Assembly (NCBI GenBank): GCA_041650615.1
Contig: JBAZKU010000001.1
Span: forward strand, 185,216-249,215
DNA length: 64,000 bases
Direction: 5' to 3'
DNA from: Minisyncoccota bacterium
GTDB lineage: Bacteria > Patescibacteriota > Minisyncoccia > Phycocordibacterales > UBA9973
Shown here: piece by piece, positions 1 to 64,000 of the stretch
How positions within the stretch are numbered: the stretch's first letter is position 1
Layout: every line of letters begins with the position of its first letter
The notes under the pieces: model-generated
The model's input: only the letters and a program-made list of their open reading frames with translations
Databases searched by the model: none
What the model was told of the DNA's origin: nothing
Translations under genes and position numbers: made by a program

Positions 1-43
1 CTTAAAAAATTAATTCTTAAATTTTAAATCTTTAAACTGCCAA

Positions 44-1222
<1,179 letters not shown>

Positions 1223-1226
<4 letters not shown>

Positions 1227-1486
1227 ATATTTTTATTTTCTTTATCTTCTTTCTTTATCCTGACTGCATATTTTTTTACAGCTTTTACGATACCATAAGA
1301 TGAAATTAAAAAAGCTAAAATAACAGAGCCTATAAACATCCATGGTTTTGTGCCGTAATGACTATCAAGAGCTTTGCCTCCTATAACCGCTAATATTATC
1401 GGCACTGCAATCCAAGTGGAAATTTCACTAAAAATTTCAAAAGCCGGCTTCCACCAGATTTTGTTGTTATTTTTATTGTTTTCCAT
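1223..1486 (-). CDS. small two-TM membrane protein, AtpI/AtpZ-like (ATP synthase gene 1 family) by position
   Basis: 87 aa with two hydrophobic helices, immediately upstream of atpB in the same orientation. Its start codon directly abuts the tRNA-Ile 3' end. Confidence 0.4.
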
Positions 1487-1487
1487 G

Positions 1488-1560
1488 TGGGCGTGGTAGG
1501 AATCGGACCTACGGCCTCTGTCTTATCAGGACAGCGTTCTACCACTGAACTACACGCCCT
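1488..1560 (-). tRNA. tRNA-Ile (anticodon GAT)
   Basis: Reverse complement GGGCGTGTAGTTCAGTGGTAGAACGCTGTCCTGATAAGACAGAGGCCGTAGGTTCGATTCCTACCACGCCCA. Cloverleaf with anticodon loop CTGATAA. Confidence 0.9.
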
Positions 1561-1567
1561 TATAAAC

Positions 1568-1622
1568 TCGCAGGACAGCATTCGGACTTTATCCGCCTCT
1601 GGCGGAACTGAACTACATGCCC
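1568..1622 (-). pseudogene. truncated 5' copy of tRNA-Ile immediately upstream of the intact gene
   Basis: Minus strand GGGCATGTAGTTCAGT..CTGTCCTG matches the tRNA-Ile acceptor, D-arm and anticodon-stem 5' side. It carries a TCCGCCAGAGGCGGA hairpin insert and has no 3' half. Confidence 0.6.
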
Positions 1623-1696
1623 GAAATCTACACGACCCAATAAAAATATAACAAAAATAGTAATTTTACGCAAATTGCAAAAATTAAAGAACAATA

Positions 1697-1772
1697 TTTT
1701 TGCCGGTACGGATTTTTGAAGCTTAAAAAATCCTGAAATTGGCTCGCCGTCGCTCGCCAAACCCCTTAAAAA
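1697..1772. repeat. ~77-nt intergenic element, copy 1 (hairpin GGATTTTT-N8-AAAAATCC plus direct repeat GGCTCGCC-N3-GCTCGCC)
   Basis: Near-identical to 62539..62615. Both copies lie in the same orientation, upstream on the minus strand of a transcription unit (tRNA-Ile/atp operon here, gap there). Flanks are also similar (about 1684..1790). Confidence 0.8.
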
Positions 1773-1795
1773 CATTATTCTTCACTTTTTTTATA

Positions 1796-1833
1796 GAAAA
1801 AGAGCGGATACTTTCGTATCCACTCTTTTTTGA
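1796..1833. terminator. bidirectional intrinsic terminator downstream of the RRM-protein gene
   Basis: Hairpin AGAGCGGATAC-TTTC-GTATCCACTCT flanked by T-runs on both strands. Confidence 0.7.
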
Positions 1834-1846
1834 AAAACTAAATTAA

Positions 1847-2167
1847 TTAGTATTCTCGGCGTCCACCGCGATTTCCACCGCCGTATCCGCCATTACCTCC
1901 TGTGCGAGGTGGTCTTGCTTCCATTGGGCGAGCCTCATTGACTGTGAGTTTGCGTCCTTCAAATTCTTGGTCATTGAACATTGAGATAGCATTTGCTGCT
2001 TCCTCAGCTGTGGCCATTTCCACGAACCCAAAACCTTTTGAGCGACCAGACATCTTGTCCATAATAATCACAGCTGATGCAACGTTGCCAGCTTGTGCGA
2101 AGAGGTCTTTTAAGGCATCTTCTTGAACACTGTAAGGGAGTCCCCCTACATATAGCTTTGTAGCCAT
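1847..2167 (-). CDS. RNA-binding protein with RRM domain and Gly/Arg-rich tail
   Basis: RNP motifs KLYVGGLPY and KGFGFVEM, with a GGNGGYGGGNRGGRR C-terminal tail. Start trimmed to MATKLYVGG. Confidence 0.75.
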   Translation of the reverse strand: MATKLYVGGLPYSVQEDALKDLFAQAGNVASAVIIMDKMSGRSKGFGFVEMATAEEAANAISMFNDQEFEGRKLTVNEARPMEARPPRTGGNGGYGGGNRGGRREY

Positions 2168-2236
2168 ATTCTTTACTTCTCTCATTTTTCAAAAACGAGC
2201 AAAAATTATTATAATGCCCGCCTTGACTCAGCGAGG

Positions 2237-2260
2237 CAGGCGTAGATACTCTTGTCGCTC
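2237..2260. repeat. GC-rich repeat, family cccgcctWgact..gcgaggcagg (short intergenic copy)
   Basis: cccgccttgactcagcgaggcagg. Related copies at 312..353, 15572..15610 and 62086..62130. Confidence 0.7.
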
Positions 2261-2374
2261 AATGATCTCTTTGATGCTAAAACTAAATCAAAACTCACAA
2301 CTAAAACAAAAAAGCTCTTGGAGAAACTACAAAGACAATGGTAGCATAAATACACTCAAAAAGCAAAAAATATT

Positions 2375-3343
2375 TTATTCTTCTTCATCCCCTGTTTCTC
2401 CAGATTGGAGAGCGTTAATTATATCTTCTATTCCCCCTTCCATTATTTTCGGCAAATTGTGCCAAGATTTTTTGATGCGGTGATCAGTGACCCGGTCTTG
2501 TGAAAAATTATAAGTACGGATTTTTTCGGAGCGGTCGCCGGTACCTATTTGGTCCTTGCGAGTACCAGCATATTTTTTTGCTTCTTTTTCTTCTTCTAAC
2601 TGTTGAAGTTTAGCGGTTAAAATCATCATTGCTTTTTCGCGGTTGGCAAGCTGGCTTCTTTCATTTGTGGAACGCACATCAAGTCCCGTTGGTTTATGAA
2701 TAAGCCGAACAGCGGTTTCTACTTTATTTACATTCTGTCCGCCTTTTCCTCCAGAACGAGAATATTCCATTTCTATATCGGCTGGATTTATTTCAAATAA
2801 AACTTTTTTGCGAATAGGGAGGACAGCTACAGACGCAGTAGAAGTATGCACTCTACCATTTTTTTCCGTCGCCGGAATTCTTTGCACTCTATGCACACCT
2901 GTTTCATAACGCATCAATTTATAAACATCTTTGCCTTTTATTTCAAAACTGGCTTCTTTATATCCGCCCAATTCACTTTTAGATTCATAATTTGTTTTCC
3001 ATTGCCAACCTTTTATAATAGAAAATAATTCATACATATGCGCCAGTTCCCAAGCAAAAAGCGAAGCCTCATCTCCTCCGGCGCCAGCTCGTACCTCTAA
3101 CACTATCTCATTCGCCATTTCTTCTTCCTCTATATCTTTATCTAAAATATCTTGAATTTGTTTTTCCGTCGTTTCTCTTTGTTCTTGAATAGATTTTAAT
3201 TCTCCGTCCACCATTTCTTTCAAAGAAATATCTTTTGCCAGCATCTCTCGCACTTCAACTTCTTCTTTATTCAAGCGCTCTAAAATACCCGCTAAATAGC
3301 TTGTATTGTGATTTTTTTTTAATTCATCTAGATCAAAGTTCAT
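2375..3343 (-). CDS. prfA: peptide chain release factor 1
   Basis: GGQ motif ([24 protein letters not shown]) and the RF1-specific PAT tripeptide ([14 protein letters not shown]). Confidence 0.9.
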
Positions 3344-3357
3344 AAAATTTTATTAAA

Positions 3358-3462
3358 ATAGCGGGATTCTTATTTCTGGGGTCGCTGTCTGGGCTTACTA
3401 GCCCAGCGCTCACTCTCGCGCCGTCGCGCTGCTAGAGTCCCCATAAACAAGAATCCCGCTAT
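3358..3462. repeat. 105-nt hairpin element: 14-bp AT-rich inverted flanks (atagcgggattctt/aagaatcccgctat) around a 75-nt GC-rich core
   Basis: Sits between the prfA start and rpmE stop. The core shares GGGTCGCTG and CTCGCG motifs with the GC core inserted in rplY (5715..5738). Confidence 0.7.
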
Positions 3463-3468
3463 TTTTAC

Positions 3469-3699
3469 TTACTTCTTAGCTTTCTTTACAGCAGATGCAG
3501 AAGCAGCTCGGCGCTTATTAAAGCGTTCTACGCGTCCGGCAGTATCCATAACCTTTTCATTGCCAGTATAGAAAGGGTGACATTTACTACAAATTTCTAC
3601 TTTGATTTCAGGCATTGTTGAACCAACTTCAAAAACCGCTCCGCAGGCGCAAGTAGCTTTGGTATTTATACTATATTTTGGATGTATGTCTTTTTTCAT
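3469..3699 (-). CDS. rpmE: 50S ribosomal protein L31
   Basis: MKKDIHPKY..Cxx[11 protein letters not shown] is a classic L31 zinc-ribbon. Confidence 0.9.
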
Positions 3700-3817
3700 C
3701 CCGTTAGAGATAGGAAATCTTTAGATTTCCGTTTCTTAATTAAATTCTATTAAATAAACAAATTTCAACCTTACATAAAATAAATCCCGCTAATTAACCA
3801 AAGAAATCTCTAACGGG
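3699..3817. mobile_element. MITE-like element with 13-bp TIRs (tcccgttagagat/atctctaacggga) and a TCAT target-site duplication
   Basis: Perfect TIRs at 3699..3711 and 3805..3817. TSD tcat at 3696..3699 and 3820..3823; the left TSD copy contains the rpmE start codon. AT-rich interior. Confidence 0.75.
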
Positions 3818-3846
3818 ATTCATCTCCTCAAAAGATTATCACAATT

Positions 3847-5202
3847 TTAGCTTGAAAGCAAATCTATATTATCTTGGATTGTAGCTTTTAATTTCTGAAC
3901 GCTTTTACTATAAGAACAAGAAGTTCCTCCAGAACCATAATATTTACAAGCTGCTTTATTTTGCGCGCTGGTGCTGCTACCTACTGCCCCTAGATCAGTA
4001 AGATACATAGCCGAGGCCATGAAAGCATCCCTAGGAGACCATGGATTAGCATTGTATCCCAAAATTTCTTTCAAACGATTTTCAAAAATTTTCCAAGTTG
4101 AAGGAATAAATTGCGCGGGTCCCATTGCTCCTCCCCATCCTACAACTCCAGTAATCGGACAAGATACAGCCGTTTTAAAAGCATTAAAACCCAGACTATT
4201 GGTAATATCCAAAAATATAGGCACATCGCGAGTGGGATGCATTACTTTGGTAAAAGGTGTCCCCGTATTTTTACCCACTCCTGCTCCGGTATTCGGATCT
4301 GTTAAATAACATTGGCCAACATTCGCGCCAAGATTGCTTTCTTGAGTAAGAATAGCGAGCAGGAATGCAGGATCAATGCCGAATTTAGTTTTAGCCTCAT
4401 TTGCATATTCCAGCGCTGTTCCAAATTCTATTTTTTGGGAAATACCCGCTAAAGGAAATAAAGCGCTACGAATACTATTTGCTTTTGCTTTTTTTTCAGC
4501 CGCCAATTTTTGATAAGCGGCTTCTTTGTCTTTGGAAATAGCTAAAAGCTCTTTGGTTGTAGCTTCAGTTTGCGCAACTTTTTTTTGAGCATTTTCCAGT
4601 TCTGCTTTAGCGTCTGTTTCCGCATCTTGTTTTTTTTCTAAATCGGTTTTAGCAACTTCAGTCTGCACTTTTACTCCATTAATAAGGTCAACAGAAGTTT
4701 TTATAGCTTGTTGAATAGAATTATAAGATTCCAAATCACTGTAAAAATCGGAAATACTATTATCGGAAAGAATTAAATTTACTAAATTTTGATTATCAAA
4801 TTCATTTGTATTCCTAATAAGTTGAGCTAATGATTCATATTCTCTGTCAATTTTTTTAGAAAGCGACTCAATCGCTTTTACTTTATCATTAATATCCACC
4901 TTTAACTGAGCAATCACCAACGTTCTGGTTTTTATTTTTGTTTTTAAAGTATTAATTTGGCTATTTAAGTAATCAACATCACCTTTTAAGGTCCCGGTTT
5001 GTTTTTGTTGGATTGCCTGTTTTTCCAATAAATCCGCATATTCTGCTTCTAATTGATCAAGTTGGTTCTGACAATATGCCTTATCTGCAGAACTAGAAGA
5101 AGTATTTAAAGTAAGACAGTCAAAAGCAGCGTCTGTTTTGTACGCCACAAAAACCAACATAAAAGAAATAGAAACAAAAACTATGGCAATTTTCTTAACC
5201 AT
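3847..5202 (-). CDS. secreted coiled-coil protein with C-terminal lytic transglycosylase-like (SLT) peptidoglycan hydrolase domain
   Basis: N-terminal signal/TM, long heptad-repeat region, and a C-terminus with ILTQESNLG..QCYLTD..GPAQFIPSTW resembling SLT-domain catalytic motifs. Confidence 0.5.
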   Translation of the reverse strand: MVKKIAIVFVSISFMLVFVAYKTDAAFDCLTLNTSSSSADKAYCQNQLDQLEAEYADLLEKQAIQQKQTGTLKGDVDYLNSQINTLKTKIKTRTLVIAQLKVDINDKVKAIESLSKKIDREYESLAQLIRNTNEFDNQNLVNLILSDNSISDFYSDLESYNSIQQAIKTSVDLINGVKVQTEVAKTDLEKKQDAETDAKAELENAQKKVAQTEATTKELLAISKDKEAAYQKLAAEKKAKANSIRSALFPLAGISQKIEFGTALEYANEAKTKFGIDPAFLLAILTQESNLGANVGQCYLTDPNTGAGVGKNTGTPFTKVMHPTRDVPIFLDITNSLGFNAFKTAVSCPITGVVGWGGAMGPAQFIPSTWKIFENRLKEILGYNANPWSPRDAFMASAMYLTDLGAVGSSTSAQNKAACKYYGSGGTSCSYSKSVQKLKATIQDNIDLLSS

Positions 5203-5222
5203 AGTCTTTATTGTAGCATATT

Positions 5223-5954
5223 TTATTTTTCTTCTCCTTTTTCTTCAGTCGCTTCCGTGGCAACTTCAACTTCTCCTCCTTCTTCCTCTTTCTTGCCTTT
5301 CTTTTCAACTTCAATTTCAGACAAATCCGGAGGTGCTACAACTTCTTCTTTTTCTTCTACTTGAAGAACTATGGAAGCTACAACATCATGCTCATTCGCA
5401 ATAACAATAACTCCGGCTGGTAATTTTATATCGGAAATAAAAATCTGGTTTTCTACTGTTTCAAGTTTGGATATGTCAACTTCCAGACTATGCGGAAGAT
5501 CTTTTGGCAATGCTTCAACTTCCACTTCATGAAGAACCTTAACAAGATTCCCTAATCCATTTTTTACAGCATTGGAAATGCCGATAAATTCAAGCGGAAC
5601 TTTAACTTTTATCTTCTTATTCATATCCACAACCAGAAAATCCACATGTATCGGTTCTTCCGTTACCGGATGCACCTGCACTTCGTGAATAAGCGCGTCA
5701 ACCCCGTTAGAGATAGAGGGTCGCTGCGAGCCCTCGCGATCTCTAACGGGGTCAACATTATTATCACCTATAGCTATTTTTATAGTGGAAGATTCTCCAG
5801 CTTCCCGCCAGATTTTTTTAAAATCAACAATTGATATGGAAATAGAAGTAGCAGTCTTGCCTGTTCCATAAAAAACAGCAGGGATTTCCCCTGTTTTCCT
5901 TAAAGTATCCAAATTAATACCTTCATTTCTCTTTTTAGCCTTGATTACAAACAT
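5223..5954 (-). CDS. rplY: 50S ribosomal protein L25 / general stress protein Ctc, with an 18-aa in-frame insertion and acidic C-terminal tail
   Basis: L25 N-domain (AVFYGTGK..) and beta-barrel motifs (HVDFLVVD). The insertion PVRDREGSQRPSISNGVD is encoded by the palindromic element at 5702..5751. Confidence 0.8.
   Translation of the reverse strand: MFVIKAKKRNEGINLDTLRKTGEIPAVFYGTGKTATSISISIVDFKKIWREAGESSTIKIAIGDNNVDPVRDREGSQRPSISNGVDALIHEVQVHPVTEEPIHVDFLVVDMNKKIKVKVPLEFIGISNAVKNGLGNLVKVLHEVEVEALPKDLPHSLEVDISKLETVENQIFISDIKLPAGVIVIANEHDVVASIVLQVEEKEEVVAPPDLSEIEVEKKGKKEEEGGEVEVATEATEEKGEEK
5702..5751. mobile_element. MITE-like element inside rplY: TIRs ccccgttagagat/atctctaacgggg around a GC core, flanked by a gtcaa/tcaac duplication
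   Basis: 13-bp perfect TIRs at 5702..5714 and 5739..5751. The core agagggtcgctgcgagccctcgcg is GC-rich. Element plus TSD is 54 nt, a multiple of 3, and is translated. Confidence 0.75.
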
Positions 5955-6072
5955 AAAGACAGTATACTTAAAAATTAAAAAATTGCAAATTTAAAAAACT
6001 TTTTTAGTCAAAAAAAATTTGAACGTAACGCAATAAATTTTTAACCATATTAAGAATCTGTGTAAACATTTT

Positions 6073-6945
6073 TTATTTAAAATTATTAAAAAGTTTCAGC
6101 CGCGATTCTACGACTTTTTCTATTGCTTCTACAGCAGGCTGTAATATTTTATAAGGCGTAGTTTCTTTCGGATTATCTTTTAAAAATTTTTCCAGGGCCT
6201 CTCTATAGGCAACACGAATTTCCGTATTAATATGAATTATAGAGATTCCAGCATTAATTGCTTCCTTAAAATCCCCATCAGAAATCCCTGAACCTCCGTG
6301 TAAAACAAGTGGCACACCACAAGCCCGACGAATTTGTTTTATTTTTTCAATGTTAAGTTTTGGATTTCCTCCTTTAACCATTCCATGAATATTTCCTACA
6401 GAAGGTGCAAGTAAATCAATTCCTGTTTTTTCTATAAAATATTTTGCATCTTCTGGTTTAGTCATTGTTGCTTCTCCAACTCCTTCAGGGACTATATCTA
6501 ATAATTTTGAAGAAGTTCCAATAAAACCAAGTTCTGCTTCTATCAAAACATCTTTTCCACTATTTTTTGAAACTTCTTTCGCGTAATCCACACATTTTTT
6601 TGTTAATATAATGTTTTCTTTAAGTGGTAATTTAACAGCATCAATAATTACTGCATCATAACCTATATCAATAACTTCTTTTACTGAATTAAAACTGTAA
6701 TGATGATCAGCGTTCAAAAATATTGGGAAATTATCTTTTTGACGAATTGTTTTAATAAGGGCAATCGCCTCTTCTTTGCCAACAAAAGATTCTTCGCCTT
6801 CTGAAAGACCGATTATCACAGGGACATTCAGCTTCTTGGCTGCATTATAAATACCATGTAAGGCTTCCAAATTTGAAATATTAAAATGCCCAATGGCTAC
6901 TTTTTTTTCTTCCGCTTCTTTTATATATTCGCGTAATGTTTTCAT
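6073..6945 (-). CDS. fba: class II fructose-bisphosphate aldolase
   Basis: Motifs AIGHFN, PVIIGLSEG, HLHGGSG; about 290 aa. Confidence 0.85.
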   Translation of the reverse strand: MKTLREYIKEAEEKKVAIGHFNISNLEALHGIYNAAKKLNVPVIIGLSEGEESFVGKEEAIALIKTIRQKDNFPIFLNADHHYSFNSVKEVIDIGYDAVIIDAVKLPLKENIILTKKCVDYAKEVSKNSGKDVLIEAELGFIGTSSKLLDIVPEGVGEATMTKPEDAKYFIEKTGIDLLAPSVGNIHGMVKGGNPKLNIEKIKQIRRACGVPLVLHGGSGISDGDFKEAINAGISIIHINTEIRVAYREALEKFLKDNPKETTPYKILQPAVEAIEKVVESRLKLFNNFK

Positions 6946-6950
6946 CTATA

Positions 6951-8426
6951 TTATTTTAGCAATTTTTTCAGTGTTTCAATAACAATTTGCGGATTCGCGC
7001 TACCCTTGCTTTCTTTTATAACTTTTCCAACTAGAGACATTATAGCATTTTCTTTGCCAGCTTTATATACGGCAACAACTTCAGAGTTTTCTGAAATTAC
7101 TTTCTCCACGACAGCTTTAATTACACTTTCATCGTTTTTCTGCAATAAACCTTTTTCTGTAGCAATTTTGAGTGGAGACTCATTTTTTAATACAATTATC
7201 GCTAAAATATCTTTCGTTACTCGAGATGAAATTTTACCCTCGGCAGCAAGATTTATCAGTTCGGCAAAGTTTTCAGCATTCGGACGTTGGACGTCTGAAT
7301 TATTCTTTTTAAGACCTAAGTAATCAGAAGTAATGTAATTAGAAGCAAGTTTTACTTTCTCTTGTTCTTTTAAAATTTCAGATACTTCTTCAAACCATTG
7401 ACCCAATTCTTTATCATTAATGTAACTTTCTATATCCTCATCTTTAATTCCAAAATCTTTTTTATATCTCGCGCGTTTTTCTGCCGGTAGTTCCGGTAAT
7501 TCTTCTTTTATTTTTTTCAAATCAAAAGCTTCGTGTAAATACATTTTGGGTAAATCCGGTTCCGGGAAATACCTATAATCATGACTTGATTCTTTTTTTC
7601 TTTGAGAAAATGTTTTTTGCTTCCCATCGTCCCATCCCCTGGTTTCCTGCACTATTTCGTTTTCTTTTCCATCCTCCAAAAGTTTTACCATTCTATCCAA
7701 TTCAAATTTAATCGCTTTTTCAACACTCTTAAACGAATTTAAATTTTTCACTTCTACCTTCGTACCCAATTTATTTTTATCTTCCGAAACTGAAATGTTT
7801 GCTTCCACTCTCATCTCGCCTTTTTCCATATTCGCTTCGGACACTTCTAGATACCAAAGGATAAGCTGTAATTCTTTGGCAAAATCGGATGTGGTTTTAG
7901 CGGCGCTTTCTGCATCATCAAAACTATGAGGCTCAGTAACAAGTTCCATTAATGGCACACCTGCACGATTAAAATCAACAAGAGAATAACCATTTTCCCA
8001 CATGTCAGACATGTGAGTTTCCACATGTCTGACATGTGGGAAATCTATATGTTTATTATTAGCTGTGTCTTCTTCTAAATGAATACGAGTAATGTCAAAA
8101 TCAGCCAATTTTCCGCCGAAAACTATCGGATATTTATATTGTGAAATCTGAAAGCCTTTTGGGATGTCAGGGTAAAAATAATTTTTGCGATCAAATTCGG
8201 TAAAATCCGCAATTTTTCCACCAATAGCCAATCCAACTTTTATGACATTTTCTATCGCTTTTTTATTGATTACCGGCAAAGCCCCTGGGTGAGCCATACA
8301 AACAGGACAAATATTTACATTCGGTTTTTCTTCGTCTGGGTCATTCTTACAATCACAAAACATTTTCGTCTGCGTTTTCAACTCCGCATGTACTTCCAAA
8401 CCAATTGTTGGGTAATACTTACTCAT
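6951..8426 (-). CDS. gatB: Asp-tRNA(Asn)/Glu-tRNA(Gln) amidotransferase subunit B
   Basis: GLEVHAEL, FCDC..CPVC, GYSLVDFNRAGVPLMELV, and a C-terminal GatB/YqeY domain. Contains an in-frame perfect hairpin insert at 7998..8040. Confidence 0.9.
   Translation of the reverse strand: MSKYYPTIGLEVHAELKTQTKMFCDCKNDPDEEKPNVNICPVCMAHPGALPVINKKAIENVIKVGLAIGGKIADFTEFDRKNYFYPDIPKGFQISQYKYPIVFGGKLADFDITRIHLEEDTANNKHIDFPHVRHVETHMSDMWENGYSLVDFNRAGVPLMELVTEPHSFDDAESAAKTTSDFAKELQLILWYLEVSEANMEKGEMRVEANISVSEDKNKLGTKVEVKNLNSFKSVEKAIKFELDRMVKLLEDGKENEIVQETRGWDDGKQKTFSQRKKESSHDYRYFPEPDLPKMYLHEAFDLKKIKEELPELPAEKRARYKKDFGIKDEDIESYINDKELGQWFEEVSEILKEQEKVKLASNYITSDYLGLKKNNSDVQRPNAENFAELINLAAEGKISSRVTKDILAIIVLKNESPLKIATEKGLLQKNDESVIKAVVEKVISENSEVVAVYKAGKENAIMSLVGKVIKESKGSANPQIVIETLKKLLK
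7998..8040. repeat. 43-nt perfect hairpin (two 19-nt arms of cccacatgtcagacatgtg around a 5-nt loop) in frame inside gatB
   Basis: Arms are exact reverse complements, and each arm is also internally palindromic. Encodes about HVRHVETHMSDMWE, which is absent from typical GatB. Confidence 0.8.
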
Positions 8427-8434
8427 ATAACAAA

Positions 8435-9487
8435 TTATACCTTTTTCTTTAAAATTTTCACTAATTCATCTTTGAGAGTTTTTACCGATTTATCGTCATA
8501 TAAAGAAAGCGCAAAAACTTTTTTGGGCCTGCCTGCGCAGGCAGGAATCTTCTCAAATTCTTTTTTCTTTTTGTCTATGATTTTTTCATTTTCTACCATG
8601 TCAGATTTTGTAAGAATAATAATTTCATCTTTTTGGGATAGGCCTTCTTCTCCCAAATCTAAATTCTTGTCATATTTTTCCAATTCCTTTCTTACAACCT
8701 TATAATTTTTCATCATCATAGATAAATTTCCCGCCCCGTAGGAAGCTTGCTTTCCTTCGGGGTCAAACGATATCAGATGCGCAATCATTTTAGTTCGTTT
8801 TATATGTCGTAAAAATTTAACACCAAGTCCCTTTCCCGTATTTGCTCCTTCTATCAACCCTGGGATATCGGCAATCGTGTATCCGTAAAAATCGCCCAAA
8901 TTCGGGTCAAGCGTAGTAAATTCATAATCTCCTATTTTTGCCTCAGCGTTTGTTATGACATTGAGCAATGAAGATTTACCGGCATTGGGCAATCCAACTA
9001 ATCCAATATCCGCAAAAAGTTCCAACTCTATATGAAAATTTCCATGTTCTCCTTCCATTCCCGGCCGCCATTCTTTTGGAGTCGTATTGGTAGAACTTTT
9101 AAAATGTTCATTGCCAAACCCCCCATATCCGCCTTTCAAAAGCAAAACTTTTTGCCCTTCTTCCAGTAATTGCCATTGCTCATCCGTTTCCAGGTTAGTG
9201 ATAATGGATCCTATCGGCAATTCTAAAAAAAAGTCATTCCCTTTTTTGCCGTGTAAACTTTTTTTACCTCCATCTTCTCCTCGTCCGGCGCTAAAACTTT
9301 TTTTGGCTTTGTATTTTGAAAGTATATGCACATCGCGGACAGCTTGCGCATAAAAATCTCCGCCACGTCCACCGTCGCCTCCTGCCGGTCCGCCTTTGGG
9401 CACAAATTTTTCTTGTCGCCAGCGAACTACTCCGTCGCCACCGCGACCCGCTTCTGCGTATATTTTTATTTCATCTATGAAGGCCAT
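8435..9487 (-). CDS. obg: GTPase Obg/CgtA
   Basis: Obg fold N-terminus (GGDGGRGG) and G-domain (GLPNAGKSSL, DIPGLIEGA). Carries two in-frame palindromic inserts at 8528..8545 and 8734..8762. Confidence 0.9.
   Translation of the reverse strand: MAFIDEIKIYAEAGRGGDGVVRWRQEKFVPKGGPAGGDGGRGGDFYAQAVRDVHILSKYKAKKSFSAGRGEDGGKKSLHGKKGNDFFLELPIGSIITNLETDEQWQLLEEGQKVLLLKGGYGGFGNEHFKSSTNTTPKEWRPGMEGEHGNFHIELELFADIGLVGLPNAGKSSLLNVITNAEAKIGDYEFTTLDPNLGDFYGYTIADIPGLIEGANTGKGLGVKFLRHIKRTKMIAHLISFDPEGKQASYGAGNLSMMMKNYKVVRKELEKYDKNLDLGEEGLSQKDEIIILTKSDMVENEKIIDKKKKEFEKIPACAGRPKKVFALSLYDDKSVKTLKDELVKILKKKV
8528..8545. repeat. 18-nt perfect GC palindrome cctgcctgcgcaggcagg in frame in obg
   Basis: Self-complementary. 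Encodes PACAGR near the Obg C-terminus. Confidence 0.7.
8734..8762. repeat. 29-nt imperfect palindrome ccccgtaggaagcttgctttccttcgggg (copy 1) in frame in obg
   Basis: Second copy at 60127..60156. Encodes PEGKQASYG. Confidence 0.75.
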
Positions 9488-9586
9488 GTAAAATTAAGAA
9501 AATAAAAATTTTAAGAGTCGTGGGTTCCCTGTCCTCATGGACTCCGAGGGCGAAGGCTCAAAAATTTTTGATTTTCTTAATTTTAC
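9488..9586. repeat. palindromic element spanning exactly from the stop codon of the upstream gene to the obg start codon: 25-bp AT-rich inverted flanks around a GC core (gtgggttccctgtcct..gactccgagggcgaag)
   Basis: Inverted flanks gtaaaattaagaaaat(a)aaaaatttt and the reverse complement. Core is homologous to the cores at 54223..54273 and 31336..31366. Confidence 0.75.
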
Positions 9587-10479
9587 ACCGAAAGTGCTAA
9601 TTCTGCTAATTTAATAGCTCCTTCTTTGGTTTTTGCCACAGCCATAAAAAGCCCTCTGTGGCAAAATACTGCATCAGAAACACCCGTGATTTTTTGCAAC
9701 TCTTCATCTCGCAACCCCGCCCAAGATTCCGGTAAATTCTTTCTATTTTTAAAAGTTTTCGGGTCCTCTCTAACCGCTTTTATCCCCCAAGTATTAGTGG
9801 TTCTCGGATAAATTATAAAAAAGGGCTCAGGAAAATTATTTAGCATATTCTCGTAAGGATAATCTTCGTCTAAAATAATGATTCTTTTATCTTTCGTATT
9901 TTGGTAAATTGATATTACTTTTTCTTCCGCCAAAATAGAATCTTTAGCTTGGATAATCTCTCTCGACAAAATTTCCTTGGCGAAATTTACACATTTTAAA
10001 AACATTTCATCTTTACTTAAGTCAGTTTCGCGCCAAGTCGGACGCATGGCTAAAAAAAAGTGTTGGATAAAATAAGGAGAAATATTATATTTATTTTCCA
10101 CTAAATCAAAACCGTTATCAAAAGCATCCACAGGAGCAACAAGCCGTGTATCTATTAACTTTGCCGCTTTTTTTGATCCAGTTAATTCTTCACCGAACTT
10201 CTTCCAAACTAAGCCAAAAGATGAATATAGGATTCCGATTTCCCCTTTCTCTTTGAAACCTATTTGATGATGGTCAAATCTATTTGTTTTTTCATCATAA
10301 ATTCCGCCCACATCAAAAACATAATCGCCATTCTTTATTATTTCTTCATCGCGCGTGCGGATTATTTCAAGACTTTCACCTTTTTTTTCTAACATTAAAG
10401 AAAGCGCAGCTGCGGCAAAAATATCATCTGCGTGGAAAGAACCATTATGTGTAATTAATTTTTTACTGTTTGTTTCCAT
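9583..10479 (-). CDS. MYG1/UPF0160 family metal-dependent hydrolase
   Basis: THNGSFHADD N-terminal motif; about 300-aa family with an HD-like fold. Confidence 0.7.
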   Translation of the reverse strand: METNSKKLITHNGSFHADDIFAAAALSLMLEKKGESLEIIRTRDEEIIKNGDYVFDVGGIYDEKTNRFDHHQIGFKEKGEIGILYSSFGLVWKKFGEELTGSKKAAKLIDTRLVAPVDAFDNGFDLVENKYNISPYFIQHFFLAMRPTWRETDLSKDEMFLKCVNFAKEILSREIIQAKDSILAEEKVISIYQNTKDKRIIILDEDYPYENMLNNFPEPFFIIYPRTTNTWGIKAVREDPKTFKNRKNLPESWAGLRDEELQKITGVSDAVFCHRGLFMAVAKTKEGAIKLAELALSV

Positions 10480-11095
10480 TATTATTGTTATCTATAAAAC
10501 CATTTTTAAAATATTCAAAAATTCTATAAGAAAAAGCAACCAATTTATCAAAAAGTAAAAAGATCACAAGAAAAGCAAATATAGCCATAGAAAACTTGCC
10601 TATCTCTTTACTGAAAGAAAGAGCGGTTTGGCTGAAGAAATATCCTAAACACAAAAGCAGAGGCGCCCAGATAATGGTAGAAAATAATTCCGCTTTTAAA
10701 AAAGTTCTTAAATTAATTTTAAGATACCCAGAAAATACGATAACCCAATAATTTACCGACATTATAAATTTTGAAATAAAAATAGACCAAAATGGCTTTT
10801 GCTTGAACCTGGGCACAAAATAAAGTACTCTTTTTTCAAGATATTTCAAAAAATTACATTGATTATATTTTTTATAAAGAAATACTCCTAGATAATACCC
10901 AAAGAAAGTTTTTACCGCTCCTCCGGCTAAAATAAAAGAAAATGATAACCAAAAATCGAGAATTCCTAAGTGAGACAAGACACCCGCAGTAATAACAATT
11001 ATTTCTCCTTCAAAAATAAGTCCTATAAAAATTATCAAATACGCCAATACTTGATGCTCTCCCACTAACTGATTTAGAACTTGTACCGTGTGCAT
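10463..11095 (-). CDS. DedA/SNARE-associated family membrane protein
   Basis: Polytopic protein with a FEGEIIVITAGVL DedA-type motif. Confidence 0.6.
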   Translation of the reverse strand: MHTVQVLNQLVGEHQVLAYLIIFIGLIFEGEIIVITAGVLSHLGILDFWLSFSFILAGGAVKTFFGYYLGVFLYKKYNQCNFLKYLEKRVLYFVPRFKQKPFWSIFISKFIMSVNYWVIVFSGYLKINLRTFLKAELFSTIIWAPLLLCLGYFFSQTALSFSKEIGKFSMAIFAFLVIFLLFDKLVAFSYRIFEYFKNGFIDNNNNGNKQ

Positions 11096-11101
11096 AATAT
11101 A

Positions 11102-11554
11102 TTAGAAGAGGCTGTCAACTACCTCTTTCACCATTCCTCCATCTGCCTTACCTTTTAACTCTTTCATCAATGCCTGCATTAACGCACCCTTTTTTGCGGT
11201 GTCATTAATACCTAATTCTGCTTTTTTGCTTTTCGCTATTTTCTCTATTTCGTCTTTTTCCATCAATTTAGGCAAATAAGTTTCCAATATTACCAATTGT
11301 GCTTCTTCTTCTCTCACTAAATCTTCCCGATTGCCCTTTTTAAACTGTTCTATAGAATCTTTTCTTTGTTTGGCAAGACGATTTATTACCACAAGCGTTT
11401 CTTCGTCAGAAAGTAATTCATTTGGTTTGCGGTTTTTTGAAACAAGTTCGTTGGTAAAACCGGAAACCATAGACCGCAAAGTTTCAAGTAAAACAATATT
11501 TTTTGCCAACATCGCCTCTTTTATACTATTTTTTATTCGTTCATGTAAAAGCAT
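11102..11554 (-). CDS. GatB/YqeY domain-containing protein
   Basis: Helical ~150-aa protein resembling YqeY (MLLHERIKNSIKEAMLAKN..). Start trimmed to an internal Met preceded by TGTTATAAT 6 nt upstream. Confidence 0.7.
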   Translation of the reverse strand: MLLHERIKNSIKEAMLAKNIVLLETLRSMVSGFTNELVSKNRKPNELLSDEETLVVINRLAKQRKDSIEQFKKGNREDLVREEEAQLVILETYLPKLMEKDEIEKIAKSKKAELGINDTAKKGALMQALMKELKGKADGGMVKEVVDSLF

Positions 11555-11590
11555 TGTTCCATTATAACAAAATATGATAAAATAACCAAT

Positions 11591-12316
11591 ATGATTGTAG
11601 AAAAAAAGATCATATTTTTTGATACGGAAACTACGGGCAATACGGAAAAAGATTTTTTGTGCCAAATTGCTTATAAAACGGGCAATGAAAATTTCGTTAG
11701 CCTTTATAAACCTTCAATCAAAGTCCCTCCGGAAACTTCAGCTATACACCATATAACAAATAAAATGTTGGAGGACAAACCTGTTTTCAAAGAAAGCGGT
11801 GATTTTTCAAAAATCAAAGAACTTTTTGAAGATAAAAATTCTGTTATCGTCGCACATAATGCACTTTTTGATTTAATGATTATAAAAAAAGAAGGCATTA
11901 TTCCTGTTAATTTTATTTGCACCCTAAGATTGGCCAGATATTTGGACCCTGAGGAAAAAATAGAAAAATATAATTTGCAATACTTACGATATCTTTTGGA
12001 TATTGAAATAGATGCTACCGCCCATGATGCCCTGGGAGACGTTTTAGTTTTAGAAAAATTATATGAAAGGTTAAAGAAAAAACTGATTGAGCAAGAAAAA
12101 ATAAGTGAAGAAGAAGCGGTGCAAAAAATGATAGAGATTTCTTCCCATCCTTCAATTTTTAAATCCATTAAATTCGGTAAATATAACGGCCGGCAAATAG
12201 AAGAAATAATGAGAGTTGACCGTGGATATCTAGAATGGCTCTTGGCTCAAAAATTGGAAAGCGATCAAATAGATGAGGATTGGATTTATACATTAAAACA
12301 TTACTTAAATAAATAA
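11591..12316 (+). CDS. DEDDh 3'-5' exonuclease (DnaQ-like) with extra C-terminal domain
   Basis: Exo motifs FFDTETTG, VAHNALFDL and HDALGDV. C-terminal FGKYNGRQIEEI..YLEWLL motif. Confidence 0.8.
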   Translation: MIVEKKIIFFDTETTGNTEKDFLCQIAYKTGNENFVSLYKPSIKVPPETSAIHHITNKMLEDKPVFKESGDFSKIKELFEDKNSVIVAHNALFDLMIIKKEGIIPVNFICTLRLARYLDPEEKIEKYNLQYLRYLLDIEIDATAHDALGDVLVLEKLYERLKKKLIEQEKISEEEAVQKMIEISSHPSIFKSIKFGKYNGRQIEEIMRVDRGYLEWLLAQKLESDQIDEDWIYTLKHYLNK

Positions 12317-12317
12317 T

Positions 12318-13367
12318 ATGGAAGCAACTTTAATTTTATTAATTGTAATTATAGTTTTAGTTGGAGGTATTGTTGCCTATTTTTTACTGAGTAAGAAAGA
12401 AAGAAAACCCGAAAATGATACCGGACTTCAGCTTATTCTCCAGCAGTTAAATGAATTATCCAGAACCGTGGATAGTAAGCTTGGAGAATCTCACAAACAA
12501 GTACGGGAAAGCTTGCAATTTCATTCTTCTGAATCAAATAAAATAATAAGAGATGTGACGGAAAGACTTACCAGATTGGATGAGACTAATAAACAAGTTA
12601 TTTCCTTTGCCGACCAATTGCAAAGTTTGGAAAATATTTTAAAAAATCCTAAACAGCGCGGAATATTAGGCGAATACTATCTGGAAACAGTTTTGAAAAA
12701 TGTCCTTCCGCCTGGAAGCTATCAAATGCAATATGAATTTCCAGACAAGACAATTGTGGACGCCGTAGTGTTTGTGAAAGATAAAATTATCCCGATTGAT
12801 TCCAAATTTTCACTGGAAAATTACAATAAAATGGCAGAAGAAAACAACGAGGCGGAAAAGAAAAAATTGGAAACGATTTTTGTAAATGATTTAAAAAACA
12901 GAATTGTGGAAACAGCAAAATATATCCAGCCTTCCAAAGGCACCACTGATTTTGCTTTTATGTTCATTCCGCATGAAGCTATTTATTACGACCTTCTGAC
13001 CAATAAAGTCGGGGTGCTGGAAGAAAATGAAAATCTGATTCAACGCGCTGCCGGAAAATATAAAGTTATCATTACGAGTCCCACTTCTTTTCTTGCCTAT
13101 TTGCAAACTGTTCTTCAAGGATTGAAGGCTTTAAAAATAGAAGAGTCAGCCAAAGAAATAATAAAAAAAGTGGAAGACCTGGGGAAACATTTAAAATCTT
13201 TTGATGAATATTATTTGAAACTTGGTAATGCATTAAGAACTGTTGTAAGTCATTATGATACTTCAGGTAAAGAATTAAAAAAGATAGACAAGGATGTGCT
13301 TCGTATAGCCGGTACTTCGCCGGAACTTTCTACTCTTTCTCTGGAAAAACCAAAACTAGAAGATTAA
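12318..13367 (+). CDS. rmuC: DNA recombination protein RmuC
   Basis: N-terminal TM, coiled coil, and C-terminal RmuC nuclease-like domain (TDFAFMFIPHEAIYY, SPTSFLAYLQTV). Starts 1 nt after the exonuclease gene. Confidence 0.85.
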   Translation: MEATLILLIVIIVLVGGIVAYFLLSKKERKPENDTGLQLILQQLNELSRTVDSKLGESHKQVRESLQFHSSESNKIIRDVTERLTRLDETNKQVISFADQLQSLENILKNPKQRGILGEYYLETVLKNVLPPGSYQMQYEFPDKTIVDAVVFVKDKIIPIDSKFSLENYNKMAEENNEAEKKKLETIFVNDLKNRIVETAKYIQPSKGTTDFAFMFIPHEAIYYDLLTNKVGVLEENENLIQRAAGKYKVIITSPTSFLAYLQTVLQGLKALKIEESAKEIIKKVEDLGKHLKSFDEYYLKLGNALRTVVSHYDTSGKELKKIDKDVLRIAGTSPELSTLSLEKPKLED

Positions 13368-13376
13368 AAGAGTTTA

Positions 13377-13415
13377 CCCCCACACTTACTTTAGTGAGTA
13401 AGTTGTGGGGGTTTT
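13377..13415 (+). terminator. intrinsic terminator after rmuC
   Basis: cccccacacttact-ttag-tgagtaagttgtggggg followed by TTTT. Confidence 0.8.
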
Positions 13416-13426
13416 CCACAGTTTAG

Positions 13427-13454
13427 TTGACAAACATACATAATGGTATATAAT
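13427..13454 (+). promoter_or_regulatory. sigma70-type promoter TTGACA-N16-TATAAT
   Basis: Exact consensus hexamers; drives the two small basic ORFs. Confidence 0.7.
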
Positions 13455-13509
13455 ATTGACGAATTCACTATTCTTTGTTATTGTATCTTTTTCATAAAAG
13501 GAGTTCTTT

Positions 13510-13644
13510 ATGAATGTAAATGGAAAAAGTTATAAATCAAATCTTGAACGTTCTCGTGAAAACAAACAACGACTACGAAAGAAAAATAAGCCTAATAAAT
13601 CATTACATCGGCTTGCTAATAGAAATAAAGTTAATAATTCATAA
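13510..13644 (+). CDS. small highly basic protein (44 aa), possible nucleic-acid-binding or ribosomal-like
   Basis: SD AAAGGAG 7 nt upstream of the ATG. Sequence MNVNGKSYKSNLERSRENKQRLRKKNKPNKSLHRLANRNKVNNS. Below the 60-aa cutoff of the ORF track. Confidence 0.5.
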   Translation: MNVNGKSYKSNLERSRENKQRLRKKNKPNKSLHRLANRNKVNNS

Positions 13645-13722
13645 ACATCTTCTTCTTGATAAATACATATATTTTAAAATCAACTAATTCACTTTTTTAC
13701 CATTAATTATACGAGGTCCACT

Positions 13723-13842
13723 ATGTGTATCCCTGTTAATCTCCGAAATAAAAAACGAAAAATGGAACAACACAGAAAAGAAAGACGAACGCAGAAATTG
13801 GCAGAAAAAGCAGCGAAAAATGGAAAAAGGAAGAGAATCTAG
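13723..13842 (+). CDS. small highly basic protein (39 aa)
   Basis: SD GAGG upstream. Sequence MCIPVNLRNKKRKMEQHRKERRTQKLAEKAAKNGKRKRI. Followed by a terminator at 13876..13909. Confidence 0.45.
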   Translation: MCIPVNLRNKKRKMEQHRKERRTQKLAEKAAKNGKRKRI

Positions 13843-13875
13843 GAACGTTTTAAAAATCAATTTTATTTTAAAGAA

Positions 13876-13909
13876 AAACGCATTCCATAAAATCGGTGAT
13901 GCGTTTTTT
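13876..13909 (+). terminator. intrinsic terminator
   Basis: aacgcat..atgcgtt stem followed by TTTTT. Confidence 0.65.
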
Positions 13910-13943
13910 CATTTTTTATCCAAAAATGTTATATTTTCCACAT

Positions 13944-14017
13944 GGCCCTATCGTCTAACGGCTAGGACGTATCCTTCTCAAGGATAAAATCAGAGTCCGA
14001 TTCTCTGTAGGGTCACA
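13944..14017 (+). tRNA. tRNA-Glu (anticodon CTC)
   Basis: GGCCCTATCGTCTAACGGCTAGGACGTATCCTTCTCAAGGATA..TAGGGTCACA with anticodon loop TTCTCAA. Confidence 0.85.
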
Positions 14018-14227
14018 AAACGCGCAAAGCAAATAAACTGCTTTATTTGCGGGCGATTTGTGAAGGCACAGGCATAATTTTTGAGTACAAAAATTGCCGA
14101 GCCGGGGTCGCGAACACTTACGTATTTTATGATGGTGAGCTTGCCGAATCAGAAATAAAATACTTAGTGATTTGTGACCACATAAACTTAGAATGCGAAG
14201 CATATCAATTTTTGTTATAATTTAAAC

Positions 14228-14800
14228 ATGAAAAACGCCATACTTTTACATGGAAGTTCTTCTACCCCAAATTCTTTTTGGCTACCTTCTATTAAAAAAT
14301 TTTTAGAAGAAAAGGGTTATAGCGTTTGGGCTCCTCAACTTCCATTTCCGGAAGCACCTGATTTAAAAAATCAACTACCTTTTATTTTAAACAATGCAAC
14401 TTTTAATAACGAAACTATAATCATTGGCCACTCTTCTGGTTGCCCATTAATTTTGAGTATTTTAGAAAAGATAAATGTAAAAATTAATAAAGCAATTTTA
14501 GTTGCAGGTTTTGCAAGACTGCTTAGAAAAATGGAAGATAATTCTTTAAAAAAATTAGAGAAAGATGCAGAACCAATATTGCAGAAAACTTATGATTGGG
14601 AAAAAATTAAAAACAATGTTCAAGATATTGTTTTTATAAATTCAGAAAACGATCCATGGGGATGTAATGACAATGAAGGGAAATACATGCAGGAACACTT
14701 GGGAGGAAAACTTATAATAAACAAAGAAGGTCATATGGGGTCAGAAAAATTCAATCAACCATACAAGAATTTTCCACTTCTCGAACAATTATTGTCTTAA
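14228..14800 (+). CDS. RBBP9/YdeN-like serine hydrolase (alpha/beta fold)
   Basis: About 190 aa, with LLHGSSSTP and GHSSGC nucleophile-elbow motifs. Confidence 0.7.
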   Translation: MKNAILLHGSSSTPNSFWLPSIKKFLEEKGYSVWAPQLPFPEAPDLKNQLPFILNNATFNNETIIIGHSSGCPLILSILEKINVKINKAILVAGFARLLRKMEDNSLKKLEKDAEPILQKTYDWEKIKNNVQDIVFINSENDPWGCNDNEGKYMQEHLGGKLIINKEGHMGSEKFNQPYKNFPLLEQLLS

Positions 14801-14860
14801 ACCCCTTTATTTGATTAAAAATCAGGCTCCAATCTCAATGTTTTAATAGCCCCTAAATAC

Positions 14861-14888
14861 TTGACATTTTCGTCAAAAGGTGTATACT
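14861..14888 (+). promoter_or_regulatory. sigma70-type promoter TTGACA-N16-TATACT
   Basis: Consensus hexamers upstream of two small membrane-peptide ORFs. Confidence 0.65.
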
Positions 14889-14948
14889 TATAGTATAAAA
14901 TTGTCCTTTTGATAAAAAAATAATAAATAACCAAGAAAGGAGTTTCTT

Positions 14949-15083
14949 ATGTTGGAAACAATAGGAAAATTCTTACTAGACGTAACTATTGTATTGGCCA
15001 TATTGTTTGTGTTGTATGGAGCCTTCATTGTGTACAAAAGCTGGCCGGAAATTCAGTATCAATGGAGAAGGCTTTGGGAATAA
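14949..15083 (+). CDS. small single-TM membrane peptide (44 aa)
   Basis: SD AAAGGAG 7 nt upstream. Sequence MLETIGKFLLDVTIVLAILFVLYGAFIVYKSWPEIQYQWRRLWE. Confidence 0.45.
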   Translation: MLETIGKFLLDVTIVLAILFVLYGAFIVYKSWPEIQYQWRRLWE

Positions 15084-15124
15084 TTAATACACATACTGAT
15101 AACAAAAGAAACAGGAGATCACCA

Positions 15125-15289
15125 ATGGAATATATAACTAGTTCCCCGAACTTTAAAAAGTCCAAAAAGAATTATGTAATGGGTTATGAACTATCCAGCA
15201 GGACAAAAAGAATTTTACTTTCTTTGTTTACTGCAATAGTTATCGTAATCATTGGGACAATCTTTAGTATTGTCCTTAATGTTCATTAA
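15125..15289 (+). CDS. small membrane peptide (54 aa) with basic N-terminus and C-terminal TM
   Basis: SD AGGAG 8 nt upstream of the ATG. Internal start of track ORF 15062..15289. Followed by a terminator. Confidence 0.45.
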   Translation: MEYITSSPNFKKSKKNYVMGYELSSRTKRILLSLFTAIVIVIIGTIFSIVLNVH

Positions 15290-15350
15290 ATTTTCTTCAG
15301 TAACAAACCCCCACTTCAAAATCCCACCTTTCACTTGGCGCGGCTCTCAA

Positions 15351-15380
15351 GGCGCAGATCATCAAGATCTGCGCTTTTTT
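15351..15380 (+). terminator. intrinsic terminator (convergent with the murF end)
   Basis: ggcgcagatc-atca-agatctgcgc followed by TTTTTT. Confidence 0.7.
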
Positions 15381-16713
15381 ATTTCTTCTCCAACCACTCC
15401 TTATCTTGGCGAACGAGAAGCTCTGATTTTTTTTCTTTGTCAAAAAGTACAGCTTCTACTGCCCGTTCCATGCGCATACCCTGCGAACCTTTAATAAGTA
15501 TAAAATCATTTTTTTGAATAAAGGTTTTCAAGAACTCCCCTGCTTCCCGCGAATTTAAAAATTCAAAAATACCCGCCTTGACTCGCGAAGACTCATCAAC
15601 GCGAGGCAGGTTTTTTTTATTCATTCCTGCTTCCATTGCGCCTTCTTTTATTTTTTCTGCCCGAGGACCAACTGTAATAAGTATGTCAGCATTCTCTTTT
15701 GCAATTTTGCCAATATTTTTATGAGCTTCTTCCGTATGACGACCAAGTTCCAACATGTCACCTAAGACAGCGATTTTTCTCCCCGAACTTTTTAATTCTC
15801 CTAAAGTTTTAAGCGCAAATTCGCAAGCAAAAGGAGAAGAATTATAAGAATCATCTATTATTAAAGAATCATTTACTCCCTTCAAAAGGCGCATACGTCC
15901 AGGCGGAACATTGTAATTTTTAAGTTTATTAATGGCTGTCAACGTGTTTAATTTTAAACCGGAAGAAAGCGCAAGCGCTCCAAGAGATGCGTAAATGTGA
16001 TTTTTGCCGAATACTCCTTCAATAATAACCGGCAAACTGTTTCCTTCTTCATCTATTCTAAAAGTTAAACCTTCCGGTATTCCCTCTCTATTATATAAAA
16101 TACTGTCGCTTGAGCCTTTTATATCGGAACCTTCCTTAAAACCAAAAGTCACAATGCGATTCTTTGTTTTTTCCCTCATTTCAGAAACTATCTCATCGTC
16201 ATTATTTAATATTAAAAGTCCGTCTTTTTTAAGAGTTTTTATGAGTCCACTTTTTTCTTCTACAAGATGTTTGCGCGAATCAAAAAATTCAATATGTACG
16301 GGAGTTTCCCCTATGGCCGTAATTATAACCGCATCAGTTCTAAGCCATGAAGCAGTAGAACGCATATCGCCTGGTTTTCCGATACCTACTTCAAGCACCA
16401 ACCACTTGGGATATTTATGAGGCCAAATAAAAAGCCAAAACCCTTTTAAAATATTTGAAATCCATGTAAGGGGATTATTCCATCCGTTGGGAACACCTAA
16501 AATAGTGAGAGGTAATCCTATTTCACTGTTATAACTTTTTTCACTTTTACGAACATAGGAAATACCGGAAATCACGGCGAAAACCGCATCTTTCGTGGAA
16601 GTCTTGCCGACCGATCCCGTGATAGCAATAATCTTAGGCTTATACTTCCAAAGTACCAGTCGTGATTCTATTCTTAAAATATAAACTAAAGGTTTTTTGA
16701 TTGCAGTTCTCAT
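15379..16713 (-). CDS. murF: UDP-N-acetylmuramoyl-tripeptide--D-alanyl-D-alanine ligase
   Basis: ATP-binding ITGSVGKTSTK and Mur ligase central and C-terminal domains. Carries an in-frame GC-rich insert at 15572..15610. Confidence 0.9.
   Translation of the reverse strand: MRTAIKKPLVYILRIESRLVLWKYKPKIIAITGSVGKTSTKDAVFAVISGISYVRKSEKSYNSEIGLPLTILGVPNGWNNPLTWISNILKGFWLFIWPHKYPKWLVLEVGIGKPGDMRSTASWLRTDAVIITAIGETPVHIEFFDSRKHLVEEKSGLIKTLKKDGLLILNNDDEIVSEMREKTKNRIVTFGFKEGSDIKGSSDSILYNREGIPEGLTFRIDEEGNSLPVIIEGVFGKNHIYASLGALALSSGLKLNTLTAINKLKNYNVPPGRMRLLKGVNDSLIIDDSYNSSPFACEFALKTLGELKSSGRKIAVLGDMLELGRHTEEAHKNIGKIAKENADILITVGPRAEKIKEGAMEAGMNKKNLPRVDESSRVKAGIFEFLNSREAGEFLKTFIQKNDFILIKGSQGMRMERAVEAVLFDKEKKSELLVRQDKEWLEKK
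15572..15610. repeat. GC-rich repeat, family cccgcctWgact..gcgaggcagg, in frame in murF
   Basis: cccgccttgactcgcgaagactcatcaacgcgaggcagg. Encodes about NLPRVDESSRVKAG. Confidence 0.7.
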
Positions 16714-16719
16714 TAAATT

Positions 16720-18441
16720 TTACCGATCCGGCGGAATTTCGTAATAATTAATCAAAAAGTTGGTAATATTTAAAAAATAATCTCCCCATGTTTGAATCGC
16801 ATAAAGTACGCCTTTGGGATTAACTGCATAAAGAAAAACAATGAATTCTGGATCATAAGCGGGGAAATATCCGACAAAGGAATGAATATGCCTATCTTCA
16901 TAATAACCTCCATTTACACTATCTGCAACTTGAGCGGTTCCTGTTTTTGCCGCCACGCTATAGTGCTCCAACTTCCCATTGGTCCCAAGATTTTTATCCA
17001 TAGCGTTCACCAGCATGCGAGTAATCTCTTCCGCGGTTAACTTGGATATTTTCGTGGGCGTCATACTATATGCTATATCTTTCTCTGTGCCATCATCATA
17101 TTTTATCCCTTTGACGATATGCGGAACAACCAAATTTCCACTATTTGAAAGTGAGGCCAGCGCCCGCACCAATTCAATCGGAGTTAAGGCAATACCTTGA
17201 CCAAAAGCAGCATTGGCATATTCAATTTCGCGAGGGCTATTTATTATATTGGAAACCAATCCGCTCGTTTCGTTCGGTAAATCAATCCCGGTCTTATCCT
17301 TAATGCCATAAGAAAGTAAATAATCTCTTACTTTTTCCTTGCCTAATTTTTGTTCCACAAAAACCATTCCGGTATTAAGGGACTGAGTTAAAACATCCTG
17401 CATTGTCGTACCCGGGCCTCTCCCCTTTTTATCAAAATTAAATATTTGATGTTTTTCAACTGTAACCTCCCCTTTGTCATTATATGTCGTAGCCGCTGTC
17501 ACTACTCCCGCATCCAGCGCTCCTGCCATAACCAAAGGTTTTACGACAGATCCAAATTCATATACATTTTCTACAAAGGGATTGGAAAAAATAGAGACGG
17601 TTTCAACTTGGGAAAAATTATTAAGGTCAAAATCGGGCTTGCTGCTAAGCGCATAAATGGAACCATCAGTGGGATTCATAATTATTCCCCCAACGGAATC
17701 AACTTGATATTTTGTTTTCACATTCTCCAATGTTTTTTCTAAAAAATTTTGCACTGTCGGTTCAATGGTCGTTACCACATCTCCTTCTTTTGATTTATCG
17801 CTAAATAATGTTTTATTTATATCAGAAAAAACTTCAGCAAAAAAATTTATATAAGGATTATCCTTATTTCTGGAAAGTTCATCATTATATTGTCTTTCTA
17901 AACCATAGCGACCACCGAGATCATTTCCTTTATAGGCTACAAAACCGAGCGATTGCGAAGCAAGACTGCCGCCAGGATAAAAACGCCATTTCTCTTTATA
18001 AATAGACAGGCCGGGGATTTTTAAAAGAGACACCGCATCAGCTTCCTCTTTTGTCAGACGATTTGCTATTTCTTCATAAGGGTCGTTTTCTTTTCCCGCC
18101 TGCGTTAAAAATTTATCATGGTCAATGGTTATTATTTTTGACAACTCCTGATAAACCGATTCTTTGTCAGTAATTTTAGCGGGATTAATGGCTATTTTGA
18201 ATCCGGTGGTTTGCATAGCCGCGGAAACAAGCTGGCCGTCTTTGCGTGAAAAATAAATAGTTCCGCGTTCAAAGATATTAGATGATGGCGTGGAATACTG
18301 CCTATCCGCTTGCTCGGAATAATCATCGCTATGTACGACTTGCACCAAAAAAAGCTTGCTTATTAAAATTAAGGCAAAAATTGAGATGCAAAAGAAAACA
18401 ATTCTGGTTCTAAAAAGAAAATTATATTTCATTTTTAGCAA
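16720..18441 (-). CDS. ftsI: penicillin-binding protein 2 / FtsI-type transpeptidase
   Basis: N-terminal TM and dimerization domain, plus a transpeptidase domain with SVVK (SxxK) and KTGTA motifs. Confidence 0.85.
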   Translation of the reverse strand: MLKMKYNFLFRTRIVFFCISIFALILISKLFLVQVVHSDDYSEQADRQYSTPSSNIFERGTIYFSRKDGQLVSAAMQTTGFKIAINPAKITDKESVYQELSKIITIDHDKFLTQAGKENDPYEEIANRLTKEEADAVSLLKIPGLSIYKEKWRFYPGGSLASQSLGFVAYKGNDLGGRYGLERQYNDELSRNKDNPYINFFAEVFSDINKTLFSDKSKEGDVVTTIEPTVQNFLEKTLENVKTKYQVDSVGGIIMNPTDGSIYALSSKPDFDLNNFSQVETVSIFSNPFVENVYEFGSVVKPLVMAGALDAGVVTAATTYNDKGEVTVEKHQIFNFDKKGRGPGTTMQDVLTQSLNTGMVFVEQKLGKEKVRDYLLSYGIKDKTGIDLPNETSGLVSNIINSPREIEYANAAFGQGIALTPIELVRALASLSNSGNLVVPHIVKGIKYDDGTEKDIAYSMTPTKISKLTAEEITRMLVNAMDKNLGTNGKLEHYSVAAKTGTAQVADSVNGGYYEDRHIHSFVGYFPAYDPEFIVFLYAVNPKGVLYAIQTWGDYFLNITNFLINYYEIPPDR

Positions 18442-18775
18442 TATCTATACTGCCAAGAGCTTTGCGAGTTACGAATGTTGCCTTTATTTCTTTGAAACCG
18501 AGAGAATAAGCTAGGTTAAGGTCAACTTTTTGAGACAAAGAAAGATATTCTTGTTCCAAATTCCCTACTTCGTTTGATAAGGTAAGAGCATATCCTTCTA
18601 AAGTTTTGCGCTCTACAATATTAAAAACCATACTTGCCAAAAAGAAAAAATACAAAAGCGCTATAACAAAAAGCGTCCCAAGCATGACATTTAAAACTCG
18701 CCTGTTTAAATTACCATTATCAATGATATTTACATTACTTGCATAATTTTTTAGTTTTAAACTTGCTTGTCTCAT
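18422..18775 (-). CDS. cell division protein FtsL-like (single TM plus coiled coil)
   Basis: Located between rsmH and ftsI; about 117-aa bitopic protein. Confidence 0.5.
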   Translation of the reverse strand: MRQASLKLKNYASNVNIIDNGNLNRRVLNVMLGTLFVIALLYFFFLASMVFNIVERKTLEGYALTLSNEVGNLEQEYLSLSQKVDLNLAYSLGFKEIKATFVTRKALGSIDIAKNEI

Positions 18776-19662
18776 ATAATTTTCTCTAAAATCCTCAATT
18801 TTGCGCTTCTTGATCTAGGATTGTTCTTTTTTTCTTCTTCTTTGGCTATTATTGGTTTTTTATTTATTAAAATTGCTTTATTTTCTTTTTGCTTTTCCTT
18901 ATAAAATTTTTTTACGATCCTATCTTCCAAGCTATGAAAAGAAATTACTGCCATTCTTCCTTCTTTATTCAAAACTTTGAATCCCTTTTCTAATCCAATT
19001 TTCAATGTTTCCAATTCATCATTTACTGCTATCCGTAATGCTTGAAATGTTTTTGTGGCAAAATGCAACCTTCCTCTTTTATATACTGCAGGTACGCTGT
19101 TCTCTATCGCTTTTACCAAATCCCCCGTCGTTTCGATTTTTTGTTTTTTCCTCGCTTCCACTATTCCCTTTGCTATTCTTCTTGAAAATCTTTCTTCTCC
19201 GTAACCGTAAATAATATCTGCTAAACTTTTTTCGCTCCAAACATTTACAATATCTTTTGCCGTCAAATCTTCTGGCTGAGGATTTTCTTTCATGGTCATA
19301 AGCAGTGGCTCACTTTTCATAAAAGAAAATCCTCGTCCGGAATTCTCCAATTGGTCGGAACTCAATCCCAAGTCAAAGATAATTGCGTCTGCTCTCTGTC
19401 CGTCCAGTACTTCATCCAAATTTCTGAAATTAATATTTTTAAAAGATATTCTTTTATCCGAAAAACTCTTAAAAACATTTTGGTCCTGGTCTAAGGCGAT
19501 AATCTTTATGTTCGGATATTTTTTTAAAATTTCCTTACTGTGTCCTCCGCCTCCAAAGGTACAATCCAAAACCAAAGATTTACCTTCTAATTTCAAACCT
19601 TCTATTGTTTCATTTAAAAGAACTGTCTTATGTACACTTTCCATCTTATTTCTTGTTTCCAA
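18772..19662 (-). CDS. rsmH: 16S rRNA (cytosine1402-N4)-methyltransferase
   Basis: DCTFGGGGHS SAM motif; conserved mraZ-rsmH-ftsL-ftsI order. Confidence 0.9.
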   Translation of the reverse strand: METRNKMESVHKTVLLNETIEGLKLEGKSLVLDCTFGGGGHSKEILKKYPNIKIIALDQDQNVFKSFSDKRISFKNINFRNLDEVLDGQRADAIIFDLGLSSDQLENSGRGFSFMKSEPLLMTMKENPQPEDLTAKDIVNVWSEKSLADIIYGYGEERFSRRIAKGIVEARKKQKIETTGDLVKAIENSVPAVYKRGRLHFATKTFQALRIAVNDELETLKIGLEKGFKVLNKEGRMAVISFHSLEDRIVKKFYKEKQKENKAILINKKPIIAKEEEKKNNPRSRSAKLRILEKII

Positions 19663-20086
19663 GATTCTCTGCTAATTGATCTGCTTGCTTTTCCACTACT
19701 TCCCTATATTGCAACCATGTTTTATCATTCCAAACTTCCACTCTGTCCTCTACCCCGATAATGGCCGCCGAATTTTTCAGTCCGATTCTTTCTTTCAAAA
19801 AATCAGGAATTAAAATCCTTCCGATAGTATCCACTTCCAATTCTGCCGCTCGGCCAAACATGAATCTGTTGAAACTTCTTTTGTCGGCTTTTAGAAAAGA
19901 AAGATCGGAGTCCGAATCAGAAAGTCGTTTAGAAACTTTTTCCCATTCGGCCGTTGTGAAAATGAACAAACATTGGTCTAGTCCGGGTGTGATAATAATT
20001 TTTTTACCGAGTTCCTTGCGAAATTTTACAGGCAGAGAAACCCGATTTTTTTCGTCTATGGTATGTATGTATTCGCCGATGAGCAT
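19646..20086 (-). CDS. mraZ: transcriptional regulator MraZ
   Basis: Duplicated MraZ/SpoVT-AbrB fold (MLIGEYIHTIDEKNRVSLPVKFR.., ..GRAAELEVDTIGRILIP). Start trimmed to the MLIGEY Met. Confidence 0.85.
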   Translation of the reverse strand: MLIGEYIHTIDEKNRVSLPVKFRKELGKKIIITPGLDQCLFIFTTAEWEKVSKRLSDSDSDLSFLKADKRSFNRFMFGRAAELEVDTIGRILIPDFLKERIGLKNSAAIIGVEDRVEVWNDKTWLQYREVVEKQADQLAENLGNKK

Positions 20087-20185
20087 AAAATTATTTATCC
20101 ACTCGTTTCCCACCTTTTCCCACTTGATATACATTGTAAACCACTGCTTTCCGTAACGCAAAATCCCACCTGTGGATAACTTAGG

Positions 20186-20383
20186 TTGACGTTTTTGTAG
20201 AGCTAAGTTATATTACTTGCTTAGTCACCTAATTGTTCTTTTTCAATACTTACTACTTACTTGATGTGTCCCTTGTATACATCAAAGGACGTGGCATTGC
20301 TTTATTATCACGTCAAAAGGATCAATTTCACCCCGCTGTTATTTCTGATTTATTTTCAATATCAGAATGCGGGGTGTTTTTTT
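20186..20383 (+). ncRNA. candidate small transcript (~165 nt) with its own promoter and intrinsic terminator, antisense to the mraZ upstream region
   Basis: TTGACG-N17-TATATT at 20186..20214. Terminator hairpin caccccgc..gcggggtg plus T7 at 20329..20383. No plausible ORF; internal 8-bp inverted repeat ttgatgt/acatcaa. Confidence 0.35.
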
Positions 20384-20395
20384 ATGTTCAAAAGC

Positions 20396-20424
20396 TTGAC
20401 AAATGGGAATGAATATGCTATACT
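20396..20424 (+). promoter_or_regulatory. sigma70-type promoter TTGACA-N17-TATACT
   Basis: Perfect -35 and near-perfect -10. Drives the small ORF at 20484. Confidence 0.7.
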
Positions 20425-20483
20425 CTATATGGATTAAAATAATGGTTATTTAAATAAATTACCCACATTTCTGGAGAAATATC

Positions 20484-20639
20484 ATGAAAAACTTTATACT
20501 TTATTTCCTTGGTCTTACCTATTCATCTCAGGATGTTATAGCGAAAACTCCAAAATTATTGGGGGGAAGAATCATCAAGGGAAGAAATTGCACGATGTAT
20601 TGCGGGAAAAACAATATGATCGTAGAGTTTCAAAAATAG
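20484..20639 (+). CDS. small protein (51 aa) with hydrophobic N-terminus
   Basis: SD GGAGA 7 nt upstream. Sequence MKNFILYFLGLTYSSQDVIAKTPKLLGGRIIKGRNCTMYCGKNNMIVEFQK. Terminator immediately downstream. Confidence 0.4.
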   Translation: MKNFILYFLGLTYSSQDVIAKTPKLLGGRIIKGRNCTMYCGKNNMIVEFQK

Positions 20640-20660
20640 CCGGCGCCTAAAGTAGCGCAA

Positions 20661-20690
20661 AAGCCTTCTGAAATTAGAAGGCTTTTTTTA
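20661..20690 (+). terminator. intrinsic terminator overlapping the lysS stop codon
   Basis: aagccttct-gaaatt-agaaggctt followed by TTTTT. Confidence 0.7.
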
Positions 20691-22151
20691 TTCCAAATTT
20701 CTGGGACGCATGAGCGGGAAAAATTGAGTTTCGCGAATAGGTTTATCGGCAAGGAAAGCGAAAAGCATTTCACCAAAACCGAAACCGCAAGTCGGTGGCA
20801 TTCCATATTCAAGCATTTCCACAAATTCTTTATCTGGCATCATTGCTTCTTTATCTCCTCTGTCAATCAAAGCTTGTTGTTCTTCAAAACGTTTTCGCTG
20901 ATCAATCGGGTCATTTAGTTCGCTGTATCCATTTCCTACTTCCGTGCCTGCGATAATTATTTGAAATCGTTCCGTTAAATCCGGATTTTTCGGCATTGAT
21001 TTTGAAAGCGGAGAAACAAGCTTCGGGTGCCCGGTCAAAAATACCGGTCCGGAAATTTGCTTTCGGCAATATTTCCAAAGAGTGTCTATCAGACGCTCCA
21101 TTGTATCGCCATCATAAACAATTTTTAATTTTTCCAATTTTTCTTTTACTTCTTCAAAAGTGGTATTCAGCACATCTATGCCCGTTTCTTTTTTAATAAT
21201 TTCTCTGTAATCAATACGTTTCCATTTTTCTCCCAAATCAAATTTATGCCCGCGTGTTTCAAATTTCGTTTTACCAAAAACATCCAGGGCTATTTTTTTA
21301 TAAAGTTCTTCCACCAGTTTCATTCCATCTTCGTAATTCGCATAAGCCCAATAAAATTCCAAATTGGTAAATTCCTGTAAATGATTTGCATCCGAACCTT
21401 CATTTCTGTAAGCTTTGCCGATTTCAAAAGTTTTTGGGAACCCGGCTGCCATCAAACGCTTTTGCCAAAGTTCTCCGACTGAAATACGCAAATATAAAGC
21501 CAATTTGAAATCTTCATTATATGTTTTAAACGGATTAGCTTCGGCGCCACCAGTCGTAATTTCCAAAGCCGGAGTCTCTACTTCTAAAAATCCGTGTTCT
21601 TTCATAAAGACACGCGCAGTATCCCAAAATTTTGTTTTCTTAATAAGAAGCTCTTTAACCTCGGGGTCCATTAAAATATCCAAATATCTTTTTCGAAATC
21701 TTTCTTCCGTGTCTTGCAAGCCGTGCCACTTTTCCGGCAACGGAAGCAAACTTTTGGAAAGCATGGTCCAATCTTTGACTTCTACTGTTTTCTCTCCCCT
21801 TTTGGTAGTAAAGAAACTCCCTGAAACTTCTATAAAATCTCCGATATCAATCACCTCATTGAAAAAATCAAATTTTTCATCTCCAAGAATATCCTTTTTA
21901 AGCAAGCCTTGAAAATGTTCCGTACCGTCATTTAAAGTCACAAAAACAATCGCGCCTTGCCCGCGAATAGACATTATGCGGCCTGCAATCCATTTGATTT
22001 CTTTATTTTTTTCCAGATTTTCAAAATTATCAACGGCGTCTTTAAGGGAGATTTCCCTTTTTGACTCAACAGGATACGGGTTCATCCCTTTATCTTTTAA
22101 GAGTTTAAGTTTTTTTACTCTAGCGTCCCTAATTTCATCAATTGAAGACAT
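20688..22151 (-). CDS. lysS: lysine--tRNA ligase (class II)
   Basis: OB anticodon-binding domain plus class II motifs (FEIGKAYRNEG, GGAEANPF, CGFGFGEMLF). Confidence 0.9.
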   Translation of the reverse strand: MSSIDEIRDARVKKLKLLKDKGMNPYPVESKREISLKDAVDNFENLEKNKEIKWIAGRIMSIRGQGAIVFVTLNDGTEHFQGLLKKDILGDEKFDFFNEVIDIGDFIEVSGSFFTTKRGEKTVEVKDWTMLSKSLLPLPEKWHGLQDTEERFRKRYLDILMDPEVKELLIKKTKFWDTARVFMKEHGFLEVETPALEITTGGAEANPFKTYNEDFKLALYLRISVGELWQKRLMAAGFPKTFEIGKAYRNEGSDANHLQEFTNLEFYWAYANYEDGMKLVEELYKKIALDVFGKTKFETRGHKFDLGEKWKRIDYREIIKKETGIDVLNTTFEEVKEKLEKLKIVYDGDTMERLIDTLWKYCRKQISGPVFLTGHPKLVSPLSKSMPKNPDLTERFQIIIAGTEVGNGYSELNDPIDQRKRFEEQQALIDRGDKEAMMPDKEFVEMLEYGMPPTCGFGFGEMLFAFLADKPIRETQFFPLMRPRNLE

Positions 22152-22177
22152 TTTATTTTATCCCGCCGTAGTGGCGA

Positions 22178-22645
22178 TTAAGACACATCTATAATTTTAT
22201 AATTAACTTCTCCATTCGGAGTTTTAAATGAAATACTGTCTCCTTTTTTTCTTCCGAAAAGCGCTTCACCGAACGGAGACCTATTAGAAATTTTCCCTAG
22301 CGCCATATCGGCTTCTTCGGAGCCTACAATTTGATATTTTCTTTCTTTTTTCTCTCCTTCTTTTAAAACAACAACCTTAGATCCTATTTCTATTTCCTCG
22401 CCTCCACCTCCGGACACAACTTGAGAAGATCGCAAGATTTGTTCTATTTTGTGAATACGTCCTTCAAGTTTTCCTTGTTCTTCGCGAGTTTGATGATATT
22501 CCGCATTTTCGGACAAATCTCCCAAGGATTTTGCATACTCCAAATTTTCCAAAATTTCTTTTCTTTTGGGGCCTTTCAATTCTTTTAATTCTTTTTCCAA
22601 AGCTTTCTTTTTTTCTTCCGTTATATAATCGCCTGCCTGTTTCAT
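22178..22645 (-). CDS. greA: transcription elongation factor GreA
   Basis: Coiled-coil N-domain and FKBP-like C-domain (LGDLSENAEY). Confidence 0.9.
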   Translation of the reverse strand: MKQAGDYITEEKKKALEKELKELKGPKRKEILENLEYAKSLGDLSENAEYHQTREEQGKLEGRIHKIEQILRSSQVVSGGGGEEIEIGSKVVVLKEGEKKERKYQIVGSEEADMALGKISNRSPFGEALFGRKKGDSISFKTPNGEVNYKIIDVS

Positions 22646-22681
22646 AATTTAAATCCTAACCCTTTTTTGCAAAAAAGTCTA

Positions 22682-22789
22682 CTGAAAATTATAAAATAAA
22701 TCTTTCTCACGGCTCGCACTCGAACCTGACAATGGTTCACGAATCTAATATTGCGTATGCCGAAGAAAGACTTACTTTATAATTTTCAG
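22682..22789. repeat. third copy (reverse orientation) of the conserved 55-nt core found twice in leuS, flanked by a different ~25-bp inverted repeat (ctgaaaattataaaataaatctttc / gaaagacttactttataattttcag)
   Basis: Core cacggctcgcactcgaacctgacaatggttcacgaatctaatattgcgtatgccgaa is about 90% identical to the reverse complement of 50508..50562. Confidence 0.8.
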
Positions 22790-22832
22790 AAGCAAGCTTG
22801 CCTATACATTATCTATATGATAATCTACCTAA

Positions 22833-23060
22833 ATGGCAAAAACAGTAATTGAAGTAAATAAAAACGGAAATGAAAACAACGCAAGCATATTGCGCCGTTT
22901 TTCCCGCAGAATACAGGAATCAAATATTATTCAAAAAGTGAAAGGTTCTCGTTTTAACAAAAGAAAGGAATCAAAGCTTAAGGTAAAGAAAGGAACTCTT
23001 AAACACTTGGAAAGAAGGAGAGAAATAGAAAAACTCCGCAAGCTTGGCAAGGTAAAATAA
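22833..23060 (+). CDS. rpsU: 30S ribosomal protein S21-like
   Basis: 75 aa, basic. ILRRFSRRIQE..RFNKRKESKLKVKK resembles S21 (ALRRFKR..EKPTTERKRAK). Confidence 0.55.
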   Translation: MAKTVIEVNKNGNENNASILRRFSRRIQESNIIQKVKGSRFNKRKESKLKVKKGTLKHLERRREIEKLRKLGKVK

Positions 23061-23061
23061 A

Positions 23062-23463
23062 ATGGAATTTGAGAAAATAAAGCAGGATATATTGGGTAAA
23101 GAATATTCTTTGTCTGTTGCTTTTGTGAGTGAAAAAAAATCCAGGGAAATAAATAAAAAATATAGAAATATAGACAAGCCTACTAATGTACTTTCTTTTG
23201 CTTTAGATAAAAATGAAGGTGAAATCATCTTGTGCAAAAGCACAATCAGAAAAGAGTTAAAGAAATTCGGTAGAACTTTTGAGCAATTGGTGGGCTATTT
23301 AGTTATCCACGGAATGCTTCATTTGAAAGGAATGGAACATAGTAGTAGAATGGAGAGAGCAGAGAATAAGTATGATCAGAAATATTTCTATAGGAATAGA
23401 CATGGGGTCCACTACGACCAGAGTCGTAATGGGAGAATTTCTAAAAGGAGAAAAAAATCCTAA
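23062..23463 (+). CDS. ybeY: rRNA maturation endoribonuclease YbeY
   Basis: TNVLSFA and HGMLHLKGMEH metal-binding motifs. The 3' end overlaps ftsA by about 90 nt. Confidence 0.75.
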   Translation: MEFEKIKQDILGKEYSLSVAFVSEKKSREINKKYRNIDKPTNVLSFALDKNEGEIILCKSTIRKELKKFGRTFEQLVGYLVIHGMLHLKGMEHSSRMERAENKYDQKYFYRNRHGVHYDQSRNGRISKRRKKS

Positions 23464-24535
23464 AATTATTGGCATCGGAGAAGCTGAAACAAAAGGTGTT
23501 CGGCATGGATACGTTGTTAATATTCTAGAAGCAGCACTTTCGCTTAAAAATGCAATTGCTTCTGCTGAAAATAATTCCGGTATAAAAATCAAACGCGCTT
23601 TCATTGCAATCGGCGGAGTAACTCTGCGTGGAGATATATCAAGTGGCGTAGGAATTATTTCAAAAGCGGACGGCGAGGTGACTAATTTGGATATAAATAA
23701 AGCACTGCAAGATAGCGAAGATAATTTAAATTTAAATAATAAAAAAGTAATAAAGGTACTACCTATTTCTTTCAAGCTTGACGGCAAAGATATACTGGGC
23801 CGACCGGAGGGTATGCGAGGAACGAAACTTGAAATTAAAGCGCTTTTCATAACTTGTTCCCTTTCGCATTTTGAAGATTTGCTGGAAGTCGTAACTTTGG
23901 CCGGAATAGAACCTATAGATATTATCGCTTCTCCTTTAGCAGGAAGCTCTATTGCAATGTCCCCCAAACAAAAAATAGTAGGAGGAGCTTTGGTCAACAT
24001 CGGATCTGAAACAGCATCGCTTTCCGTATACGAGGACGGAATTCTTGTGTCGCTTCATACGTTTTCCATCGGCGGAGCGGATATTACGAATGATATTGCG
24101 CTGGGTTTGAAAGTTTCGCTTGAAAACGCGGAGCGTTTTAAGCTCGGAAATATGGGAGAAGATTTTTCAAAGAAAAAATTGGATGAGATCGTTGAGGCTC
24201 GACTTTTGGATATTTTTGAATCAATAGAAAATCATTTAAAGAAAATAAAAAGAAATGAATTATTGCCGGCAGGTATTGTATTCATCGGAGGCGCCGCCAA
24301 CACTCCCCTGCTTGAAGAATTTTCAAAATCCGCTCTTAAACTTCCTTCAAGGATTGGCGCAACCGAGATTTTCGGCAATATAAAAACCAAACTCCGCGAC
24401 CCTTCCTGGTTTACCGCTCTTGGTCTGATAATGTCTTCCGATGAAAATAATTCTTACTCCTCCGGTTCACTTCAAAATTTTTTCAAAAACCTAAAAAGAA
24501 TAATAAAATCTAACCTTAAACAGCTAATGCCGTAG
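23372..24535 (+). CDS. ftsA: cell division protein FtsA
   Basis: Actin-like ATPase (IGIDMGSTTTRVV, GGVTLRG); upstream of ftsZ. Confidence 0.85.
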   Translation: MIRNISIGIDMGSTTTRVVMGEFLKGEKNPKIIGIGEAETKGVRHGYVVNILEAALSLKNAIASAENNSGIKIKRAFIAIGGVTLRGDISSGVGIISKADGEVTNLDINKALQDSEDNLNLNNKKVIKVLPISFKLDGKDILGRPEGMRGTKLEIKALFITCSLSHFEDLLEVVTLAGIEPIDIIASPLAGSSIAMSPKQKIVGGALVNIGSETASLSVYEDGILVSLHTFSIGGADITNDIALGLKVSLENAERFKLGNMGEDFSKKKLDEIVEARLLDIFESIENHLKKIKRNELLPAGIVFIGGAANTPLLEEFSKSALKLPSRIGATEIFGNIKTKLRDPSWFTALGLIMSSDENNSYSSGSLQNFFKNLKRIIKSNLKQLMP

Positions 24536-24615
24536 AGTTGCGTACTCTTTATTTTCTGCTATTATAGGGTTTATATAAACCAAATAATTTTATTATTAAA
24601 TAAACATGAAAATAT

Positions 24616-25812
24616 ATGCCTAAATTAAACCCCGAAATAGTAAGTTTTGCCCGTATTATGGTCATCGGAATAGGAGGATCCGGAAAGAATGCGGTCAATC
24701 ATATGATCAACTCTAAAGTTAAAGGCGTGTCTTTTATCTGTATGAATACCGATACGCAGGATCTGCATCATTCTTTGGCTGATAAAAAAATTCATATCGG
24801 GAAAAATCTTACCAAAGGCCTCGGTGCCGGAATGAATCCGGAAATCGGAAAGAAAGCCGCAGAAGAAACAAAATCCGAAATCCAAGATGTGATGAAGGGA
24901 GCCGATATGATTTTCGTCGCTTGCGGAATGGGAGGAGGCACCGGCACAGGCGCAGCTCCTATCGTCGCTCGCGCAGCAAAGGAACAAGGAATACTTACCG
25001 TGGCTGTAGTTACCAAACCTTTCTTCTTTGAAGGCAATCACCGAATGAAAATCGCCGAGAAAGGAATTGAAGATTTGGCCAAGGAGGTGGACGCTATCAT
25101 TATTATTCCAAATGACAAATTAATACAATTAGCCGATAAGAATACGAATTTCAAGGATGCTTTTGCCAGTTGCGACAATGTATTACGTCAAGCAGTAGAA
25201 GGGATTTCCGACCTTATTACCACTCCGGGCATTATAAATGTTGATTTTGCGGACATTAGGGCCATTATGTCAGATGCTGGAAGCGCGCTTATGGGCATAG
25301 GTCTTGCCTCAGGAGACAGCCGGGCTTCAAAAGCAGCGCTTCAGGCCATCAATTCTCCTCTTTTGGAAGTTTCAATCAATGGAGCTAAAGGAGTACTCTT
25401 TGCTATTTCCGGCGGGGATGATATAACCATTCATGAAATACAAGAAGCGGCTAAAATAATTACGGAATCTATAGATAAAGAAGCAAAAGTAATTTTTGGC
25501 ACAATCAGAGATGAAAAATTAAAAAAGGGAGAATTAAAAGTTACCGTGATAGCCTCCAGCTTCACCGGCGACATGCCTCGTAAAAATCTTTTTAGTGGAA
25601 CCAATATTTTGAACCAAACAATATTGAAAGAAGAAAATAAGGCTTCAGCAATAAAAGAAATACATAACACTATCCAAAATTCAAATATGAATAATAATGA
25701 CTCAAATAAAAAAATAGAAAGAAAGCCGGAAGTCAAAGAAGAGATAATCATAGAGGATGATAATGAAGATTGGAGCGCTGTTCCAGCCTTTTTAAGAAGA
25801 AAAAAGAATTAA
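24616..25812 (+). CDS. ftsZ: cell division GTPase FtsZ
   Basis: Tubulin signature GGGTGTG, plus NTDTQ/NTDAQ-like motifs. Confidence 0.95.
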   Translation: MPKLNPEIVSFARIMVIGIGGSGKNAVNHMINSKVKGVSFICMNTDTQDLHHSLADKKIHIGKNLTKGLGAGMNPEIGKKAAEETKSEIQDVMKGADMIFVACGMGGGTGTGAAPIVARAAKEQGILTVAVVTKPFFFEGNHRMKIAEKGIEDLAKEVDAIIIIPNDKLIQLADKNTNFKDAFASCDNVLRQAVEGISDLITTPGIINVDFADIRAIMSDAGSALMGIGLASGDSRASKAALQAINSPLLEVSINGAKGVLFAISGGDDITIHEIQEAAKIITESIDKEAKVIFGTIRDEKLKKGELKVTVIASSFTGDMPRKNLFSGTNILNQTILKEENKASAIKEIHNTIQNSNMNNNDSNKKIERKPEVKEEIIIEDDNEDWSAVPAFLRRKKN

Positions 25813-25840
25813 GACTAGACAGGTATGTTATAATGCCTGA

Positions 25841-26791
25841 ATGACTTACGATTTAATAATTATCGGAGGGGGGCCGGCAGGCTCGGCAGCCGCTGTTTAT
25901 GCTTCCCGCAAAAGACTTAAAACTTTATTCATCACTAAAGAATGGGGTGGGCAATCTGTCGTATCCGAACAGATTTTTAATTGGATTGGCACCTCCTCTA
26001 TTTCCGGAGCAGACCTTGCCAAGAATCTCAAAAATCATGTACTGGCAAATGCAGGAGAAAGTTTAGAAGTTAAAGAGGGTCTTGTTGATACAATTTTAAA
26101 AGCCGAAGGTCCTGAGCTTGTCGAAGGAAAAAATGGCTTATTTAAAATTAAAATTGACACCGGAGAAGAATTTCTAACTGAAACAATATTGATAACTACC
26201 GGCAGCGCGCGAAAAAAATTGCAGGCAAAAAATGCGGACAAACTTGAACATAAGGGCCTTACTTACTGCGCTTCCTGCGACGGTCCCCTTTTTGCCGATA
26301 TGGATGTTGTTGTTGTCGGCGGAGGCAATGCGGCTTTTGAAAGCGCTGCTCAACTTCTCGCCTACTGTAAGTCCGTGACTTTATTGCATCACAGTGAAAA
26401 ATTCCGCGCGGATGAAATTACAGTTGAAAAAGTTTTAAAAAATCCAAAAATGAAAGCAGTAAAAAACGTAGATATTTTAGAAATAAAAGGCGATAAATTC
26501 GTGGAAGGAATAATTTATAAGGATAAAATTACCGGCAAAGAAACTGAATTAAAAGTTGCGGGCATTTTTGTTGAAATAGGACAGATTCCGAATACCGGTT
26601 TTGTTAAAGATATTATTCCGTTGGATGAAAGAGGACGCATTAAAATAAATCCGCTAAATCAAAAAACTGAGGTTCCAGGCATCTGGGCCGCCGGAGATTG
26701 TACAAATGTTTTATATCACCAAAACAATATTGCTGCCGGTGACGCCGTCCGCGCCTTGGAAGATATATACGTGACAATTAGCACGAAATAA
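25841..26791 (+). CDS. trxB: thioredoxin-disulfide reductase
   Basis: FAD motif IIGGGPAG, redox CASCDG, NADPH motif VVGGGNAA. Confidence 0.85.
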   Translation: MTYDLIIIGGGPAGSAAAVYASRKRLKTLFITKEWGGQSVVSEQIFNWIGTSSISGADLAKNLKNHVLANAGESLEVKEGLVDTILKAEGPELVEGKNGLFKIKIDTGEEFLTETILITTGSARKKLQAKNADKLEHKGLTYCASCDGPLFADMDVVVVGGGNAAFESAAQLLAYCKSVTLLHHSEKFRADEITVEKVLKNPKMKAVKNVDILEIKGDKFVEGIIYKDKITGKETELKVAGIFVEIGQIPNTGFVKDIIPLDERGRIKINPLNQKTEVPGIWAAGDCTNVLYHQNNIAAGDAVRALEDIYVTISTK

Positions 26792-26793
26792 AT

Positions 26794-26822
26794 TTGACAA
26801 ATTGTCTTTAATTTGTTATATT
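26794..26822 (+). promoter_or_regulatory. sigma70-type promoter TTGACA-N17-TATATT
   Basis: Consensus hexamers immediately after the trxB stop. Confidence 0.6.
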
Positions 26823-26881
26823 CACTCCAGCTTAGTTCTTTAAAATAATTATCTTTCAAAGATACATAAATGGAGGAAATA

Positions 26882-27043
26882 ATGAGATATCTTTTGGCTC
26901 TTGTTTTAATTGTTGTAATATTTTTTTTGGTTTATTGCATATTCTTGGAAACTGGAACTATTTTCCAAAAAATTGTTATGATGATAGCTGTAATAATTTC
27001 TGTTTGTGGCCTTCTTCCGCGTCTGCTTTGGAAAACACTATAA
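26882..27043 (+). CDS. small two-TM membrane peptide (53 aa)
   Basis: SD GGAGG 5 nt upstream. Sequence MRYLLALVLIVVIFFLVYCIFLETGTIFQKIVMMIAVIISVCGLLPRLLWKTL. Confidence 0.45.
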   Translation: MRYLLALVLIVVIFFLVYCIFLETGTIFQKIVMMIAVIISVCGLLPRLLWKTL

Positions 27044-27055
27044 CAGGAGGACCTA

Positions 27056-27451
27056 TTGAAAAAATTCATTAAGTATTATCTTGGAGGGTCTCCAGGAGCA
27101 TTACTGGGGTATATTATTTTACTTTTTTATGCTCCCAAGGATCCAAAAAATATAGAAGAGATAGTTCTTTTAGTAAAAGTCTCTGCAATAGCTTTTATTA
27201 TAAAAGAAAGTATTAGTTTCATTATATTCAAATGGTGGATTTTTAAAAAACCACTAAATGGAGAAACATTAAAAGAAATATTTTTATATTTCTTTATGAT
27301 GATATTAATATTAGTACCGAATACCCTTTCGTTTTATACTCTCACAATAGGATTGGGTATAAATAGGGTTATATCTCAGATTCTCATAAACTTATGTTTT
27401 GGATATATTGGTTTTTTGGAGACGACAAAAGTTTTCAATGGTAATAAGTAA
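27056..27451 (+). CDS. small polytopic membrane protein (GtrA-like?)
   Basis: TTG start with an AGGAGG SD; four predicted hydrophobic segments. Confidence 0.4.
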   Translation: MKKFIKYYLGGSPGALLGYIILLFYAPKDPKNIEEIVLLVKVSAIAFIIKESISFIIFKWWIFKKPLNGETLKEIFLYFFMMILILVPNTLSFYTLTIGLGINRVISQILINLCFGYIGFLETTKVFNGNK

Positions 27452-27453
27452 AA

Positions 27454-27493
27454 ACTCGGCAATGCGTGAAAATGCGTTGTCCGAGTTTTTTTA
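27454..27493 (+). terminator. intrinsic terminator
   Basis: actcggcaatgcg-tgaaaa-tgcgttgtccgagt followed by TTTTTT. Confidence 0.7.
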
Positions 27494-27509
27494 TTTCTCC
27501 CCTTTGTGT

Positions 27510-27538
27510 TTGACAAAACTCCTTGTTTCTGGTATACT
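27510..27538 (+). promoter_or_regulatory. sigma70-type promoter TTGACA-N17-TATACT
   Basis: Consensus hexamers; SD AAAGGAG before the ATG at 27597. Confidence 0.65.
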
Positions 27539-27596
27539 TATGGAAATCAAAAATTCTTAGTTATTTTGTTAACAATAATATCAAAAGGAGAAAGTC

Positions 27597-27998
27597 ATGC
27601 CATTTAATATCCTTATTGTTGAGAATGACTCTTTTATCATGGATCTTGTGATAAAGAGTTTAAAAAATTTGGAAAAATTTGGAGAAGAAATCCATATCAT
27701 ACCAGCATTTACTCTAAGTCAAGGGTTCTATGCATTTAATAATGTTGGCAAAGATATCTTTTGTTCAATATTAGGAGGACAATTAGATCTTTATACAACA
27801 ACATTGCCTTTAGCAAAAGAAATGAATGAAAATGGTTTCCCGGCTACGCGTATTTCTTTTTCTGGAAATCCTGAACTCCAAAGACAACAAATGGAAGCCG
27901 GTTGCGTTAATAAATTTGACAAAGGTGAAATTGAAAAAATGGCAACTTTTATTGAAGAACAAATTTTAATAAAAGAAAAGAAATTGTCAAAGACTTGA
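27597..27998 (+). CDS. stand-alone CheY-like receiver-domain protein with degenerate acidic pocket
   Basis: ILIVENDS in place of ILIVDDD, with conserved S/T and K positions (FSGNPE, NKFDKG). No output domain. Confidence 0.45.
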   Translation: MPFNILIVENDSFIMDLVIKSLKNLEKFGEEIHIIPAFTLSQGFYAFNNVGKDIFCSILGGQLDLYTTTLPLAKEMNENGFPATRISFSGNPELQRQQMEAGCVNKFDKGEIEKMATFIEEQILIKEKKLSKT

Positions 27999-28132
27999 AT
28001 GAGAGGAATATATGCTGACTTCATTTTTTCTTTTTTATTGGTTAATGTCTTTTTTTCGACGCTACCGAAAAAAATCAAAGGAGTAATTATTAAAAAACCT
28101 CGCGCAATGCACGGGGTTTTTATTTTTGTACT

Positions 28133-28152
28133 TGTGACCCTACCGGGAATCG
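28133..28152 (-). repeat. exact 20-nt duplicate of the tRNA-Glu(TTC) 3' end (T-loop 3' half plus acceptor)
   Basis: tgtgaccctaccgggaatcg is identical to 28300..28319, about 150 nt downstream of the intact tRNA. Confidence 0.8.
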
Positions 28153-28299
28153 CGAGTACGCTTTCGGTCACAAATAATTTTCTGCTGAAAATTTTCGCGA
28201 CCCCGCCTCGGATTCGACAATCCTGCGGCTTTCGATTCTCTCCGTAAGGAGATCACTGGCGATCAAAAATAATTAGCAAAAGCTAAATATTTTAGCTCG

Positions 28300-28373
28300 T
28301 GTGACCCTACCGGGAATCGAACCCGAATTACCGGCTTGAAAAGCCGATGTCCTAACCGTTAGACGATAGGGCC
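28300..28373 (-). tRNA. tRNA-Glu (anticodon TTC)
   Basis: Reverse complement GGCCCTATCGTCTAACGGTTAGGACATCGGCTTTTCAAGCCGGTAATTCGGGTTCGATTCCCGGTAGGGTCACA. Confidence 0.85.
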
Positions 28374-28410
28374 AAAGAAAACTTATGAAAACAACAAATT
28401 GCAATCTCTT

Positions 28411-28467
28411 TCGGCTTTTCAAAAAGCCGATGTCTGCTATATTCTAACTTGGTTAGACGATAGGGCC
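28411..28467 (-). pseudogene. degenerate 5' half of a tRNA-Glu-like gene upstream of the intact tRNA-Glu
   Basis: Minus strand GGCCCTATCGTCTAACCAAGTTAGAAT..ATCGGCTTTTTGAAAAGCCGA. Acceptor and D-arm are conserved; the anticodon region is replaced by a 9-bp hairpin; no T-arm. Confidence 0.55.
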
Positions 28468-28528
28468 ATTGCATCTCATAATATATTATTTTTGAAAAAA
28501 TCGCAAAAAATGTTAGATTACAAGGGAT

Positions 28529-28613
28529 GGAGATGTGGCAGAGTGGTTGAATGCACCGGTTTCGAAAACCGGCATACCGAAAGGTATCGGAGGTTCGAAT
28601 CCTCCCATCTCCG
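28529..28613 (+). tRNA. tRNA-Ser (anticodon CGA)
   Basis: GGAGATGTGGCAGAGTGGTTGAATGCACCGGTTTCGAAAACCGG with a long variable arm (CATACCGAAAGGTATCG) and T-arm GGAGGTTCGAATCCTCC. Confidence 0.85.
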
Positions 28614-28619
28614 CAGAAA

Positions 28620-29372
28620 TTATTCTTTATCTTTAGATTCTTTTTCTATTTCTTCTAAGAGTTTGTCAGCCTCCGATAATTTCCAGCTCCAAAGACGAGT
28701 ATTTAGTTCGGCATCCATCCCCTTTCTGTAAACATATAATCTTCTCTTAAGTGTGTCAAAATATATATCTGTTCTATCGTCAAAAATTAAATGATCTCTT
28801 GGTCCCATAAGAATAATTGGGTCCAATCCCTTAAATTCAGAAAAGGATTCTCGAAGAAAATTTATAGTGTTTTTATATGCGCGCAACGTGCCAAAAACTC
28901 CCCTATCTCTATCTTTTTTATCAACGAACCCGCCAAATATTACAATATCTGTTGTTTTTTCTTTTGAGGATTCTATAAGTCTAGAAGTGCGTCTTTGAAG
29001 TTCTTTTAAGATTCTTTCGGGATCATAAATACTTGTATTCCTTTCCTTGAAATATTCCGTACCGGAAAGATGGGCAAGGAAGGAATTGGGTTTGCCACTT
29101 AATCGTGATTCGCCACATGCCACAATGCCAATGCAATCATAAAAATTAAATGAATACTTTGACCTTTCGTTTATATTGCTAATAATCCCGTCTTCATCTC
29201 CTTTACGGCTAACAAAGGTAACTTGTTGTCCTTCTTTTACAATTTCTTTAATAGCTTTTGCACTTGCGCCATTTTCCCAGTTCTCATCCAATAAACATGT
29301 TTGAATGTAGTTTTTGGAGGGATTTTCGGCTTCTTTTTTATTTTTAAATTCTAATTTATTTTCTGAAAACAT
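28620..29372 (-). CDS. hypothetical protein (250 aa), no recognisable domain
   Basis: Long ORF with coding-like composition and a conserved-looking core ([24 protein letters not shown]). Function unknown. Confidence 0.5.
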
Positions 29373-29478
29373 AATTATTTATATTATACCATTTTAAAAC
29401 AATAAGGGTTGAATCTTTTCTAGATTATTTTACTTCCCCTAGCTTTCTTTGCTTATTAGGTTTATACTATAAAAGTAT

Positions 29479-29496
29479 ACTAAACACGTGTTTAGT
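29479..29496. promoter_or_regulatory. 18-bp perfect palindrome ACTAAACACGTGTTTAGT, candidate operator in a divergent promoter region
   Basis: Just upstream of a TTGATA -35-like hexamer, between the divergent hypothetical gene and the small Cys/PT-repeat ORF. Confidence 0.4.
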
Positions 29497-29542
29497 CGGC
29501 GCGTCTGTTGATACAATTATCATTTAATTAATTTTAAAATGT

Positions 29543-29692
29543 ATGAGTGAAGAAAAATGCCCTGTTTGTGGGAATAACCCTTGCACTTGTCCACCAGCTC
29601 CAGAAACCCCTGTTCAACCAACTCCAGAAACCCCTACCCAACCAACTCCAGAAACCCCTACCCAACCAACTCCAGAAACCCCTATTCAATAG
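29543..29692 (+). CDS. small Cys-rich peptide (49 aa) with four tandem PTPETP(T/V/I)Q repeats
   Basis: Sequence MSEEKCPVCGNNPCTCPPAPETPVQ(PTPETPTQ)x2PTPETPIQ. The DNA carries 4x24-nt tandem repeats at 29594..29689. A clean terminator follows. All three frames are open because of the repeat; this frame has the ATG and the CxxC..CxC motif. Confidence 0.45.
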   Translation: MSEEKCPVCGNNPCTCPPAPETPVQPTPETPTQPTPETPTQPTPETPIQ

Positions 29693-29704
29693 AAAGAAAA
29701 ATAA

Positions 29705-29731
29705 AACAGCCCCTTCAACGGGGCTGTTTTA
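29705..29731 (+). terminator. intrinsic terminator
   Basis: cagcccc-ttcaa-cggggctg followed by TTTT. Confidence 0.8.
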
Positions 29732-29794
29732 TTGAAAATAGAATTTCAGGCAAAAATCTTGCGATAAATATTAAAAAAAGCTAATCTATTATAA

Positions 29795-30544
29795 ATGGAA
29801 AACACACAAATAATAATATTAGCCGGAGGAAAAGGGGTTCGCATGAAATCTGATGAACCGAAGGCACTTGTAATGCTCAAAAATAAACCGCTTATAAAGC
29901 ACATTCTTGATACCATTTCCAGTTTGCACTTATCAATCCGACCAATTATCGTAATAGGCCATATGAAAGAGCGCATGAGGGAAGTGTTGGGAAATGACCA
30001 TTTATATGCAGTACAAGATAAACCATTGGGAACCGGACATGCTGTCGCATCAGCTAAGGATAGTGTTCATCCGAACCATAAAACAGTATTGGTGCTATCT
30101 TCAGACCAACCCCTCATTTCAAAAGAAACTATTGAGCGTTTATTAAAAAAACACAACGAAAAAAAGCCGACTATAACCATAGCCACAGTGCTTGTCCCGG
30201 ACTTTGAGGAGTGGAGGTCTGCTTTGAGACATTTTGGTAGGATAATACGTGGAAATGACGGATCAGTGGAAGGTATTATTGAATTCAAAGACGCCACAGA
30301 AAAAGAAAAACTCATAAAAGAACTTAACCCGGCTGTGTATGCCTTTGATTCAGATTGGCTTTGGAAGAATATCAATTTAATAAAAAATGAAAATATGCAA
30401 GGTGAATATTATTTGACCGACCTTATAAAAATGGCTCGTAATCAAAATAAAAAAATTGAAGCAGTGCCAGTGGCAAACCTTATTGAAGGGCTTCAGCCCA
30501 ATACCAGAGAAGAACTTGAAATATTGGAGAAATTAAATACATAA
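29795..30544 (+). CDS. sugar-phosphate nucleotidyltransferase (GlmU N-terminal-like)
   Basis: ILAGGKGVRMKS..KAL NTP-transferase signature; no acetyltransferase domain. Confidence 0.75.
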   Translation: MENTQIIILAGGKGVRMKSDEPKALVMLKNKPLIKHILDTISSLHLSIRPIIVIGHMKERMREVLGNDHLYAVQDKPLGTGHAVASAKDSVHPNHKTVLVLSSDQPLISKETIERLLKKHNEKKPTITIATVLVPDFEEWRSALRHFGRIIRGNDGSVEGIIEFKDATEKEKLIKELNPAVYAFDSDWLWKNINLIKNENMQGEYYLTDLIKMARNQNKKIEAVPVANLIEGLQPNTREELEILEKLNT

Positions 30545-30549
30545 ATTAT

Positions 30550-30577
30550 GCGCGGTTAGCTCAGTTGTAGCGACGCC
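30550..30577 (+). pseudogene. truncated 5' copy (28 nt) of tRNA-Val, 46 nt upstream of the intact gene
   Basis: gcgcggttagctcagttgtagcgacgcc versus gcgcggttagctcagttggtagagcgaccc. A TATAAT-like box lies between the copy and the gene. Confidence 0.65.
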
Positions 30578-30622
30578 TGAAATACGTAGTAAATATAATT
30601 TGTATGATATCATAAAATCAAT

Positions 30623-30695
30623 GCGCGGTTAGCTCAGTTGGTAGAGCGACCCCTTGACGTGGGGTAGGCCACAGGTTCAAGTCCTGTATCGCGCA
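30623..30695 (+). tRNA. tRNA-Val (anticodon GAC)
   Basis: GCGCGGTTAGCTCAGTTGGTAGAGCGACCCCTTGACGTGGGGTAGGCCACAGGTTCAAGTCCTGTATCGCGCA. The tsaD ATG starts 2 nt after the tRNA 3' end. Confidence 0.9.
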
Positions 30696-30696
30696 C

Positions 30697-31842
30697 ATGA
30701 AAATCTTAAGCATTGAAACATCCTGCGATGACACAGGAATAACTTTGATGGAGGCAAAAGGAAGAGTAAATAATGCTTCTTTTAAAATCTTGGATAATGT
30801 CTCAAATTCGCAAATAAAAATCCATGCGGAATATGGCGGAGTATATCCGATGCTTGCAAAACGAGAACATATAAAAAATTTACCGATACTTTTAGAACAA
30901 GTACTTAAAAAGACTAAGCTTGATAAAAAGAAAAAGCCAGTGGATTTAATAGCTGTAACTTATGGACCGGGATTAGAACCAGCACTTTGGACAGGAATAG
31001 TTTTCGCCAAAGAACTGGCAAAAAAGTGGAATATACCGCTTATACCAGTGAATCATATGGAAGGACATATCCTATCGGCATTTGGAAAACACAAAGGAAA
31101 CTTTAAAATCCCCAAAATGGATTTTCCGGTACTATCTCTCCTTGTTTCCGGCGGACACACGGAACTTGTGCTCATAAAAAAATGGATGCAATATAAAATT
31201 ATCGGCGAAACATTGGATGATGCAGCCGGAGAAGCTTTTGATAAGGTAGCTAGGATGATGGGTTTCCCCTATCCCGGCGGACCAAAAATTTCAGAGTTGG
31301 CAGAAAAAGGGAGGGAGAAAATAGTTTTTAAAGGGACTCCGCAGGGCGACGGCCCGAGGACCGAGCAAATTTTTCAGCAGAGAAATTGCGACCCTTTAAA
31401 AATTGATTTTCTTCCTCCCTTTCTCCCCCGCCCGATGATTTACAGTAAAAATTTTGATTTTTCTTTTTCGGGACTGAAAACCGCCGTGCTTTATTTAATT
31501 AAAAAAATCGAGAAATTGAACGAGGAAACCAAAGAAAAAATCGCTTTGGAATTTGAAAATGCAGTAGTAGAAACTCTTGTCTATAAAACAATAAAGGCAA
31601 AAGAAAAATACAAGGTAAAAACTATCATTGTGGCCGGCGGGGTTTCTTGCAATAAGCACTTGCAAAAACAAATGAAAAAAACTATTGGCAAAGATATTGA
31701 ACTTTTTTTCCCGGAAAAAGAACTAACGGGAGATAATTCAATAATGGTAGGCATAGCCGGATATTTGAATTATCAAAAAAATAAAAATAAAATTCTTAAA
31801 ATAGACGTTATAAAGGCAAAAGGTAATTTACGCTTTAAATAG
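30697..31842 (+). CDS. tsaD: tRNA N6-adenosine threonylcarbamoyltransferase TsaD, with a ~31-aa in-frame insertion
   Basis: MKILSIETSCDDT.. and HMEGH metal motif. The insertion KGTPQGDGPRTEQIFQQRNCDPLKIDFLPPF lies before the conserved LPRPM..DFSFSGLKT. Confidence 0.85.
   Translation: MKILSIETSCDDTGITLMEAKGRVNNASFKILDNVSNSQIKIHAEYGGVYPMLAKREHIKNLPILLEQVLKKTKLDKKKKPVDLIAVTYGPGLEPALWTGIVFAKELAKKWNIPLIPVNHMEGHILSAFGKHKGNFKIPKMDFPVLSLLVSGGHTELVLIKKWMQYKIIGETLDDAAGEAFDKVARMMGFPYPGGPKISELAEKGREKIVFKGTPQGDGPRTEQIFQQRNCDPLKIDFLPPFLPRPMIYSKNFDFSFSGLKTAVLYLIKKIEKLNEETKEKIALEFENAVVETLVYKTIKAKEKYKVKTIIVAGGVSCNKHLQKQMKKTIGKDIELFFPEKELTGDNSIMVGIAGYLNYQKNKNKILKIDVIKAKGNLRFK
31326..31422. repeat. GC-rich insertion in tsaD, related to the gactccgagggcg core family, with flanking ttttaaaggg/ccctttaaaa inverted repeat
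   Basis: ggactccgcagggcgacggcccgagg resembles the cores at 9513..9559 and 54223..54273. Followed by a pyrimidine tract. Confidence 0.5.
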
Positions 31843-31868
31843 CCAATATTCTATGATATTATTTAAGG

Positions 31869-34022
31869 ATGGACGAAAGACTGTTAAAGCCCTACGACCC
31901 AAAAAAAACAGAAAGCAAGATTTACAAACTCTGGGAAAAGAGCGGTTTTTTTAGCCCTGATGTGTGTATGGAAAAAGGAATAGTCAAACCCGATGCGGAG
32001 TCTTTTTCCGTAGTTCTCCCTCCACCGAACGTGACAGGCTATCTTCATACCGGACATGCGCTCATGCTTGTAATAGAAGATATAATGATTCGCCATGCGC
32101 GAATGAAAGGACTTAAAACACTCTGGCTTCCGGGTACAGACCATGCCGCCATAGCTACACAATCAAAAGTTGAAAAATTACTGGAGAAAGAAGGCATTAG
32201 GAAGAATGATATTGGGCGGGAAAAATTTTTAAAACGGGTAGAAAAATATGCGCTAGATTCTCATGACACTATAGTGAATCAAGCAAAAATTATGGGCGCA
32301 TCTTTAGACTGGTCTCGCGAAGCATTCACGCTTGATGAAAAAAGAAATATTGCCGTTAAAACTGCTTTTAAGCGAATGTATGACGATGGCCTTATTTATC
32401 GCGGGAATCGCATGGTGAATTGGGATCCAAAAGGCCAAACAGTTATATCTGATGATGAAATTGTTTATGAAGAAAGAAAAAGCAAGTTTTATACTTTTAA
32501 ATACGGACCGTTTGAAATAAGCACAGCTCGACCTGAAACAAAATTTGGCGATAAGTACGTGGTAATGCATCCAGACGATAAGAAATATAAAGGTTGGAAA
32601 CATCTGCAGAAAATAAAATTGGAATGGATAAACGGCCCGATTGAGGCTACGGTTATAAAAGATGAAATGATTGATATGGAATTCGGAACCGGAGTGATGA
32701 CCATTACCCCTTGGCACTCGCATGAAGACTTTGCTTTAGCAGAAAAATATAAATTGGAAAAGGAACAAATTATTGATAAATACGGAAGGTTGCTTCCTAT
32801 CGCTGGTGAATTTGCCGGAATGAAGATTAGCGAAGCGCGTGAAAAAATCGTGGAAAAATTAAAAACAAAAGGATTGCTTGTCTCTATTGATGAAAATTAT
32901 GTAAATCGAGTAGCCACAGCCGAACGATCCGGAGGTATGATTGAACCGCAGATAATGCTTCAATGGTTTGTTGATGTAAATAAAAAAATTCCCTCCCGTG
33001 ACAATAAATCACTTAAGGAATTAATGCTTGAGCCGGTCCGAGAAGGCAAAATAAAAATTATTCCGAGTCATTTTGAGAAAGTTTATTTTAATTGGATTGA
33101 AAATCTGCGCGATTGGTGTATTTCAAGACAAATTTGGTATGGGCACCGAATCCCTGTTTGGTACCGTAAAGATGAAATATATTGCGGGATAGAAGAACCC
33201 GCCGAAAAAGACTGGGTTCAAGATGAAGATACATTGGATACCTGGTTTTCTTCAGGCCTTTGGACTTTTTCAACATTAGGCTGGCCGGAAAAAACAAAAG
33301 ACCTAGAAACATATCATCCGACAAGCGTACTTGAAACAGGCCACGATATTTTGTTTTTCTGGATTGCGCGAATGATTTTAATGTCGCAATATTTGCTCGG
33401 TGAAATACCTTTTAAGAATGTTTATCTGCATGGCATGGTCCGCGCGGCGGATGGCAAGAAAATGTCTAAATCACTCGGGGATAAAGCCATTGACCCATTG
33501 GATATTATTGAGAAATACGGCAATGACGCGCTTCGTCTGGCTATGATTATCGGCAATACTCCGGGCAATGATTTGAAATTAAATGAAAATGATATTCGCG
33601 GTTATAAAAAATTTGCCAATAAGATTTGGAACGCATCCAGATTTGTTTTTGAGCAAACAAAAGATCTTGATATATCAACCTTGCCCAGCTTGGACGAAGA
33701 AGACAAGGCAAGCGATAAAGAATTGCAAAATTTAGTGACCGAAATTTCAAAAGAAATGAATGAGTTCAGATTTTCTATCGTCGCCGAAAAACTTTATCAC
33801 TATTTTTGGCACACCTTTGCTGATATTGTTATTGAAAGGTCAAAAGCAAAAATATTAAAAAATCAAAATGCCTCTTCGGCCAAAGCGCTTCTTTTTACCC
33901 ACTTAAGAACGCTTCTGATAGTTCTTCATCCCTTTATGCCTTTCGTTACCGAAGAAATCTGGTCAATATTTCCTAATCATAAAAATCTTTTAATAGTAGA
34001 ATCTTGGCCAAAATACAAATAA
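31869..34022 (+). CDS. valS: valine--tRNA ligase (short form)
   Basis: PPPNVTGYLHTGHA (HIGH-type) and KMSKSLGN motifs. 717 aa. Confidence 0.85.
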   Translation: MDERLLKPYDPKKTESKIYKLWEKSGFFSPDVCMEKGIVKPDAESFSVVLPPPNVTGYLHTGHALMLVIEDIMIRHARMKGLKTLWLPGTDHAAIATQSKVEKLLEKEGIRKNDIGREKFLKRVEKYALDSHDTIVNQAKIMGASLDWSREAFTLDEKRNIAVKTAFKRMYDDGLIYRGNRMVNWDPKGQTVISDDEIVYEERKSKFYTFKYGPFEISTARPETKFGDKYVVMHPDDKKYKGWKHLQKIKLEWINGPIEATVIKDEMIDMEFGTGVMTITPWHSHEDFALAEKYKLEKEQIIDKYGRLLPIAGEFAGMKISEAREKIVEKLKTKGLLVSIDENYVNRVATAERSGGMIEPQIMLQWFVDVNKKIPSRDNKSLKELMLEPVREGKIKIIPSHFEKVYFNWIENLRDWCISRQIWYGHRIPVWYRKDEIYCGIEEPAEKDWVQDEDTLDTWFSSGLWTFSTLGWPEKTKDLETYHPTSVLETGHDILFFWIARMILMSQYLLGEIPFKNVYLHGMVRAADGKKMSKSLGDKAIDPLDIIEKYGNDALRLAMIIGNTPGNDLKLNENDIRGYKKFANKIWNASRFVFEQTKDLDISTLPSLDEEDKASDKELQNLVTEISKEMNEFRFSIVAEKLYHYFWHTFADIVIERSKAKILKNQNASSAKALLFTHLRTLLIVLHPFMPFVTEEIWSIFPNHKNLLIVESWPKYK

Positions 34023-34032
34023 TGACTACTGA

Positions 34033-34713
34033 CCCAAAAATTTTAGGTTAGCGCTTTTAGCAGGAGTTGTCCCCGCCCTTTTTTGGCTCTGGTTCTGGCT
34101 TAGAGAAGATAACCAAAAACCGGAACCGAGGGGGCTGATTGCTTCAATATTTTTTATTGGTATGGTTTGCGTTATTATTGTCATCCCGCTCCAAAAATTT
34201 ATCCAAAATAATGTAACTTCAAATGTGTGGCAAATCATTGGCTGGGCAAGCATAGAAGAATTGATAAAATATTTAGGCGTAGTAATTCTTCTTTATAAAA
34301 CAAACCGAGTTGATGAACCTATAGACTGGCCAATTTTCTTAATTACCGCTGCCTTAGGATTCGCAGCCCTTGAAAATACTTTGTATTTAACCAAGTCGTT
34401 TTCTCTAGATCAAGCTACAGCGGGTTTGCTCACTGGACAGCTCAGATATCTGGGATCTACCCTTCTGCATGCCGTATCATCCGGTATAATAGGAATTTCC
34501 TTGGGCCTTTCTTATTATATGGGGAAATATGTAAAGAGAATGTATCTTTTTATGGGTATTATATTGGCTATCGCCTTGCATAGTAGCTTTAATTTTTTTA
34601 TAATGGAGAATAGCGGAAGTAATTTTTTAGGAGTGTTAGGTTTCTTGTGGGTCGTTACAATTATTATTATGTTACTTTTTGAAAAATTAAGAAGAATGGG
34701 TCTAAGCAATTAA
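34033..34713 (+). CDS. PrsW-family intramembrane protease-like protein (N-terminal region conserved but lacking a canonical start codon in frame)
   Basis: EExxK (IEELIKY), H..xxH (LLHAVSSG) and HxxxN (LHSSFNF) motifs. The in-frame region 34033..34161 encodes LALLAGVVPALFWLWFWLREDNQKPEPRGL, homologous to the PrsW N-terminus. The first ATG in frame is at 34162. Confidence 0.55.
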   Translation, partial: PKNFRLALLAGVVPALFWLWFWLREDNQKPEPRGLIASIFFIGMVCVIIVIPLQKFIQNNVTSNVWQIIGWASIEELIKYLGVVILLYKTNRVDEPIDWPIFLITAALGFAALENTLYLTKSFSLDQATAGLLTGQLRYLGSTLLHAVSSGIIGISLGLSYYMGKYVKRMYLFMGIILAIALHSSFNFFIMENSGSNFLGVLGFLWVVTIIIMLLFEKLRRMGLSN

Positions 34714-34715
34714 TT

Positions 34716-35189
34716 ATGAATACACAAAATAAAAAAAGGAGTTTTTTTGATAGACTGACGGGAAGTATCCATGCCGAAGAAGAAGACGAGAATGTAAAAA
34801 ATATACAGATTAAAGGAGATAAGAAAAATGGCAATGGCTGGATGGAAGAGGAAAATGAAGAATTAGAGTTGACTGTGGATGTTTATCAAACACCGACAGA
34901 CATTATCCTGCAAACTATGGTTGCCGGCGTTAAACCGGAGGATTTGGAAATTACCATTGCTAGAGATATGATCACCATCAGAGGCAAAAGAGAAGAAAAT
35001 AGAAATGTGGATGAAGAAAATTATTTTATCAAGGAGCTTTATTGGGGAAAATTTTCTCGCTCCGTGCTTCTTCCCCAAGAAGTGGAACCGGAAGAAGTTG
35101 AAGCCACAGAAAGGCATGGTTTATTGACCATCAAAATACAAAAAGTAGATAAGGAAAAAAGAAATAGTATTAAAGTTAAATCTATTTAG
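34716..35189 (+). CDS. small heat-shock protein (Hsp20/alpha-crystallin)
   Basis: Alpha-crystallin domain (LTVDVYQTPTD..ITIARDMITIRGKRE..GLLTIKI). Confidence 0.85.
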   Translation: MNTQNKKRSFFDRLTGSIHAEEEDENVKNIQIKGDKKNGNGWMEEENEELELTVDVYQTPTDIILQTMVAGVKPEDLEITIARDMITIRGKREENRNVDEENYFIKELYWGKFSRSVLLPQEVEPEEVEATERHGLLTIKIQKVDKEKRNSIKVKSI

Positions 35190-35196
35190 AAAATTG

Positions 35197-35269
35197 TGCT
35201 TGGGGGCAGGATTGCACTGCCGACCCTTCCCTCTTCAGGGGAATGCTCTACTAACTGAGCTACCCAAGC
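35197..35269 (-). tRNA. tRNA-Phe (anticodon GAA)
   Basis: Reverse complement GCTTGGGTAGCTCAGTTAGTAGAGCATTCCCCTGAAGAGGGAAGGGTCGGCAGTGCAATCCTGCCCCCAAGCA. Confidence 0.8.
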
Positions 35270-35276
35270 ATTTGTT

Positions 35277-35579
35277 TTATAAATTTTTCAATAAATCTTG
35301 AAGCGGACTGTTGTTTATTTCTTTTTGTATTCCGGTAACAGAATTATACATATCCATTATTTTATTTAAATAGGGCTCCACATAATAAAAAGCCCCAAAG
35401 GCAATTCCCAGTATTAAAAGATATTTAAGTACTTGGTAAACAACTCCTCTTCTTTGAACACCTCTAATCTTGTGAAGCATTTTGTTATTTTCTTCGGCAA
35501 GCGCCAGTGTATTTTGAAGCAATTGCTTAGATTCTGGATCCATAAGCCATATTTTAGCATAGCTTTTTCTAAAAGCCAA
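35277..35579 (-). CDS. hypothetical small membrane protein (100 aa)
   Basis: One hydrophobic helix; no motif recognised. Confidence 0.4.
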   Translation of the reverse strand: MAFRKSYAKIWLMDPESKQLLQNTLALAEENNKMLHKIRGVQRRGVVYQVLKYLLILGIAFGAFYYVEPYLNKIMDMYNSVTGIQKEINNSPLQDLLKNL

Positions 35580-35627
35580 TTTTTAAATTTGTATTTTTTG
35601 TGTTAGATTATATAGGTTTACCGATAA

Positions 35628-35699
35628 GTCTTCGTAGTTAAATGGATATAACGACTCTGTCCTAAAGAGTAATTGCAGGTTCGATTCCTGCCGAGGACA
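35628..35699 (+). tRNA. tRNA-Arg (anticodon CCT)
   Basis: GTCTTCGTAGTTAAATGGATATAACGACTCTGTCCTAAAGAGTAATTGCAGGTTCGATTCCTGCCGAGGACA. Confidence 0.75.
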
Positions 35700-35701
35700 C
35701 C

Positions 35702-35938
35702 TTAAACAAGCCCAAGCGCTTTTACTATTACAGGCTTATCAAATCCTACGATAAGTTCATCCCCTATTATAATAACAGGCACACCCATTTGTCCGCTTTT
35801 TTCTACCATCTCTTTTCTTTTTTCAAGGTCGCTGGCTACATTGTATTCCGTATAAACCACTTTGTTCGCTTTAAAAAAATCTTTTGCCATTTGGCAAAAA
35901 TGACAGGACGGGGTTGAATAAATCGTTACATTTTTCAT
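35702..35938 (-). CDS. glutaredoxin-like protein (NrdH/Grx family)
   Basis: 78 aa, thioredoxin fold, active site TPSCHFC, GVPVIIIGDELI. Confidence 0.7.
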   Translation of the reverse strand: MKNVTIYSTPSCHFCQMAKDFFKANKVVYTEYNVASDLEKRKEMVEKSGQMGVPVIIIGDELIVGFDKPVIVKALGLV

Positions 35939-36005
35939 AATGTTTTAAAAAGGATTAATTATTAATTACTTATATTATATCATACCCATCAAGCGACACA
36001 AAACG

Positions 36006-36076
36006 TGCGGGATGGGGTAATCGAAACCCCGTCTAATCCTTGGGAAGGACTTATTCTGCCACTAAACTAATCCCGC
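36006..36076 (-). tRNA. tRNA-Gly (anticodon CCC)
   Basis: Reverse complement GCGGGATTAGTTTAGTGGCAGAATAAGTCCTTCCCAAGGATTAGACGGGGTTTCGATTACCCCATCCCGCA. Confidence 0.8.
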
Positions 36077-36227
36077 AATATCATAACTTTATCATATTTT
36101 TATTATATATAGAAAACATAATCTAGCTCTTGCTTTTTTATCTATTTTGTTGTAATCTATTATCCAGAAAACAAAGATTAACTTTGTTAATTGTACATTT
36201 AAAACCAATAATAAGGAGAAAAACGAT

Positions 36228-37058
36228 ATGGGTGACAGGAATTTCAAAGAAATGTTGGAGGCCAAATGGGCTCAAGACAAATTTGTCTGTGTCGGGCTGG
36301 ACAGTGAAATCAGTAAGATTCCCATGTGTTTACAACGCAATATTGGCGGTAATAGGATTACTGCATTTAATCGATTAATCGTGGAAGCGACAAAAGATCT
36401 TGTATGCGCTTATAAACCGAACATAGCTTTTTACGAAGGGCACGGTACTGAGGGCATAGCGGCTTTACATCGAACCGTTGTTGATATCCACGAGATTGCA
36501 CCGGATATTCCGGTCATTCTTGACGCAAAGCGTGCGGATATAGGAAACACCAATAACGGTTATGTACAGATGGCATTTGATTTTTTACAAGTAGATGCAA
36601 TTACTGTCAATCCATACTTGGGGCGGGAAGCATTGCAACCGTTTTTGGACTGTAAGAACAAAGGAATTATTGTTCTTTGTCGTACTTCCAATCCAGGCGC
36701 TGATGAATTTCAGGATTTGCGTATAAGCGGTGAACCACTTTATCGCTATGTTGCCCGTCGTGTCGTAAGTGAATGGAATAAAAATGATAATTGCGCGCTT
36801 GTAGTCGGTGCAACATGGCCTAAAGAACTCAATGAAATTCGTACTCTCGTCGGCGATATGCCAATTCTAATTCCAGGCATCGGCGCACAAGGCGGTGATG
36901 TGCAACAAACCGTTGTCGCAGGTAAAGATAGTCGCGGGCAAGGCATGATTATTAATTCATCCCGCGGTATTATTTTCGCTTCAAAGGGAAGAGATTTTGC
37001 AGAGGCGGCCCACCGTGAGACAGAAAAACTTCACAACCTTATTAACCAGTATCGATAA
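36228..37058 (+). CDS. pyrF: orotidine 5'-phosphate decarboxylase (type 2, long form)
   Basis: VGLD, LDAKRADIGNT, and a C-terminal region typical of about 275-aa OMPdecase. Confidence 0.85.
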   Translation: MGDRNFKEMLEAKWAQDKFVCVGLDSEISKIPMCLQRNIGGNRITAFNRLIVEATKDLVCAYKPNIAFYEGHGTEGIAALHRTVVDIHEIAPDIPVILDAKRADIGNTNNGYVQMAFDFLQVDAITVNPYLGREALQPFLDCKNKGIIVLCRTSNPGADEFQDLRISGEPLYRYVARRVVSEWNKNDNCALVVGATWPKELNEIRTLVGDMPILIPGIGAQGGDVQQTVVAGKDSRGQGMIINSSRGIIFASKGRDFAEAAHRETEKLHNLINQYR

Positions 37059-37071
37059 AAGGAGAAAAAAC

Positions 37072-37102
37072 ACAGCCTCGTTATAATGACGAGGCTTTTT
37101 TA
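37072..37102. terminator. bidirectional intrinsic terminator between pyrF and the convergent YtxH-like gene
   Basis: agcctcg-ttataatga-cgaggct with T/A runs on both sides. Confidence 0.75.
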
Positions 37103-37115
37103 TTACAAATTATTT

Positions 37116-37433
37116 TTAAAGATGTTTCTTTAAGTGTTTCCAGGAAGCGTGCGCTTCCTTGGCTAATTTTTTAAAATCTTCTGCGTCAAATTTTTTATTC
37201 TTTTTATAATCAGCCAGAGCTTTATTAATGAATATTTTATATTCCTTTTCTCCCATTTTTTTGGCATTTTTCAGCTTCGGAGCAACTGTTTTATAAAACT
37301 CTGCCATTTTATTTTTCATTTCTCTCCTTACTTCCTTCCCTGTTTCCGATTCGGCAAAAATCCCTGCCGCTACTCCTAAAGCTGCTCCTATTAATGCCCC
37401 GCTTAAAAACTTTGAACTCTTTTTCTTTGCCAT
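37116..37433 (-). CDS. YtxH-like protein (general stress/DUF948-type)
   Basis: N-terminal FLSGALIGAALGVAAGIF helix, then a lysine-rich helical region. Confidence 0.5.
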   Translation of the reverse strand: MAKKKSSKFLSGALIGAALGVAAGIFAESETGKEVRREMKNKMAEFYKTVAPKLKNAKKMGEKEYKIFINKALADYKKNKKFDAEDFKKLAKEAHASWKHLKKHL

Positions 37434-37438
37434 ATATT

Positions 37439-37648
37439 TTATTTTTTATTACTAAATGAACTAATAATCTTTTTTACATTCCTTTTCATTTTATGATAAG
37501 TCTGACTGATATCGTCAGAAATATTACGAGTATTTCTCAAAATACATATTAGATAATATATTAAAATCACCAACAACACACCAACGACTATTATTACAAG
37601 TGACGATACTATATAGAAAATTGTTTGAGATATTATAAGCGTACTCAT
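37439..37648 (-). CDS. small membrane protein (69 aa)
   Basis: Single long hydrophobic segment; overlaps the ppsA start by 4 nt. Confidence 0.4.
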   Translation of the reverse strand: MSTLIISQTIFYIVSSLVIIVVGVLLVILIYYLICILRNTRNISDDISQTYHKMKRNVKKIISSFSNKK

Positions 37649-40056
37649 TGATTTTTCCCAAGCGCCATTATAATTTTAATAACCGTATCCGGATTAAGCG
37701 ACATACTTTCTATCCCTTCATCTACAAGAAACTGCGCAAATTCCGGATAGTCTGATGGAGCCTGTCCGCAAATGCCGATATATTTCCCTTTCTCTCTGCA
37801 TTTATGAATAATTTCAGCTATAACTTTTTTAACTGCCGGATTATTTTCATTCGCAATGTGAGTAACTATTCCGGAATCGCGGTCCAATCCTAAAGTAAGC
37901 TGGGTTAAGTCATTGGAACCTATAGACATACCGTCAAAAATTTCAAGAAATTCATCACCTAGAATAATATTCGAAGGAATTTCGCACATTACGTAAACTT
38001 TTAAATTTTTATCTTTGGTTCGGTCTAATCCATGCTCTATCATTACTTCTATCACCTGTTTTGCCTCTTCGGGCGTCCTGCAAAACGGAATCATAGGAAC
38101 CACATTGGTAAAACCCATTTCTTCTCGCACTCGTTTTAATGCTTTGCATTCCAAGCCGAAAGCTACTTTGAATTTCGGGTCATAATAACGAGAAGCGCCT
38201 CGCCAGCCCAGCATTGGATTTTCTTCATGGGGTTCGTATAATTCTCCCCCGATAAGTGTGCGATATTCATTGGTTTTAAAATCGGAAAAACGAATAATAA
38301 CCTCGTGCGGATAAAAAGTAGCGGCAATTTTCGCTATTCCTAAAGCAAGGTTATCAACATAATAATCTTCTTTATTTTTATAGAGAGGCGTTAAATTATC
38401 AATTTCTTTAAGCAGTTTTTGGATATAAGAAGTTTTCTTTCCTTTTTTTAATTTTTCATAGTCAATTAGAGCATTCGGATGAAGGCGAATATGCGAGGCA
38501 ATAATAAATTCCAGTCTTCCCAGTCCCACTCCTTGCGCCGGCAAAGAATGATTTTTAAAAGCTTCATCCGGAGAACCGATATTGACCATAATTTTTGTTT
38601 TTACTTTGGGTATTTTATCCAAGCGATGTTCTATTATTTTAAATGGAATGATACCATCATAGACATTGCCGACTTGCCCGGAGGAATCTACGGTTACCCC
38701 TTGACCGTTTTTTAATATTTTTGTTGCATTATTTGATCCCACAATGCAAGGAATACCGAGTTCGCGCGAAACAATAGCGGCATGAGAAGTACGCCCGCCT
38801 TTGTCCGTCACTATAGCCGACGCAATTTTCATAATCGGTTCCCAATCCGGGTCGGTAATTTCTGTCACCAGCACTTCACCTTTTTTAAATTGATTAATAT
38901 TTTTTGCGCTGCGTAAAATACGAACCCCTCCATTGCCAATTTTTGAACCGACTGCAATACCACTTACCAATACTTTGCTTTTTTTCTCCAATTGATATTC
39001 TTTCAATACATTTTTGTCCTCTCCGGAAATAACCGTTTCGGGACGCGCCTGCACGATAAAAAGCTCACCTGTTTTGCCATCTTTCGCCCACTCAATATCC
39101 ATCGGCTGATAGCGATTATGCTTTTTTGAAAAATATTTTTCTATTTCATAGCACCACTTGGCTAGTTTTATGGCTTCTTCATCCGTCAAACAGAATTTTT
39201 GCTGGTCTTGCAAAGAAACACTTTGCTTTTTAGTACCATCTTTCGCGTAAATGAGTTTTATGTTTTTCTTGCCGATGTTTTTGCCAATAATAGGGCTTTT
39301 ATTGTTTTCTAAAGAAGGCTTGAAAATTATAAATTCATCGGGAATAACTTCGCCCTGCACAATAAATTCACCTAAGCCGTAAACACCGTTTATAACCACA
39401 ACTTTATCAAAACCCGTTTCTGTATCAATGGTAAATGCCACCCCCGAAGAAGAAAGGTCGGAACGAACCATACATTGAATCCCGACCGAAAGAGCGGTAT
39501 CAAAATGCGAAAATCCTTTATCTGCCCGATACGAAATTGCCCTATCGGTAAAAAGTGAAGCGATACATTTCTTGGTCGCAATAAGCACATTTTCAATGCC
39601 ATGTATATTCAAATAAGTTTCTTGCTGTCCAGCGAATGAAGCGCCCGGAAGGTCCTCAGCGGTTGCCGATGAACGAACCGCCACATCTCTTCCCTTTCCA
39701 TACTTTTTTTCCAATTCTTCATACGCTTTGGCAATTGCATCCTGAAGGTCTTGCGGTAAAATTGATTTTAAAATTTCTCCCCGAACTTTCTTCCCGCGAA
39801 TTTGAAGATTGCGAATATCTTTCGTATTGAGATCGGAGAGAATTTCTTTTATTTTTTCATCTAAACCCGTTCTCTTAAAAAAATGGCGATAGGCATCCGC
39901 CGTCAAAGCAAAACCATCCGGCACATTTACACCAAGAGGCACTAGATTGGAATACATTTCTCCCAGAGCTGCATTTTTGCCTCCAACCGATGAAACATCG
40001 GTGATTCCCACCTCATTAAACCATTTCACAAAATTTTCTTTTTTTTCTTCTATCAT
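37645..40056 (-). CDS. ppsA: phosphoenolpyruvate synthase / pyruvate, water dikinase
   Basis: ATP-grasp N-domain, phosphohistidine domain GGRTSHAAIVSRELGIPCIVG, and PEP-utilizing C-domain. Confidence 0.9.
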   Translation of the reverse strand: MIEEKKENFVKWFNEVGITDVSSVGGKNAALGEMYSNLVPLGVNVPDGFALTADAYRHFFKRTGLDEKIKEILSDLNTKDIRNLQIRGKKVRGEILKSILPQDLQDAIAKAYEELEKKYGKGRDVAVRSSATAEDLPGASFAGQQETYLNIHGIENVLIATKKCIASLFTDRAISYRADKGFSHFDTALSVGIQCMVRSDLSSSGVAFTIDTETGFDKVVVINGVYGLGEFIVQGEVIPDEFIIFKPSLENNKSPIIGKNIGKKNIKLIYAKDGTKKQSVSLQDQQKFCLTDEEAIKLAKWCYEIEKYFSKKHNRYQPMDIEWAKDGKTGELFIVQARPETVISGEDKNVLKEYQLEKKSKVLVSGIAVGSKIGNGGVRILRSAKNINQFKKGEVLVTEITDPDWEPIMKIASAIVTDKGGRTSHAAIVSRELGIPCIVGSNNATKILKNGQGVTVDSSGQVGNVYDGIIPFKIIEHRLDKIPKVKTKIMVNIGSPDEAFKNHSLPAQGVGLGRLEFIIASHIRLHPNALIDYEKLKKGKKTSYIQKLLKEIDNLTPLYKNKEDYYVDNLALGIAKIAATFYPHEVIIRFSDFKTNEYRTLIGGELYEPHEENPMLGWRGASRYYDPKFKVAFGLECKALKRVREEMGFTNVVPMIPFCRTPEEAKQVIEVMIEHGLDRTKDKNLKVYVMCEIPSNIILGDEFLEIFDGMSIGSNDLTQLTLGLDRDSGIVTHIANENNPAVKKVIAEIIHKCREKGKYIGICGQAPSDYPEFAQFLVDEGIESMSLNPDTVIKIIMALGKNQ

Positions 40057-40076
40057 ATTTGATTATTATAGCATAT

Positions 40077-41324
40077 TTAAAAAAATTTATTTTTTGAAAT
40101 TTTGATTAGTCTATCGTATTTCACCTTCCTTTCCGGTTTTAATGGAGCGCCGGATTTTAAGCCAAAACAGCCAAAAGCGTAGGCGAGATCAGCGATAAAA
40201 TCATCGTCTGTCTCCCCGCTTCGATGAGAAATAATCAGTTCAATCCCGTTTTCTTTAGCCAATTTCATTGTTTCAAGTGTTTCGGAAAGTGTGCCGATTT
40301 GATTTGGTTTTATAATCATGGCATTGATGCTTCCTTTTTCTATCGCTTTTGCTAAAAGATTTCTATTAGTGACAGTTAAATCATCTCCTACTACCAAAAG
40401 ACCTTTCTTCAATCCAAATAAAGTTCTATTACTTTCCTTCAATTTTCTGAAACTTTCAAAATTTTCTTCATCAAAAGGGTCCTCAATGGAAAACAGTTTG
40501 AATTCATCAATCAAAGAGCCATAAATTTTTATTAATTCTTCTTTTAAAATATACTCACCATCAATTTTATATTTTCCATTCTCATAAAAAGATGAAGCGG
40601 CCACATCCAGAGCAAGTTTTACTTTTTTTTCTAAATTATTTTCTTTAATCGCTCTTTTTAAGAATTCCAACGGTTTTTTTATATCATCTATCTTTGGCGC
40701 AAAACCTCCTTCATCTCCCAAAATAATTGATTCCACGCCCAATTCTTCTAAAATTATTTCTTTCAGAGAATTTTGTATTTTGATTCCTATTTCAACCGCT
40801 TTGTCCGCATCGTTAACAATAGGCACAACATGATATTCTTGAAAGGCCAGATTATTATCAGTATGCTTCCCCCCTTCTATTAAATTCATATATAAATAAG
40901 GGATTTTTCTGGAAAATTTTATTTTAGCAAGCGTTCTCAGGTATTCAAAAGTTTCCAGATTAAAAACTTTAGCTGCCACTTTGGCGCAAGCAATACTTAC
41001 ACCAATAATTGCATTTCCACCTAAATTGTCTTTATTGGAAGTCCCATCTAATTTAATCATGATTCCATCAATCACTTCTTGATTCAGCACATTCTGGCCA
41101 ACCAAGGCGGGAGCAATTATATTATTTACTTTCTCTATGGCTCCTTTTATTCCTTTCCCATCCGCATCTCTCAATTCATGCGCTTCGTGAGTACCTGTAC
41201 TTGCCCCCGACGGCACAGCAAAACTACCGTATTTATCGCCAGCCCACATTGTTACTTTAATAGTCGGATTCCCTCGTGAATCTTTTATTTCTTCTGCTAT
41301 AATTTTAGTGATTTTTTTATCCAT
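40077..41324 (-). CDS. eno: enolase
   Basis: Full-length enolase (SGASTGTHEA, IKPNQIGTLSET). Start codon lies within the TSD of the upstream MITE. Confidence 0.95.
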   Translation of the reverse strand: MDKKITKIIAEEIKDSRGNPTIKVTMWAGDKYGSFAVPSGASTGTHEAHELRDADGKGIKGAIEKVNNIIAPALVGQNVLNQEVIDGIMIKLDGTSNKDNLGGNAIIGVSIACAKVAAKVFNLETFEYLRTLAKIKFSRKIPYLYMNLIEGGKHTDNNLAFQEYHVVPIVNDADKAVEIGIKIQNSLKEIILEELGVESIILGDEGGFAPKIDDIKKPLEFLKRAIKENNLEKKVKLALDVAASSFYENGKYKIDGEYILKEELIKIYGSLIDEFKLFSIEDPFDEENFESFRKLKESNRTLFGLKKGLLVVGDDLTVTNRNLLAKAIEKGSINAMIIKPNQIGTLSETLETMKLAKENGIELIISHRSGETDDDFIADLAYAFGCFGLKSGAPLKPERKVKYDRLIKISKNKFF

Positions 41325-41403
41325 CCCGTTAGAAATTTATGCTTAATTATTAATACTCAACTTTAATATCCCGTTTTCAGTATTTGTGTTATTTCTAACG
41401 GGA
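41324..41403. mobile_element. MITE-like element with TIRs tcccgttagaaat/atttctaacggga and a 5-bp TCCAT target-site duplication
   Basis: TIRs at 41324..41336 and 41391..41403. TSD tccat at 41320..41324 and 41404..41408; the left copy contains the eno start codon. Confidence 0.75.
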
Positions 41404-41412
41404 TCCATTTTT

Positions 41413-42687
41413 TTATTTTTTCGTTAAAAGAATCATTAGGTCTGAAACATTTGAACCGGTGGAACCCGTCATAATCAAATCGCCGGATTTCTGGAAAATT
41501 GAATAGGAGTCAAAGCGTTCCAAGTAATCTGAAACATTTAAATCTAATTTATTTATTTTTTTTATGGTATTTTTATCCACTATCGTTCCCGCTGCATTAC
41601 TATTATCCATTCCATCGGAAGCAAATGATATAAAAACAGAATTGTCACCAATCAGTTTCATTTTTATCGCTTTCAATCCCATATGAAGATTTCTTCCCCC
41701 CTTACCCTCATTATTCTTAACTACAATGCGAGGCTCCCCGGCAACCAAGACAACAGAATCACTTTTTTGAGCTGAAAATATTTTTTTAAGCGCTCTTCCT
41801 ACTTCATCATATAAATTGGTTGAGAGAATGTTTATCCCCAGATTAAATTCTTGCGCTTTTTTTGTCATCGCCTCCACGGCGGTTTTATTTGAAACAAGAA
41901 TAAAATTGTGAACATTTTCAAAATATTTATCTTCTTTGGGTGTTTCTATCAACTCAAACTTTCCTAAATTATTTTCTGTAATAATTTTTTCTGCATCAGC
42001 TATAGTGGTATTATCTTTATAGGTCGGTCCGGAAGCGACATTTTCAAAATTATCTCCTGGAATATCTGAAAAAATAAGGCTGATAACCGTAGCTGGATAA
42101 GCGATTTTGGCTAAACCTCCGCCCTTTAAAAGAGATAAATGTTTCCTAACGGTATTTATTTCAGCTATTGTTTTGCCAGATTTTAAAAATGCATCATATA
42201 GCTTAGCACCTTCCACGCATTCATTTTCCGGATAGCAAAGAAGGGCGGAACCGCCGCCAGAAACAATAACAATAACAAGGTCTTCTTCATTTGATTCTTT
42301 TGCCAATTCATATATTTTTTTTCCGGCTTCCATATTCACTTCAGAAGGTCTTGGATGCGTACCGGCAAAAATTTTTATATATTTACTGTCAACTTTATTA
42401 AGGTCAATGACAGCTCCCTCACTTACTCTTCGCCCTAAAATTTTCTCCAGCGCTAAGGCTGCTTCACTGGCGGATTTGCCGAAACCGAGAATTTTTATTT
42501 TTTTATATTTCGCTAAGTTGAACGATTCCCCTTTTATAAATAAAATGTTATCTGCCACAGATATAAAAGATTTTATAACTTTCTCTGTATTTATAGCATT
42601 CAGCCCAGCCTCCATTATTTCCAACGCTATTTCACGATTTGAAGTTGTGGCAAGCTCGTCAAAATTTTTAATGGATCGTTTTTCCAT
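41413..42687 (-). CDS. glycerate kinase (MOFRL family)
   Basis: MOFRL N- and C-domains (VIVSGGGSALL, GKGGRNLHMGL). Confidence 0.75.
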   Translation of the reverse strand: MEKRSIKNFDELATTSNREIALEIMEAGLNAINTEKVIKSFISVADNILFIKGESFNLAKYKKIKILGFGKSASEAALALEKILGRRVSEGAVIDLNKVDSKYIKIFAGTHPRPSEVNMEAGKKIYELAKESNEEDLVIVIVSGGGSALLCYPENECVEGAKLYDAFLKSGKTIAEINTVRKHLSLLKGGGLAKIAYPATVISLIFSDIPGDNFENVASGPTYKDNTTIADAEKIITENNLGKFELIETPKEDKYFENVHNFILVSNKTAVEAMTKKAQEFNLGINILSTNLYDEVGRALKKIFSAQKSDSVVLVAGEPRIVVKNNEGKGGRNLHMGLKAIKMKLIGDNSVFISFASDGMDNSNAAGTIVDKNTIKKINKLDLNVSDYLERFDSYSIFQKSGDLIMTGSTGSNVSDLMILLTKK

Positions 42688-42693
42688 ATTTTT

Positions 42694-43614
42694 CTATAAA
42701 TATTGTTTGATTACCTCAGCCGATTTTTTTAATTTTTCTTTTTCTTCGGCAGTCAATTCAATCGGCCAGGACTTAATGATACCGGCACTTCCGACAACTG
42801 CCGGAATTCCGAGGCAAACACCGCTAATTCCATTCCCCTCATCTAAGCGATGAGAAGCGGGAAGAATCTTGTTTTGATTGAATAATATCGCTTCAACAAT
42901 ATCTGCCACCACCATGGCAATACCATAATAAGTTGCCCCTTTTCTGTTGATTATTTCATAAGCCTCTTTTTTAACCATTTCTTCTATATTATTTCTTTCT
43001 TCTTCTGTAAGCATATCTTTTGCCATTTTTCCTCCGATACTGACGGTGCTCCAGGCGATAAATTCACTATCCCCATGTTCGCCAAGAACAAAACCTTCTA
43101 TCTGATTGCTGTCTGTGTCAAAATGCCGAGCTAAATTTAAATGGAGTCTTGCCGTATCCAAACCCGTCCCAGTACCAAAAACTTGCCCCTTTGGCAAACC
43201 GGAAATTTCTTGAGCCAAATAAGTAATGATATCTACCGGATTGCTTACAACCACTATGACAGTGGACGATTTAATTTGTCCTATCTCTTTAAAAATAGAA
43301 GAAACAATATTTTTATTTTTTGCCACCAAATCCAATCTTGTTTCTCCGGGTTTTTGCGCTACTCCGGCTGTTAAAATTATAATATCCGCATCGGCAGCCT
43401 CTTTTAAACTGCCCACTTTTACGTTTTCTGTTTCTGAAAAAGACAATCCGTCGCCAATATCCAAAACCTCGCCTTTAACTTTTTCACTATTTATATCTAC
43501 CAACGATATTTCAGACCCCAGATTCTTAACCATAAGTGTATAGGCAACAGTTGAACCGACAGCCCCGGCGCCGATAATAGTTATTTTTTGTTTTAAATTG
43601 TTTTTATCATTCAT
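42694..43614 (-). CDS. L-lactate/malate dehydrogenase
   Basis: NAD motif IIGAGAVGST; substrate-binding and catalytic His region (GEHGDS). Confidence 0.85.
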   Translation of the reverse strand: MNDKNNLKQKITIIGAGAVGSTVAYTLMVKNLGSEISLVDINSEKVKGEVLDIGDGLSFSETENVKVGSLKEAADADIIILTAGVAQKPGETRLDLVAKNKNIVSSIFKEIGQIKSSTVIVVVSNPVDIITYLAQEISGLPKGQVFGTGTGLDTARLHLNLARHFDTDSNQIEGFVLGEHGDSEFIAWSTVSIGGKMAKDMLTEEERNNIEEMVKKEAYEIINRKGATYYGIAMVVADIVEAILFNQNKILPASHRLDEGNGISGVCLGIPAVVGSAGIIKSWPIELTAEEKEKLKKSAEVIKQYL

Positions 43615-43634
43615 GTTGTCTATATAATACCATA

Positions 43635-44012
43635 TTATTCAAACAAATTCTTTAAAAAAGAGAAGAAACTTTCCTCGTCAGTCTTTGGCTGTATTGCTGT
43701 AGAATTCTTGTCATCAGTAATCATAATCATATTCTCGCCCTCTTTGGCTACGCCATAATTTTCCCTAATGACTTCCTCTATCCCTTTTTCTGTTTTTAAT
43801 TTATTAATTTCCGAGCTGAGTTCCGTTTTTGATTTCTCTAATTCTATAATCTTATCTTCCACTATTTTTCTATTTTTTATGGTTTCTTTCATTTTACTCA
43901 TAAAACTGAAGGTGCTGAAAATAAAAACAAGTATCACGATACTCAAAAATATCAAAAAAGGTTTAGATTGCACTATATGTTTTAGCCTCTCCTTTTTTTG
44001 AAAATTTCTCAT
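43635..44012 (-). CDS. FtsB/DivIC-like septum formation initiator
   Basis: Bitopic protein with a coiled coil followed by a IEEVIRENYGVAKEGE motif. Confidence 0.5.
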   Translation of the reverse strand: MRNFQKKERLKHIVQSKPFLIFLSIVILVFIFSTFSFMSKMKETIKNRKIVEDKIIELEKSKTELSSEINKLKTEKGIEEVIRENYGVAKEGENMIMITDDKNSTAIQPKTDEESFFSFLKNLFE

Positions 44013-44150
44013 ATATATGATAATATCATTATTATATGTTTTTCAATAAAAAACACCAAAAGAAAATACAGATGATTTGGGCAGTGATTTGCGTATTGAT
44101 TATAATAAGTATGATTTTGCTTTATTCTCCTATTTTCCAATTGAAATAAA

Positions 44151-45992
44151 TTAATTGTTTTCCGTGCGCATCATTTTTAGGAACACGTCTTGCGGGATGT
44201 TTACTCGCCCGCGTTCTTTCATTTTCTTTTTACCTTTCTTTTGTTTTTCGCGAAGTTTCATTTTGCGAGTGATATCTCCTCCATACATATGCTGAGTAAC
44301 GTCTTTTTTCATACCGGAAAGAGTGCGAGAAGAAATAATCCGCCCTAAAGCTTTGCCTTGGATTTTCAAAGTAAACATTTGCCGAGGTAAGATACTTTCT
44401 AATTTAATAACTGCTTTTTCTGCTTCCTCCCCTGCTCTCTTTTTAGCGATAACTCTGGAAAAAGCCGGTATAACTTCATTGGCCACCAGAAGATCAAGCC
44501 GAGTGACATTTGCCTCGCGCATGTCATCCATTTCATAAGAGATAGACCCATAACCGGATGAAACACTTTTTAATTCATCAAAAAAATTGCGCATAAGCTC
44601 GCGCAACGGCATCTTGACGGAAATGGACGAGCGATTATTTCCAAAATTATCTGTTTCGCCTATCTCCGCTTCGTGATCAAAAAGAAGTTGCATAATATTA
44701 CCGAGATATTTTACCGGGGTGATTATTTTTAATTTTACCCATGGTTCCATTACGGTTTCTATCTCTCCATCATCTGGAAAGTGATATGGAGAATAGACTT
44801 TTTCTTTTTTGCCTTTTTTTGTCGTGACTTCGTAAGTGATAGAAGGCGTAGTTATGACCAATTTTAAATTAAATTCTCGTTTCAATCTCTCCGTAATAAT
44901 TTCCAAATGAAGCATTCCCAAGAAACCACACCTGAAACCGCGTCCGAGAGACCCGCTTGATTCTTCTTCATAAGAAAAAGAAGAGTCAGAAAGTTTTAAT
45001 TTTCCCAAAGCCAGTTTGAGTTCTGAAAAATCGTCCGCATTTTCTGGAAAAACAGATGCCCAAACAACAGGCATAGGCTGCATATACCCCGGCAGCGCAG
45101 GCAACGGATTTTTTTCTTTGGTAATAGTATCTCCGACAGAAGCTATTCCGGGTCTTTTTATGCCCGTAACAATATAGCCTGTATCCCCCGCTGAAAGAAA
45201 ATCGCGCAGAGTTTCTTCCGGCGAAAAAGTGCCAACTTCCAAAGAATTGAATTTTTCGCCCGAGACTGAAAAAATCAAACTTTCTCCTTTTCTGACTGTG
45301 CCGTCCAATAATCTGATAAAAATTATCACTCCTCTATGATTTGAATATTTAAAATCAAAAACAAGCGCGCGTAAAATGTTGTCCCTCGACGAGTTCGCCT
45401 CGCTTCCGCTAAGGTGAAGCGGGTAACTTTCCCTGGGAGATGGAATACGTTTTACAATTTCATTTAAAAGATTTTCCACTCCCTCGCCTGTGCGTCCGGA
45501 AACTAGAAGTATCTCATTAGGATTGCAACCTAGAAGGTCTATGACCTCTTTTTTTACCTCTTCTACCCGAGCCAATGGCGAATCAATTTTAGAGAGCACT
45601 GGGATGATTTTAAGGCCTCCCTCGCGCGCCATATTAAGCGTAGTAAGGGTTTGAGCCTGCACACCCTGTGTTGCATCAACCAGTAAAATAGAGCCTTCTA
45701 CGGCCTTTAAAGCGCGAGAAACTTCGTAAGAAAAATCTATATGCCCAGGGGTATCTATAAGGTTTAAAACGAAGGATGGTCCTTCGTTTTTAGGTGTATA
45801 TTCCATTCTGACAGGTTGCATTTTAATAGTAATCCCGCGTTCGCGTTCAAGTTCCATAGTATCAAGAACTTGGTCCCGCATTTTACGTTCAGGAATGGTA
45901 TGCGTAATTTCCAACATCCTGTCCGCCAAAGTGCTTTTTCCATGATCTATGTGCGCTATAATACTAAAATTTCTGATATGCCTTAAATCCAT
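44151..45992 (-). CDS. lepA: elongation factor 4 (LepA)
   Basis: IRNFSIIAHIDHGKSTL G-domain and LepA-specific C-terminal domain. Confidence 0.95.
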   Translation of the reverse strand: MDLRHIRNFSIIAHIDHGKSTLADRMLEITHTIPERKMRDQVLDTMELERERGITIKMQPVRMEYTPKNEGPSFVLNLIDTPGHIDFSYEVSRALKAVEGSILLVDATQGVQAQTLTTLNMAREGGLKIIPVLSKIDSPLARVEEVKKEVIDLLGCNPNEILLVSGRTGEGVENLLNEIVKRIPSPRESYPLHLSGSEANSSRDNILRALVFDFKYSNHRGVIIFIRLLDGTVRKGESLIFSVSGEKFNSLEVGTFSPEETLRDFLSAGDTGYIVTGIKRPGIASVGDTITKEKNPLPALPGYMQPMPVVWASVFPENADDFSELKLALGKLKLSDSSFSYEEESSGSLGRGFRCGFLGMLHLEIITERLKREFNLKLVITTPSITYEVTTKKGKKEKVYSPYHFPDDGEIETVMEPWVKLKIITPVKYLGNIMQLLFDHEAEIGETDNFGNNRSSISVKMPLRELMRNFFDELKSVSSGYGSISYEMDDMREANVTRLDLLVANEVIPAFSRVIAKKRAGEEAEKAVIKLESILPRQMFTLKIQGKALGRIISSRTLSGMKKDVTQHMYGGDITRKMKLREKQKKGKKKMKERGRVNIPQDVFLKMMRTENN

Positions 45993-46026
45993 ATTTCAAA
46001 TATAACAGAACTCTCTTCCCCACACC

Positions 46027-46060
46027 AGTGGGGGTTGTTAAAGTTCCTCCTGAGGAGCAA
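46027..46060. repeat. paired hairpins ccccacaccagtggggg and ctcctgaggag covering the murJ stop and C-terminal codons
   Basis: GC-rich palindromes in an AT-rich context. The second encodes the murJ C-terminal APQEEL. Confidence 0.5.
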
Positions 46061-47717
46061 CAAGAACTTTCGTGCGCCAAAATTTTGTCTTGAAAACTTT
46101 TATAATATCTCTTAATTCTTCACTCTTCAAAAGATACAAGACCAAAACACCGGCGCCAATACCTAAAATTCCGGAAATAAATCCCTGTAAGAAAATTCCC
46201 CAACCGGTGGTAGTGTCAAAAATCGGTGAAAAAATGTTCAAACCTATATAAGTTACAAGCCCGATAAAAAACGAAGCACCCAAACTTTGGAAAGAGGTTT
46301 TAGAGATAAAAGATTCGTGTTCCATAAAATCTCTTCTGACAAAATACCAATGCAAAATAAAATTCAAAATAGTACCGATAGAATATGCCAGCGGCAACAT
46401 TAACATTTCCGTGCCAACAATATCTGAAACTTTCAGTAAAGATTCTATAAAATAACGGAAAAGAGCAAAAGTTTCAAAGAGATAGAGAAGTATATAAGCT
46501 AAAAATATAATTAAAATAGAACAAAATAAATTAACCATTAACGGACGCTTGGTATCCCCAGCCGCATAATAAACGCGGGATAAAAGAGCGGTCATCCCTT
46601 GCGCCACAGTTGAGACAGCAAAAATCGCTAGAGCTGCTGCCACCAGACGGGTATCGTCCCAAGAAAAAGATCCGGAACCAAGCAATACACGTACAATCTG
46701 AGCGCGAAGGACGATAAATAAAAATGTTACGGGAAGCGACCAAAATATTATTTGCCTGGCCGTGGATTTTAAATGTTTTTTAAATTCATCTTTTTTTTCA
46801 CAAGCAAAAGATTTTACCAATGTTGGAAAAGCGGCTACGGCAAAAGATATTCCAATTATATTAAGTGGTACTGATTGAAGATTAAAGGAAAAATTAAAAA
46901 TTGAAATTGAACCGCTCGGCAAATAAGAAGCAAAGGCAATGATTGAAATAAGAGCAATACTGTTAAAAGCAAGACCTAAAGTTCTGGGAAGTGAAATAAG
47001 TGCTACACGTTTGATTTCTTTAAAGTTTATAGAAAAAGAAAATTTTGGTACAAATCCGCACCCAAAGGAAGCAAACACTTGCACTAGACAATGCATAAAC
47101 GCTCCCAAAACAACGCCTAAGACCAAACCGTTGATTCCAAAAATCGGATACAAAAAAACAACTCCTGCGATGATGCCAAGATTATAAAAAATAGGGCTTA
47201 AAGAATATACAAAAAACTTGTGAAAAAGTTGAGTAACCGTACCAAAAAGACCTGAAAGACCCATCAAAATCGGGGAAAGCAACATTATCCTTGAGAGTAA
47301 AACTACTTTTGCCTGCATTACTGGCGTAAACCCCGGCGCAATAAAAGATGTTAAAAAAGGCATAATAAAAAAAGCGATAATAGCCGCAAAAACCATAGTT
47401 GCAAAAAAAACAGTAAAAATATTATTAAAGAATTTGCGTGCGCTGTCTGTAATTTCTTCTCCATTCATTTTTTCCACAATGAATGGAATAATCACGGTTA
47501 TAGAAGCAAGAGAGGCGACGGAAATAAAGATTAAATCCGGTACACGAAAAGCGGCATAATAAGCATCAAGTTGTGGCGATGGACCGATAAAGTGCGCAAT
47601 ATTTCTATCACGAAAAAGCGCTAAAATTTGAGAAAGAAGAGTAAAACAACCCATTAGGAGCGCCGCTTGGTTTATATTCCCATATTCCTTACTGAAAATT
47701 TTCAAGATCTTCTGCAT
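46038..47717 (-). CDS. murJ: lipid II flippase MurJ (MviN)
   Basis: 14-TM MOP-superfamily protein with a typical MurJ N-terminus (NINQAALLMGCFTLLSQILALFRDRNIAHFIG). Confidence 0.85.
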   Translation of the reverse strand: MQKILKIFSKEYGNINQAALLMGCFTLLSQILALFRDRNIAHFIGPSPQLDAYYAAFRVPDLIFISVASLASITVIIPFIVEKMNGEEITDSARKFFNNIFTVFFATMVFAAIIAFFIMPFLTSFIAPGFTPVMQAKVVLLSRIMLLSPILMGLSGLFGTVTQLFHKFFVYSLSPIFYNLGIIAGVVFLYPIFGINGLVLGVVLGAFMHCLVQVFASFGCGFVPKFSFSINFKEIKRVALISLPRTLGLAFNSIALISIIAFASYLPSGSISIFNFSFNLQSVPLNIIGISFAVAAFPTLVKSFACEKKDEFKKHLKSTARQIIFWSLPVTFLFIVLRAQIVRVLLGSGSFSWDDTRLVAAALAIFAVSTVAQGMTALLSRVYYAAGDTKRPLMVNLFCSILIIFLAYILLYLFETFALFRYFIESLLKVSDIVGTEMLMLPLAYSIGTILNFILHWYFVRRDFMEHESFISKTSFQSLGASFFIGLVTYIGLNIFSPIFDTTTGWGIFLQGFISGILGIGAGVLVLYLLKSEELRDIIKVFKTKFWRTKVLVAPQEEL

Positions 47718-47778
47718 TTGATTAGGTTCTAGATTCTAGGTTCTAGCAACTAGTCACTAACACCTAGAAACCAATTTG

Positions 47779-49971
47779 TTATTGTTCTTTTTTAGTATTA
47801 TTTTTATCAGAAGTAATGGCAGAGGTAGCATTAGAACTTCCACTCTTTAAAGAATTAACATACTGCACTATGTCTTTATTGTCGGGGGCAAGAGATAAAG
47901 CCTCTTCTGCGTAAGCAAGAGCATTAGTATTGTTGCCATTGCTTTTCTCTATCTGAGAAATTGCAATTAAGGCATCTATATAATCGGGCTTCAAAGTAAG
48001 AGCCTCTTTCACAGAATTTTTTGCATCATTTACTTTTCCATTGGCAAAAAATACACGTGCCATGGCAAGTTTTATTCCAGGATTTAATGGATTAAGAGTT
48101 GAGGCTGTTTCATATGCCTCAATCGCTTTTTCAAAGGAATCTTCTATCCCCAATAAGGCAATTGTACTATACACAGTTCCTAAGGAGTCGTAATTTAAAT
48201 AATTTGTATTATTGTATGCCACCGCCAGTTGTGCGCCATTTATCGCTTGGCTAAAACTTGCTTGCAAATTAGCTTTATCTGTTTCAGTCAAAGAAGACCC
48301 TTTAGTAGATATAGAATTAATCTTTGCAAGGTAAACTTGCGCATAAGTGCGTAAATATAAATCGTTTTGATATAGCGAAACGGCTTTATTGATGGAATCT
48401 TCAGCTATGGGAATAGTAGAAGCAGAAAGTGTTTTTCCAAAATATATGACAGAGGCTAATCGTTCTATATATTTTACTCCGGCAGCGATAGAAGCAATCA
48501 TTATTACCACCAGGAAAAGTATGGAGAAAAAACTTTTTCTAGGGTCATCCAAAAACGAAAATGACATTTCTTTATTGAGATGACTGGAAGAAGATAAGCC
48601 TATAAACACTCCAGTGAAAGCAAAAGCCAATAAAAATATAACCCCACCCGTAGAATAGAAGAAAGATGCAGCAAACAAATAAAGGGACGCTACAAAGAAT
48701 ACCACCACTTCCCAATTTGTGTTGTTTTTAATACTAAAAAAAATAGATTTTATACCGGCAATTATAAATAAAACAAAAAACACAAGCCAAGCCAGGATAC
48801 CTAAATATCCGGTAGTGGAAGCAAAGGTTGGCAATAATCCCGAACCAGAATCAAAAGAAGCATTCCAAAATTGAGTAGAATTAATGACTTGAGGTTTATA
48901 CATTGCCCATACTTCTCCAAATTTATTCGGACCTGCACCTAGAATCGGATTTTTAATAAGAACATCTTTTGTCACTGACATTGTAGCTCCAAAAGAAGGC
49001 CTAATCTCAATATTTGACAAGCCTAAGCGATCCGGTAAAAATCCTCCGATAAATTGACTGGACATAAAAAACAAAAGTGAAAATAAAACTATAACGAAAG
49101 AAAACATCGGAAAACGTTTTTTCATTCCTTCTACTTCTATCTCTTCGGCAGGCAAGCTTTCTTGTCCGAGAGGCAGACGTTTTCCGCCAAAAGAAAAAGA
49201 GACTTTATAAACAAAAATAATTAAAGCAAAAATTCCAAGAAGTTCCCAAACTAACGGAAAATTCACCGCCACAGCCAGTATAATTGAAAATGTAATTAAA
49301 ATTCCCAGTAGCCATTTGGCTGTTTTTGAGATAGAAAAAAATTCAATTATAAAAAGGGGCATAATGACAGAAAAACCGGCAAAGAGTCCGAATGAATTCC
49401 AAGACCCCAAAATATTATCGGTCTTTCCACTTAAAACTCCTAACGACAAAAATTCAGGTATAAAAAAACGAAAAGTCTGAAATATAAACAAAATAGCAGA
49501 AGATAAAATTAGGCCTAAAAAAACTGCCATAGCTTTTCTTTTATCTTTTAAAACAATAGAAGAAATCAACATCAAAAGAATAGCTCCTAGCATAAAATAA
49601 AAAGTGCCAATATCAAACATTGTGCCAAAAAGAGATACTTTCAAAGCCGAGGAAAATAAAGCAGAAGCAAGAAACACTAAGAGAATTCCGAAAACAGAAA
49701 ACAAGAGCCAAGATTTTGGTAAATTAATCTTTCCATCTAAAAATCGAGCTGCTATCCAAGAAACTATTGAAATAACCAAACCTACCACTAAAAGCAAACC
49801 TTTTGAAGTTTCAGTCGGAATTTGAGTGAAAGGCAGAAAGAAAATCGGTAATAACACTATCACTGTAAAAAGCGACCAAAAAGAGATTCTATCTAAAATA
49901 TTTGATAACATATTATTTTCGCTCAAGGCGAATCCGCCCATGGCGGAAAGAATATTAATAAAAACTTTCAA
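47779..49971 (-). CDS. O-antigen ligase-like polytopic membrane protein with C-terminal TPR repeats
   Basis: About 12 TM segments followed by about 5 TPR-like repeats. Confidence 0.55.
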   Translation of the reverse strand: MKVFINILSAMGGFALSENNMLSNILDRISFWSLFTVIVLLPIFFLPFTQIPTETSKGLLLVVGLVISIVSWIAARFLDGKINLPKSWLLFSVFGILLVFLASALFSSALKVSLFGTMFDIGTFYFMLGAILLMLISSIVLKDKRKAMAVFLGLILSSAILFIFQTFRFFIPEFLSLGVLSGKTDNILGSWNSFGLFAGFSVIMPLFIIEFFSISKTAKWLLGILITFSIILAVAVNFPLVWELLGIFALIIFVYKVSFSFGGKRLPLGQESLPAEEIEVEGMKKRFPMFSFVIVLFSLLFFMSSQFIGGFLPDRLGLSNIEIRPSFGATMSVTKDVLIKNPILGAGPNKFGEVWAMYKPQVINSTQFWNASFDSGSGLLPTFASTTGYLGILAWLVFFVLFIIAGIKSIFFSIKNNTNWEVVVFFVASLYLFAASFFYSTGGVIFLLAFAFTGVFIGLSSSSHLNKEMSFSFLDDPRKSFFSILFLVVIMIASIAAGVKYIERLASVIYFGKTLSASTIPIAEDSINKAVSLYQNDLYLRTYAQVYLAKINSISTKGSSLTETDKANLQASFSQAINGAQLAVAYNNTNYLNYDSLGTVYSTIALLGIEDSFEKAIEAYETASTLNPLNPGIKLAMARVFFANGKVNDAKNSVKEALTLKPDYIDALIAISQIEKSNGNNTNALAYAEEALSLAPDNKDIVQYVNSLKSGSSNATSAITSDKNNTKKEQ

Positions 49972-50030
49972 CGACTTTATTGATACTCACATCATACTAT
50001 AAATCGGCTGCATTTAACAAGCATATTAGG

Positions 50031-52619
50031 CTAACTTAGTATGTTAATAACCCTATTTTTTACATAAATGACTCTTTTTATATCTTTATTCAGATGTTTT
50101 AAAACATTTTCATCTGTAAGAGCTTTTTTCTTCACTTCATCTTCTATCTCATCCATTTGGATCAAAATTTCAGATCTGACTCTACCATTTACTTGCACGG
50201 CAATTTTTATTTCCTGGTCTTTTACTAAATCCTCATCCCATTTTGGCCAAGCTGAAAGATGAATACTTTTTTTCTCTCCTAAATCATACCAAATATTTTC
50301 AGTAATGTGTGGAGCAAATGGAGCTAAAATTTGCAAGAATTTTTTGTAATCTTCCGCGTCTATATTTTCCACTTTTTCCATTTCTGTCGCGAGTATCATC
50401 ATGGCGGAAATCGCAGTATTAAAACGCATATTTTCTATATCTTCCGAAACTTTTTTAATTGTTTTGTGTAGTAGCTTTTTCAAAGATTGCGAAGCAGAAC
50501 TTTTTTCGGCATACGCAATATTAGGTTCGTGAACCACATTCAGGTTCGAGTGCGAGCCGTGAAAAAGTTGCTGCTTCGCAATCTTTTCTGCTATTCTCCA
50601 AACTTTTTCTATAAATCTTCTAGAACCAATAATACTTTCCGTGCTCCAGGCAACTGCTTCCTCAAACGGTCCCATAAACATTTCATAGACACGCAAAGTG
50701 TCTGCGCCGTAAGTTTTAACAATATCGTCTGGATTTACGACATTACCTAAAGATTTTGACATTTTTACCCCTCCTTCGCCCAAAATCATCCCATGAGAAG
50801 TTCTTTTCTGATAAGGTTCTACTGTTGGCACAAGTTTTAAATCATATAAAAACTTATGCCAAAAACGTGAATACAATAAATGAAGAGTGGTGTGTTCCAT
50901 TCCCCCGTTATACCAATCAATCGGCGTCCAATATTTTAATTTTTTCTTATCTGCAAAGATTTTATTATTTTTAGGGTCCGTATATCTTAAATAATACCAA
51001 GAGCTTCCAGCCCAGTTCGGCATCGTGTCTGTTTCCCTTTTTGCTTTGCCGCCGCATTTCGGACATTTTGTATTTACCCATTTTGAAATGGAGGCAAGCG
51101 GAGATTCGCCCGTATCTGTCGGTTTATAACTTTTTACTTCTGGTAATTTTATCGGCAAGTCCTTATCCGGCACCGGTACCAGTCCGCATTTTTCGCAATT
51201 AACCAACGGTATCGGTTCACCCCAGTATCTCTGTCTTGAAAAGACCCAATCTCTTAATTTGAATTTTGTGACAATTTTCCCACCGACAAATTCCGTGATT
51301 TTTTTTCGGGCTTCTTCAGAACCCATGTAATCAAATTGTTTAGAAGAATGTATTAAAATACCTTCCCCATCATAAAAATCTTTTGGTTCTCCTTCCAATA
51401 AATCTGCATCAGTAATAACCTGTCTTATCGGCAAATTGTATTTCTTAGCAAAAGCAAAATCTCTTTCATCATGAGCAGGAACTGCCATAATGGCGCCTGT
51501 GCCATAATCCGGCAATACATAGTCAGCAATAAAAACAGGCACTTCTTCATCATTTGCCGGATTTATTGCTTTAATGCCTTTTAACTCCACCCCCGTTTTT
51601 TCTTTTTCATCAGCCGTTCTTTCAATTTCAGATTTTTTCTTTGCCTTTTTTATATATTCTTCAACTTCTTTTTTATTTTTAACTTGCCCTAAAAATTTTG
51701 TCACCAACGGATGTTCAGGAGCAAGTACGACATAAGTCGCTCCAAAAAGCGTATCCGCGCGCGTGGTGAATACTTTTATTTTAAAAGATTGCGAAGCAGT
51801 GCTTTTTTCGGCATACGCAATATTAGGTTCGTTAACCATATTCAGGTTCGAGTGCGAGCCGTGAAAAAGCATCTGCTTCGCAATCTTTATCTTAAAAACA
51901 ATCTCGCTTCCTTCCGACTTTCCTATCCAGTTTCTTTGCTGAATTTTTACCCGCTCCGGATAGTCAACCAAATCCAAATCTTTATCCAATCTATCCGCGT
52001 ATTTTGTAATTGCCAGCATCCATTGTTCTTTTTCTCTCTTTTCCGTCTTACTTCCGCAACGTTCGCAAATTCCGCCTGACGCCTCCTCGTTCGCCAAGCC
52101 GATTTTACAGGAAGGGCACCAATTTATATAAGATTTCGCTTTATATGCCAAACCTTTTTTGAAAAATTGCAAAAATATCCATTGCGTCCATTTATAATAT
52201 TTAGGGTCGGTAGTATTTATTTCCCGGGTCCAATCAAAAGAAATGCCAAGCATTTTTATTTGCCTACGGAAATTGTCCGTATTTTTTTTAGTTACAATTG
52301 CCGGATGAATACCTGTTTTAATAGCATAATTTTCTGTTGGTAAACCAAAGGCATCCCAACCGATAGGATAAAGTACATTTAAACCTTCCATTCTTTTTTT
52401 TCTAGAAATAACATCCATTCCGATATATGGCCTCGGATGTCCTACGTGCAGTCCATCGCCGGATGGATAAGGAAATTCAATTAGGGCGTAAAATTTACGC
52501 CCTAATCGCCCCGTAGCGAGTTTTGCTCCACTACCGGGGCTCGTGGTATTGTAAATTCCGCTCTTCTCCCATTCTTTTTGAACCCTTAATTCGATTTTTT
52601 TATGATCATATTCCTTCAT
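50031..52619 (-). CDS. leuS: leucine--tRNA ligase carrying two 35-aa in-frame copies of a repeat element plus an N-terminal insert
   Basis: HVGH (PYPSGDGLHVGHP) and KMSKS motifs. Start trimmed to MKEYDHKK. Two near-identical segments ..LFHGSHSNLN(V/M)V(H/N)EPNIAYAEKS.. disrupt conserved blocks. Confidence 0.9.
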   Translation of the reverse strand: MKEYDHKKIELRVQKEWEKSGIYNTTSPGSGAKLATGRLGRKFYALIEFPYPSGDGLHVGHPRPYIGMDVISRKKRMEGLNVLYPIGWDAFGLPTENYAIKTGIHPAIVTKKNTDNFRRQIKMLGISFDWTREINTTDPKYYKWTQWIFLQFFKKGLAYKAKSYINWCPSCKIGLANEEASGGICERCGSKTEKREKEQWMLAITKYADRLDKDLDLVDYPERVKIQQRNWIGKSEGSEIVFKIKIAKQMLFHGSHSNLNMVNEPNIAYAEKSTASQSFKIKVFTTRADTLFGATYVVLAPEHPLVTKFLGQVKNKKEVEEYIKKAKKKSEIERTADEKEKTGVELKGIKAINPANDEEVPVFIADYVLPDYGTGAIMAVPAHDERDFAFAKKYNLPIRQVITDADLLEGEPKDFYDGEGILIHSSKQFDYMGSEEARKKITEFVGGKIVTKFKLRDWVFSRQRYWGEPIPLVNCEKCGLVPVPDKDLPIKLPEVKSYKPTDTGESPLASISKWVNTKCPKCGGKAKRETDTMPNWAGSSWYYLRYTDPKNNKIFADKKKLKYWTPIDWYNGGMEHTTLHLLYSRFWHKFLYDLKLVPTVEPYQKRTSHGMILGEGGVKMSKSLGNVVNPDDIVKTYGADTLRVYEMFMGPFEEAVAWSTESIIGSRRFIEKVWRIAEKIAKQQLFHGSHSNLNVVHEPNIAYAEKSSASQSLKKLLHKTIKKVSEDIENMRFNTAISAMMILATEMEKVENIDAEDYKKFLQILAPFAPHITENIWYDLGEKKSIHLSAWPKWDEDLVKDQEIKIAVQVNGRVRSEILIQMDEIEDEVKKKALTDENVLKHLNKDIKRVIYVKNRVINILS
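50482..50586. mobile_element. 105-nt palindromic element in leuS, copy 1: 25-bp inverted flanks aaagattgcgaagcag.. around a 55-nt conserved core
   Basis: 16-bp perfect IR aaagattgcgaagcag/ctgcttcgcaatcttt. Length is a multiple of 3 and is translated. Confidence 0.85.
51784..51888. mobile_element. 105-nt palindromic element in leuS, copy 2 (same orientation, about 1.3 kb from copy 1)
   Basis: About 93% identical to 50482..50586, with the same IR flanks. Confidence 0.85.
52490..52545. repeat. GC-rich imperfect palindrome (ccccggtag..ctacgggg) encoding an extra SPGSGAKLATGRLGRK segment near the LeuS N-terminus
   Basis: A GC island in frame. The segment is absent from canonical LeuS N-termini. 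Confidence 0.45.
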
Positions 52620-52639
52620 AAAATCACTTAACAATATTT

Positions 52640-53674
52640 TTATCTTACTGCAGATTTTGAATACGGCGGATAAATATCTTTATCTATGGTGCGCTCAAAA
52701 CAAGTTCGCCCGGATTGGTGGTCCCAAGATTCATTTATTCCTCCTCTGTATGGATAAGACACAGCAGATGTTTCTTTGGTGTCATAAGCAACCATCGGTA
52801 TTATTCCTCCACCATTACTGCTACCGTACTCCCTCCAACCTTGCGGCATCGGCAAAGCGAAAGTGGCGCAAAGTTCAAATTTTAGTTCATCCTTTATGAA
52901 ATATTCATATATATTCCCCTTTTCAAATTCCGGGTCAACAGGCAATGAATACCCTGTCAGAGGATTGGAGAGATCAGAAAGCTTAGCTGGTAATTTTTCT
53001 TTTTGCTGCCAATAATTTATTACCTGATATTGAATACTTTGGAGATCATCTATTCGTTTATCATCCAAGCGAAGCGATCTTTGTTTTGCTGGGCTACCCA
53101 TAATTAAGAAACTGAAAGAGATTGCCGCGATAACTAAAATAAAACTAACGGAAGAAAAAATCAGACCGCTTCTTCTTATATTAAAACCAAATATTTTATT
53201 GTCTTTGAGATCCAGAATGTAATATTTACCAACAACCAAAGCGGTTACCAATACCACAACAACCTTTAGTATGAATCTGGTAGTAATTTCACCGGAGATA
53301 AAATATCTTATAAGCGCAACCAAATCCACCATGAGAACCATCGCGGATAAAAATAAAATAATATATATAACCCATTTTCTAATAATATGGTCCGTGGTTC
53401 CCATTTCTCCTTTGGTAAATTTTTTCCAAAAATAAGAAATTATAAGAAAAACGGGGAAAAATATAATGAGAGTAGCGAGCGCCATACGGATATTTTCATA
53501 ATCATAAGTTAAATACCCATATTGGTAACTTGCGTTTAAAACATCCGGGAAACGTTTATTTAGCGTCTCAAAAACAAGGTTAAGAAAAGATGTTACCGAA
53601 GTTATTAATGTTATTAATAATCCCAAACACAAAAAGAAAAAACCTATATTTAGTCTTTGTTTATTTGTTTCCAT
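52640..53674 (-). CDS. hypothetical polytopic membrane protein (344 aa)
   Basis: About 6 TM helices, then a soluble C-terminal domain. Immediately upstream of leuS. Confidence 0.45.
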   Translation of the reverse strand: METNKQRLNIGFFFLCLGLLITLITSVTSFLNLVFETLNKRFPDVLNASYQYGYLTYDYENIRMALATLIIFFPVFLIISYFWKKFTKGEMGTTDHIIRKWVIYIILFLSAMVLMVDLVALIRYFISGEITTRFILKVVVVLVTALVVGKYYILDLKDNKIFGFNIRRSGLIFSSVSFILVIAAISFSFLIMGSPAKQRSLRLDDKRIDDLQSIQYQVINYWQQKEKLPAKLSDLSNPLTGYSLPVDPEFEKGNIYEYFIKDELKFELCATFALPMPQGWREYGSSNGGGIIPMVAYDTKETSAVSYPYRGGINESWDHQSGRTCFERTIDKDIYPPYSKSAVR

Positions 53675-53685
53675 ATCTTTTTATT

Positions 53686-54651
53686 TTAGCACCAAATAGC
53701 CGTATTTGAAAGCGGAATAATGCGATTGTTTGATTTTTCAAGCAAGCATAATTCACCGGCTGAAACTTCCCCTTTCAAGCCAGTCATAATATTTTCCAGC
53801 GCATAACCTAAAGAGAATGAAGACAAATCTGTCGCATAAGAATTTAAAATAATAAAAAGCGGTTTGTCGCTTAAAATTTTTCGCACCCCTTCTAGAAGCT
53901 TCGGCAAATCTTTTTCTATGTCCCAAGTTTCCCCTTTTGGTCCGCGGCCGAATTTCGGCGGGTCCATTATCACAGCATCATACTTGTTTCCCCTTTTTTC
54001 TTCACGTTCAATAAATTTTAAAACATCTTCACAGATAATTCGCATTGGCATATCTCCCAATCCAGAAATTTTTTGATTTTCTTTTGCCCATTCGGTGGAA
54101 GATTTTGAAGCGTCTATGTGTGTGACTTCCGCGCCGGCACGAAGAGCAAAAAGACTGGCCACCCCGGTGTAACCGAATAAATTTAAGAATTTAATTCTAG
54201 GCGAGCTTGAGGAAGAATTTTTTAGAAACGTGTGGGTCCCCTGTCCTTTTGACTCCGAGGGCGCAGTTTCAGAAAAATTCTTCCTCAAGCTCGCCATTCC
54301 GATTTTTTCTTCTATAAAATCCCAATGAACTGCCTGTTCGGGGAAAAAACCTAAATGTCTGAAAGGTGTAGGTGAAGCCAAAAATTTGATACCTTTATAC
54401 GACATTCCCCATTTATCTCCAATTTTTTTGTTCATTTTCCAGCCACTCTTAGCGCCAGTCTTAGAACTCCAAAACTTTCCGTCTGCTTTTCCCCACTCTT
54501 TGCTTCCCAGAGTTTTATTCCAAACAGCCTCCTCATAAGGACGTATAAAAGTATATGGACCAAACTTTTCTAATTTCTCTCCCTCTCCTGTATCCAGAAG
54601 CTTATAATCAACCCAATCTTTTGCACAAAAAATTTTAATTTCTTTTTTCAT
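53686..54651 (-). CDS. class I SAM-dependent RNA methyltransferase (RlmI/YccW-like) with a 32-aa in-frame insertion
   Basis: SAM-binding LNLFGYTGVASLFALRAGA..VTHIDAS, with a PUA-like N-terminus. The insertion ASLRKNFSETAPSESKGQGTHTFLKNSSSSSP is encoded by the palindromic element at 54200..54295. Confidence 0.65.
   Translation of the reverse strand: MKKEIKIFCAKDWVDYKLLDTGEGEKLEKFGPYTFIRPYEEAVWNKTLGSKEWGKADGKFWSSKTGAKSGWKMNKKIGDKWGMSYKGIKFLASPTPFRHLGFFPEQAVHWDFIEEKIGMASLRKNFSETAPSESKGQGTHTFLKNSSSSSPRIKFLNLFGYTGVASLFALRAGAEVTHIDASKSSTEWAKENQKISGLGDMPMRIICEDVLKFIEREEKRGNKYDAVIMDPPKFGRGPKGETWDIEKDLPKLLEGVRKILSDKPLFIILNSYATDLSSFSLGYALENIMTGLKGEVSAGELCLLEKSNNRIIPLSNTAIWC
54200..54295. mobile_element. 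96-nt palindromic element in the methyltransferase gene: 23-bp perfect inverted flanks ggcgagcttgaggaagaattttt around a GC core gtgggtcccctgtcct..gactccgagggcgcag
   Basis: Flanks are exact reverse complements. The core is about 85% identical to the core at 9513..9559. 96 nt = 32 codons. Confidence 0.8.
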
Positions 54652-54655
54652 TATT

Positions 54656-55474
54656 TTATATTAAAAATTCTATTACGTCGCCATCTTTGACTATATAATC
54701 CTTGCCTTCGGTTCGCACCCAACCTTTTTCTCTGGCTTTTACGAAAGAACCAGCTTCTATAAGCTTCTCATAAGCTACTACTTCTGCTCGAATAAATTTA
54801 TCTCGAAAATCGGTATGAATAGATTTACCGGCAATGGGCGCTGTGGCTCCACGAATCGTAGTCCAGGCACGAGATTCATCTTCTCCAGTGGTAAAAAACG
54901 TAATTAAATTTAATAAATCATAACCAGCCTGAATAAGTTTATCTAACCCTGTGCCGAAAATTGGGTCCACTTCTATATAGGGTCCGGGAAGTTTGGAAAT
55001 GAAATCTTTTTTTATATTTTCCGCCGCTTCGGAAGTGTTTAAAACATAAAGCGTCGGTTTTTTAATCCCCGCTTGTTCCAATTCAAAGTTTATCACTTCT
55101 ATATCAAAAAGCGGATCAATTTTGTCGTGCACATGAATCATCGTTTTATCTTCAAAAATTCGCACCACTTCAATAATTGCATCCACTTCGCGAATATGCG
55201 AGAGAAATTTATTGCCAAGCCCCGCGCCCTCTGATGCTCCCTTTACCAAGCCGGCAATATCCACAAATTCAACTACTGCCGGAATGGTTTTTTTTGATTT
55301 GGACATTTCTGAAAGTTTGATTAAACGTTCATCCGGCACCGGCACAATGCCCACTGACGGGTCAATGGTGCAAAAAGGATAATTCTCCGCCGGGACACTT
55401 TTTTTTGTCAGCGCGTTAAAAAGCGTGGATTTTCCGACGTTCGGTAAACCTACAATTCCTATACTTAATGACAT
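54656..55474 (-). CDS. ychF: ribosome-binding ATPase YchF (short form)
   Basis: [28 protein letters not shown]. Confidence 0.8.
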
Positions 55475-55513
55475 AATATGGTTTATTTTATCACAAAAAT
55501 CTATAAATCCTTA

Positions 55514-56971
55514 TTATTCATCTATTATCTCAAAATCGCTTCCTGGTATACTTGAAACAGATTTTCTATTGCGATTGCGGATAAAATAGGTTGCGCTTGC
55601 ACTAATTCCAAGAAAAGCAAATAAGCCGAAAATTCCGTATATAAAATTATCTTTCGCATTGGAAATATTCTCTTCACTCTTTACAGCTACTGCTCCTAAA
55701 TTTTCAGAAGAAACTTGCGGAGTTTCTTTGGGTGTTTCTATTGTTGGTTTAGCCACTGCAATGTTTTTATTGGTATTTGACTCCGATATTTTTGATGTAG
55801 GGGGTAAATAATTAAAGATAATTTCCCCTTGCGGATTTAGTAATTTTAAAGCGTTTTTATCAAAAACAGAAAAACCGGTAATTTTAGACGATAAAATGAT
55901 TTTCTTTTTTGGCCCTAAAATTGTGTTATTAGGTAAAGTAAAAATTTTTCCATTTCCCGCAAGAATCCATTTTGAAAGATCGGCATCATATGAAGTATTA
56001 TTTAAAATTTCCACAAAGAAATCTTTTTCATCCCCGACGCTGGATATTGAAATATCCGCCTTTATCACTTTAATAATTATCTTGTCGGACGCGTCAGGAT
56101 TTAGAGAATTATTATTTTGAAAATATTCCAAGGCGACAGTATATTCTCCTTCATAGAGAAAGATATGCGTGAGTTTTGTCGGATTATTGACTCCTGTTTC
56201 TTTTGAATCACCATCTCCAAAATTCCAGAAATATTTGCCATAAGAAAGCGGTTCGTTAGAATATCCGGTAGCAGTGGCACTAAACTCTATCGGTATTCCC
56301 ATAAAAGAAAACGTTTTGGTGGAAATTTTTGTTTTAATTTTTGAAGTTTCAGTAGTCTTTGTTTTTGCAGTTATTGTTGAATCTGAGGAATCGGCATTTC
56401 CGGCCACATAATTATCGCTTGATGTTGCGCTGTCATCAGTTGTATTATTATCGGTACTATTTGTTTGCGAAATTTGATTTTCCGCTTTTGGCGTAGGAGA
56501 AGAAACAGTCCAACTGCTTCCTATCTTTTGAATACTTTCCCCAACAATTGGATTAGGCGCGCAAGTTCCATCACAATCACTGGCACTTCCCCAACCAATT
56601 TTATCAACTATTTCTTGATCTGAATTCTTTAATTGAATTGTATTTGATTCGGTAAGGGTTAAATTATCCAAAATAATATCGGCATTATCCATTGCACTTT
56701 TTGAAATTAAAAAATAGCTATTAGCATTTATTGTCTTACTTTCAAAATGAGTTTTTGAAACGAGAGAACCAAAACTACTACCTGTCTGAGTTTTTCTTTG
56801 AATATACCAATTAGTTAAATCAACTACTGAATCACCTGAATTATAAAGTTCAATAAATCTTTCTTCTGTGGGATTTAATTGAACCTCATTAATTATCACA
56901 CTTGCTTGGGCAATAGTGCACCCAAAAAACAAAAAAATTCCTGTCAAAATAGGGATTATCTTCCTAGGCAT
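55514..56971 (-). CDS. secreted lamin-tail-domain (LTD) protein with C-terminal membrane anchor
   Basis: Signal peptide; VIINEVQLNP..FIELYN LTD signature (a second LTD near FVEILNNTSY); Ser/Thr-rich linker; C-terminal TM helix. Confidence 0.6.
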   Translation of the reverse strand: MPRKIIPILTGIFLFFGCTIAQASVIINEVQLNPTEERFIELYNSGDSVVDLTNWYIQRKTQTGSSFGSLVSKTHFESKTINANSYFLISKSAMDNADIILDNLTLTESNTIQLKNSDQEIVDKIGWGSASDCDGTCAPNPIVGESIQKIGSSWTVSSPTPKAENQISQTNSTDNNTTDDSATSSDNYVAGNADSSDSTITAKTKTTETSKIKTKISTKTFSFMGIPIEFSATATGYSNEPLSYGKYFWNFGDGDSKETGVNNPTKLTHIFLYEGEYTVALEYFQNNNSLNPDASDKIIIKVIKADISISSVGDEKDFFVEILNNTSYDADLSKWILAGNGKIFTLPNNTILGPKKKIILSSKITGFSVFDKNALKLLNPQGEIIFNYLPPTSKISESNTNKNIAVAKPTIETPKETPQVSSENLGAVAVKSEENISNAKDNFIYGIFGLFAFLGISASATYFIRNRNRKSVSSIPGSDFEIIDE

Positions 56972-57012
56972 AGTTTATTTAAATTATTTTTATAATATGA
57001 TATGATTATAGC

Positions 57013-58014
57013 ATGAAAAAAATAGATTTTCTTGCTATTGGGGATATTGTGGTAGACGCATTTATAAAAATAAAAGACGCGCATGTAAATTGCAAATTGG
57101 ACACAAATGCCTGCGAACTCTGTTTTCGTTTTAGAGATAAAGTGCCTTATGAATCGGTAAATGTAATTCCGGCTGTCGGCAATAGCGCAAATGCCGCAGT
57201 TTGCGCTGCTAGGCTCGGGCTGAATACGGCTTTTATGACAAATATGGGCGATGATCAGAATGGAAAAGACTGCTTGGCAGTATTGGAAAAAGAAAAAATT
57301 GACACAACGTTTGTAAAAATAGAAAAAAATAAAAGTACGAATTACCACTATGTCCTTTGGTATGATATTGACCGCACTATTTTGGTAAAACATCAAGAAT
57401 ATGAACGCGAATGGCCAGACACTAAAGAAGCCAACACTCCAGCTTGGATTTATTTAACTTCTTTAGGAGAAGATTCCCTGCCTTTTCATAATGAGATATC
57501 AAATTATTTAAAAAAACATCTGGAAGTAAAATTAGCTTTTCAACCGGGCACTTATCAAATGAAATTTGGCACCGAAAATTTAAAAGATATTTATGCGTGT
57601 ACGGAAATCTTCTTTTGCAATCTTGAGGAGGCTGAAAGAATCTTGAAAATTGAAAATAAAGATGTTTTAACACTATCAAAAGGCATTGCGGCTTTGGGCC
57701 CCAAAATGGTTGTAATAAGTGACGGACCGAAAGGCGCTTATTTTTATAAAGATGGAGAATTATGGCATAATCCCATTTATCCGGATATTGCTCCACCCAC
57801 AGACCGCACCGGAGCCGGAGATGCTTTTTCTTCCACTTTTACCGCAGCTTTGGCTTTAGGAAAATCACCCCTTGAGGCATTTTCTTGGGGACCGATAAAT
57901 TCAATGTCCGTAATCCAATATGTCGGAGCGCGAGAAGGATTGCTAAATCGTGAAAAATTGGAAGAGTATTTAAGGACCGCCCCGGAAAGTTATAAGGTTA
58001 AAAAAATAAGCTAA
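57013..58014 (+). CDS. PfkB-family carbohydrate kinase
   Basis: Ribokinase-like fold with the C-terminal DRTGAGDAF motif. Confidence 0.8.
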   Translation: MKKIDFLAIGDIVVDAFIKIKDAHVNCKLDTNACELCFRFRDKVPYESVNVIPAVGNSANAAVCAARLGLNTAFMTNMGDDQNGKDCLAVLEKEKIDTTFVKIEKNKSTNYHYVLWYDIDRTILVKHQEYEREWPDTKEANTPAWIYLTSLGEDSLPFHNEISNYLKKHLEVKLAFQPGTYQMKFGTENLKDIYACTEIFFCNLEEAERILKIENKDVLTLSKGIAALGPKMVVISDGPKGAYFYKDGELWHNPIYPDIAPPTDRTGAGDAFSSTFTAALALGKSPLEAFSWGPINSMSVIQYVGAREGLLNREKLEEYLRTAPESYKVKKIS

Positions 58015-58018
58015 TTTT

Positions 58019-58249
58019 ATGCAAGAAGCATTACCCAAAACAGAAGAAGAAAAAATTATAGGCGAATTATTAAAGAAAAGTTCTGAACTTTATCTTGAGA
58101 CAAAAGAGCTTGAAAAAAAATTAAATAAAACAAACAGCGAAGAAACTAAAACGCTTATTAAAGAAGAAATTTTCAAATTAACAAAAGAAAAAAATAAAAT
58201 AAATATTCAAATCGGAAAAATACAATCTGACTTAAGAAATAAAAATTAA
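58019..58249 (+). CDS. small coiled-coil protein (76 aa)
   Basis: Charged heptad-repeat sequence; co-oriented with the kinase gene. Confidence 0.35.
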   Translation: MQEALPKTEEEKIIGELLKKSSELYLETKELEKKLNKTNSEETKTLIKEEIFKLTKEKNKINIQIGKIQSDLRNKN

Positions 58250-59250
58250 CCGGTAATTTTTCTTTTTAATATTTTCTCCACTGCCAGTATAATATCGGAT
58301 ACTTCCATTTTATAATGTTTTATCAATTCATTTGACGTACCTGATTGACCAAAATTATTATGAACACCGATAAATTCCATAGATACGGGATAATTTTGCG
58401 CTAAAACTTCGGCAACCGCAGAGCCCATTCCTCCGGCTATTTGATGGTCTTCTACAGTTATAATTGCCTTAGTTTCTTTCGCCAGACTTATTATTGCTTC
58501 TTTATCTATCGGATTTATGGAAGATAAATTCATCACTTTAGCTTTTATTCCCTTGGCTTCTAATTCTTTGGCTGCAAGCATTGCACGATAAATAAGATTG
58601 CCTGTGACTATAATTCCTACTTGCGCCAGTCCCGTATCTGGTAGCCAATAAATCTGCGCCTTGCCTATTTCAAAAGGAGTTTCTTCCGTAGTGATAATCG
58701 GCGTTTTTTCGCGAGCTAAACGCAAATATGCCGGCTTGCCTGTTTTAACCAAAGCAAGAGTCGCCTTTTTTGCCTCCCCCGCGTCACAAGGGGAAATAAC
58801 ATCCATATTAGGAAGCACTCTCATTAAAGCAATATCTTCAAGCGCTTGATGACTTCCACCATCTTCTCCTACTGAAATACCTGTGTGCGAACCCACTATT
58901 TTGACGGGCCTATTGTTGTAAGCTATGGTCGTTCTTATTTGTTCCCAATTTCTGCCCGGAGAAAAAATGGCAAAAGAAGCGCAGAAAGGAATTTTACCCA
59001 TCGCTGCCATTCCTGAAGCGACGGTAACCAAATTTTGTTCAGCTACTCCCATTTCTATAAATCTTTTCGGAAATTTTTCGGCAAATAAATTCATTTGTGT
59101 TGATTCTGTCAAATCCGCGCAAAGTCCAATAACATTTTTTTCATTCTCGCCTGCCAGCACCAATCCTTGCCCAAAACCCTTTCGGATCGGTTCCTGTTCA
59201 CAATCTGAATTAAATATTTTTGGATTTAATTTTAATTTTGGATTTAACAT
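58246..59250 (-). CDS. transketolase, C-terminal subunit (split form)
   Basis: Pyrimidine-binding and C-terminal domains (EMGVAEQN..). Confidence 0.85.
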   Translation of the reverse strand: MLNPKLKLNPKIFNSDCEQEPIRKGFGQGLVLAGENEKNVIGLCADLTESTQMNLFAEKFPKRFIEMGVAEQNLVTVASGMAAMGKIPFCASFAIFSPGRNWEQIRTTIAYNNRPVKIVGSHTGISVGEDGGSHQALEDIALMRVLPNMDVISPCDAGEAKKATLALVKTGKPAYLRLAREKTPIITTEETPFEIGKAQIYWLPDTGLAQVGIIVTGNLIYRAMLAAKELEAKGIKAKVMNLSSINPIDKEAIISLAKETKAIITVEDHQIAGGMGSAVAEVLAQNYPVSMEFIGVHNNFGQSGTSNELIKHYKMEVSDIILAVEKILKRKITG

Positions 59251-59255
59251 AAAAT

Positions 59256-60104
59256 TTAAACCAGTCTATGATTTTGTAATTCTTTTAAAGCCATCTCGCC
59301 TTCTTCTTTATTTGGTGTTTTACCATGCCATTTGTAATCTCTTTCAAATTCTTTTACTCCTTTACCGGGAATTGTATGCGCAATAATAACCACTGGTTTT
59401 TCAGACACTTTTTGCGCTTCTTCTATCGCTTTATCCAGGGCTCGAAAATCATGCCCTCCCACTTCTATCACCTGCCAATTAAAAACTCGCCATTTATCTG
59501 CTAAAGGTTCAAGCGGCATAATGTGTTCAGTATTCCCATCTATTTGAATATTATTTCTGTCCACGATGGCAATTAAATTTTGTAATTTATTTTTCCCGGC
59601 AAGCATTATCGCTTCCCAAGTATTTCCTTCGTCTAATTCTCCATCGGACATAAAACAATAGATAAATCTATCTTCGTTTTTTTCATCCATTTTGTCTGCT
59701 AACGCCATTCCTATTGCTTGGGAAAGTCCGGAACCCAACGGCCCGGAAGAAGTTTCAATGAACGGTAAATATTCTCTATGGGGGTGTCCTTGTAATCTTG
59801 ACCCAAACTTGCGCAAGGTTTTTAATTCTTCAATTGGAAAATATCCGCTGTGCGCCATAGCCGCATATAACACCGGACAAATATGCCCATTGGAAAGGAC
59901 CAATCTGTCCCTTTCTGCCCAAAGTGGATCTTTTGGATTATGTTTTAAAATGTGAAAATAAAAAAGCGTAAAAATATCAGCCATACCAAGCGGTCCTGCT
60001 GTATGTCCGCTTTTTGCTTCCACCAGCATTTCAATAATACTCTGACGAATATCATTTGCTTTCTGTTCTAACTCTAAAATTTTTTGTTCACTTAATAAAG
60101 ACAT
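59256..60104 (-). CDS. transketolase, N-terminal (TPP-binding) subunit (split form)
   Basis: TPP-binding GHxG.. and GDGE motifs. Start trimmed to MSLLSEQK; the longer ORF to 60173 would translate the palindrome at 60127..60156. Confidence 0.8.
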   Translation of the reverse strand: MSLLSEQKILELEQKANDIRQSIIEMLVEAKSGHTAGPLGMADIFTLFYFHILKHNPKDPLWAERDRLVLSNGHICPVLYAAMAHSGYFPIEELKTLRKFGSRLQGHPHREYLPFIETSSGPLGSGLSQAIGMALADKMDEKNEDRFIYCFMSDGELDEGNTWEAIMLAGKNKLQNLIAIVDRNNIQIDGNTEHIMPLEPLADKWRVFNWQVIEVGGHDFRALDKAIEEAQKVSEKPVVIIAHTIPGKGVKEFERDYKWHGKTPNKEEGEMALKELQNHRLV

Positions 60105-60126
60105 CCTTTTTTTTCTTTGATTCTTG

Positions 60127-60156
60127 CCCCGTAGGAAGCTTGGCTTTCCTTCGGGG
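60127..60156. repeat. 30-nt imperfect palindrome ccccgtaggaagcttggctttccttcgggg (copy 2), just upstream of the tkt N-subunit start
   Basis: Near-identical to 8734..8762 in obg. Confidence 0.75.
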
Positions 60157-60174
60157 TTAGAATCAGTCAACATA

Positions 60175-60879
60175 TTATAGATTCCTAAATTCTTCTATTG
60201 TTCCAATTATATCATCAGTATTAAAAATCGCTGAACCAATAATGAGTTTTGTCGCACCTGTTTTAATCAAAAGAGGGGCGGTTTCAAAATTTACTCCTCC
60301 GTCAATTGATATTGTAAGGTCTCCAAATTTTTCTTTCAGTGTTTTTACATTTTCCAAAACTTTTTTATCAAATTCTTGCCCTTGAAAGCCAACCTTATCT
60401 ATGCCCATTAATTGCACAAAATCAACATCATTAATCAAGGGGGAAATTTGCTCCAGGGATGTTTTTATATTTAAAGATATGCCTATTTCTATCATCTCTC
60501 TGATATATACATCTATCCCTTCCAAGAAATTTTTGAATTCTTTTAAATCACCCACAGCTTCAATGTGAAAAATAATCTTCTTGGCTCCCAGCTTGGTGTA
60601 AATATCAAAATTTTCTATTGCATCCGCGACCATCAGGTCCAGTTCAAAATCAACATCTTCCCAAAAAGGCATCCCCTCTTCTTCGTTTAAAATCTTTCTA
60701 AAATGTTCTTCCAAAAAAGGTTTACCCTGATTAAAATCAAATGGCCAAGTTTTAGAAGGCACAAAAATCCCGTCGCAAATATCTATCTGCACAATAGGAG
60801 CTATTCCGCGAACAAGCGCGATTTTATTTTTTAAATCCTCGTAGTTTTTCGGCAATATTGCTGGAATTATTTCAGCCAT
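60175..60879 (-). CDS. rpe: ribulose-phosphate 3-epimerase
   Basis: TIM-barrel with IQIDICDG, H-x-H and ISIDGG motifs. Confidence 0.85.
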   Translation of the reverse strand: MAEIIPAILPKNYEDLKNKIALVRGIAPIVQIDICDGIFVPSKTWPFDFNQGKPFLEEHFRKILNEEEGMPFWEDVDFELDLMVADAIENFDIYTKLGAKKIIFHIEAVGDLKEFKNFLEGIDVYIREMIEIGISLNIKTSLEQISPLINDVDFVQLMGIDKVGFQGQEFDKKVLENVKTLKEKFGDLTISIDGGVNFETAPLLIKTGATKLIIGSAIFNTDDIIGTIEEFRNL

Positions 60880-60956
60880 CCCATTAAAAAATTAAACTAA
60901 TAAAAAACTTCTCCAGAATATCTAACCCCGCTGATTTTTTAACGGGACAAGTATTT

Positions 60957-61433
60957 TTAGTCTATTTTGATTGCATCTATTTTCCCTAAACGGCGAATAT
61001 GCCTTTCTGCTCCGCTAAAAAGAGTATTAAGCCAAAGGTTGACGGCTTCCATCATTTTTTCTTCTGTTAAATATCTGGCGCCAAGAGAAAGAATATTTGT
61101 ATTGTTATGTTGCCTTGACCTGACTATAACATCTGCTTCGTCATCTACCACACTTTGTGATTGTCCATAATAAGCAACTGCTCTGACGTGAGGAAATTTA
61201 TTTGCCGCTATTGCTTCTCCTTCCCCTGTCGCCCCTAAAATAATCCCTTTAACATTATTTGGGTCTTTTGAAACTTCACGAGCAACGGGAACAACAAAGT
61301 CCGGATAGTCATCTCCTTCGTCATATTTAAAAGCACCTTTGTCTACGACTTCATATCCTTGAGCTTTTAAAGAAGACACAAGTTTTTCTTTTAATACATA
61401 ACCGGCATGGTCCGTACCAATAAAAATTTTCAT
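60957..61433 (-). CDS. rpiB: ribose-5-phosphate isomerase B
   Basis: MKIFIGTDHAGY.. LacAB/RpiB fold. Confidence 0.85.
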   Translation of the reverse strand: MKIFIGTDHAGYVLKEKLVSSLKAQGYEVVDKGAFKYDEGDDYPDFVVPVAREVSKDPNNVKGIILGATGEGEAIAANKFPHVRAVAYYGQSQSVVDDEADVIVRSRQHNNTNILSLGARYLTEEKMMEAVNLWLNTLFSGAERHIRRLGKIDAIKID

Positions 61434-61437
61434 AATA

Positions 61438-62529
61438 TTAAATAGTTCCTCCTGTTTTTATAACATGCTCGACCAATGTATAGGCATACCCCATTTCATT
61501 ATCATACCAACCCAATACTTTTACCAAATTGCCATCAACTACGCGGGTCATTTCCAAGTCGGCAATGGATGCATGCGATTCCCCTAAAATATCAGAAGAA
61601 ACCAATGGTTCCTTGGTAACAGCAAATACTTTTTCCCAACGCTTGTCTTTTGACGCTTTTTCTAAAATCGCATTAACTTCTTCTTTGGTGGTATTTTTCT
61701 TTGAAATAAAAGTGACATCTACAATTGACCCAGCTACTACCGGCACGCGAACAGAAATACCATCAAATAATCCTTTTAATTCCGGAAAAGCCTCCGTCAC
61801 AGCGATAGCTGCACCGGTTGAACTTGGAACTATGTTTTGCGCAGCCGCGCGTCCCTCGCGCAAATCCTTTTTACTTGGCCCGTCCACAAGCGCTTGAGAA
61901 GCTGTATATCCATGAACTGTATTTAAAATCGCTTTTTCTATCCCCAAAGCTTCATGTAAAATTGCAATTAGAGGGCTTGCGGCATTGGTGGTACAAGATG
62001 CATTAGAAGTAATATCGCAAGTACCGAATTTATTTTCATTAATTCCCAACAATATTGTTTCTCCTTTTACACTTCCCTCATTTCCCCCGCCTAGACTCGC
62101 GCTAGTCGAGGCTGGTTTAGAAGGCGCAGAGATCACAACTTTTTTTGCACCTTGTTCAATATGAAATTTTGCCTTGTCATAAGAAGTAAACAGTCCGGTT
62201 GATTCAACCACCACATCAATATTCAAATCTTTCCAAGGAAGTTTCGTGGTGTCTTTTTCAGAAATGAATTTAATCTTTTTTCCGTCAATTATCAAATCAG
62301 CGCCGGAAACTTCTACGGAATGATTCCAATTTCGGTAAACAGTATCATGACGCAATAAGTAAGCTAAACTTTCTATGGAACCTAAATCATTTACTGCCAC
62401 TATCTCAAGCTCGGGTTTTTCCCAGGCTACTTTTAAAAATGCCCTGCCTATCCTGCCAAAACCATTAATAGATATTTTGATCTTTTTCATAATAATATTA
62501 TAGCACATAATATATGTCCAAAAAGGCAA
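61438..62529 (-). CDS. gap: glyceraldehyde-3-phosphate dehydrogenase with an ~18-aa in-frame insertion
   Basis: NGFGRIGR Rossmann motif and catalytic SNASCTTN. The insertion PASTSASLGGGNEGSVKG before the conserved block is encoded by the repeat at 62086..62130. Confidence 0.9.
   Translation of the reverse strand: MPFWTYIMCYNIIMKKIKISINGFGRIGRAFLKVAWEKPELEIVAVNDLGSIESLAYLLRHDTVYRNWNHSVEVSGADLIIDGKKIKFISEKDTTKLPWKDLNIDVVVESTGLFTSYDKAKFHIEQGAKKVVISAPSKPASTSASLGGGNEGSVKGETILLGINENKFGTCDITSNASCTTNAASPLIAILHEALGIEKAILNTVHGYTASQALVDGPSKKDLREGRAAAQNIVPSSTGAAIAVTEAFPELKGLFDGISVRVPVVAGSIVDVTFISKKNTTKEEVNAILEKASKDKRWEKVFAVTKEPLVSSDILGESHASIADLEMTRVVDGNLVKVLGWYDNEMGYAYTLVEHVIKTGGTI
62086..62130. repeat. 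GC-rich repeat, family cccgcctWgact.., in frame in gap
   Basis: cccgcctagactcgcgctagtcgaggctggt matches 312..342 (in the atpB tail) at 28 of 31 positions. Confidence 0.8.
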
Positions 62530-62538
62530 AGAATCAAA

Positions 62539-62615
62539 TTTTTGCCGGTACGGATTTTTTGAAGCTTAAAAAATCCTGAAATTGGCTCGCCGTCGCTCGC
62601 CAAACCCCTTAAAAA
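62539..62615. repeat. ~77-nt intergenic element, copy 2 (hairpin plus GGCTCGCC direct repeats), between gap and dnaE
   Basis: About 97% identical to 1697..1772. Followed on the minus strand by TGTGCTATAAT 6 nt before the gap ATG. Confidence 0.8.
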
Positions 62616-62650
62616 TTTATTCTTTGCCTTTTTATGTTAATATAGTAAAA

Positions 62651-64000
62651 ATGGAAAAAACAGAAACAAGCTTTATACATCTGCATACACACAGCCATTA
62701 TTCCCTATTGGACGGGCTTTCCAAGCTTAAGGACTTGGTTGAATTAGCTAAAAAAAATAAAATGCCTGCCTTGGCCATTACTGACCATGGCAATATGTAC
62801 GGAGCTATTGAATTTTATAAACTAGCCAAAAAAGAGGGTATAAAACCCATCATTGGAGTGGAGGCGTATATTGCGGAGAGGTCCCGTCTGGATAAGGAAT
62901 ATGGCATAGATAATAAACGCTACCACCTTACCCTCTTGGCAAAAAATTTAGAAGGATATAAAAATTTAATAAGACTTGTAACGATCTCCAATATGGATGG
63001 ATATTATTACAAACCTAGAATGGATAGAGAAATACTGCGAAAGTATTCCGGAGGGATTGTTGCCCTTTCCGGCTGTTTGGGCGGAGAACTCCCGCGTGCC
63101 ATCGCAAATAAAGATAATGAAAAAGCCGAAAAAATAATAAAAGAATATTTGGATATTTTCGGCAAAGAAAATTATTTCATAGAAATTCAATGTCATCCGC
63201 ATGTGGAAAATGACAAATATGTGCGCGAATCATTGATTAAACTTGCAAAAAAAAATAATATTCAAATTGTGGCAACCCAAGATTCTCATTATCCATGCAG
63301 TGAAGACCGCGAAGCGCACCACACTTTACTCCAAATAAATACAGCCAGTGATGTTAAAGAAGGGTCAAAATTTGAGTTTTCAGATGATGATTTTTCTTTT
63401 CTGAGCACTGAAAAAGCAATGGAAATTTTTGAAGATATCCCGGAAGCTGTCACCAATACGGGGAAAATTGCGGAAATGTGCAATCTTAAACTGGAATTGG
63501 GAAGCTGGGTTTTCCCGGATTTTAAAATTGAAGAAGGAAAAACTTATGATGAAAAATTGCGCGAACTCACTTATGCTGGTTTCAAAAATCTGGGATTGGA
63601 AAAGACGCCAGAAATTATAAAAAGAGTGGAATATGAGCTAGAAATTATTTTTAAAAAGGGTTATTCTCCGTATTTTTTGGTAGTCGGCGATTTACTCCAT
63701 TATGCTAGGGAAAATGGAATATTAACCACCATTAGAGGCTCGGTCGCAGGTTCAATGGCAACTTACCTTCTCGGTATTACCAATGTAAATCCTATAGAAT
63801 ACAAACTTCCCTTTGAAAGATTCTTGAATCCATTCCGCCCGTCGCCTCCGGATATTGATATGGATTACGCCGACAATAGACGGGATGAAATGATAGAGTA
63901 TGCCAAGAAAAAATATGGAGAAGATAAAGTAGCGCAGATTGGAACTTTCGGCACTATGATGGCGCGGGGTGCAGTGCGCGATGTTGCTCGCGCCTTGGGT
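62651..64000 (+). CDS. dnaE: DNA polymerase III alpha subunit, N-terminal part (PHP domain), truncated by the window edge
   Basis: SFIHLHTHSHYSLLDG PHP motif, then the polymerase core. The ORF runs to the window edge. Confidence 0.85.
   Translation, partial: MEKTETSFIHLHTHSHYSLLDGLSKLKDLVELAKKNKMPALAITDHGNMYGAIEFYKLAKKEGIKPIIGVEAYIAERSRLDKEYGIDNKRYHLTLLAKNLEGYKNLIRLVTISNMDGYYYKPRMDREILRKYSGGIVALSGCLGGELPRAIANKDNEKAEKIIKEYLDIFGKENYFIEIQCHPHVENDKYVRESLIKLAKKNNIQIVATQDSHYPCSEDREAHHTLLQINTASDVKEGSKFEFSDDDFSFLSTEKAMEIFEDIPEAVTNTGKIAEMCNLKLELGSWVFPDFKIEEGKTYDEKLRELTYAGFKNLGLEKTPEIIKRVEYELEIIFKKGYSPYFLVVGDLLHYARENGILTTIRGSVAGSMATYLLGITNVNPIEYKLPFERFLNPFRPSPPDIDMDYADNRRDEMIEYAKKKYGEDKVAQIGTFGTMMARGAVRDVARALG

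Follow-up and report, generated by a model that had tools for sequence, protein, structure and literature searches.

How can a repeat keep one conserved centre when the arms around it differ from copy to copy and yet still pair with each other? The question arises at the spacer between a MYG1/UPF0160 family gene and obg, which is filled by a palindrome of this kind, here called family B. The window analysed (the whole stretch of DNA, 64,000 nucleotides long) holds two family B copies, at 9487-9587 and 54200-54295 (Table 1). The original prediction, made from the window alone, was that they belong to a genuine repeat family in which the core is conserved and the complementary arms vary. This was borne out: the check for further core copies beyond the window, an exact-pattern scan, found 76 at 74 loci in 37 assemblies, with arms that are site-specific yet complementary.

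Table 1. Hairpin elements of the window and the genes that border or host them.
Feature	Position	Strand	Basis or remark
Family B hairpin filling the MYG1-obg intercistronic gap	9487..9587	-	Arm pairing, motif matches, orthologous copies, empty spacers
obg (GTP1_OBG + MMR_HSR1)	8435..9487	-	Start codon (ATG) adjoins the element's 3' arm
MYG1/UPF0160 family gene	9583..10479	-	Stop codon within the 5' arm of the element
Family B hairpin, subfamily with inner stem GAAAC/GTTTC	54200..54295	-	In frame in the RlmI-like methyltransferase gene
RlmI-like SAM-dependent methyltransferase (PF10672), host of in-frame family B	53686..54651	-	Domain match, homologue comparison
Family G hairpin, in frame in tsaD	31303..31425	+	33-nt arms at 79%; inner flanks 31326-31335 and 31392-31401
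tsaD, host of the family G element	30697..31842	+	Comparison with solved TsaD
Family A ('leuS family') hairpin, 105 nt, in frame in leuS	50482..50586	-	L010 and L050 carry family B at that protein position
Second family A hairpin, 105 nt, in frame in leuS	51784..51888	-	Site also used by several families
Family A core on different arms, greA-ybeY divergent spacer	22679..22792	+	Core match
Family C hairpin upstream of gap	62520..62633		Core with GCCGTCGC..CCCC module
Decayed second family C copy	1679..1790		Similarity to family C
Hairpin element 'I1'	3355..3465		3414-3447, within the core, matches the tsaD family G core in reverse complement

A conserved tip on a site-specific stem

The conserved unit of family B, AAAAATTTTAAGAGTCGT-GGGTYCCCTGTCCTTATGACTCCGAGGG-CGAAGGCTCAGAAATTTTT, measures about 65 nt, so that the 47-nt core first proposed was too short, and it forms the tip of a near-perfect palindrome of 90-105 bp. 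This apical unit has a higher G+C content and stands on a long stem whose outer 10-20 bp are copy-specific. Exact matches to the two motifs GTGGGTYCCCTGTCCT and GACTCCGAGGGCG are confined in the window to 9520/9540 and 54232/54251; two or more matches were obtained in only 2 of 100 shuffles. The inner stem exists in covarying variants (GAGTC/GGCTC, GAAAC/GTTTC, GCGTC/GGCGC and GAATC/GATTC). When the arms are delimited by local alignment, which allows bulges, the elements range from 87 to 126 bp and many stems lack any mismatch.

In the copy at 9487-9587, arms at 9487-9517 and 9557-9587 enclose a core with inner stem (9518-9556); the gene-sense (minus) strand reads CCUUCGCCCUCGGAGUC-loop-GGACAGGGAACCCAC. 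Perfect inverted repeats had been described around the cores. They are present at 54200-54295, where the arms are perfect over 23 nt, or 93% complementary over 30 nt, but those at 9487-9587 are only near-perfect: 87% complementary over 31 nt or, by local alignment, 26 paired positions without mismatch and one 1-nt bulge.

Arm identity between family B copies, 0.66-0.75 in the zone 10-19 nt away from the core match, drops to 0.33 in the zone at 20-29 nt. Only this last zone is site-specific, and in it complementarity within a copy is 0.90 against 0.49 in the control. The arms are thus copy-specific, as proposed, in their outer part, which varies by site, but not throughout: subfamilies have inner arms in common and differ in their outer arms (16-20 nt of arm recur at non-orthologous loci), and orthologous copies also have arms in common. 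Nine copies in the MFTY01 genome have nine different outer arms.

Distribution of family B

Essentially all hosts of family B are Candidatus Nomurabacteria/Paceibacterota (CPR), with up to 10 copies per assembly (MFTY01). The groundwater sites of Hainich and Rifle are among the sources of the loci. An HMM search of the collected loci and the window gave 101 matches, 17 of them without the exact pattern, and 16 of these 17 are full-length variants. No match to the core was found in the viral contigs scanned. At gathering score, Rfam 15 recognised only tRNAs in the window, and at E<=10 the segment 9440-9640 gave generic miRNA-hairpin noise (no more than 25 bits, where the cut-offs are 70-250). 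Our literature search on palindromic elements or MITEs in CPR, Parcubacteria or Nomurabacteria found no description of such repeats. Most family B copies are intergenic and some lie inside genes. In Candidatus Nomurabacteria genomes, small non-coding palindromic repeats make up at least ten families, of which family B is one.

Family B is strongly oriented relative to its host genes, by 48:2 in co-directional spacers and by 10:1 inside genes, a bias that is not predicted for passive junk. Stop-codon avoidance was rejected as its source, as the consensus has one open frame in each orientation. Moreover, the core is at least 90% conserved in 37 assemblies and the arms have diverged to background, which speaks against neutral decay; a conserved core with diverged arms requires continuing turnover, conversion between copies, or function.

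Gain and loss at orthologous sites

The palindrome at 9487-9587 had been proposed to span exactly from the MYG1 stop codon to the obg ATG. It does reach both, from the A of the ATG (9485-9487, minus strand) to the stop codon (9583-9585), but it runs 2 nt past the latter. In relatives, about 20 of these spacers are empty (1-5 nt), 14 hold family B, eight hold family C, which fills the spacer in other species, and two hold hairpins lacking a core; orthologous family B copies are found in L017, L029, L064, L093, L096, L098 and L129. Elements have landed in this 1-5 nt gap. Could the arms be copies of the adjacent host sequence? For most of the arm this was rejected, the ancestral gap being 1-5 nt and the arm unlike the start of obg. 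Since the gap is so short and at least 16 nt of outer arm are not copied from the flanking coding sequences, outward growth cannot explain the whole arm, and part of it must travel with the element.

The second copy, at 54200-54295, was said to be translated in frame, with which the evidence is consistent. Its 96 nt keep the reading frame and encode residues 119-151 (MASLRKNFSETAPSESKGQGTHTFLKNSSSSSP) of the PF10672 methyltransferase; about 23 of these residues are missing from the solved homologue 2igt, and the structure model shows a helix extension followed by coil, a low-confidence loop (pLDDT 55-58). Among 120 orthologues, 31 are empty at this site, 25 carry family B, eight carry family A and one carries both; the rest hold at least six other insert types.

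In tsaD, the inner flanks TTTTAAAGGG/CCCTTTAAAA are present as described, but the palindrome extends beyond the 31326..31422 element proposed, to 31303-31425. The insert adds about 32 residues relative to the solved TsaD 8iey, which lacks it, and the site is empty in some species and holds varying inserts in others. The suggested kinship of its core with that of family B holds for one 19-nt module (31335-31353; 17 of 19 positions matching, plus one gap), a score reached by none of 5000 shuffles. Relative to the host gene this module is reversed compared with family B. The similarity does not extend beyond it, and the 5' half of family B is absent from tsaD. The GCCGTCGC..CCCC module of the family C core is common to families G and I1.

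Two sites in LeuRS show the same pattern of gain and loss as the TsaD and RlmI-like sites. All four are empty in some species and elsewhere occupied by family B or by one of at least eight unrelated cores. The architecture is indeed that of the leuS family, as had been noticed, and sites that family A occupies in some species are occupied by family B in others. Family A has one set of arms at three different sites: two in leuS and one in the RlmI-like gene of other species. The inserted residues are lineage-specific, as foreseen: close relatives have empty sites in the RlmI-like gene and TsaD and an empty MYG1-obg spacer, and unrelated bacteria do not carry the inserted peptides. Elements have been gained and lost at orthologous sites, and have landed in frame where the RlmI-like methyltransferase, TsaD and LeuRS have linkers or loops.

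Palindrome insertions that preserve the ORF are found in the RlmI-like gene, at both LeuRS sites and in other ORFs. The family B copies inside genes are read in at least two different frames (GQGTH versus DRGPTT), and thus family B has no conserved peptide. Judging by the preserved frames, ribosomes would read through these copies and the extra peptide would be tolerated. A translational bypass as in T4 gene 60 was rejected: matched codons for take-off and landing are lacking, as is a stop codon at the 5' junction.

Concerted arms and probable template switching

Differences between orthologous copies are mirrored on the two arms at 7 of 7 positions between the window and L077 copies, and at 5 of 5 between L010 and L050; likewise, an AA to TG change between I5 and I7 appears on both arms. 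In three cases (L077, tsaD and the 9487-9587 copy) the arms reach ancestral host codons. The L077 arm takes in the ancestral codons E-A-N, with an inverted copy of these on the other arm, and the outer 5' arm in tsaD overlaps the conserved ancestral codons E-K-G-R-E, mirrored as LPPFL. Orthologous copies differ in palindrome extent, which points to gradual growth. Furthermore, homologous arms can bear different cores: family B sense in L143, family B antisense in L084 and none in L094. A family C core sits in L085 on the same arms that lack a core in L147, and L096 (B) and L124 (C) have the first 20 nt of the spacer in common.

Template switching is known to homogenise the arms of inverted repeats, to expand them and to invert the spacer between them (PMC8794818, PMC8604942, PMC13100816, PMC7202029). 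Mirrored changes, expansion into host codons and core inversion on the same arms are all found here, and suggest that this mechanism has acted. We thus favour, with reasonable though far from full confidence, the reading that the hairpins are selfish insertions akin to RPEs and MITEs, whose arms are kept complementary and extended by template switching and which have no host function. The site-specific arms would then be a secondary property of a DNA palindrome: during replication, hairpin-templated switching would copy a change in one arm onto the other, and could also invert or delete the core and let the palindrome grow outward until it meets bases under constraint, for instance those of a stop codon, an ATG or conserved codons. 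Reuse of the few sites may reflect a preference for landing or exchange at a resident palindrome or at its A/T-run junction. The orientation bias of family B and the conservation of its core, given above, count against this reading.

At 72 palindrome boundaries, direct repeats, sought as target-site duplications, were as long as expected from shuffled partners and none exceeded 3 nt, and neither a transposase nor terminal inverted repeats for family B were found in the collected loci and the window. Mobility is thus deduced from the patterns of presence and absence only.

Alternative explanations

A bolder proposal, to which we give limited credence, is that the hairpins form a new mobile system: long-lived palindromic 'sockets' in operon spacers and permissive loops of essential genes, in which some 10-15 cores are exchanged, inverted, nested and lost. 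Mobility would here be defined by structure and need neither terminal repeats nor target duplication. It could proceed through a structure-specific DUF559/Vsr-like endonuclease followed by repair, or through template switching between hairpins at common A/T-run junctions, and the strongly oriented family B core might in addition be co-opted as an RNA signal.

That family B is in the first place a functional structured RNA of polycistronic mRNAs, with a protein-binding core serving processing, stabilisation or translational coupling, that it has spread or been recruited across operons and that the genic copies are by-products, seems improbable to us. Such a role would suit the orientation bias in spacers and genes, the conservation of the core across the 37 assemblies and the covarying inner stem. 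Intergenic copies also fill the entire gap from stop to start, so that the base of the stem juxtaposes stop codon and ATG; a gap that was ancestrally 1-5 nt also implies that translation was coupled, which a hairpin could preserve. However, the stems are perfectly Watson-Crick paired and not G-U tolerant. Of the mismatches, 19 would be G-U in the mRNA, fewer than the 44 that would be so on the opposite strand, and 68 are of other kinds; these counts are non-independent, the excess is on the antisense strand, and they lend no support to a sense-strand RNA structure. The consensus also folds better in antisense (-26.7 versus -12.3). Moreover, the MYG1-obg spacer may equally be empty or hold family C, an inverted family B or a hairpin lacking a core, family C shows no orientation bias, copies lie in frame within essential genes in several frames, and there is no Rfam match.

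We also judge it unlikely that the hairpins are non-autonomous kin of elements encoding DUF559/Vsr-like (PD-(D/E)XK) endonucleases. The nuclease would cut at empty sites or hairpins, with repair from a donor, and co-conversion falling with distance from the core would leave conserved cores, nested inner arms and site-specific outer arms. This would account for the steep drop in conservation (0.66-0.75 at 10-19 nt, 0.33 at 20-29 nt), for subfamilies with common inner and different outer arms, and for the use of the same sites by many families. Several species have at LeuRS site I7 an in-frame DUF559 domain of about 160 aa with 32-nt terminal inverted repeats, and L027 has two free-standing DUF559 ORFs between inverted repeats, one of which matches both halves of the family F hairpin; family F occupies family B sites. 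Sister families F and K share repeats with the elements encoding this predicted nuclease. Yet the halves of the family F repeat are joined by their ORF-distal ends, unlike in a simple internal deletion, no ORF-bearing family B copy (with separated half-cores) was found in the collected loci, and the 64-kb window holds no DUF559 gene. Homology of the family B core itself to the endonuclease-element repeats was rejected, as the similarity was not significant (P = 0.11 and 0.55).

Could the arms instead be made at insertion, the approximately 65-nt core inserting and fold-back synthesis copying one host flank as an inverted duplication? The boundary between conserved unit and site-specific arm is sharp, there is no direct target-site duplication, nine copies in MFTY01 all differ in their outer arms, and outer arms overlap ancestral codons in L077 and tsaD and the coding ends at 9487-9587. 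We nevertheless find this very unlikely: the ancestral MYG1-obg gap of 1-5 nt did not supply an arm of at least 16 nt that was not copied from the neighbouring coding sequence either, family A arms are identical at three different sites, family B subfamilies have 16-20 nt of arm in common at non-orthologous loci, and the variable extent of orthologous palindromes fits gradual growth. Finally, chance similarity, an assembly artefact or a selected peptide module, conceivable as long as the AT-rich, low-complexity window offered only two copies, can be dismissed, being refuted by the 76 further copies in independent assemblies and metagenomes, by the occupancy states of the MYG1-obg spacer, by a peptide that varies with the frame used, and by the intergenic position of most copies.

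Comparison with known palindromic elements

The selfish insertions that we favour have their nearest likeness in the RPEs of Rickettsia (Ogata et al. 2000, as summarised in PMC10969869), which are selfish palindromes lying in frame in genes. RPEs resemble the present hairpins as short non-coding palindromes of a reduced genome, with several coexisting families and copies also between genes. Many RPE copies lie in frame in housekeeping genes that are unrelated to one another, at positions where additional residues are tolerated, and are read through. Copies of one RPE family can be aligned from end to end and encode a conserved peptide in one frame. Here, in contrast, only the apical 65 nt or so are conserved, the outer stem is site-specific, frames vary and the host is a CPR bacterium, so that the likeness is one of features. 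To our knowledge, there is no description of RPEs in which many families repeatedly use one site at codon level.

With MITEs such as Correia/NEMIS, ERIC, RUP and BOX the hairpins share small size, multiple copies, a non-coding nature, a hairpin fold, a place between and sometimes inside genes, and presence/absence polymorphism (PMC10969869, PMC3184786); the copies described here are non-coding, 87-126 bp long and multicopy, with empty orthologous sites. Sister families F and K also have ORF-bearing relatives. By definition, however, MITEs end in conserved terminal inverted repeats and are flanked by direct target-site duplications (PMC10969869, PMC3184786). The termini of the present hairpins are their least conserved part (identity 0.33), conservation being central, and we found no target duplication beyond chance and no IS-type transposase partner.

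REP/BIME and REPIN-RAYT systems are similar as short palindromic repeats that crowd operon spacers. REPINs are long hairpins of two inverted units; REP stems are conserved with a variable loop or spacer, and REPs are extragenic by definition. The hairpins described here have a conserved apex and a variable stem, and also occur inside genes. Integron attC sites likewise conserve the structure of complementary arms over their sequence. In attC the ends (R and L boxes) are conserved and the centre is variable, and the sites are linked to cassettes and the IntI integrase. Here the centre is conserved, and no link to cassettes or IntI was seen.

Near-perfect inverted repeats within coding genes are also known from organelles, in Nematomorpha mtDNA (PMC6649704) and Volvox mtDNA and ptDNA (PMC2670323), where both arms are translated, as they would be here, and the stem stays perfect despite coding constraint. 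In Nematomorpha the arms both code for conserved protein segments and no mobile core is shared (PMC6649704), whereas our arms surround a conserved repeat core as additional sequence, in a bacterial host. The perfect stems, mirrored changes including indels, expansion and spacer inversion recall template-switch quasipalindromes (PMC8794818, PMC8604942, PMC13100816, PMC7202029). Template switching is, however, a general mutational process, and leaves conserved multicopy cores and their spread to new sites unexplained.

Significance

The genomes of CPR/Patescibacteria are among the smallest and most streamlined, and yet this lineage tolerates about ten 100-bp palindromes per 64 kb, at leuS, tsaD, gap and an rRNA methyltransferase gene among others. 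For annotation, the hairpins account for lineage-specific 'insertions' in conserved CPR proteins and help to account for length variation and for short spacers. Such inserts are repeat-derived and not functional domains, and work on protein families and structures should mask them. The hundreds of replicated sites amount to a natural experiment on how perfect hairpins originate, are kept up and extend, and they also gauge the tolerance of essential proteins for arbitrary peptides at fixed positions. If site reuse and core exchange, or the link to an endonuclease, prove true, they would add a form of DNA mobility defined by structure and, perhaps, a new structure-specific nuclease.

Family B hairpins combine a conserved core with variable, complementary arms

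The window is dense in housekeeping genes and has a G+C content of ~36%. Within it, two exact family B motifs occur only in two hairpins with the same core and different arms (Table). We scanned a species-representative genome collection with the pattern GGGTNCCCTGTCC-N3-6-ACTCCGAGGG and recovered 76 copies at 74 loci in 37 assemblies, essentially all of Candidatus Nomurabacteria/Paceibacterota; a single assembly (MFTY01) contained as many as 10. A profile HMM built from family B copies gave 101 matches in the collected loci and the window; 17 of these lacked the exact pattern, 16 being full-length variants. A scan of viral contigs gave no match and an Rfam search matched no family. Family B is a real, widespread family.

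The original prediction of a conserved core was correct but too short, the conserved unit being ~65 nt and including, besides an A/T-run junction, an inner stem with covariation among subfamilies (GAGTC/GGCTC, GAAAC/GTTTC, GCGTC/GGCGC, GAATC/GATTC). Identity between copies was 0.78-0.81 at 1-9 nt from the core match, 0.66-0.75 at 10-19 nt and, at background level, 0.33 at 20-29 nt. In this last zone, within-copy complementarity was 0.90 (control 0.49), which bears out the central observation that variable complementary arms surround a conserved core.

Most copies occupy the entire spacer of two co-directional genes; a minority lie within long ORFs. Orientation relative to the genes is strongly biased in family B, with GGGTYCCCTGTCC on the antisense strand in 48 of 50 co-directional spacers and 10 of 11 intragenic copies. 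No such bias was found when family C, a sister family, was tested. Intragenic copies are read in different frames (..GQGTH.. in the window copy, L056, L007, L008 and L026, ..DRGPTT.. in L010 and L050; L-numbers denote related loci), and therefore encode no conserved peptide.

In the MYG1-obg spacer the arms are 31 nt long and 87% complementary (26 paired positions and one bulge in local alignment). One arm contains the MYG1 stop codon (9583-9585), and the final base of the other is the A of the obg ATG. The methyltransferase copy is in frame, 96 nt long, and corresponds to residues 119-151; its arms are perfect over 23 nt, or 93% complementary over 30 nt. Inserted residues are absent from the solved homologues of the methyltransferase (2igt) and of TsaD (8iey). 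In the AlphaFold prediction for the window methyltransferase (mean pLDDT 84), the insert extends a helix and then continues as a low-confidence coil (pLDDT 55-58) immediately ahead of the first Rossmann fold strand.

Among the related loci, three family B-like copies are clustered in tandem in L034, and a copy in L072 holds a 21-nt nested insert (cgcctgcctgccggtaggcaaaa). Several contigs with Nomurabacteria-type genes and hairpins are publicly labelled Burkholderiales, Saccharibacteria or Smithella (L064/L074, JAMPXW01; several CAY*/CAZ* loci), and a protein 99% identical to the window LeuRS (P0241) is among such records; mis-binning or mislabelling is likely.

Coordinates of the features discussed (window positions unless a locus is named)
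Feature	Position	Strand	Context
Family B hairpin, 101 nt	9487-9587		between MYG1/UPF0160 gene and obg
MYG1/UPF0160 gene	9583-10479	minus	
obg	8435-9487	minus	
Second family B copy	54200-54295		in PF10672 RlmI-like methyltransferase gene
Family C copies	1679-1790; 62520-62633		
tsaD palindrome	31303-31425		family G
Shared GCC(G/T)TCGC module	3414-3447; 31335-31367; 62587-62613; 9540-9557		hairpin cores
14-nt-arm inverted repeats	3698-3819; 5701-5752; 41323-41404; 60879-60947		
Mini-hairpin CCCCGTAGGAAGCTTGCTTTCCTTCGGGG	8728-8762; 60121-60155		in obg; in ORF 59256-60173
Mini-hairpin CCTAGACTYGCRYTAGTCGAGG	312-342; 62086-62116		in ORF 273-1226; in gap
Perfect 22-nt palindrome, 6-nt loop	7994-8043		inside ORF 6951-8426
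Tandem 24-nt unit	29593-29712		
Family B-like tandem cluster	L034 3106-3315		
Family B copy with nested insert	L072 ~1439-1547		
LeuRS genes with DUF559 insert	L159 501-3830; L160 501-3923		
Free-standing DUF559 ORFs	L027 2150-2590; L027 6964-7440	plus; minus	

The same sites are emptied, filled and reused by different families

We compared the MYG1-obg spacer in 80 metagenomic obg loci. The gap is merely 1-5 nt in ~20 relatives (e.g. TAAATATG); family B fills it at 14 loci (11 in gene sense, 3 in the opposite orientation), family C at 8 in both orientations, and core-less hairpins at 2. Further spacers hold tandem AACTTTAT(G/A) or CCTAGTGCCTA-type repeats and no hairpin (L120, L125, L137, L139, L150; L082, L112, L142, L145). 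The family C copy of L148 carries a nested insert.

A similar picture emerged from the 120 closest orthologues of the RlmI-like protein, compared between HWDFIEEKI.. and ..IKFLNLFGYTG. The site is empty in 31, holds family B in 25, family A (the 'leuS' core) in 8 and a nested B+A element in 1, the remainder having inserts of six or more further, unrelated types. In the closest relative (81% identical) a different core, family D, sits on unrelated 23-bp perfect arms, and the right-hand junction falls on the very nucleotide used by the window copy. TsaD orthologues showed the same pattern of gain, loss and reuse at the position of the window insert, as did both LeuRS positions, occupied by family A in the window and by B, D-like, F, J, L and further families in other species.

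Arms change in concert and can extend into ancestral host sequence

Arm differences were mirrored on both arms in 7 of 7 cases between the window copy and L077, and in 5 of 5 between L010 and L050. An AA to TG change is present on both arms between the two leuS paralogues, and inspection of the copy listing showed a likewise mirrored indel between L016 and L039. Many stems have no mismatch at all. Palindromes also take in ancestral host sequence: the 5' arm of L077 begins in codons E-A-N, also present in empty-site orthologues, with the inverted copy on the 3' arm; the tsaD palindrome covers the conserved EKGRE codons, the mirrored copy of which reads as extra LPPFL; and that of the MYG1-obg spacer includes the stop codon and the start-codon base.

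Homologous arms enclose a family B core in sense in L143, in antisense in L084 and no core in L094; for family C, a core is present in L085 and absent in L147. The spacers of L096 (B) and L124 (C) begin with a common 20-nt stretch. Arms also travel with the element: those of family A recur at three different sites, and within family B subfamilies 16-20 nt of inner arm are shared at unrelated loci. No direct target-site duplication beyond chance was detected at element boundaries.

Hairpin cores share modules

The tsaD insert had been proposed to contain a related core. It does have a 19-nt module in common with family B (0 of 5000 shuffles reached the observed score), in opposite orientation relative to the host gene, but the element belongs to a family of its own, G, widespread among TsaD orthologues. 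The 19-nt module is also found in the 3355-3465 hairpin and in family C. A module, GCC(G/T)TCGC.C..(GGAGTCCC/CCCC)+TTAAA, is shared by the cores of four hairpin families that otherwise differ (I1, G, C and B), in varying orientation to the host genes. The recurrence suggests a common origin for the cores, or their assembly out of shared modules.

A possible link to DUF559 endonucleases

In some species, the LeuRS position of the second leuS hairpin of the window contains an in-frame DUF559/Vsr-like endonuclease domain of ~160 aa between 32-nt terminal inverted repeats (LeuRS proteins listed for inserts at this position: P0250, P0286, P0287, P0319, P0344). In other species this position holds an alpha/beta-hydrolase-like insert of ~196 aa or another of ~225 aa, and many also have a NUDIX domain in another part of LeuRS. 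Two free-standing DUF559 ORFs are present in L027; inverted repeats with a small G+C-rich palindrome in them flank each ORF. Those of the second ORF (GCACCCCTCAAGAGGGGAATT) match each half of the family F hairpin (..NSPLEEYPKGEV..STPSRKRATPQEGN..), which is found in LeuRS and RlmI-like genes, with the halves connected via their ORF-distal ends. A DUF559-type partner for family B was sought in the collected loci and none was found; the similarity of family B to the DUF559-element repeats is not significant. The link to mobility is a lead only.

Other repeats in the window

Another inverted-repeat family has conserved 14-nt arms, A(T/C)CCCGTTAGA(G/A)AT, separated by a variable 24-94 nt. At 41323 and 60879 one arm adjoins a minus-strand start codon (..TCTAACGGGATGG..) and therefore overlaps the ribosome-binding region. 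Two mini-hairpin repeats of ~30 nt were each noted in frame in two different genes, the CCTAGACTYGCRYTAGTCGAGG type encoding KPASTSASLGGGNEG. The 22-nt palindrome possibly represents a hairpin without a core, as in L094 and L147. Elsewhere, a 24-nt unit (ACCAACTCCAGAAACCCCTACCCA) is present in four to five tandem copies.

Discussion

Several features point to selfish insertions: elements come and go at orthologous sites, genomes contain many copies, some copies are nested and no peptide is conserved. The elements resemble MITEs as well as the Rickettsia palindromic elements that sit in frame within genes (PMC10969869).

Template switching at inverted repeats is documented to homogenise and expand arms and to invert spacers (PMC8794818, PMC8604942, PMC13100816, PMC7202029), and may have done all three in these hairpins. 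The arm behaviour fits this process, and the site-specific perfect arms would therefore be a consequence of the DNA palindrome. The 'exact' stop-to-start span could then reflect palindrome growth halted at constrained bases, and the best explanation for site reuse by many families would be that elements insert or are exchanged where a palindrome already resides.

Across 37 assemblies the core of family B is conserved, while its arms have diverged to background. This conservation and the strong orientation hint at some constraint, be it ongoing turnover, conversion among copies or a role at the RNA or DNA level. That family B is a functional RNA nevertheless seems improbable: the mismatch spectrum gives selection for structure on the mRNA strand no support (19 G-U-compatible mismatches in sense versus 44 in antisense), the antisense strand gives the better consensus fold, and the MYG1-obg spacer evidently works with any filling or none. 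Arms serving as a guide or recognition feature were set aside, as their behaviour fits template switching.

Full-text literature searches found no description of elements of this type in CPR/Patescibacteria. Whether site reuse and core exchange amount to a genuinely new mode of mobility is doubtful, if conceivable. Selfish palindromic repeats themselves are known; the novelty lies in their site-specific, co-evolving arms and in the reuse of the same sites.

Follow-up and report, generated by a model that had tools for sequence, protein, structure and literature searches.

The window analysed here, a stretch of 64,000 nucleotides from a Minisyncoccota bacterium (contig JBAZKU010000001.1), contains a tsaD gene whose ATG is separated from the discriminator base of the preceding tRNA gene by a single nucleotide, and a second junction of the same form joins a tRNA-Ile gene to atpZ, the first gene of atpZ-atpB-atpE (Table 1). 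The 3' half of the tRNA holds no promoter-like site, and a 1-nt spacer is too short for a promoter or a Shine-Dalgarno (SD) sequence. How, then, does the mRNA of such a gene acquire its 5' end, and how is its start codon recognised? An earlier note on this DNA had proposed that tRNAs, -10 boxes and long hairpins lying directly before start codons all serve to create leaderless messages. Our analysis indicates that leaderless mRNA is probably a main mode of expression in this lineage of Parcubacteria (Nomurabacteria-like, CPR), the 5'-terminal AUG being provided either by a promoter or by tRNA abutment. The palindromes at the start codons of rpmE, eno and rpe have to be set apart from this; they are MITE-like insertions.

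Table 1. Positions in the window of the tRNA junctions, promoter boxes and palindromic elements
Feature	Position	Strand	Remarks
Likely promoter box TGTTATATT	1645..1653	-	tRNA-Ile/atp transcript; promoter role deduced from the lineage promoter profile
tRNA-Ile(GAT)	1488..1559	-	74 bits; followed by C1487
atpZ (atpI-like), 87 aa	1223..1486	-	ATG 1486-1484; PF09527 (ATPase_gene1), 34 bits
Likely promoter TATGATATCAT	30603..30613	+	TRTG + n + TATCAT; 9 nt before the tRNA-Val 5' end
tRNA-Val(GAC)	30623..30695	+	ARAGORN; Rfam RF00005, 68 bits; discriminator A30695; no CCA encoded
Single C	30696	+	between discriminator and ATG; tRNA position 74
tsaD, 381 aa	30697..31842	+	start ATG 30697 (MKILSIETSCDDT...); N-terminal peptide expected with this start, MKILSIETSCDDTGITLMEAK
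gap box TGTGCTATAAT	62497..62507	-	6 nt (attatt) before ATG 62490
gap	61438-62490	-	start fixed by Gp_dh_N profile and N-terminus MKKIKISINGFGRIGR
yqeY box TGTTATAAT	11561..11569	-	6 nt before ATG 11554
yqeY	11102-11554	-	in the longer ORF the YqeY profile match opens with residue 42
Box TGATAAAAT	11575-11583		divergent exonuclease gene, ATG 11591; back-to-back with the yqeY box
Box TGATATTAT	31854..31862	+	6 nt before ATG 31869 of a 717-aa class I aminoacyl-tRNA synthetase gene
Further promoter-abutted starts	5202, 5954, 6945, 8426, 14228, 22833, 25841, 29372, 35543, 40056, 43614, 44012, 45992, 53674, 55474, 57013, 62651		
Element copy, 118 nt (CCCGTTAGAGAT...ATCTCTAACGGG)	3700..3817	-	directly before rpmE ATG 3699; predicted hairpin, -32 kcal/mol
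Flanks of the rpmE copy	3823-3818, 3699-3694		ATGAAT and ATGAAA, respectively
Element copy, 78 nt	41325..41402	-	before eno ATG 41324; ATGGAT at both flanks
Degenerate element copy (CCCGTTAAAAAAT...ATTTTTTAATGGG)	60880..60946	-	directly before rpe ATG 60879
Distinct palindromic element	9488..9586	-	directly before obg ATG 9487

The arms of the palindromes before rpmE, eno and obg end exactly at position -1 of the ATG, as the earlier note had described. Comparison of the palindromes revealed one MITE-like element, CCCGTTAGA...TCTAACGGG, of which the rpmE, eno and rpe palindromes represent copies; it is non-coding and bounded by TIRs of 12-14 nt (CCCGTTAGARRY and its complement). In all, ten copies were found, 48-118 nt long, in the window and in the related loci L002, L005, L006, L021, L050 and L086. 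Nine of the ten abut a start codon, with the 3' arm ending at -1 of the ATG, and usually ATGNN is duplicated, flanking six to seven copies. Direct repeats of 5-6 nt (ATGAA, ATGGAT, ATGAG, ATGAGT, GTTGAC) flank seven copies, while the flanks of three have just TG in common. One copy lies in frame within the rplY coding sequence. Empty sites were identified as well: window position 31869 corresponds to a site filled in L006 (11101-11177), and the tsaD junction of the window to a site filled in L002. The TIRs, small size, lack of coding sequence, dispersed copies, target duplication and filled and empty sites are those of a MITE, and no transposase gene with the element's ends was detected in the ~840 kb examined. 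A search of Rfam at relaxed thresholds returned no credible family for the palindromes or for an 80-nt repeat. At the eno copy, the upstream ATG lies 4 nt past the stop codon of the preceding gene.

The Correia elements of Neisseria are MITEs located in gene 5' regions, and their hairpins are cut by RNase III. The present element resembles them in being short and non-coding, in its TIRs, direct repeats, multiple copies and filled and empty sites, and in its likely co-transcription with the downstream gene, where a long hairpin is possible. Unlike Correia elements, it sits exactly on the start codon in nearly all copies, its duplication includes the ATG and one copy has inserted in frame into the gene of a ribosomal protein; an autonomous parent was not found.

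By this precedent, the palindromes at obg, rpmE and eno could be RNA-processing devices, as the earlier note had held, with an RNase III-type cut freeing the mRNA at or near the AUG. The 3' arm ending at -1, both in the nine CCCGTTAGA copies and in the obg element, would suit this role, as would the stable predicted stems (-14 to -38 kcal/mol), the retention of RNase III by 90% or more of CPR genomes (PMC12641178) and the fact that eno, tsaD and similar genes still need expression despite the insertion. We nevertheless consider it unlikely. Insertion itself accounts for the exact abutment, given the duplicated ATGNN, and relatives show empty sites; RNase III cuts inside stems and not at their base, cleavage at the in-frame rplY copy would destroy the mRNA, and the stop positions of the upstream short ORFs are inconsistent between copies. 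For rpmE, eno and rpe, the palindromes are better described as mobile insertions than as processing devices, and cleavage at the stem base is conceivable at most. Two other candidate functions were rejected. An outward promoter in the 3' end of the element is contradicted by the hexamers standing where its -10 box would have to be (ATTTCT, ATCTCT, ACTTCT, GCTTCT), which are without the -11 A, and a fixed termination-reinitiation mechanism using the short ORFs begun by the duplicated ATG does not agree with stops located anywhere from 4 to ~94 nt before the real ATG in no consistent frame.

The element before obg is a different one. Its 16-nt perfect arms lie within a ~27-bp stem, the 5' arm spans the stop codon of the upstream gene, and the predicted fold reaches -36.4 kcal/mol (z = -5.2). 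No Rfam family matched it, and its core recurs in L103 between atpE and atpF.

Both tRNA junctions reported in the earlier note were found as described. A 1-nt spacing to the ATG occurs in two of the four window tRNAs with a co-directional downstream gene. Punctuation of this kind is limited to 2 of the 62 window genes. The arrangement is conserved among genomes with 63-79% protein identity: ...A-C-ATG(tsaD) is identical in seven (window, L003, L004, L006, L007, L123, L126) and tRNA-Ile-C-ATG(atpZ) in nine (window, L044, L045, L048, L053, L061, L085, L092, L104). A promoter scan of the plus strand from 30400 to 30744 revealed no internal tRNA-Val promoter for tsaD. The T-arm/acceptor sequence cannot give a well-placed TAnnnT box, and in L006, where this sequence differs, a -10 box is absent too; an internal promoter was rejected on these grounds. 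With no promoter between them, each tRNA and its downstream gene would constitute one transcription unit. The putative tRNA-Val promoter, TATGATATCAT, fits the lineage promoter profile and the 8-10 nt box-to-tRNA spacing given below. An alternative TATAAT is present at 30594-30599, also upstream of tRNA-Val. On the tRNA-Ile side, a 79-nt leader starts 6 nt 3' of TGTTATATT and contains degenerate tRNA-like repeats.

We propose that tsaD is co-transcribed behind tRNA-Val(GAC), and atpZ with the atp operon behind tRNA-Ile(GAT), and that one endonucleolytic cut would make both the 3' end of the tRNA and the 5' end of the mRNA. After a cut behind C74 the mRNA would begin exactly with AUG, and after a cut behind the discriminator it would carry a 1-nt leader, C30696 being either the last templated tRNA base or that leader. 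A CCA-adding enzyme would next complete the tRNA, and the mRNA would be translated by the leaderless (70S-type, AUG-dependent) pathway. Processing of the tRNA to leave a leaderless or nearly leaderless mRNA, as the earlier note supposed, is the most economical reading of an abutment that is conserved, involves true starts and leaves no place where a promoter fits.

A cut after C74 is favoured because the tRNA genes of the lineage, almost without exception, template one C and not CCA. A C directly follows the discriminator in 128 of 130 tRNA genes (8/8 in the window, 84/86 in the set that includes the tsaD loci and 44/44 for tRNA-Ile in the atp loci), and full CCA is encoded in only ~12. The templated C74 is usually followed by A in these genes. 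Propionibacterium acnes, which has no RNase Z, provides a parallel: its endonucleolytic tRNA cuts were mapped within CCA, between C74 and C75 (PMC3848588). The likeness lies in the many leaderless mRNAs and in a tRNA left ending at C74, to be completed by nucleotidyl transferase, with no obvious RNase Z in P. acnes. In contrast, P. acnes genes template full CCA and its cut is not tied to an mRNA 5' end, whereas here C74 alone is templated, and the cut site is a deduction where that of P. acnes was mapped. The processed mRNA would bear a 5' monophosphate, and RNase J, a 5'-to-3' exonuclease generally kept in CPR genomes (PMC12641178), could destabilise it.

The abutment could instead be a neutral end point of compaction, with tsaD and atpZ translated from unprocessed co-transcripts by SD-independent internal initiation, or inefficiently from fragments. 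CPR genomes are heavily streamlined, and a 1-nt tRNA-ATG spacer, once formed, is hard to alter; its conservation may be partly a frozen accident, since either the tRNA or the ORF is harmed by nearly any indel. In its predicted fold, the tRNA-Val-tsaD co-transcript keeps the cloverleaf and leaves the AUG and the next 15 nt unpaired. Spacers of 1, 4, 5, 7 and 10 nt and other architectures occur in relatives, indicating that the exact position is not essential. Since relatives get by with 4-10 nt between tRNA and ATG, for atpZ even with a small hairpin and a U run, an exact 5' AUG is not strictly required. In favour of processing, these variant spacers have neither a -10 box nor an SD, the distance is likewise short, just 5-12 nt, where a tRNA adjoins some other ORF in relatives, and the AUG region is unpaired in the predicted fold described above. 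Against neutrality, tRNA excision is obligatory for function, so that each productive maturation would yield a 5'-(C)AUG mRNA, and the same A-C-ATG geometry is found in two unrelated gene pairs involving important genes (tsaD and the whole atp operon). Many genes of the genome also appear clearly expressed from a 5'-terminal AUG, and in relatives with a distant or missing tRNA, the same tsaD ATG is preceded at 6-9 nt by a -10 box, a leaderless-type promoter. Neutral compaction is, in our judgement, distinctly unlikely as the explanation. Under the processing model that we prefer, promoter and tRNA would be interchangeable routes to a 5'-terminal AUG.

Ojala, Montoya and Attardi reportedly described tRNA punctuation of mitochondrial transcripts in 1981. 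In both systems the tRNA abuts the next start codon, excision would leave no or almost no leader, and translation would proceed without SD pairing. Unlike mitochondria, the present case involves a free-living-type bacterial genome with ordinary promoters, in which only some genes are punctuated, with the tRNA at the 5' side only and one templated C74 before the AUG, and it is known from sequence alone. The thrU-tyrU-glyT-thrT-tufB operon of Escherichia coli is a tRNA-mRNA operon. It likewise places tRNAs and a protein gene on one promoter and separates them by RNA processing; there, however, an SD-bearing leader lies between the last tRNA and the ORF, where here the spacer is 1 nt. A passage of PMC4633059 also refers to mitochondrial tRNA punctuation.

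The second and far more frequent route is a promoter set on the start codon. An extended -10 box, TRTGnTAnnnT, was found 6-7 nt 5' of the ATG in at least 16 window genes, or in ~21 when looser boxes are counted, and a promoter box lies 6-10 nt ahead of the ATG in about one third of window genes. Leaderless genomes whose start codons stand 6-8 nt from a Pribnow box form an established class (PMC6028130), and ~21 of the 62 window genes have their -10 box localised near the start codon in this way. When ATGs opening ORFs of at least 80 codons were counted by their offset from TGnTAnnnT, the window gave seven at 6 nt and seven at 7 nt; other offsets mostly gave 0-1, apart from a few, in frame with the peak, that gave 2-3. 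Adding 20 related loci raised the counts to 46 ATGs at 6 nt and 34 at 7 nt, GTG (3 and 3) and TTG (0 and 5) remaining at background at these offsets, and the peak was missing in 198 kb of non-CPR control loci (counts 0 and 1). The spacing of -10 boxes to start codons in the window and the 20 related loci is thus sharp and specific to ATG. Of the two examples given in the earlier note, the yqeY arrangement was confirmed; the gap arrangement is real as well, its coordinates being ~45 nt off (62507-62497, not 62536-62552). Frequent leaderless mRNAs, as proposed there, have strong statistical support, and they would extend far beyond these two genes.

Several properties identify the box as a sigma-70 extended -10 promoter. 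In 133 aligned sites, the positions not used for selection, -5 to -2, showed T in 67%, A in 54% (plus G in 18%), T in 62% and G in 56%, and a weak -35 TTG was seen 17 bp upstream of the box, with T in 54% at -23. The box also occurs ahead of non-coding genes: it lies 8-10 nt before the mature 5' end in 30 of 131 tRNAs, and at 6 nt in none. Because of this location before mature tRNA 5' ends, the box is a promoter by nature and not a ribosome-binding site, as far as sequence can establish. Transcription from a sigma-70-type extended -10 promoter 6-7 nt before an ATG would begin with the A of that codon, and many genes would own such a promoter even when packed 5-28 nt behind a neighbour.

It is this close packing, observed for some of the box-bearing window genes, that would speak for another function, since a motif preceding genes 5-28 nt behind the previous gene is the GeneMarkS-2 criterion for a ribosome-binding site (PMC6028130). 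The TATAAT-like motif would then be a non-SD ribosome-binding signal on leadered mRNAs, of the Bacteroidetes type (GeneMarkS-2 group B). Such a role is highly improbable and was rejected: the TRTG extension and the weak -35 TTG at 17-bp spacing are specific to promoters, and the motif stands at a fixed distance ahead of tRNA genes, which are untranslated. Moreover, the 2-3 nt difference between the tRNA and ATG spacings is the one expected if transcription starts ~7 nt after the box, and at 6-7 nt the motif is followed by ATG alone, not GTG or TTG, in line with the AUG dependence known for leaderless translation. With the box taken as a promoter, the nearest match is GeneMarkS-2 group C (Actinobacteria, Deinococcus-Thermus; PMC6028130), which shares the box 6-8 nt before the start, the minority of SD-led genes and the preference for AUG. 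The present genome differs from that group in its lineage, its AT richness and its TRTG-extended promoters, in having boxes before closely packed genes as well, and in its apparently very low use of SD sequences.

This low use was at odds with the earlier statement that most plus-strand small ORFs have canonical SD sequences. A GGAG-type SD at a usable distance (5-14 nt) precedes just ~4-6 of the 62 genes, namely orf131, orf133, pyrF, atpE and perhaps rpiB, and ~18 window genes that overlap the preceding gene or sit within 6 nt of its stop codon have none. About half of the 16S sequences of Parcubacteria have no anti-SD motif (PMC9297842). SDs or leaders of 18-33 nt do occur in certain window genes (the RRM protein, the LTD protein and orf78), so the ribosome presumably handles leadered mRNAs as well.

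Leaderless expression as such is already known; the putative tRNA punctuation in bacteria and a start-codon-associated MITE are new forms. A literature search, weak as evidence owing to its incomplete coverage, returned no leaderless mRNAs in CPR/Patescibacteria, and, with the same incomplete coverage, no bacterial tRNA-punctuated leaderless mRNAs and no C74-only tRNA genes. A wider proposal is offered only tentatively, and we lean against it: Parcubacteria might use mitochondria-like tRNA punctuation routinely, with an endonuclease cutting after C74, preferentially before A, so that the tRNA needs CA only and the mRNA opens precisely at AUG for an SD-independent ribosome, alongside a start-codon-homing MITE whose target duplication regenerates the ATG and would keep genes expressed behind a hairpin. 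CPR/Patescibacteria form a large part of bacterial diversity and have reduced ribosomes, and a promoter or tRNA set on the AUG is a concrete, testable answer to how translation may be initiated in Parcubacteria. The tRNA punctuation and the genes with C74 but without CCA point to an uncharacterised tRNA 3'-end pathway, and the MITE suggests that initiation can occur straight after a stable hairpin without an SD.

That the real starts are internal Mets, as in public calls (tsaD 364 aa), is scarcely credible: at least seven public tsaD protein clusters do open at Met18 (MEAKG...) and tsaD has in-frame alternative starts at codons 16-17, but the 17 residues thereby skipped (MKILSIETSCDDTGITL) are kept in all relatives and in distant bacteria and match the TsaD equivalog profile at its positions 1-15, and beginning atpZ at its next in-frame start would lose WWKP, a conserved motif, together with some of the PF09527 match. 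Downstream starts were rejected for both genes on this N-terminal conservation and profile alignment. TIGR03723 matched TsaD at 353 bits (cut-off 296), with profile position 1 at residue 3, and the N-terminus M[KR][IL]L[SAG]IETSCD is kept in 23 of 23 related tsaD loci and in L123-L126. For atpZ, the WWKP motif is N-terminal and no alternative start lies ahead of ATG 1486. The truncated public clusters bear out the earlier remark that this arrangement is not commonly annotated: gene callers that expect a ribosome-binding site or forbid contact with a tRNA clip conserved N-termini, and across thousands of CPR genomes they probably misplace many further starts as well. In the products of promoter-abutted genes, the matches to Pfam and NCBIfam profiles set in within residues 1-10, indicating that these starts are right.

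The earlier note had described start codons that directly abut tRNA 3' ends, -10 boxes or palindromes, and all three kinds of contact were confirmed in the sequence (see table). The window is AT-rich (G+C 34-38%) with densely packed genes, and contains 8 tRNA genes and no rRNA. Its nearest TsaD relatives are metagenome-assembled genomes of Candidatus Nomurabacteria, Parcubacteria, Paceibacterota and Patescibacteria, which places the window in a CPR bacterium of the Parcubacteria. The yqeY box stands 6 nt before its ATG as claimed, and the gap box is equally real, although it had first been placed about 45 nt off.

Features of the window and their positions
Feature	Position	Strand	Detail
tRNA-Val(GAC)	30623-30695	+	Rfam 68 bits
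tRNA-Val/tsaD junction	30695-30697	+	discriminator A30695, C30696, tsaD ATG at 30697
tRNA-Val partial copy	30550-30586	+	37 nt, GCGCGGTTAGCTCAGTTG, then diverging
tRNA-Ile(GAT)	1488-1559	-	then C1487, ATG 1486
Stretch ahead of tRNA-Ile	1560-1638	-	79 nt
gap box TGTGCTATAAT	62507-62497	-	6 nt, then ATG 62490
yqeY box TGTTATAAT	11569-11561	-	6 nt, then ATG 11554
Exonuclease gene box	11575-11583		opposite strand to yqeY box
tRNA genes with box 8-10 nt upstream	13944, 28529, 30623, 36076
Palindrome arms ending at -1 of ATG	3700, 41325, 9488		rpmE, eno, obg
rplY element copy	5703-5750	-	48 nt, inside rplY (5223-5954)
ggggtttggcgagcgacggcgagccaatttcaggattttttaagcttcaaaaatccgtaccgg repeat	62535-62610	-	upstream of gap promoter
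ggggtttggcgagcgacggcgagccaatttcaggattttttaagcttcaaaaatccgtaccgg repeat	1696-1772	-	upstream of tRNA-Ile promoter
CTAG-rich stretch (ctaggtgttagtgactagttgctagaacctagaatctagaacctaatcaa)	47718-47770	-	directly ahead of murJ ATG
YchF, LepA, Obg genes	54656-55474, 44151-45992, 8435-9487	-
yqeY/exonuclease gene	11554-11591		divergent, 36 bp apart
LTD-domain gene/pfkB	56971-57013		divergent, 41 bp apart

We measured box spacing without assumed gene starts, taking each TGnTAnnnT on both strands and recording the offset of an ATG opening an ORF of 80 codons or more. In the window, spacings of 6 and 7 nt each scored 7, and spacings of 8, 9 and 10 nt scored 2, 1 and 3; other offsets mostly gave 0-1, except for 2 each at 22 and 25, which share the frame of the peak. 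With 20 Patescibacteria loci included, ATG was counted 46 times at 6 nt and 34 times at 7 nt, while GTG (3 and 3) and TTG (0 and 5) were at background, and 198 kb of control non-CPR loci from the same query gave 0 and 1. Leaderless initiation depends on AUG, and the restriction of the spacing to ATG fits this dependence. Among 62 curated window genes with starts backed by Pfam, about 21 have a strong -10 box at 6-10 nt, 2 abut a tRNA, 4 abut a palindrome, about 4-6 have a GGAG-type SD, about 18 overlap the previous stop codon or lie within 6 nt of it, and about 12 are unclear. Several boxes (fba, gatB and the DUF5671 gene) fall inside the gene ahead, at its 3' end.

To characterize the motif, we aligned 133 sites selected solely by TAnnnT, 6-7 nt and ATG. 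The unselected upstream positions were T in 67%, A in 54% (G in 18%), T in 62% and G in 56% of sites, with a weak TTG 17 bp upstream. TRTG is the '-16' extension of sigma-70 promoters. The same box also stands 8-10 nt ahead of the mature tRNA 5' end in 30 of 131 tRNA genes, with none at 6 nt. Because tRNAs are not translated, these results indicate that the motif is a promoter, and a non-SD ribosome-binding site is ruled out by the TRTG profile and the occurrence before tRNA genes. Transcription starting about 7 nt after the box would put the 5' end on the A of the ATG for an mRNA and 1-3 nt ahead of the body for a tRNA, which predicts the observed shift of 2-3 nt between the two classes; tRNAs with such short leaders would be minimal RNase P substrates.

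Leaderless expression via promoter-abutted ATGs is strongly supported by these sequence patterns, from which we infer the transcription start, cleavage and mode of translation. An established class of genomes, described mainly for Actinobacteria and Deinococcus-Thermus, has its Pribnow boxes 6-8 nt ahead of start codons (PMC6028130), and this lineage adds a putative member. In Parcubacteria, the anti-SD motif is often absent, and an alternative mechanism was not proposed (PMC9297842). The literature searched, with incomplete coverage, yielded no report of leaderless mRNAs in CPR/Patescibacteria or of bacterial tRNA-punctuated leaderless mRNAs, and no description of tRNA genes templating C74 only. 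The new variants here are tRNA-C-AUG junctions kept across genomes, tRNA genes that template C74 alone, and a MITE associated with start codons.

The tRNA-Val/tsaD abutment is present as first described, with a single C between discriminator and ATG. The TsaD N-terminus is MKILSIETSCDDT; M[KR][IL]L[SAG]IETSCD opens the protein in 23/23 related loci compared and in 4 further loci, and the equivalog profile aligns its position 1 to residue 3. By these alignments, the abutting ATG can be taken as certain to be the tsaD start. Public gene calls skipped this ATG in at least 7 protein clusters, and call P0001, for an identical tsaD on a 598,563-bp contig, is 17 residues too short. A promoter scan of the plus strand within tRNA-Val revealed no promoter-like site, and the predicted co-transcript fold keeps the cloverleaf and leaves the AUG region unpaired. 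Exact A-C-ATG was found in 7 genomes (the window and related loci L003, L004, L006, L007, L123 and L126), with TsaD identity of 65-74% in loci where it was reported. Close variants have spacers of 5 nt (L125), 7 nt (L124) and 10 nt (L005) with neither -10 box nor SD ahead of tsaD. Further out among the relatives, where tsaD has only a remote tRNA or none, an extended -10 box lies 6-9 nt ahead of the same ATG (L013, L016, L020, L021, L026, L038, L039 and L041). Since a tRNA or a box adjoins this ATG depending on the relative, tRNA and promoter are interchangeable neighbours of one start codon. The partial tRNA-Val copy lies directly 3' of the NTP-transferase stop codon, 37 nt upstream of the real tRNA, and L002 has related tRNA-Val fragments (acgcctgaaatacg) in the same place.

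The claimed abutment of tRNA-Ile and an atpI-like ORF showed the same geometry. The ORF (87 aa) matches PF09527 (ATPase_gene1, AtpZ/AtpI-like) and precedes atpB and atpE, and its next in-frame start would cost the conserved WWKP motif. Exact tRNA-Ile-C-ATG(atpZ) occurs in 8 metagenome loci (L044, L045, L048, L053, L061, L085, L092, L104; AtpB identity 63-79%), and in 2 others the spacer is 4 or 7 nt long. In other relatives, atpZ is preceded by its own TATAAT box or by a small hairpin and U run; in L083, L097 and L118, a short GC hairpin (aaggc...gcctt) and U-rich run reach from tRNA-Ile to the ATG and look like a terminator or attenuator ahead of the atp operon. Additional tRNA-ORF junctions in relatives have spacers of just 5-12 nt and ORFs of 249-498 aa. 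Downstream of the TGTTATATT box and ahead of tRNA-Ile, the 5' part of this tRNA recurs in two degenerate copies (gggtcgtgtagatttc, gggcatgtagttcagtt), accompanied by a small hairpin (ccgccagaggcgg); this stretch looks like a tRNA-like leader or a tandem-duplication remnant.

We examined the base after the discriminator and found C in 8/8 window tRNAs (CA in 6/8), in 84/86 tRNAs of the window and related tsaD loci, and in 44/44 tRNA-Ile of atp loci. Combined (window, L002-L021, L043-L122), C was present in 128 of 130 tRNA genes and CA in about 70%, and full CCA was templated in only about 12. As genome C is about 18%, this near-universal C74 indicates selection at position 74. The simplest reading is that C74 would be kept in the mature tRNA, with the 3' cut after it, and such a cut would yield an mRNA beginning exactly at AUG in both junctions. 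Propionibacterium acnes lacks RNase Z, and many of its mRNAs are leaderless; there a tRNA cut was mapped between C74 and C75 (PMC3848588). Mitochondria offer the nearest analogue of both junctions, in the tRNA punctuation model.

The palindrome arms likewise end where the earlier note had put them. Those before rpmE and eno are both copies of a single element whose terminal inverted repeats measure 12-14 nt, CCCGTTAGA[GA]AT ... AT[CT]TCTAACGGG. Ten copies of this element, 48-118 nt long, were found: in the window before rpmE, eno and rpe (degenerate) and inside rplY; before tsaD in L002, hsp20 in L005 (degenerate) and a 717-aa synthetase gene in L006; and in L021, L050 and L086. It adjoins an ORF ATG in 9/10 copies. 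Direct repeats of 5-6 nt flank 7/10, and 6 of these 7 are ATGNN(N) (ATGAA, ATGGAT, ATGAG, ATGGA, ATGAGT, ATGGA). Empty sites were found for two copies: window gatattatttaaggATGGAC versus gatattatttgaggATGGAT[element]ATGGAA in L006, and window tRNA-Val-C-ATG versus tRNA-Val-C-ATGAGT[element]ATGAGA in L002. Because of these flanks and empty sites, the sequence identifies the element as mobile and MITE-like, and its exact contact with the ATG is an outcome of insertion itself. The rplY copy, flanked on both sides by GTTGAC, lies in frame within the bL25 ribosomal protein's L25p domain and adds 18 residues (VDPVRDREGSQRPSISNGVD), so that 82 positions of the Pfam profile are matched over 103 residues.

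Of the two ATG copies, the upstream one stays next to the original promoter or tRNA and begins a short ORF. The stop of this ORF lies 4 to ~94 nt ahead of the real ATG, so no uniform reinitiation design is apparent. Behind predicted element hairpins of -14 to -38 kcal/mol, eno, tsaD and the synthetase gene have no SD; RNase III cleavage and ribosome delivery via the short ORF are both possible routes to their translation. RNase III is kept in most CPR genomes (PMC12641178). A separate palindromic element precedes obg (16-nt perfect arms, stem ~27 bp, -36.4 kcal/mol, z = -5.2), and its core recurs in L103 between atpE and atpF. Neither element matched an Rfam family.

Several further observations concern the control regions. 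The divergent yqeY and exonuclease genes share a very short control region in which their -10 boxes almost touch. The CTAG-rich stretch is repetitive and may represent either an operator or a repeat, and murJ has no -10 box at leaderless distance from its ATG. A TGATAAAAT box lies 10 nt ahead of the ychF ATG; YchF is reported to modulate leaderless-mRNA translation in E. coli, in work cited by PMC12641178. The ~80-nt intergenic ggggtttggcgagcgacggcgagccaatttcaggattttttaagcttcaaaaatccgtaccgg repeat had no match in Rfam. It recurs in related genomes (L080, L107, L006, L051, L072), often between atpE and atpF, and forms two hairpins, with paired changes between copies in the first stem.

Follow-up and report, generated by a model that had tools for sequence, protein, structure and literature searches.

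To our knowledge, in-frame palindromic repeats have for 25 years been essentially confined to Rickettsia. Rickettsia palindromic elements (RPEs) are short palindromic repeats that occupy both coding and non-coding DNA, with intragenic copies in frame and encoding a conserved peptide compatible with the fold of the host protein (PMC10969869; PMC1166351); in R. felis, 85 of 728 RPEs lie within open reading frames (PMC1166351). The literature that we searched held no description of in-frame palindromic repeats in CPR bacteria. Here we describe an apparently undescribed CPR analogue of RPEs, in which conservation peaks in the core and not at the ends.

The element occurs three times in the window, as we call the whole 64-kb stretch of DNA that was analysed. 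An initial annotation of this DNA had reported two 105-nt copies inside leuS and a third in reverse orientation, and all three proved real. Copies A (50482..50586) and B (51784..51888) lie on the plus strand, taken as the orientation bearing CGGCATACGCAATATTAG, and are supported by covariance model (133 and 134 bits, respectively), fold and translation. They agree at 61/63 positions across the core and conserved inner stem (A, 50505..50567, TTCGGC...GTGAAAAAG; B, 51807..51869; both 63 nt, plus strand) and at 23/25 positions of the 5' arm. Copy C (22682..22789, minus strand, 116 bits) is intergenic, with greA (22178-22645, minus) on one side and a 75-aa ORF (22833-23060, plus) on the other; its core and inner stem (22702..22764, minus strand, 63 nt) match A and B at 58/63 positions each, and the shorter 55-nt comparison gives 51/55 (93%). 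Core words matched the window three times against zero expected by chance, and a scan with covariance model R1 returned exactly A, B and C, at 116-134 bits, and no further family-1 copy in the window. All three are predicted to fold as long hairpins (-49 to -50 kcal/mol, z-scores -8 to -9). An assembly artefact was ruled out because the family is present on >80 independent contigs. A promoter and terminator scan at copy C returned nothing, and a role as intrinsic terminator was rejected, there being no terminator-like site at copy C and A and B lying inside an essential ORF. GC skew does not switch between 22 kb and 52 kb, yet copy C runs opposite to A and B, making an orientation determined purely by replication unlikely on this single case.

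The two leuS copies were correctly described as in frame. The host ORF (50031..52634, minus strand) encodes an 867-aa LeuS, for which an exact look-up found no record, and each copy adds 35 aa, KIAKQQLFHGSHSNLNVVHEPNIAYAEKSSASQSL and KIAKQMLFHGSHSNLNMVNEPNIAYAEKSTASQSF, read on the minus strand. Copy A corresponds to residues about 685-719, directly before the anticodon-binding domain (Pfam Anticodon_1 from residue 720), and copy B to residues about 251-285, directly before the CP1 editing domain (Pfam editing domain from residue 282), placing both inserts at Pfam domain boundaries. When the protein is compared with Thermus thermophilus LeuS, the B segment is left between aligned stretches, and the A segment lies opposite a shorter linker and aligns only with gaps. 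A peptide search with the two open frames joined returned a single protein, P0001, this being a word-indexed search that is insensitive to short inserts in long proteins. In an AlphaFold2 model of Tgt carrying an insert (pTM 0.80), the core of the insert had pLDDT <50 and no secondary structure. Frame statistics suggest that the inserts are translated; QQLFHGSHSNLNVVHEPNIAYAEK is an example of a tryptic peptide predicted from them. Essential CPR enzymes carry fast-turnover, probably disordered inserts at domain linkers.

Database scans, in which copies were collected by exact 19-20-nt core words, yielded 83 distinct copies, all on Nomurabacteria/Paceibacterota-type CPR contigs, the exceptions being chance matches to the search word; because orthologous copies cannot be counted as independent, the set is redundant. 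Groundwater samples, such as Ga0265296, Ga0172379 and the Hainich ERZ12926xx assemblies, contributed most of the copies. Modal hairpin length was 105-107 nt over 82 copies (105-108 nt in the window). Just over half of the copies (45/83, 54%) lie in long ORFs, and the other 38 are intergenic. Every coding copy (45/45) has the same orientation and the same reading frame, in LeuS (two sites), Tgt, MnmA (two sites), MurI and a SAM methyltransferase. Where intergenic copies lie between tandem genes, their orientation relative to transcription is biased 20:1. Reading-frame constraint does not explain this bias; a strand-specific process or an effect at the RNA level may lie behind it. Scans of IMG/VR with both core words found zero copies and so gave no sign of a phage vector. 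A left half-copy in L020, a Saccharibacteria MAG, was considered as a possible end of an autonomous element; it has neither a right half nor an adjacent transposase.

We consider it likely that A, B and C are members of one family of small, non-autonomous hairpin repeats spread through the small genomes of Nomurabacteria/Paceibacteria-type CPR bacteria and functionally analogous to RPEs. The unit of ~105 nt comprises an A-rich 5' arm, a T-rich 3' arm, a conserved inner stem GCTTTYTT/ARAAAGC and an asymmetric core of ~55 nt, and it would be copied whole, the arms travelling with the core. In genes, copies survive only in the orientation and frame in which the core reads ...HGSHSNLNVVNESNIAYAE... 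free of stops, at inter-domain linkers or surface loops where they may be translated as a disordered loop; intergenic copies occupy short spacers, mostly in the same orientation relative to transcription. After insertion the arms drift, mainly by GC-to-AT transitions, and stay complementary because each change is answered on the opposite arm, either through hairpin selection or through intra-hairpin template switching (quasi-palindrome correction). Cores decay, or would be renewed blockwise from intact copies by ectopic conversion or by re-insertion at the hairpin apex, leaving intact cores alike across sites and genomes and arms specific to their site. Anatomy, distribution, the rules of frame and orientation, covariation, block exchange, decay, the empty site and loops serving several families as hot spots are all directly observed; the copying mechanism and the cause of constancy in intact cores we infer, and for the latter the likeliest is a cis-acting role of the core that copying requires.

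The arms bear directly on this reading. The flanks of copy C had been called a perfect inverted repeat, completely different from those of A and B. They are only 90% complementary, full pairing being reached on the minus strand only, via G-U pairs, and these AT-rich arms are homologous to the A and B arms, with which they align in register; a repeat search extends the similarity to 85 nt at 84%. The report of three copies with unrelated flanks was therefore confirmed in part. The 5' arm of C is identical to that of A and B at 15/25 positions, and the differences, nine transitions and one transversion, are each compensated on the opposite arm. In purine/pyrimidine pattern 17/18 positions agree, a level attained by only ~2e-4 of window 18-mers. 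With more copies aligned, flank homology becomes plain, an outcome that the initial annotation had itself named as refuting its claim: the arms share a consensus, AAAAAAATnnAAAGTAGTGC, and L003 is among the copies that bridge the leuS and copy C types. The arms of the 82 aligned copies keep their complementarity by way of double changes, seen at 19/29 outer pairs (372 cells against 108 in shuffles, 0/500), and the ortholog of leuS site A in L001 has four fully compensated pair changes. The outer arms have a GC of 0.33 where copies are coding and of 0.18 where they are intergenic, with core GC at 0.44 in both. Among mismatches, G-T outnumbers A-C by 23:4 in coding copies, against 4:4 in intergenic copies; this excess was rejected as a test of the folding strand because, confined to coding copies, it is inseparable from coding constraint.

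Direct repeats of >=2 nt flank 9/82 copies, against 9 expected from shuffled flanks, and so give no target-site duplication, although 1-nt flank matches are in excess (34 against 20, 82 copies). No transposase was found among the 55 window ORFs, which are housekeeping genes, and no Y1/HUH gene in the window; a terminal inverted-repeat signature was also not found, the outer columns of the alignment being the most variable. With mobilising enzyme, target-site duplication and terminal signature all unseen, we read mobility from the distribution only.

Site-specific arms combined with site-independent cores could alternatively originate from mobility of the core alone. A ~68-nt module (core plus inner stem) would then insert into, or replace, the apex of existing hairpins, these being older elements or their footprints, and the outer arms would belong to the site. 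We regard this as unlikely, though it fares best among the alternatives. The identity values, which suit the whole-unit reading too, are as it predicts: arms agree better between copies at the same site (0.785) than at different sites (0.63), and cores do not (0.883 and 0.885, respectively), so that arms carry a site signal and intact cores do not. The copies L047 and L052, and likewise L058 and L087, have arms and basal core in common and hold different apical blocks, the arms being 93% identical and the basal core identical where such blocks were swapped. In Tgt, L118 has an unrelated core within arms (GAAAATCAGAAACAAGCTCA) that closely resemble the family-1 arms there. Several further hairpin families of the same architecture occur in the window, which has at least five other families, and in relatives; a single Tgt loop has been occupied by at least eight insert families and LeuS sites A and B by at least three. 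In the methyltransferase gene, family 1 sits at the position that family 2 has in the window, beside remnants of family-2 arms, and the outer arms of family 2 appear unrelated from copy to copy. Family-wide, then, there is some support for the initial suggestion of a core entering existing palindromes, but it does not extend to copies A and B. In the syntenic relative L001, site B is unoccupied and lacks a palindrome, from which we conclude that the arms travel with the core; arms AAAGATTGCGAAGCAG recur at three host sites (both LeuS sites, A and B, and that in the methyltransferase) in several genomes, and the arms share a family-wide consensus, with up to five pair types at outer pairs and a fall in conservation that is graded, not sharp. 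A conversion tract accounts better than apex insertion for the hybrid, mismatched arms of L019, and hot spots are also explicable if few protein loops tolerate inserts. We hold as unlikely a mobile or exchangeable core homing to, or copied into, hairpin apices by a putative hairpin-specific and strand-specific enzyme. If true, a few loops of the essential enzymes Tgt, LeuS, MnmA, TsaD and GatB would be landing pads occupied by core families in turn, and DNA would move without terminal repeats or target duplications, which could also explain the spread of RPEs.

Conservation of the core is open to another reading, which we hold to be improbable: that the core is a strand-specific RNA or DNA signal selected by the host, such as a protein-binding or processing site of translation-related genes, maintained by purifying selection. 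Over 82 aligned copies conservation peaks at the centre and is lowest at the termini, columns 24-91 being >=90% conserved. In the collected copies, identity at third codon positions falls from 0.87 in the core to 0.70 in the arms and 0.57-0.61 in the flanks, conservation ending sharply at the element boundary, and core third positions are as conserved as first positions, without codon periodicity; these figures are inflated by the collection of copies via exact core words. A host signal would also suit the strong orientation bias relative to transcription, the preponderance of tRNA and rRNA enzymes among the hosts, and a core GC of 0.44 maintained in a genome of 0.36. Against it, an unbiased sample of Tgt orthologs (n=120, 87% identical outside the loop) included 39 with family-1 inserts whose peptide identity to the consensus ran from 22/23 down to 9/23, a continuous decay, faster than that of the host protein, as selfish DNA undergoing turnover would show and a host signal would not. 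Presence is patchy: a given site may stand empty in close relatives or carry families unrelated to this one. In Rfam only tRNAs of the window reach the gathering score, and permissive thresholds add only sub-threshold resemblances to microRNA precursors, of the kind that any long hairpin gives. Concerted evolution within genomes was rejected as the sole cause of constant cores, the effect being too weak (core identity 0.908 within against 0.885 between genomes, from 10 pairs only), and recent transfer of alleles with their flanks was rejected because identity shows no gradient into the flanks.

That the flanks are built from target DNA, one arm being host sequence and the other an inverted copy made at integration, was the second interpretation in the initial annotation, and we find it very hard to credit. 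The Tgt allele L115, whose 5' arm GAAAATCAGAAACAAG lacks a complementary 3' arm, might seem to show such a step, but it still has the initial 8 nt of the core seen in L118 and is explained by deletion between CTCAGG direct repeats, that is, as a footprint, like other deletion footprints between short direct repeats. The outermost AAAGATT does overlap host E-K-I codons at LeuS site A and the methyltransferase site, where alleles with other families have the same codons. Set against this are the recurrence of the same arms at three different sites, the arms of site B, which have no counterpart in the empty L001 allele, and flank duplications that are not in excess; for family 1 the proposal is already largely refuted, and the interpretations offered initially are, overall, partly supported. 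Equally remote is a peptide module selected for function in the protein, for which speak the constant reading frame of 45/45 coding copies and a second core subtype with 11 nt changed that keeps a similar peptide pattern (NVVNESNIAYAE against ETIKESTVAYAE), and against which stand core conservation without codon periodicity, the 38 intergenic copies, a peptide predicted to be disordered (pLDDT <50) and its free decay in Tgt.

With a non-autonomous hairpin family as the preferred reading, the phenomenon known from Rickettsia now appears in an unrelated, uncultivated phylum represented by hundreds of metagenomic genomes, with a comparative power absent in Rickettsia: empty sites, footprints, hybrid arms, swapped core blocks and multi-family loops. 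Inserts subject to such turnover matter for annotation and structure prediction and for explaining 'CPR-specific insertions', and they provide a natural data set on the copying of hairpin DNA and the co-evolution of palindrome arms.

Several known systems share parts of this behaviour. REP/REPIN-RAYT and IS200/IS605 systems rely on hairpin-based recognition rather than terminal repeats, make no target duplication and insert strand-specifically, and strand-specific insertion could likewise give the orientation bias seen here. REPs are 20-40 nt long, extragenic and begin with a conserved GTAG, and REPINs conserve their ends, whereas the CPR unit measures 105 nt, has 54% of its copies inside genes, conserves its centre rather than its ends and has no Y1/HUH gene in the window. 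IS1397 and ISKpn1 insert into the loops of REP hairpins and so set a precedent for targeting the apex of existing palindromes, as a mobile core would require; they are, however, full insertion sequences with a transposase, whereas in CPR only cores of ~70 nt would move. BOX and BIME elements are also mosaic. Quasi-palindrome template-switch mutagenesis (the Ripley model; Lovett lab) is an established route by which an imperfect palindrome has one arm rewritten from its partner, so that arms would stay complementary even as they diverge from copy to copy; this is a mutational process rather than an element family, and covariation suggests its action here.

Classical bacterial MITEs form hairpins, are non-autonomous, small and present in many copies, and some lie within genes with the frame left open (PMC10969869). 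The CPR family resembles such elements (Correia/NEMIS, ERIC, BOX, RUP) in being small, non-autonomous, hairpin-forming and multi-copy, but MITEs have terminal inverted repeats matching a parent insertion sequence, and target-site duplications, whereas here the termini vary and no duplication >=2 nt exceeds chance. The initial view that this is not a classical MITE was borne out by 82 aligned copies, in which the centre is conserved, the termini least so, and the arms stay self-complementary via double changes.

The closest likeness is to RPEs, for which we know of no mobilising enzyme and no established mechanism of spread. Like RPE-1 to RPE-10, hairpin repeats of ~100-150 bp that form several families in a reduced genome, the CPR unit is a hairpin of 105-108 nt; its in-frame copies, 45/45 in one frame, encode a conserved peptide in five unrelated host proteins, non-coding copies occur as well (38 here), and one genome holds several families (at least five others in the window). 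Core-centred conservation, arm covariation, block exchange and multi-family loops were not found described for RPEs in the literature searched. In the CPR family the centre is the most conserved part, arms covary, apical blocks are exchanged and single loops are occupied by many families in turn. Its hosts belong to CPR/Patescibacteria, not to the genus Rickettsia, and the likeness proposed is one of kind: with all matches on CPR contigs, the family is an analogue of RPEs and not a member by descent.

The leuS gene (minus-strand ORF 50031-52634, 867 aa) carries two 105-nt copies of the family-1 hairpin repeat, copy A at 50482-50586 and copy B at 51784-51888, which lengthen LeuS in frame by 35 aa each, as the initial annotation had reported. 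The two agree at 61 of 63 positions in the core and inner stem, and at 23 of 25 in the 5' arm. Insert B is the exact break point of the alignment to Thermus thermophilus LeuS, and insert A yields a gapped alignment only, opposite a shorter linker. Pfam places the start of the editing domain at residue 282 and that of the anticodon-binding domain at residue 720, so each domain begins directly after an insert. The third copy reported near greA was likewise confirmed: copy C (22682-22789) lies in reverse orientation to A and B between greA and a 75-aa ORF lacking a Pfam match, in a stretch with no promoter or terminator consensus, and its 55-nt core is identical to those of A and B at 51 positions. 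Core words occurred three times in the window and never in shuffles, and a covariance model run over the 64 kb recovered exactly A, B and C, all of which are predicted to fold as long hairpins (~−50 kcal/mol, z-scores −8 to −9).

A genome scan with a word from the left half of the core and a metagenome scan with a right-half word, followed by fuzzy searching of the fetched DNA, gave 83 distinct family-1 copies in total, and the core half left out of searching was conserved as well as the half used as search word. Named source contigs were all Ca. Nomurabacteria, Paceibacterota or Patescibacteria MAGs, apart from single Tenacibaculum, Ignavibacteriota and Limisphaerales contigs, rejected as hosts because they were chance matches to the search word; one truncated half-copy came from a Saccharibacteria MAG. 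The single-cell genome GCA_000380845.1 (locus L001) is syntenic with the window, its LeuS being 77% identical. IMG/VR yielded no family-1 copies, and no Rfam family matched. The apical block (~28 nt) is all that distinguishes a second core subtype. Forty-five of the 83 copies lie inside long ORFs, in one orientation and one frame throughout, and encode the peptide L[LF][FS]HGSHSNLNVVNE[ST]NIAYAE[KE]S; only two of the element's six frames are open. Host sites are few and recurrent, namely LeuS sites A and B, a SAM-dependent methyltransferase, MnmA (two sites), MurI and Tgt. Intergenic copies between same-strand genes show the same orientation to transcription as coding copies in 20 of 21 cases, and GC skew keeps the same sign from copy C to A/B despite their mutual inversion, a single case that argues against replication direction alone setting orientation.

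The initial annotation placed the shared core inside completely different inverted repeats at A/B and at C, which overstated their divergence. MAFFT aligned the flanks of C in register with those of A and B, and a repeat search followed the similarity over 85 nt (84%). Over the 25 nt before CGGC, 15 positions are identical and the differences comprise nine transitions and one transversion; in the outer 18 nt the purine/pyrimidine pattern is the same at 17 positions, a match equalled by ~2e-4 of the window's 18-mers, and every arm change between C and A/B is matched on the opposite arm. The flanks are diverged, compensated versions of one stem. The complementarity of flank pairs extended to the gap-free alignment of 82 copies (A3) underlying our arm statistics, where 90% of hairpin cells were in standard pairs (80% when shuffled), 372 cells had changed on both sides (108 when shuffled; none of 500 shuffles reached 372) and the covariation score was 0.306 against 0.127, with double changes in 19 of 29 outer pairs. 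Shifting the 3' partners by 1–3 columns reduced pairing to 40–50%. The orthologue of copy A at L001 leuS site A shows four pair changes, each fully compensated, along with one G-T pair. Outer-arm GC was 0.18 in intergenic copies versus 0.33 in coding copies, and core GC was 0.44 in both. The ratio of G-T to A-C mismatches, considered as a sign of the folding strand, proved uninformative (23:4 in coding and 4:4 in intergenic copies).

L001 has an empty site B in its LeuS (IKFD-NIEIFTT, versus IVFKI[35 aa]KIKVFTT) and no palindrome in the DNA there; in several genomes, arms of the form AAAGATTGCGAAGCAG recur at both LeuS sites and at the methyltransferase site. Together, these observations show that arms travel with the core. 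Copies A, B and C can be explained without the first proposal of the initial annotation, that a core enters pre-existing palindromes, and for B this empty site contradicts it; family-wide, it is still a live contributor. The second proposal, that inverted flanks are made from target DNA, is not supported. Host Lys-Ile codons (AAR ATH) lie at or overlap the outer arm end at all three AAAGATTGCGAAGCAG-type sites (window 50580-50590 and 51880-51895; loci L077 and L098), and may reflect either target preference or junction microhomology. No target-site duplication was found above chance, and no transposase, integrase, reverse transcriptase or HUH gene among the window's 55 ORFs.

Unrelated hairpin inserts occupy both LeuS sites in other genomes, and two more LeuS loops contain small hairpins with a conserved loop and covarying stem. 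The L001 LeuS (12016-14346, GCA_000380845.1) is missing ~70 aa of the window's CP1 editing domain and has two extra small hairpin inserts, GFSVLRQAQGHSVCG and KGQTLNPQKGLA, in loops where the window LeuS has none. The Tgt loop between RWAERSL.EH.KL and ALFGIVQGG (alignment A4 of proteins P0002-P0121, plus loci L008 and L115-L118) spans 27–98 aa in orthologs 79–100% identical elsewhere. Three alleles have the ancestral length and several are short footprints, and the inserts, some of them nested, represent at least eight hairpin families. Among the footprints, protein P0038 is P0006 less 24 aa between SH...SH repeats, and L115 is an L118-type allele deleted between CTCAGG repeats, its 5' arm left partnerless; L118 itself has a different core within arms closely like the family-1 arms at that site. 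The methyltransferase loop holds family 1 in seven other genomes, beside remnants of family-2 arms, and family 2 in the window. The L001 methyltransferase gene (10001-10558) is split by a stop (CAA to TAA) in the 3' arm of its family-1 copy, which makes it a pseudogene unless the stop is an error of single-cell sequencing.

Family 2 has two window copies with core GTGGGTYCCCTGTCCTTNTGACTCCGAGGGCG, one in frame at 54200-54295 in the SAM methyltransferase ORF (53689-54651, minus strand) and one intergenic at 9487-9587; its 16 copies in fetched loci have conserved inner arms and seemingly unrelated but self-complementary outer arms. Another family has two intergenic window copies (62510-62639 and 1679-1790), whose cores are 90% identical and whose arms differ, and ten copies in fetched loci. 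Families 2, 3 and 5, with 5–16 copies each in fetched loci, share one architecture, in which the centre is constant, the inner stem conserved and the outer arms variable but self-complementary. Further hairpins comprise one of ~130 nt (31302-31430, −63 kcal/mol) in frame in the tsaD ORF (30697-31842), with no second copy in fetched DNA, a GC-rich one of 110 nt (3355-3465) downstream of a release-factor ORF (2378-3343) and a perfect 22-bp hairpin (7994-8043) in frame in gatB (6954-8426). A tandem 24-nt repeat, ACCAACTCCAGAAACCCCTACCCA, with ~4 copies at 29593-29712, encodes a stretch rich in P/T/E towards the end of an ORF.

For copies at orthologous sites compared across genomes, core identity was 0.86, 0.92 and 0.87 at first, second and third codon positions, without codon periodicity, compared with 0.77, 0.83 and 0.70 in arms and 0.83, 0.89 and 0.57 in host flanks; flank identity showed no gradient (0.61 in the first 30 nt, 0.53–0.60 beyond). 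Cores were as similar between different sites (0.885) as at the same site (0.883), and arms less so (0.63 against 0.785), in a collection biased toward intact cores because all copies were gathered via exact core words. In the locus pairs L047/L052 (MurI) and L058/L087 (MnmA), arms are 87–97% and basal cores 100% identical, flanks 81–85% and apical blocks just 55–62%, showing that a block has been exchanged. Locus L019 combines a window-type 5' arm with a non-pairing L001-type 3' arm, its hairpin reaching only −25 kcal/mol. To correct the collection bias, we sampled 120 Tgt orthologs by host homology (mean 87% identity outside the insert loop), of which 39 have family-1 inserts in that loop. 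Their peptides range continuously from 22/23 down to 9/23 identity to the consensus, indicating that cores decay in many lineages, and faster than the host protein. This speaks against every copy being retained for a host function, and in favour of a selfish element whose copies arise, are refreshed and decay. An AlphaFold2 model of Tgt with the family-1 insert (pTM 0.80) has the host helix running on through the 5'-arm peptide (helix 196-229) and the core peptide (230-250) without secondary structure at pLDDT <50; on this model the insert resembles a surface loop that the protein tolerates, rather than a folded module.

Family 1 is best explained as analogous to the Rickettsia palindromic elements (RPEs), which have spread through both coding and non-coding DNA and lie in frame inside ORFs (PMC10969869, PMC1166351). 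The entire hairpin unit would be copied, with selection retaining only in-frame, hydrophilic insertions at linkers. Arms would then co-evolve via hairpin selection or intra-hairpin template switching (quasi-palindrome correction), and cores would decay unless refreshed blockwise from intact copies. Full-text literature searches returned nothing on such elements in CPR/Patescibacteria. Family 1 and the RPEs represent the same phenomenon, but family 1 occurs in another phylum, its conservation gradient is reversed (centre above termini), its cores are exchanged as modules and its insertion loops are common to several families.
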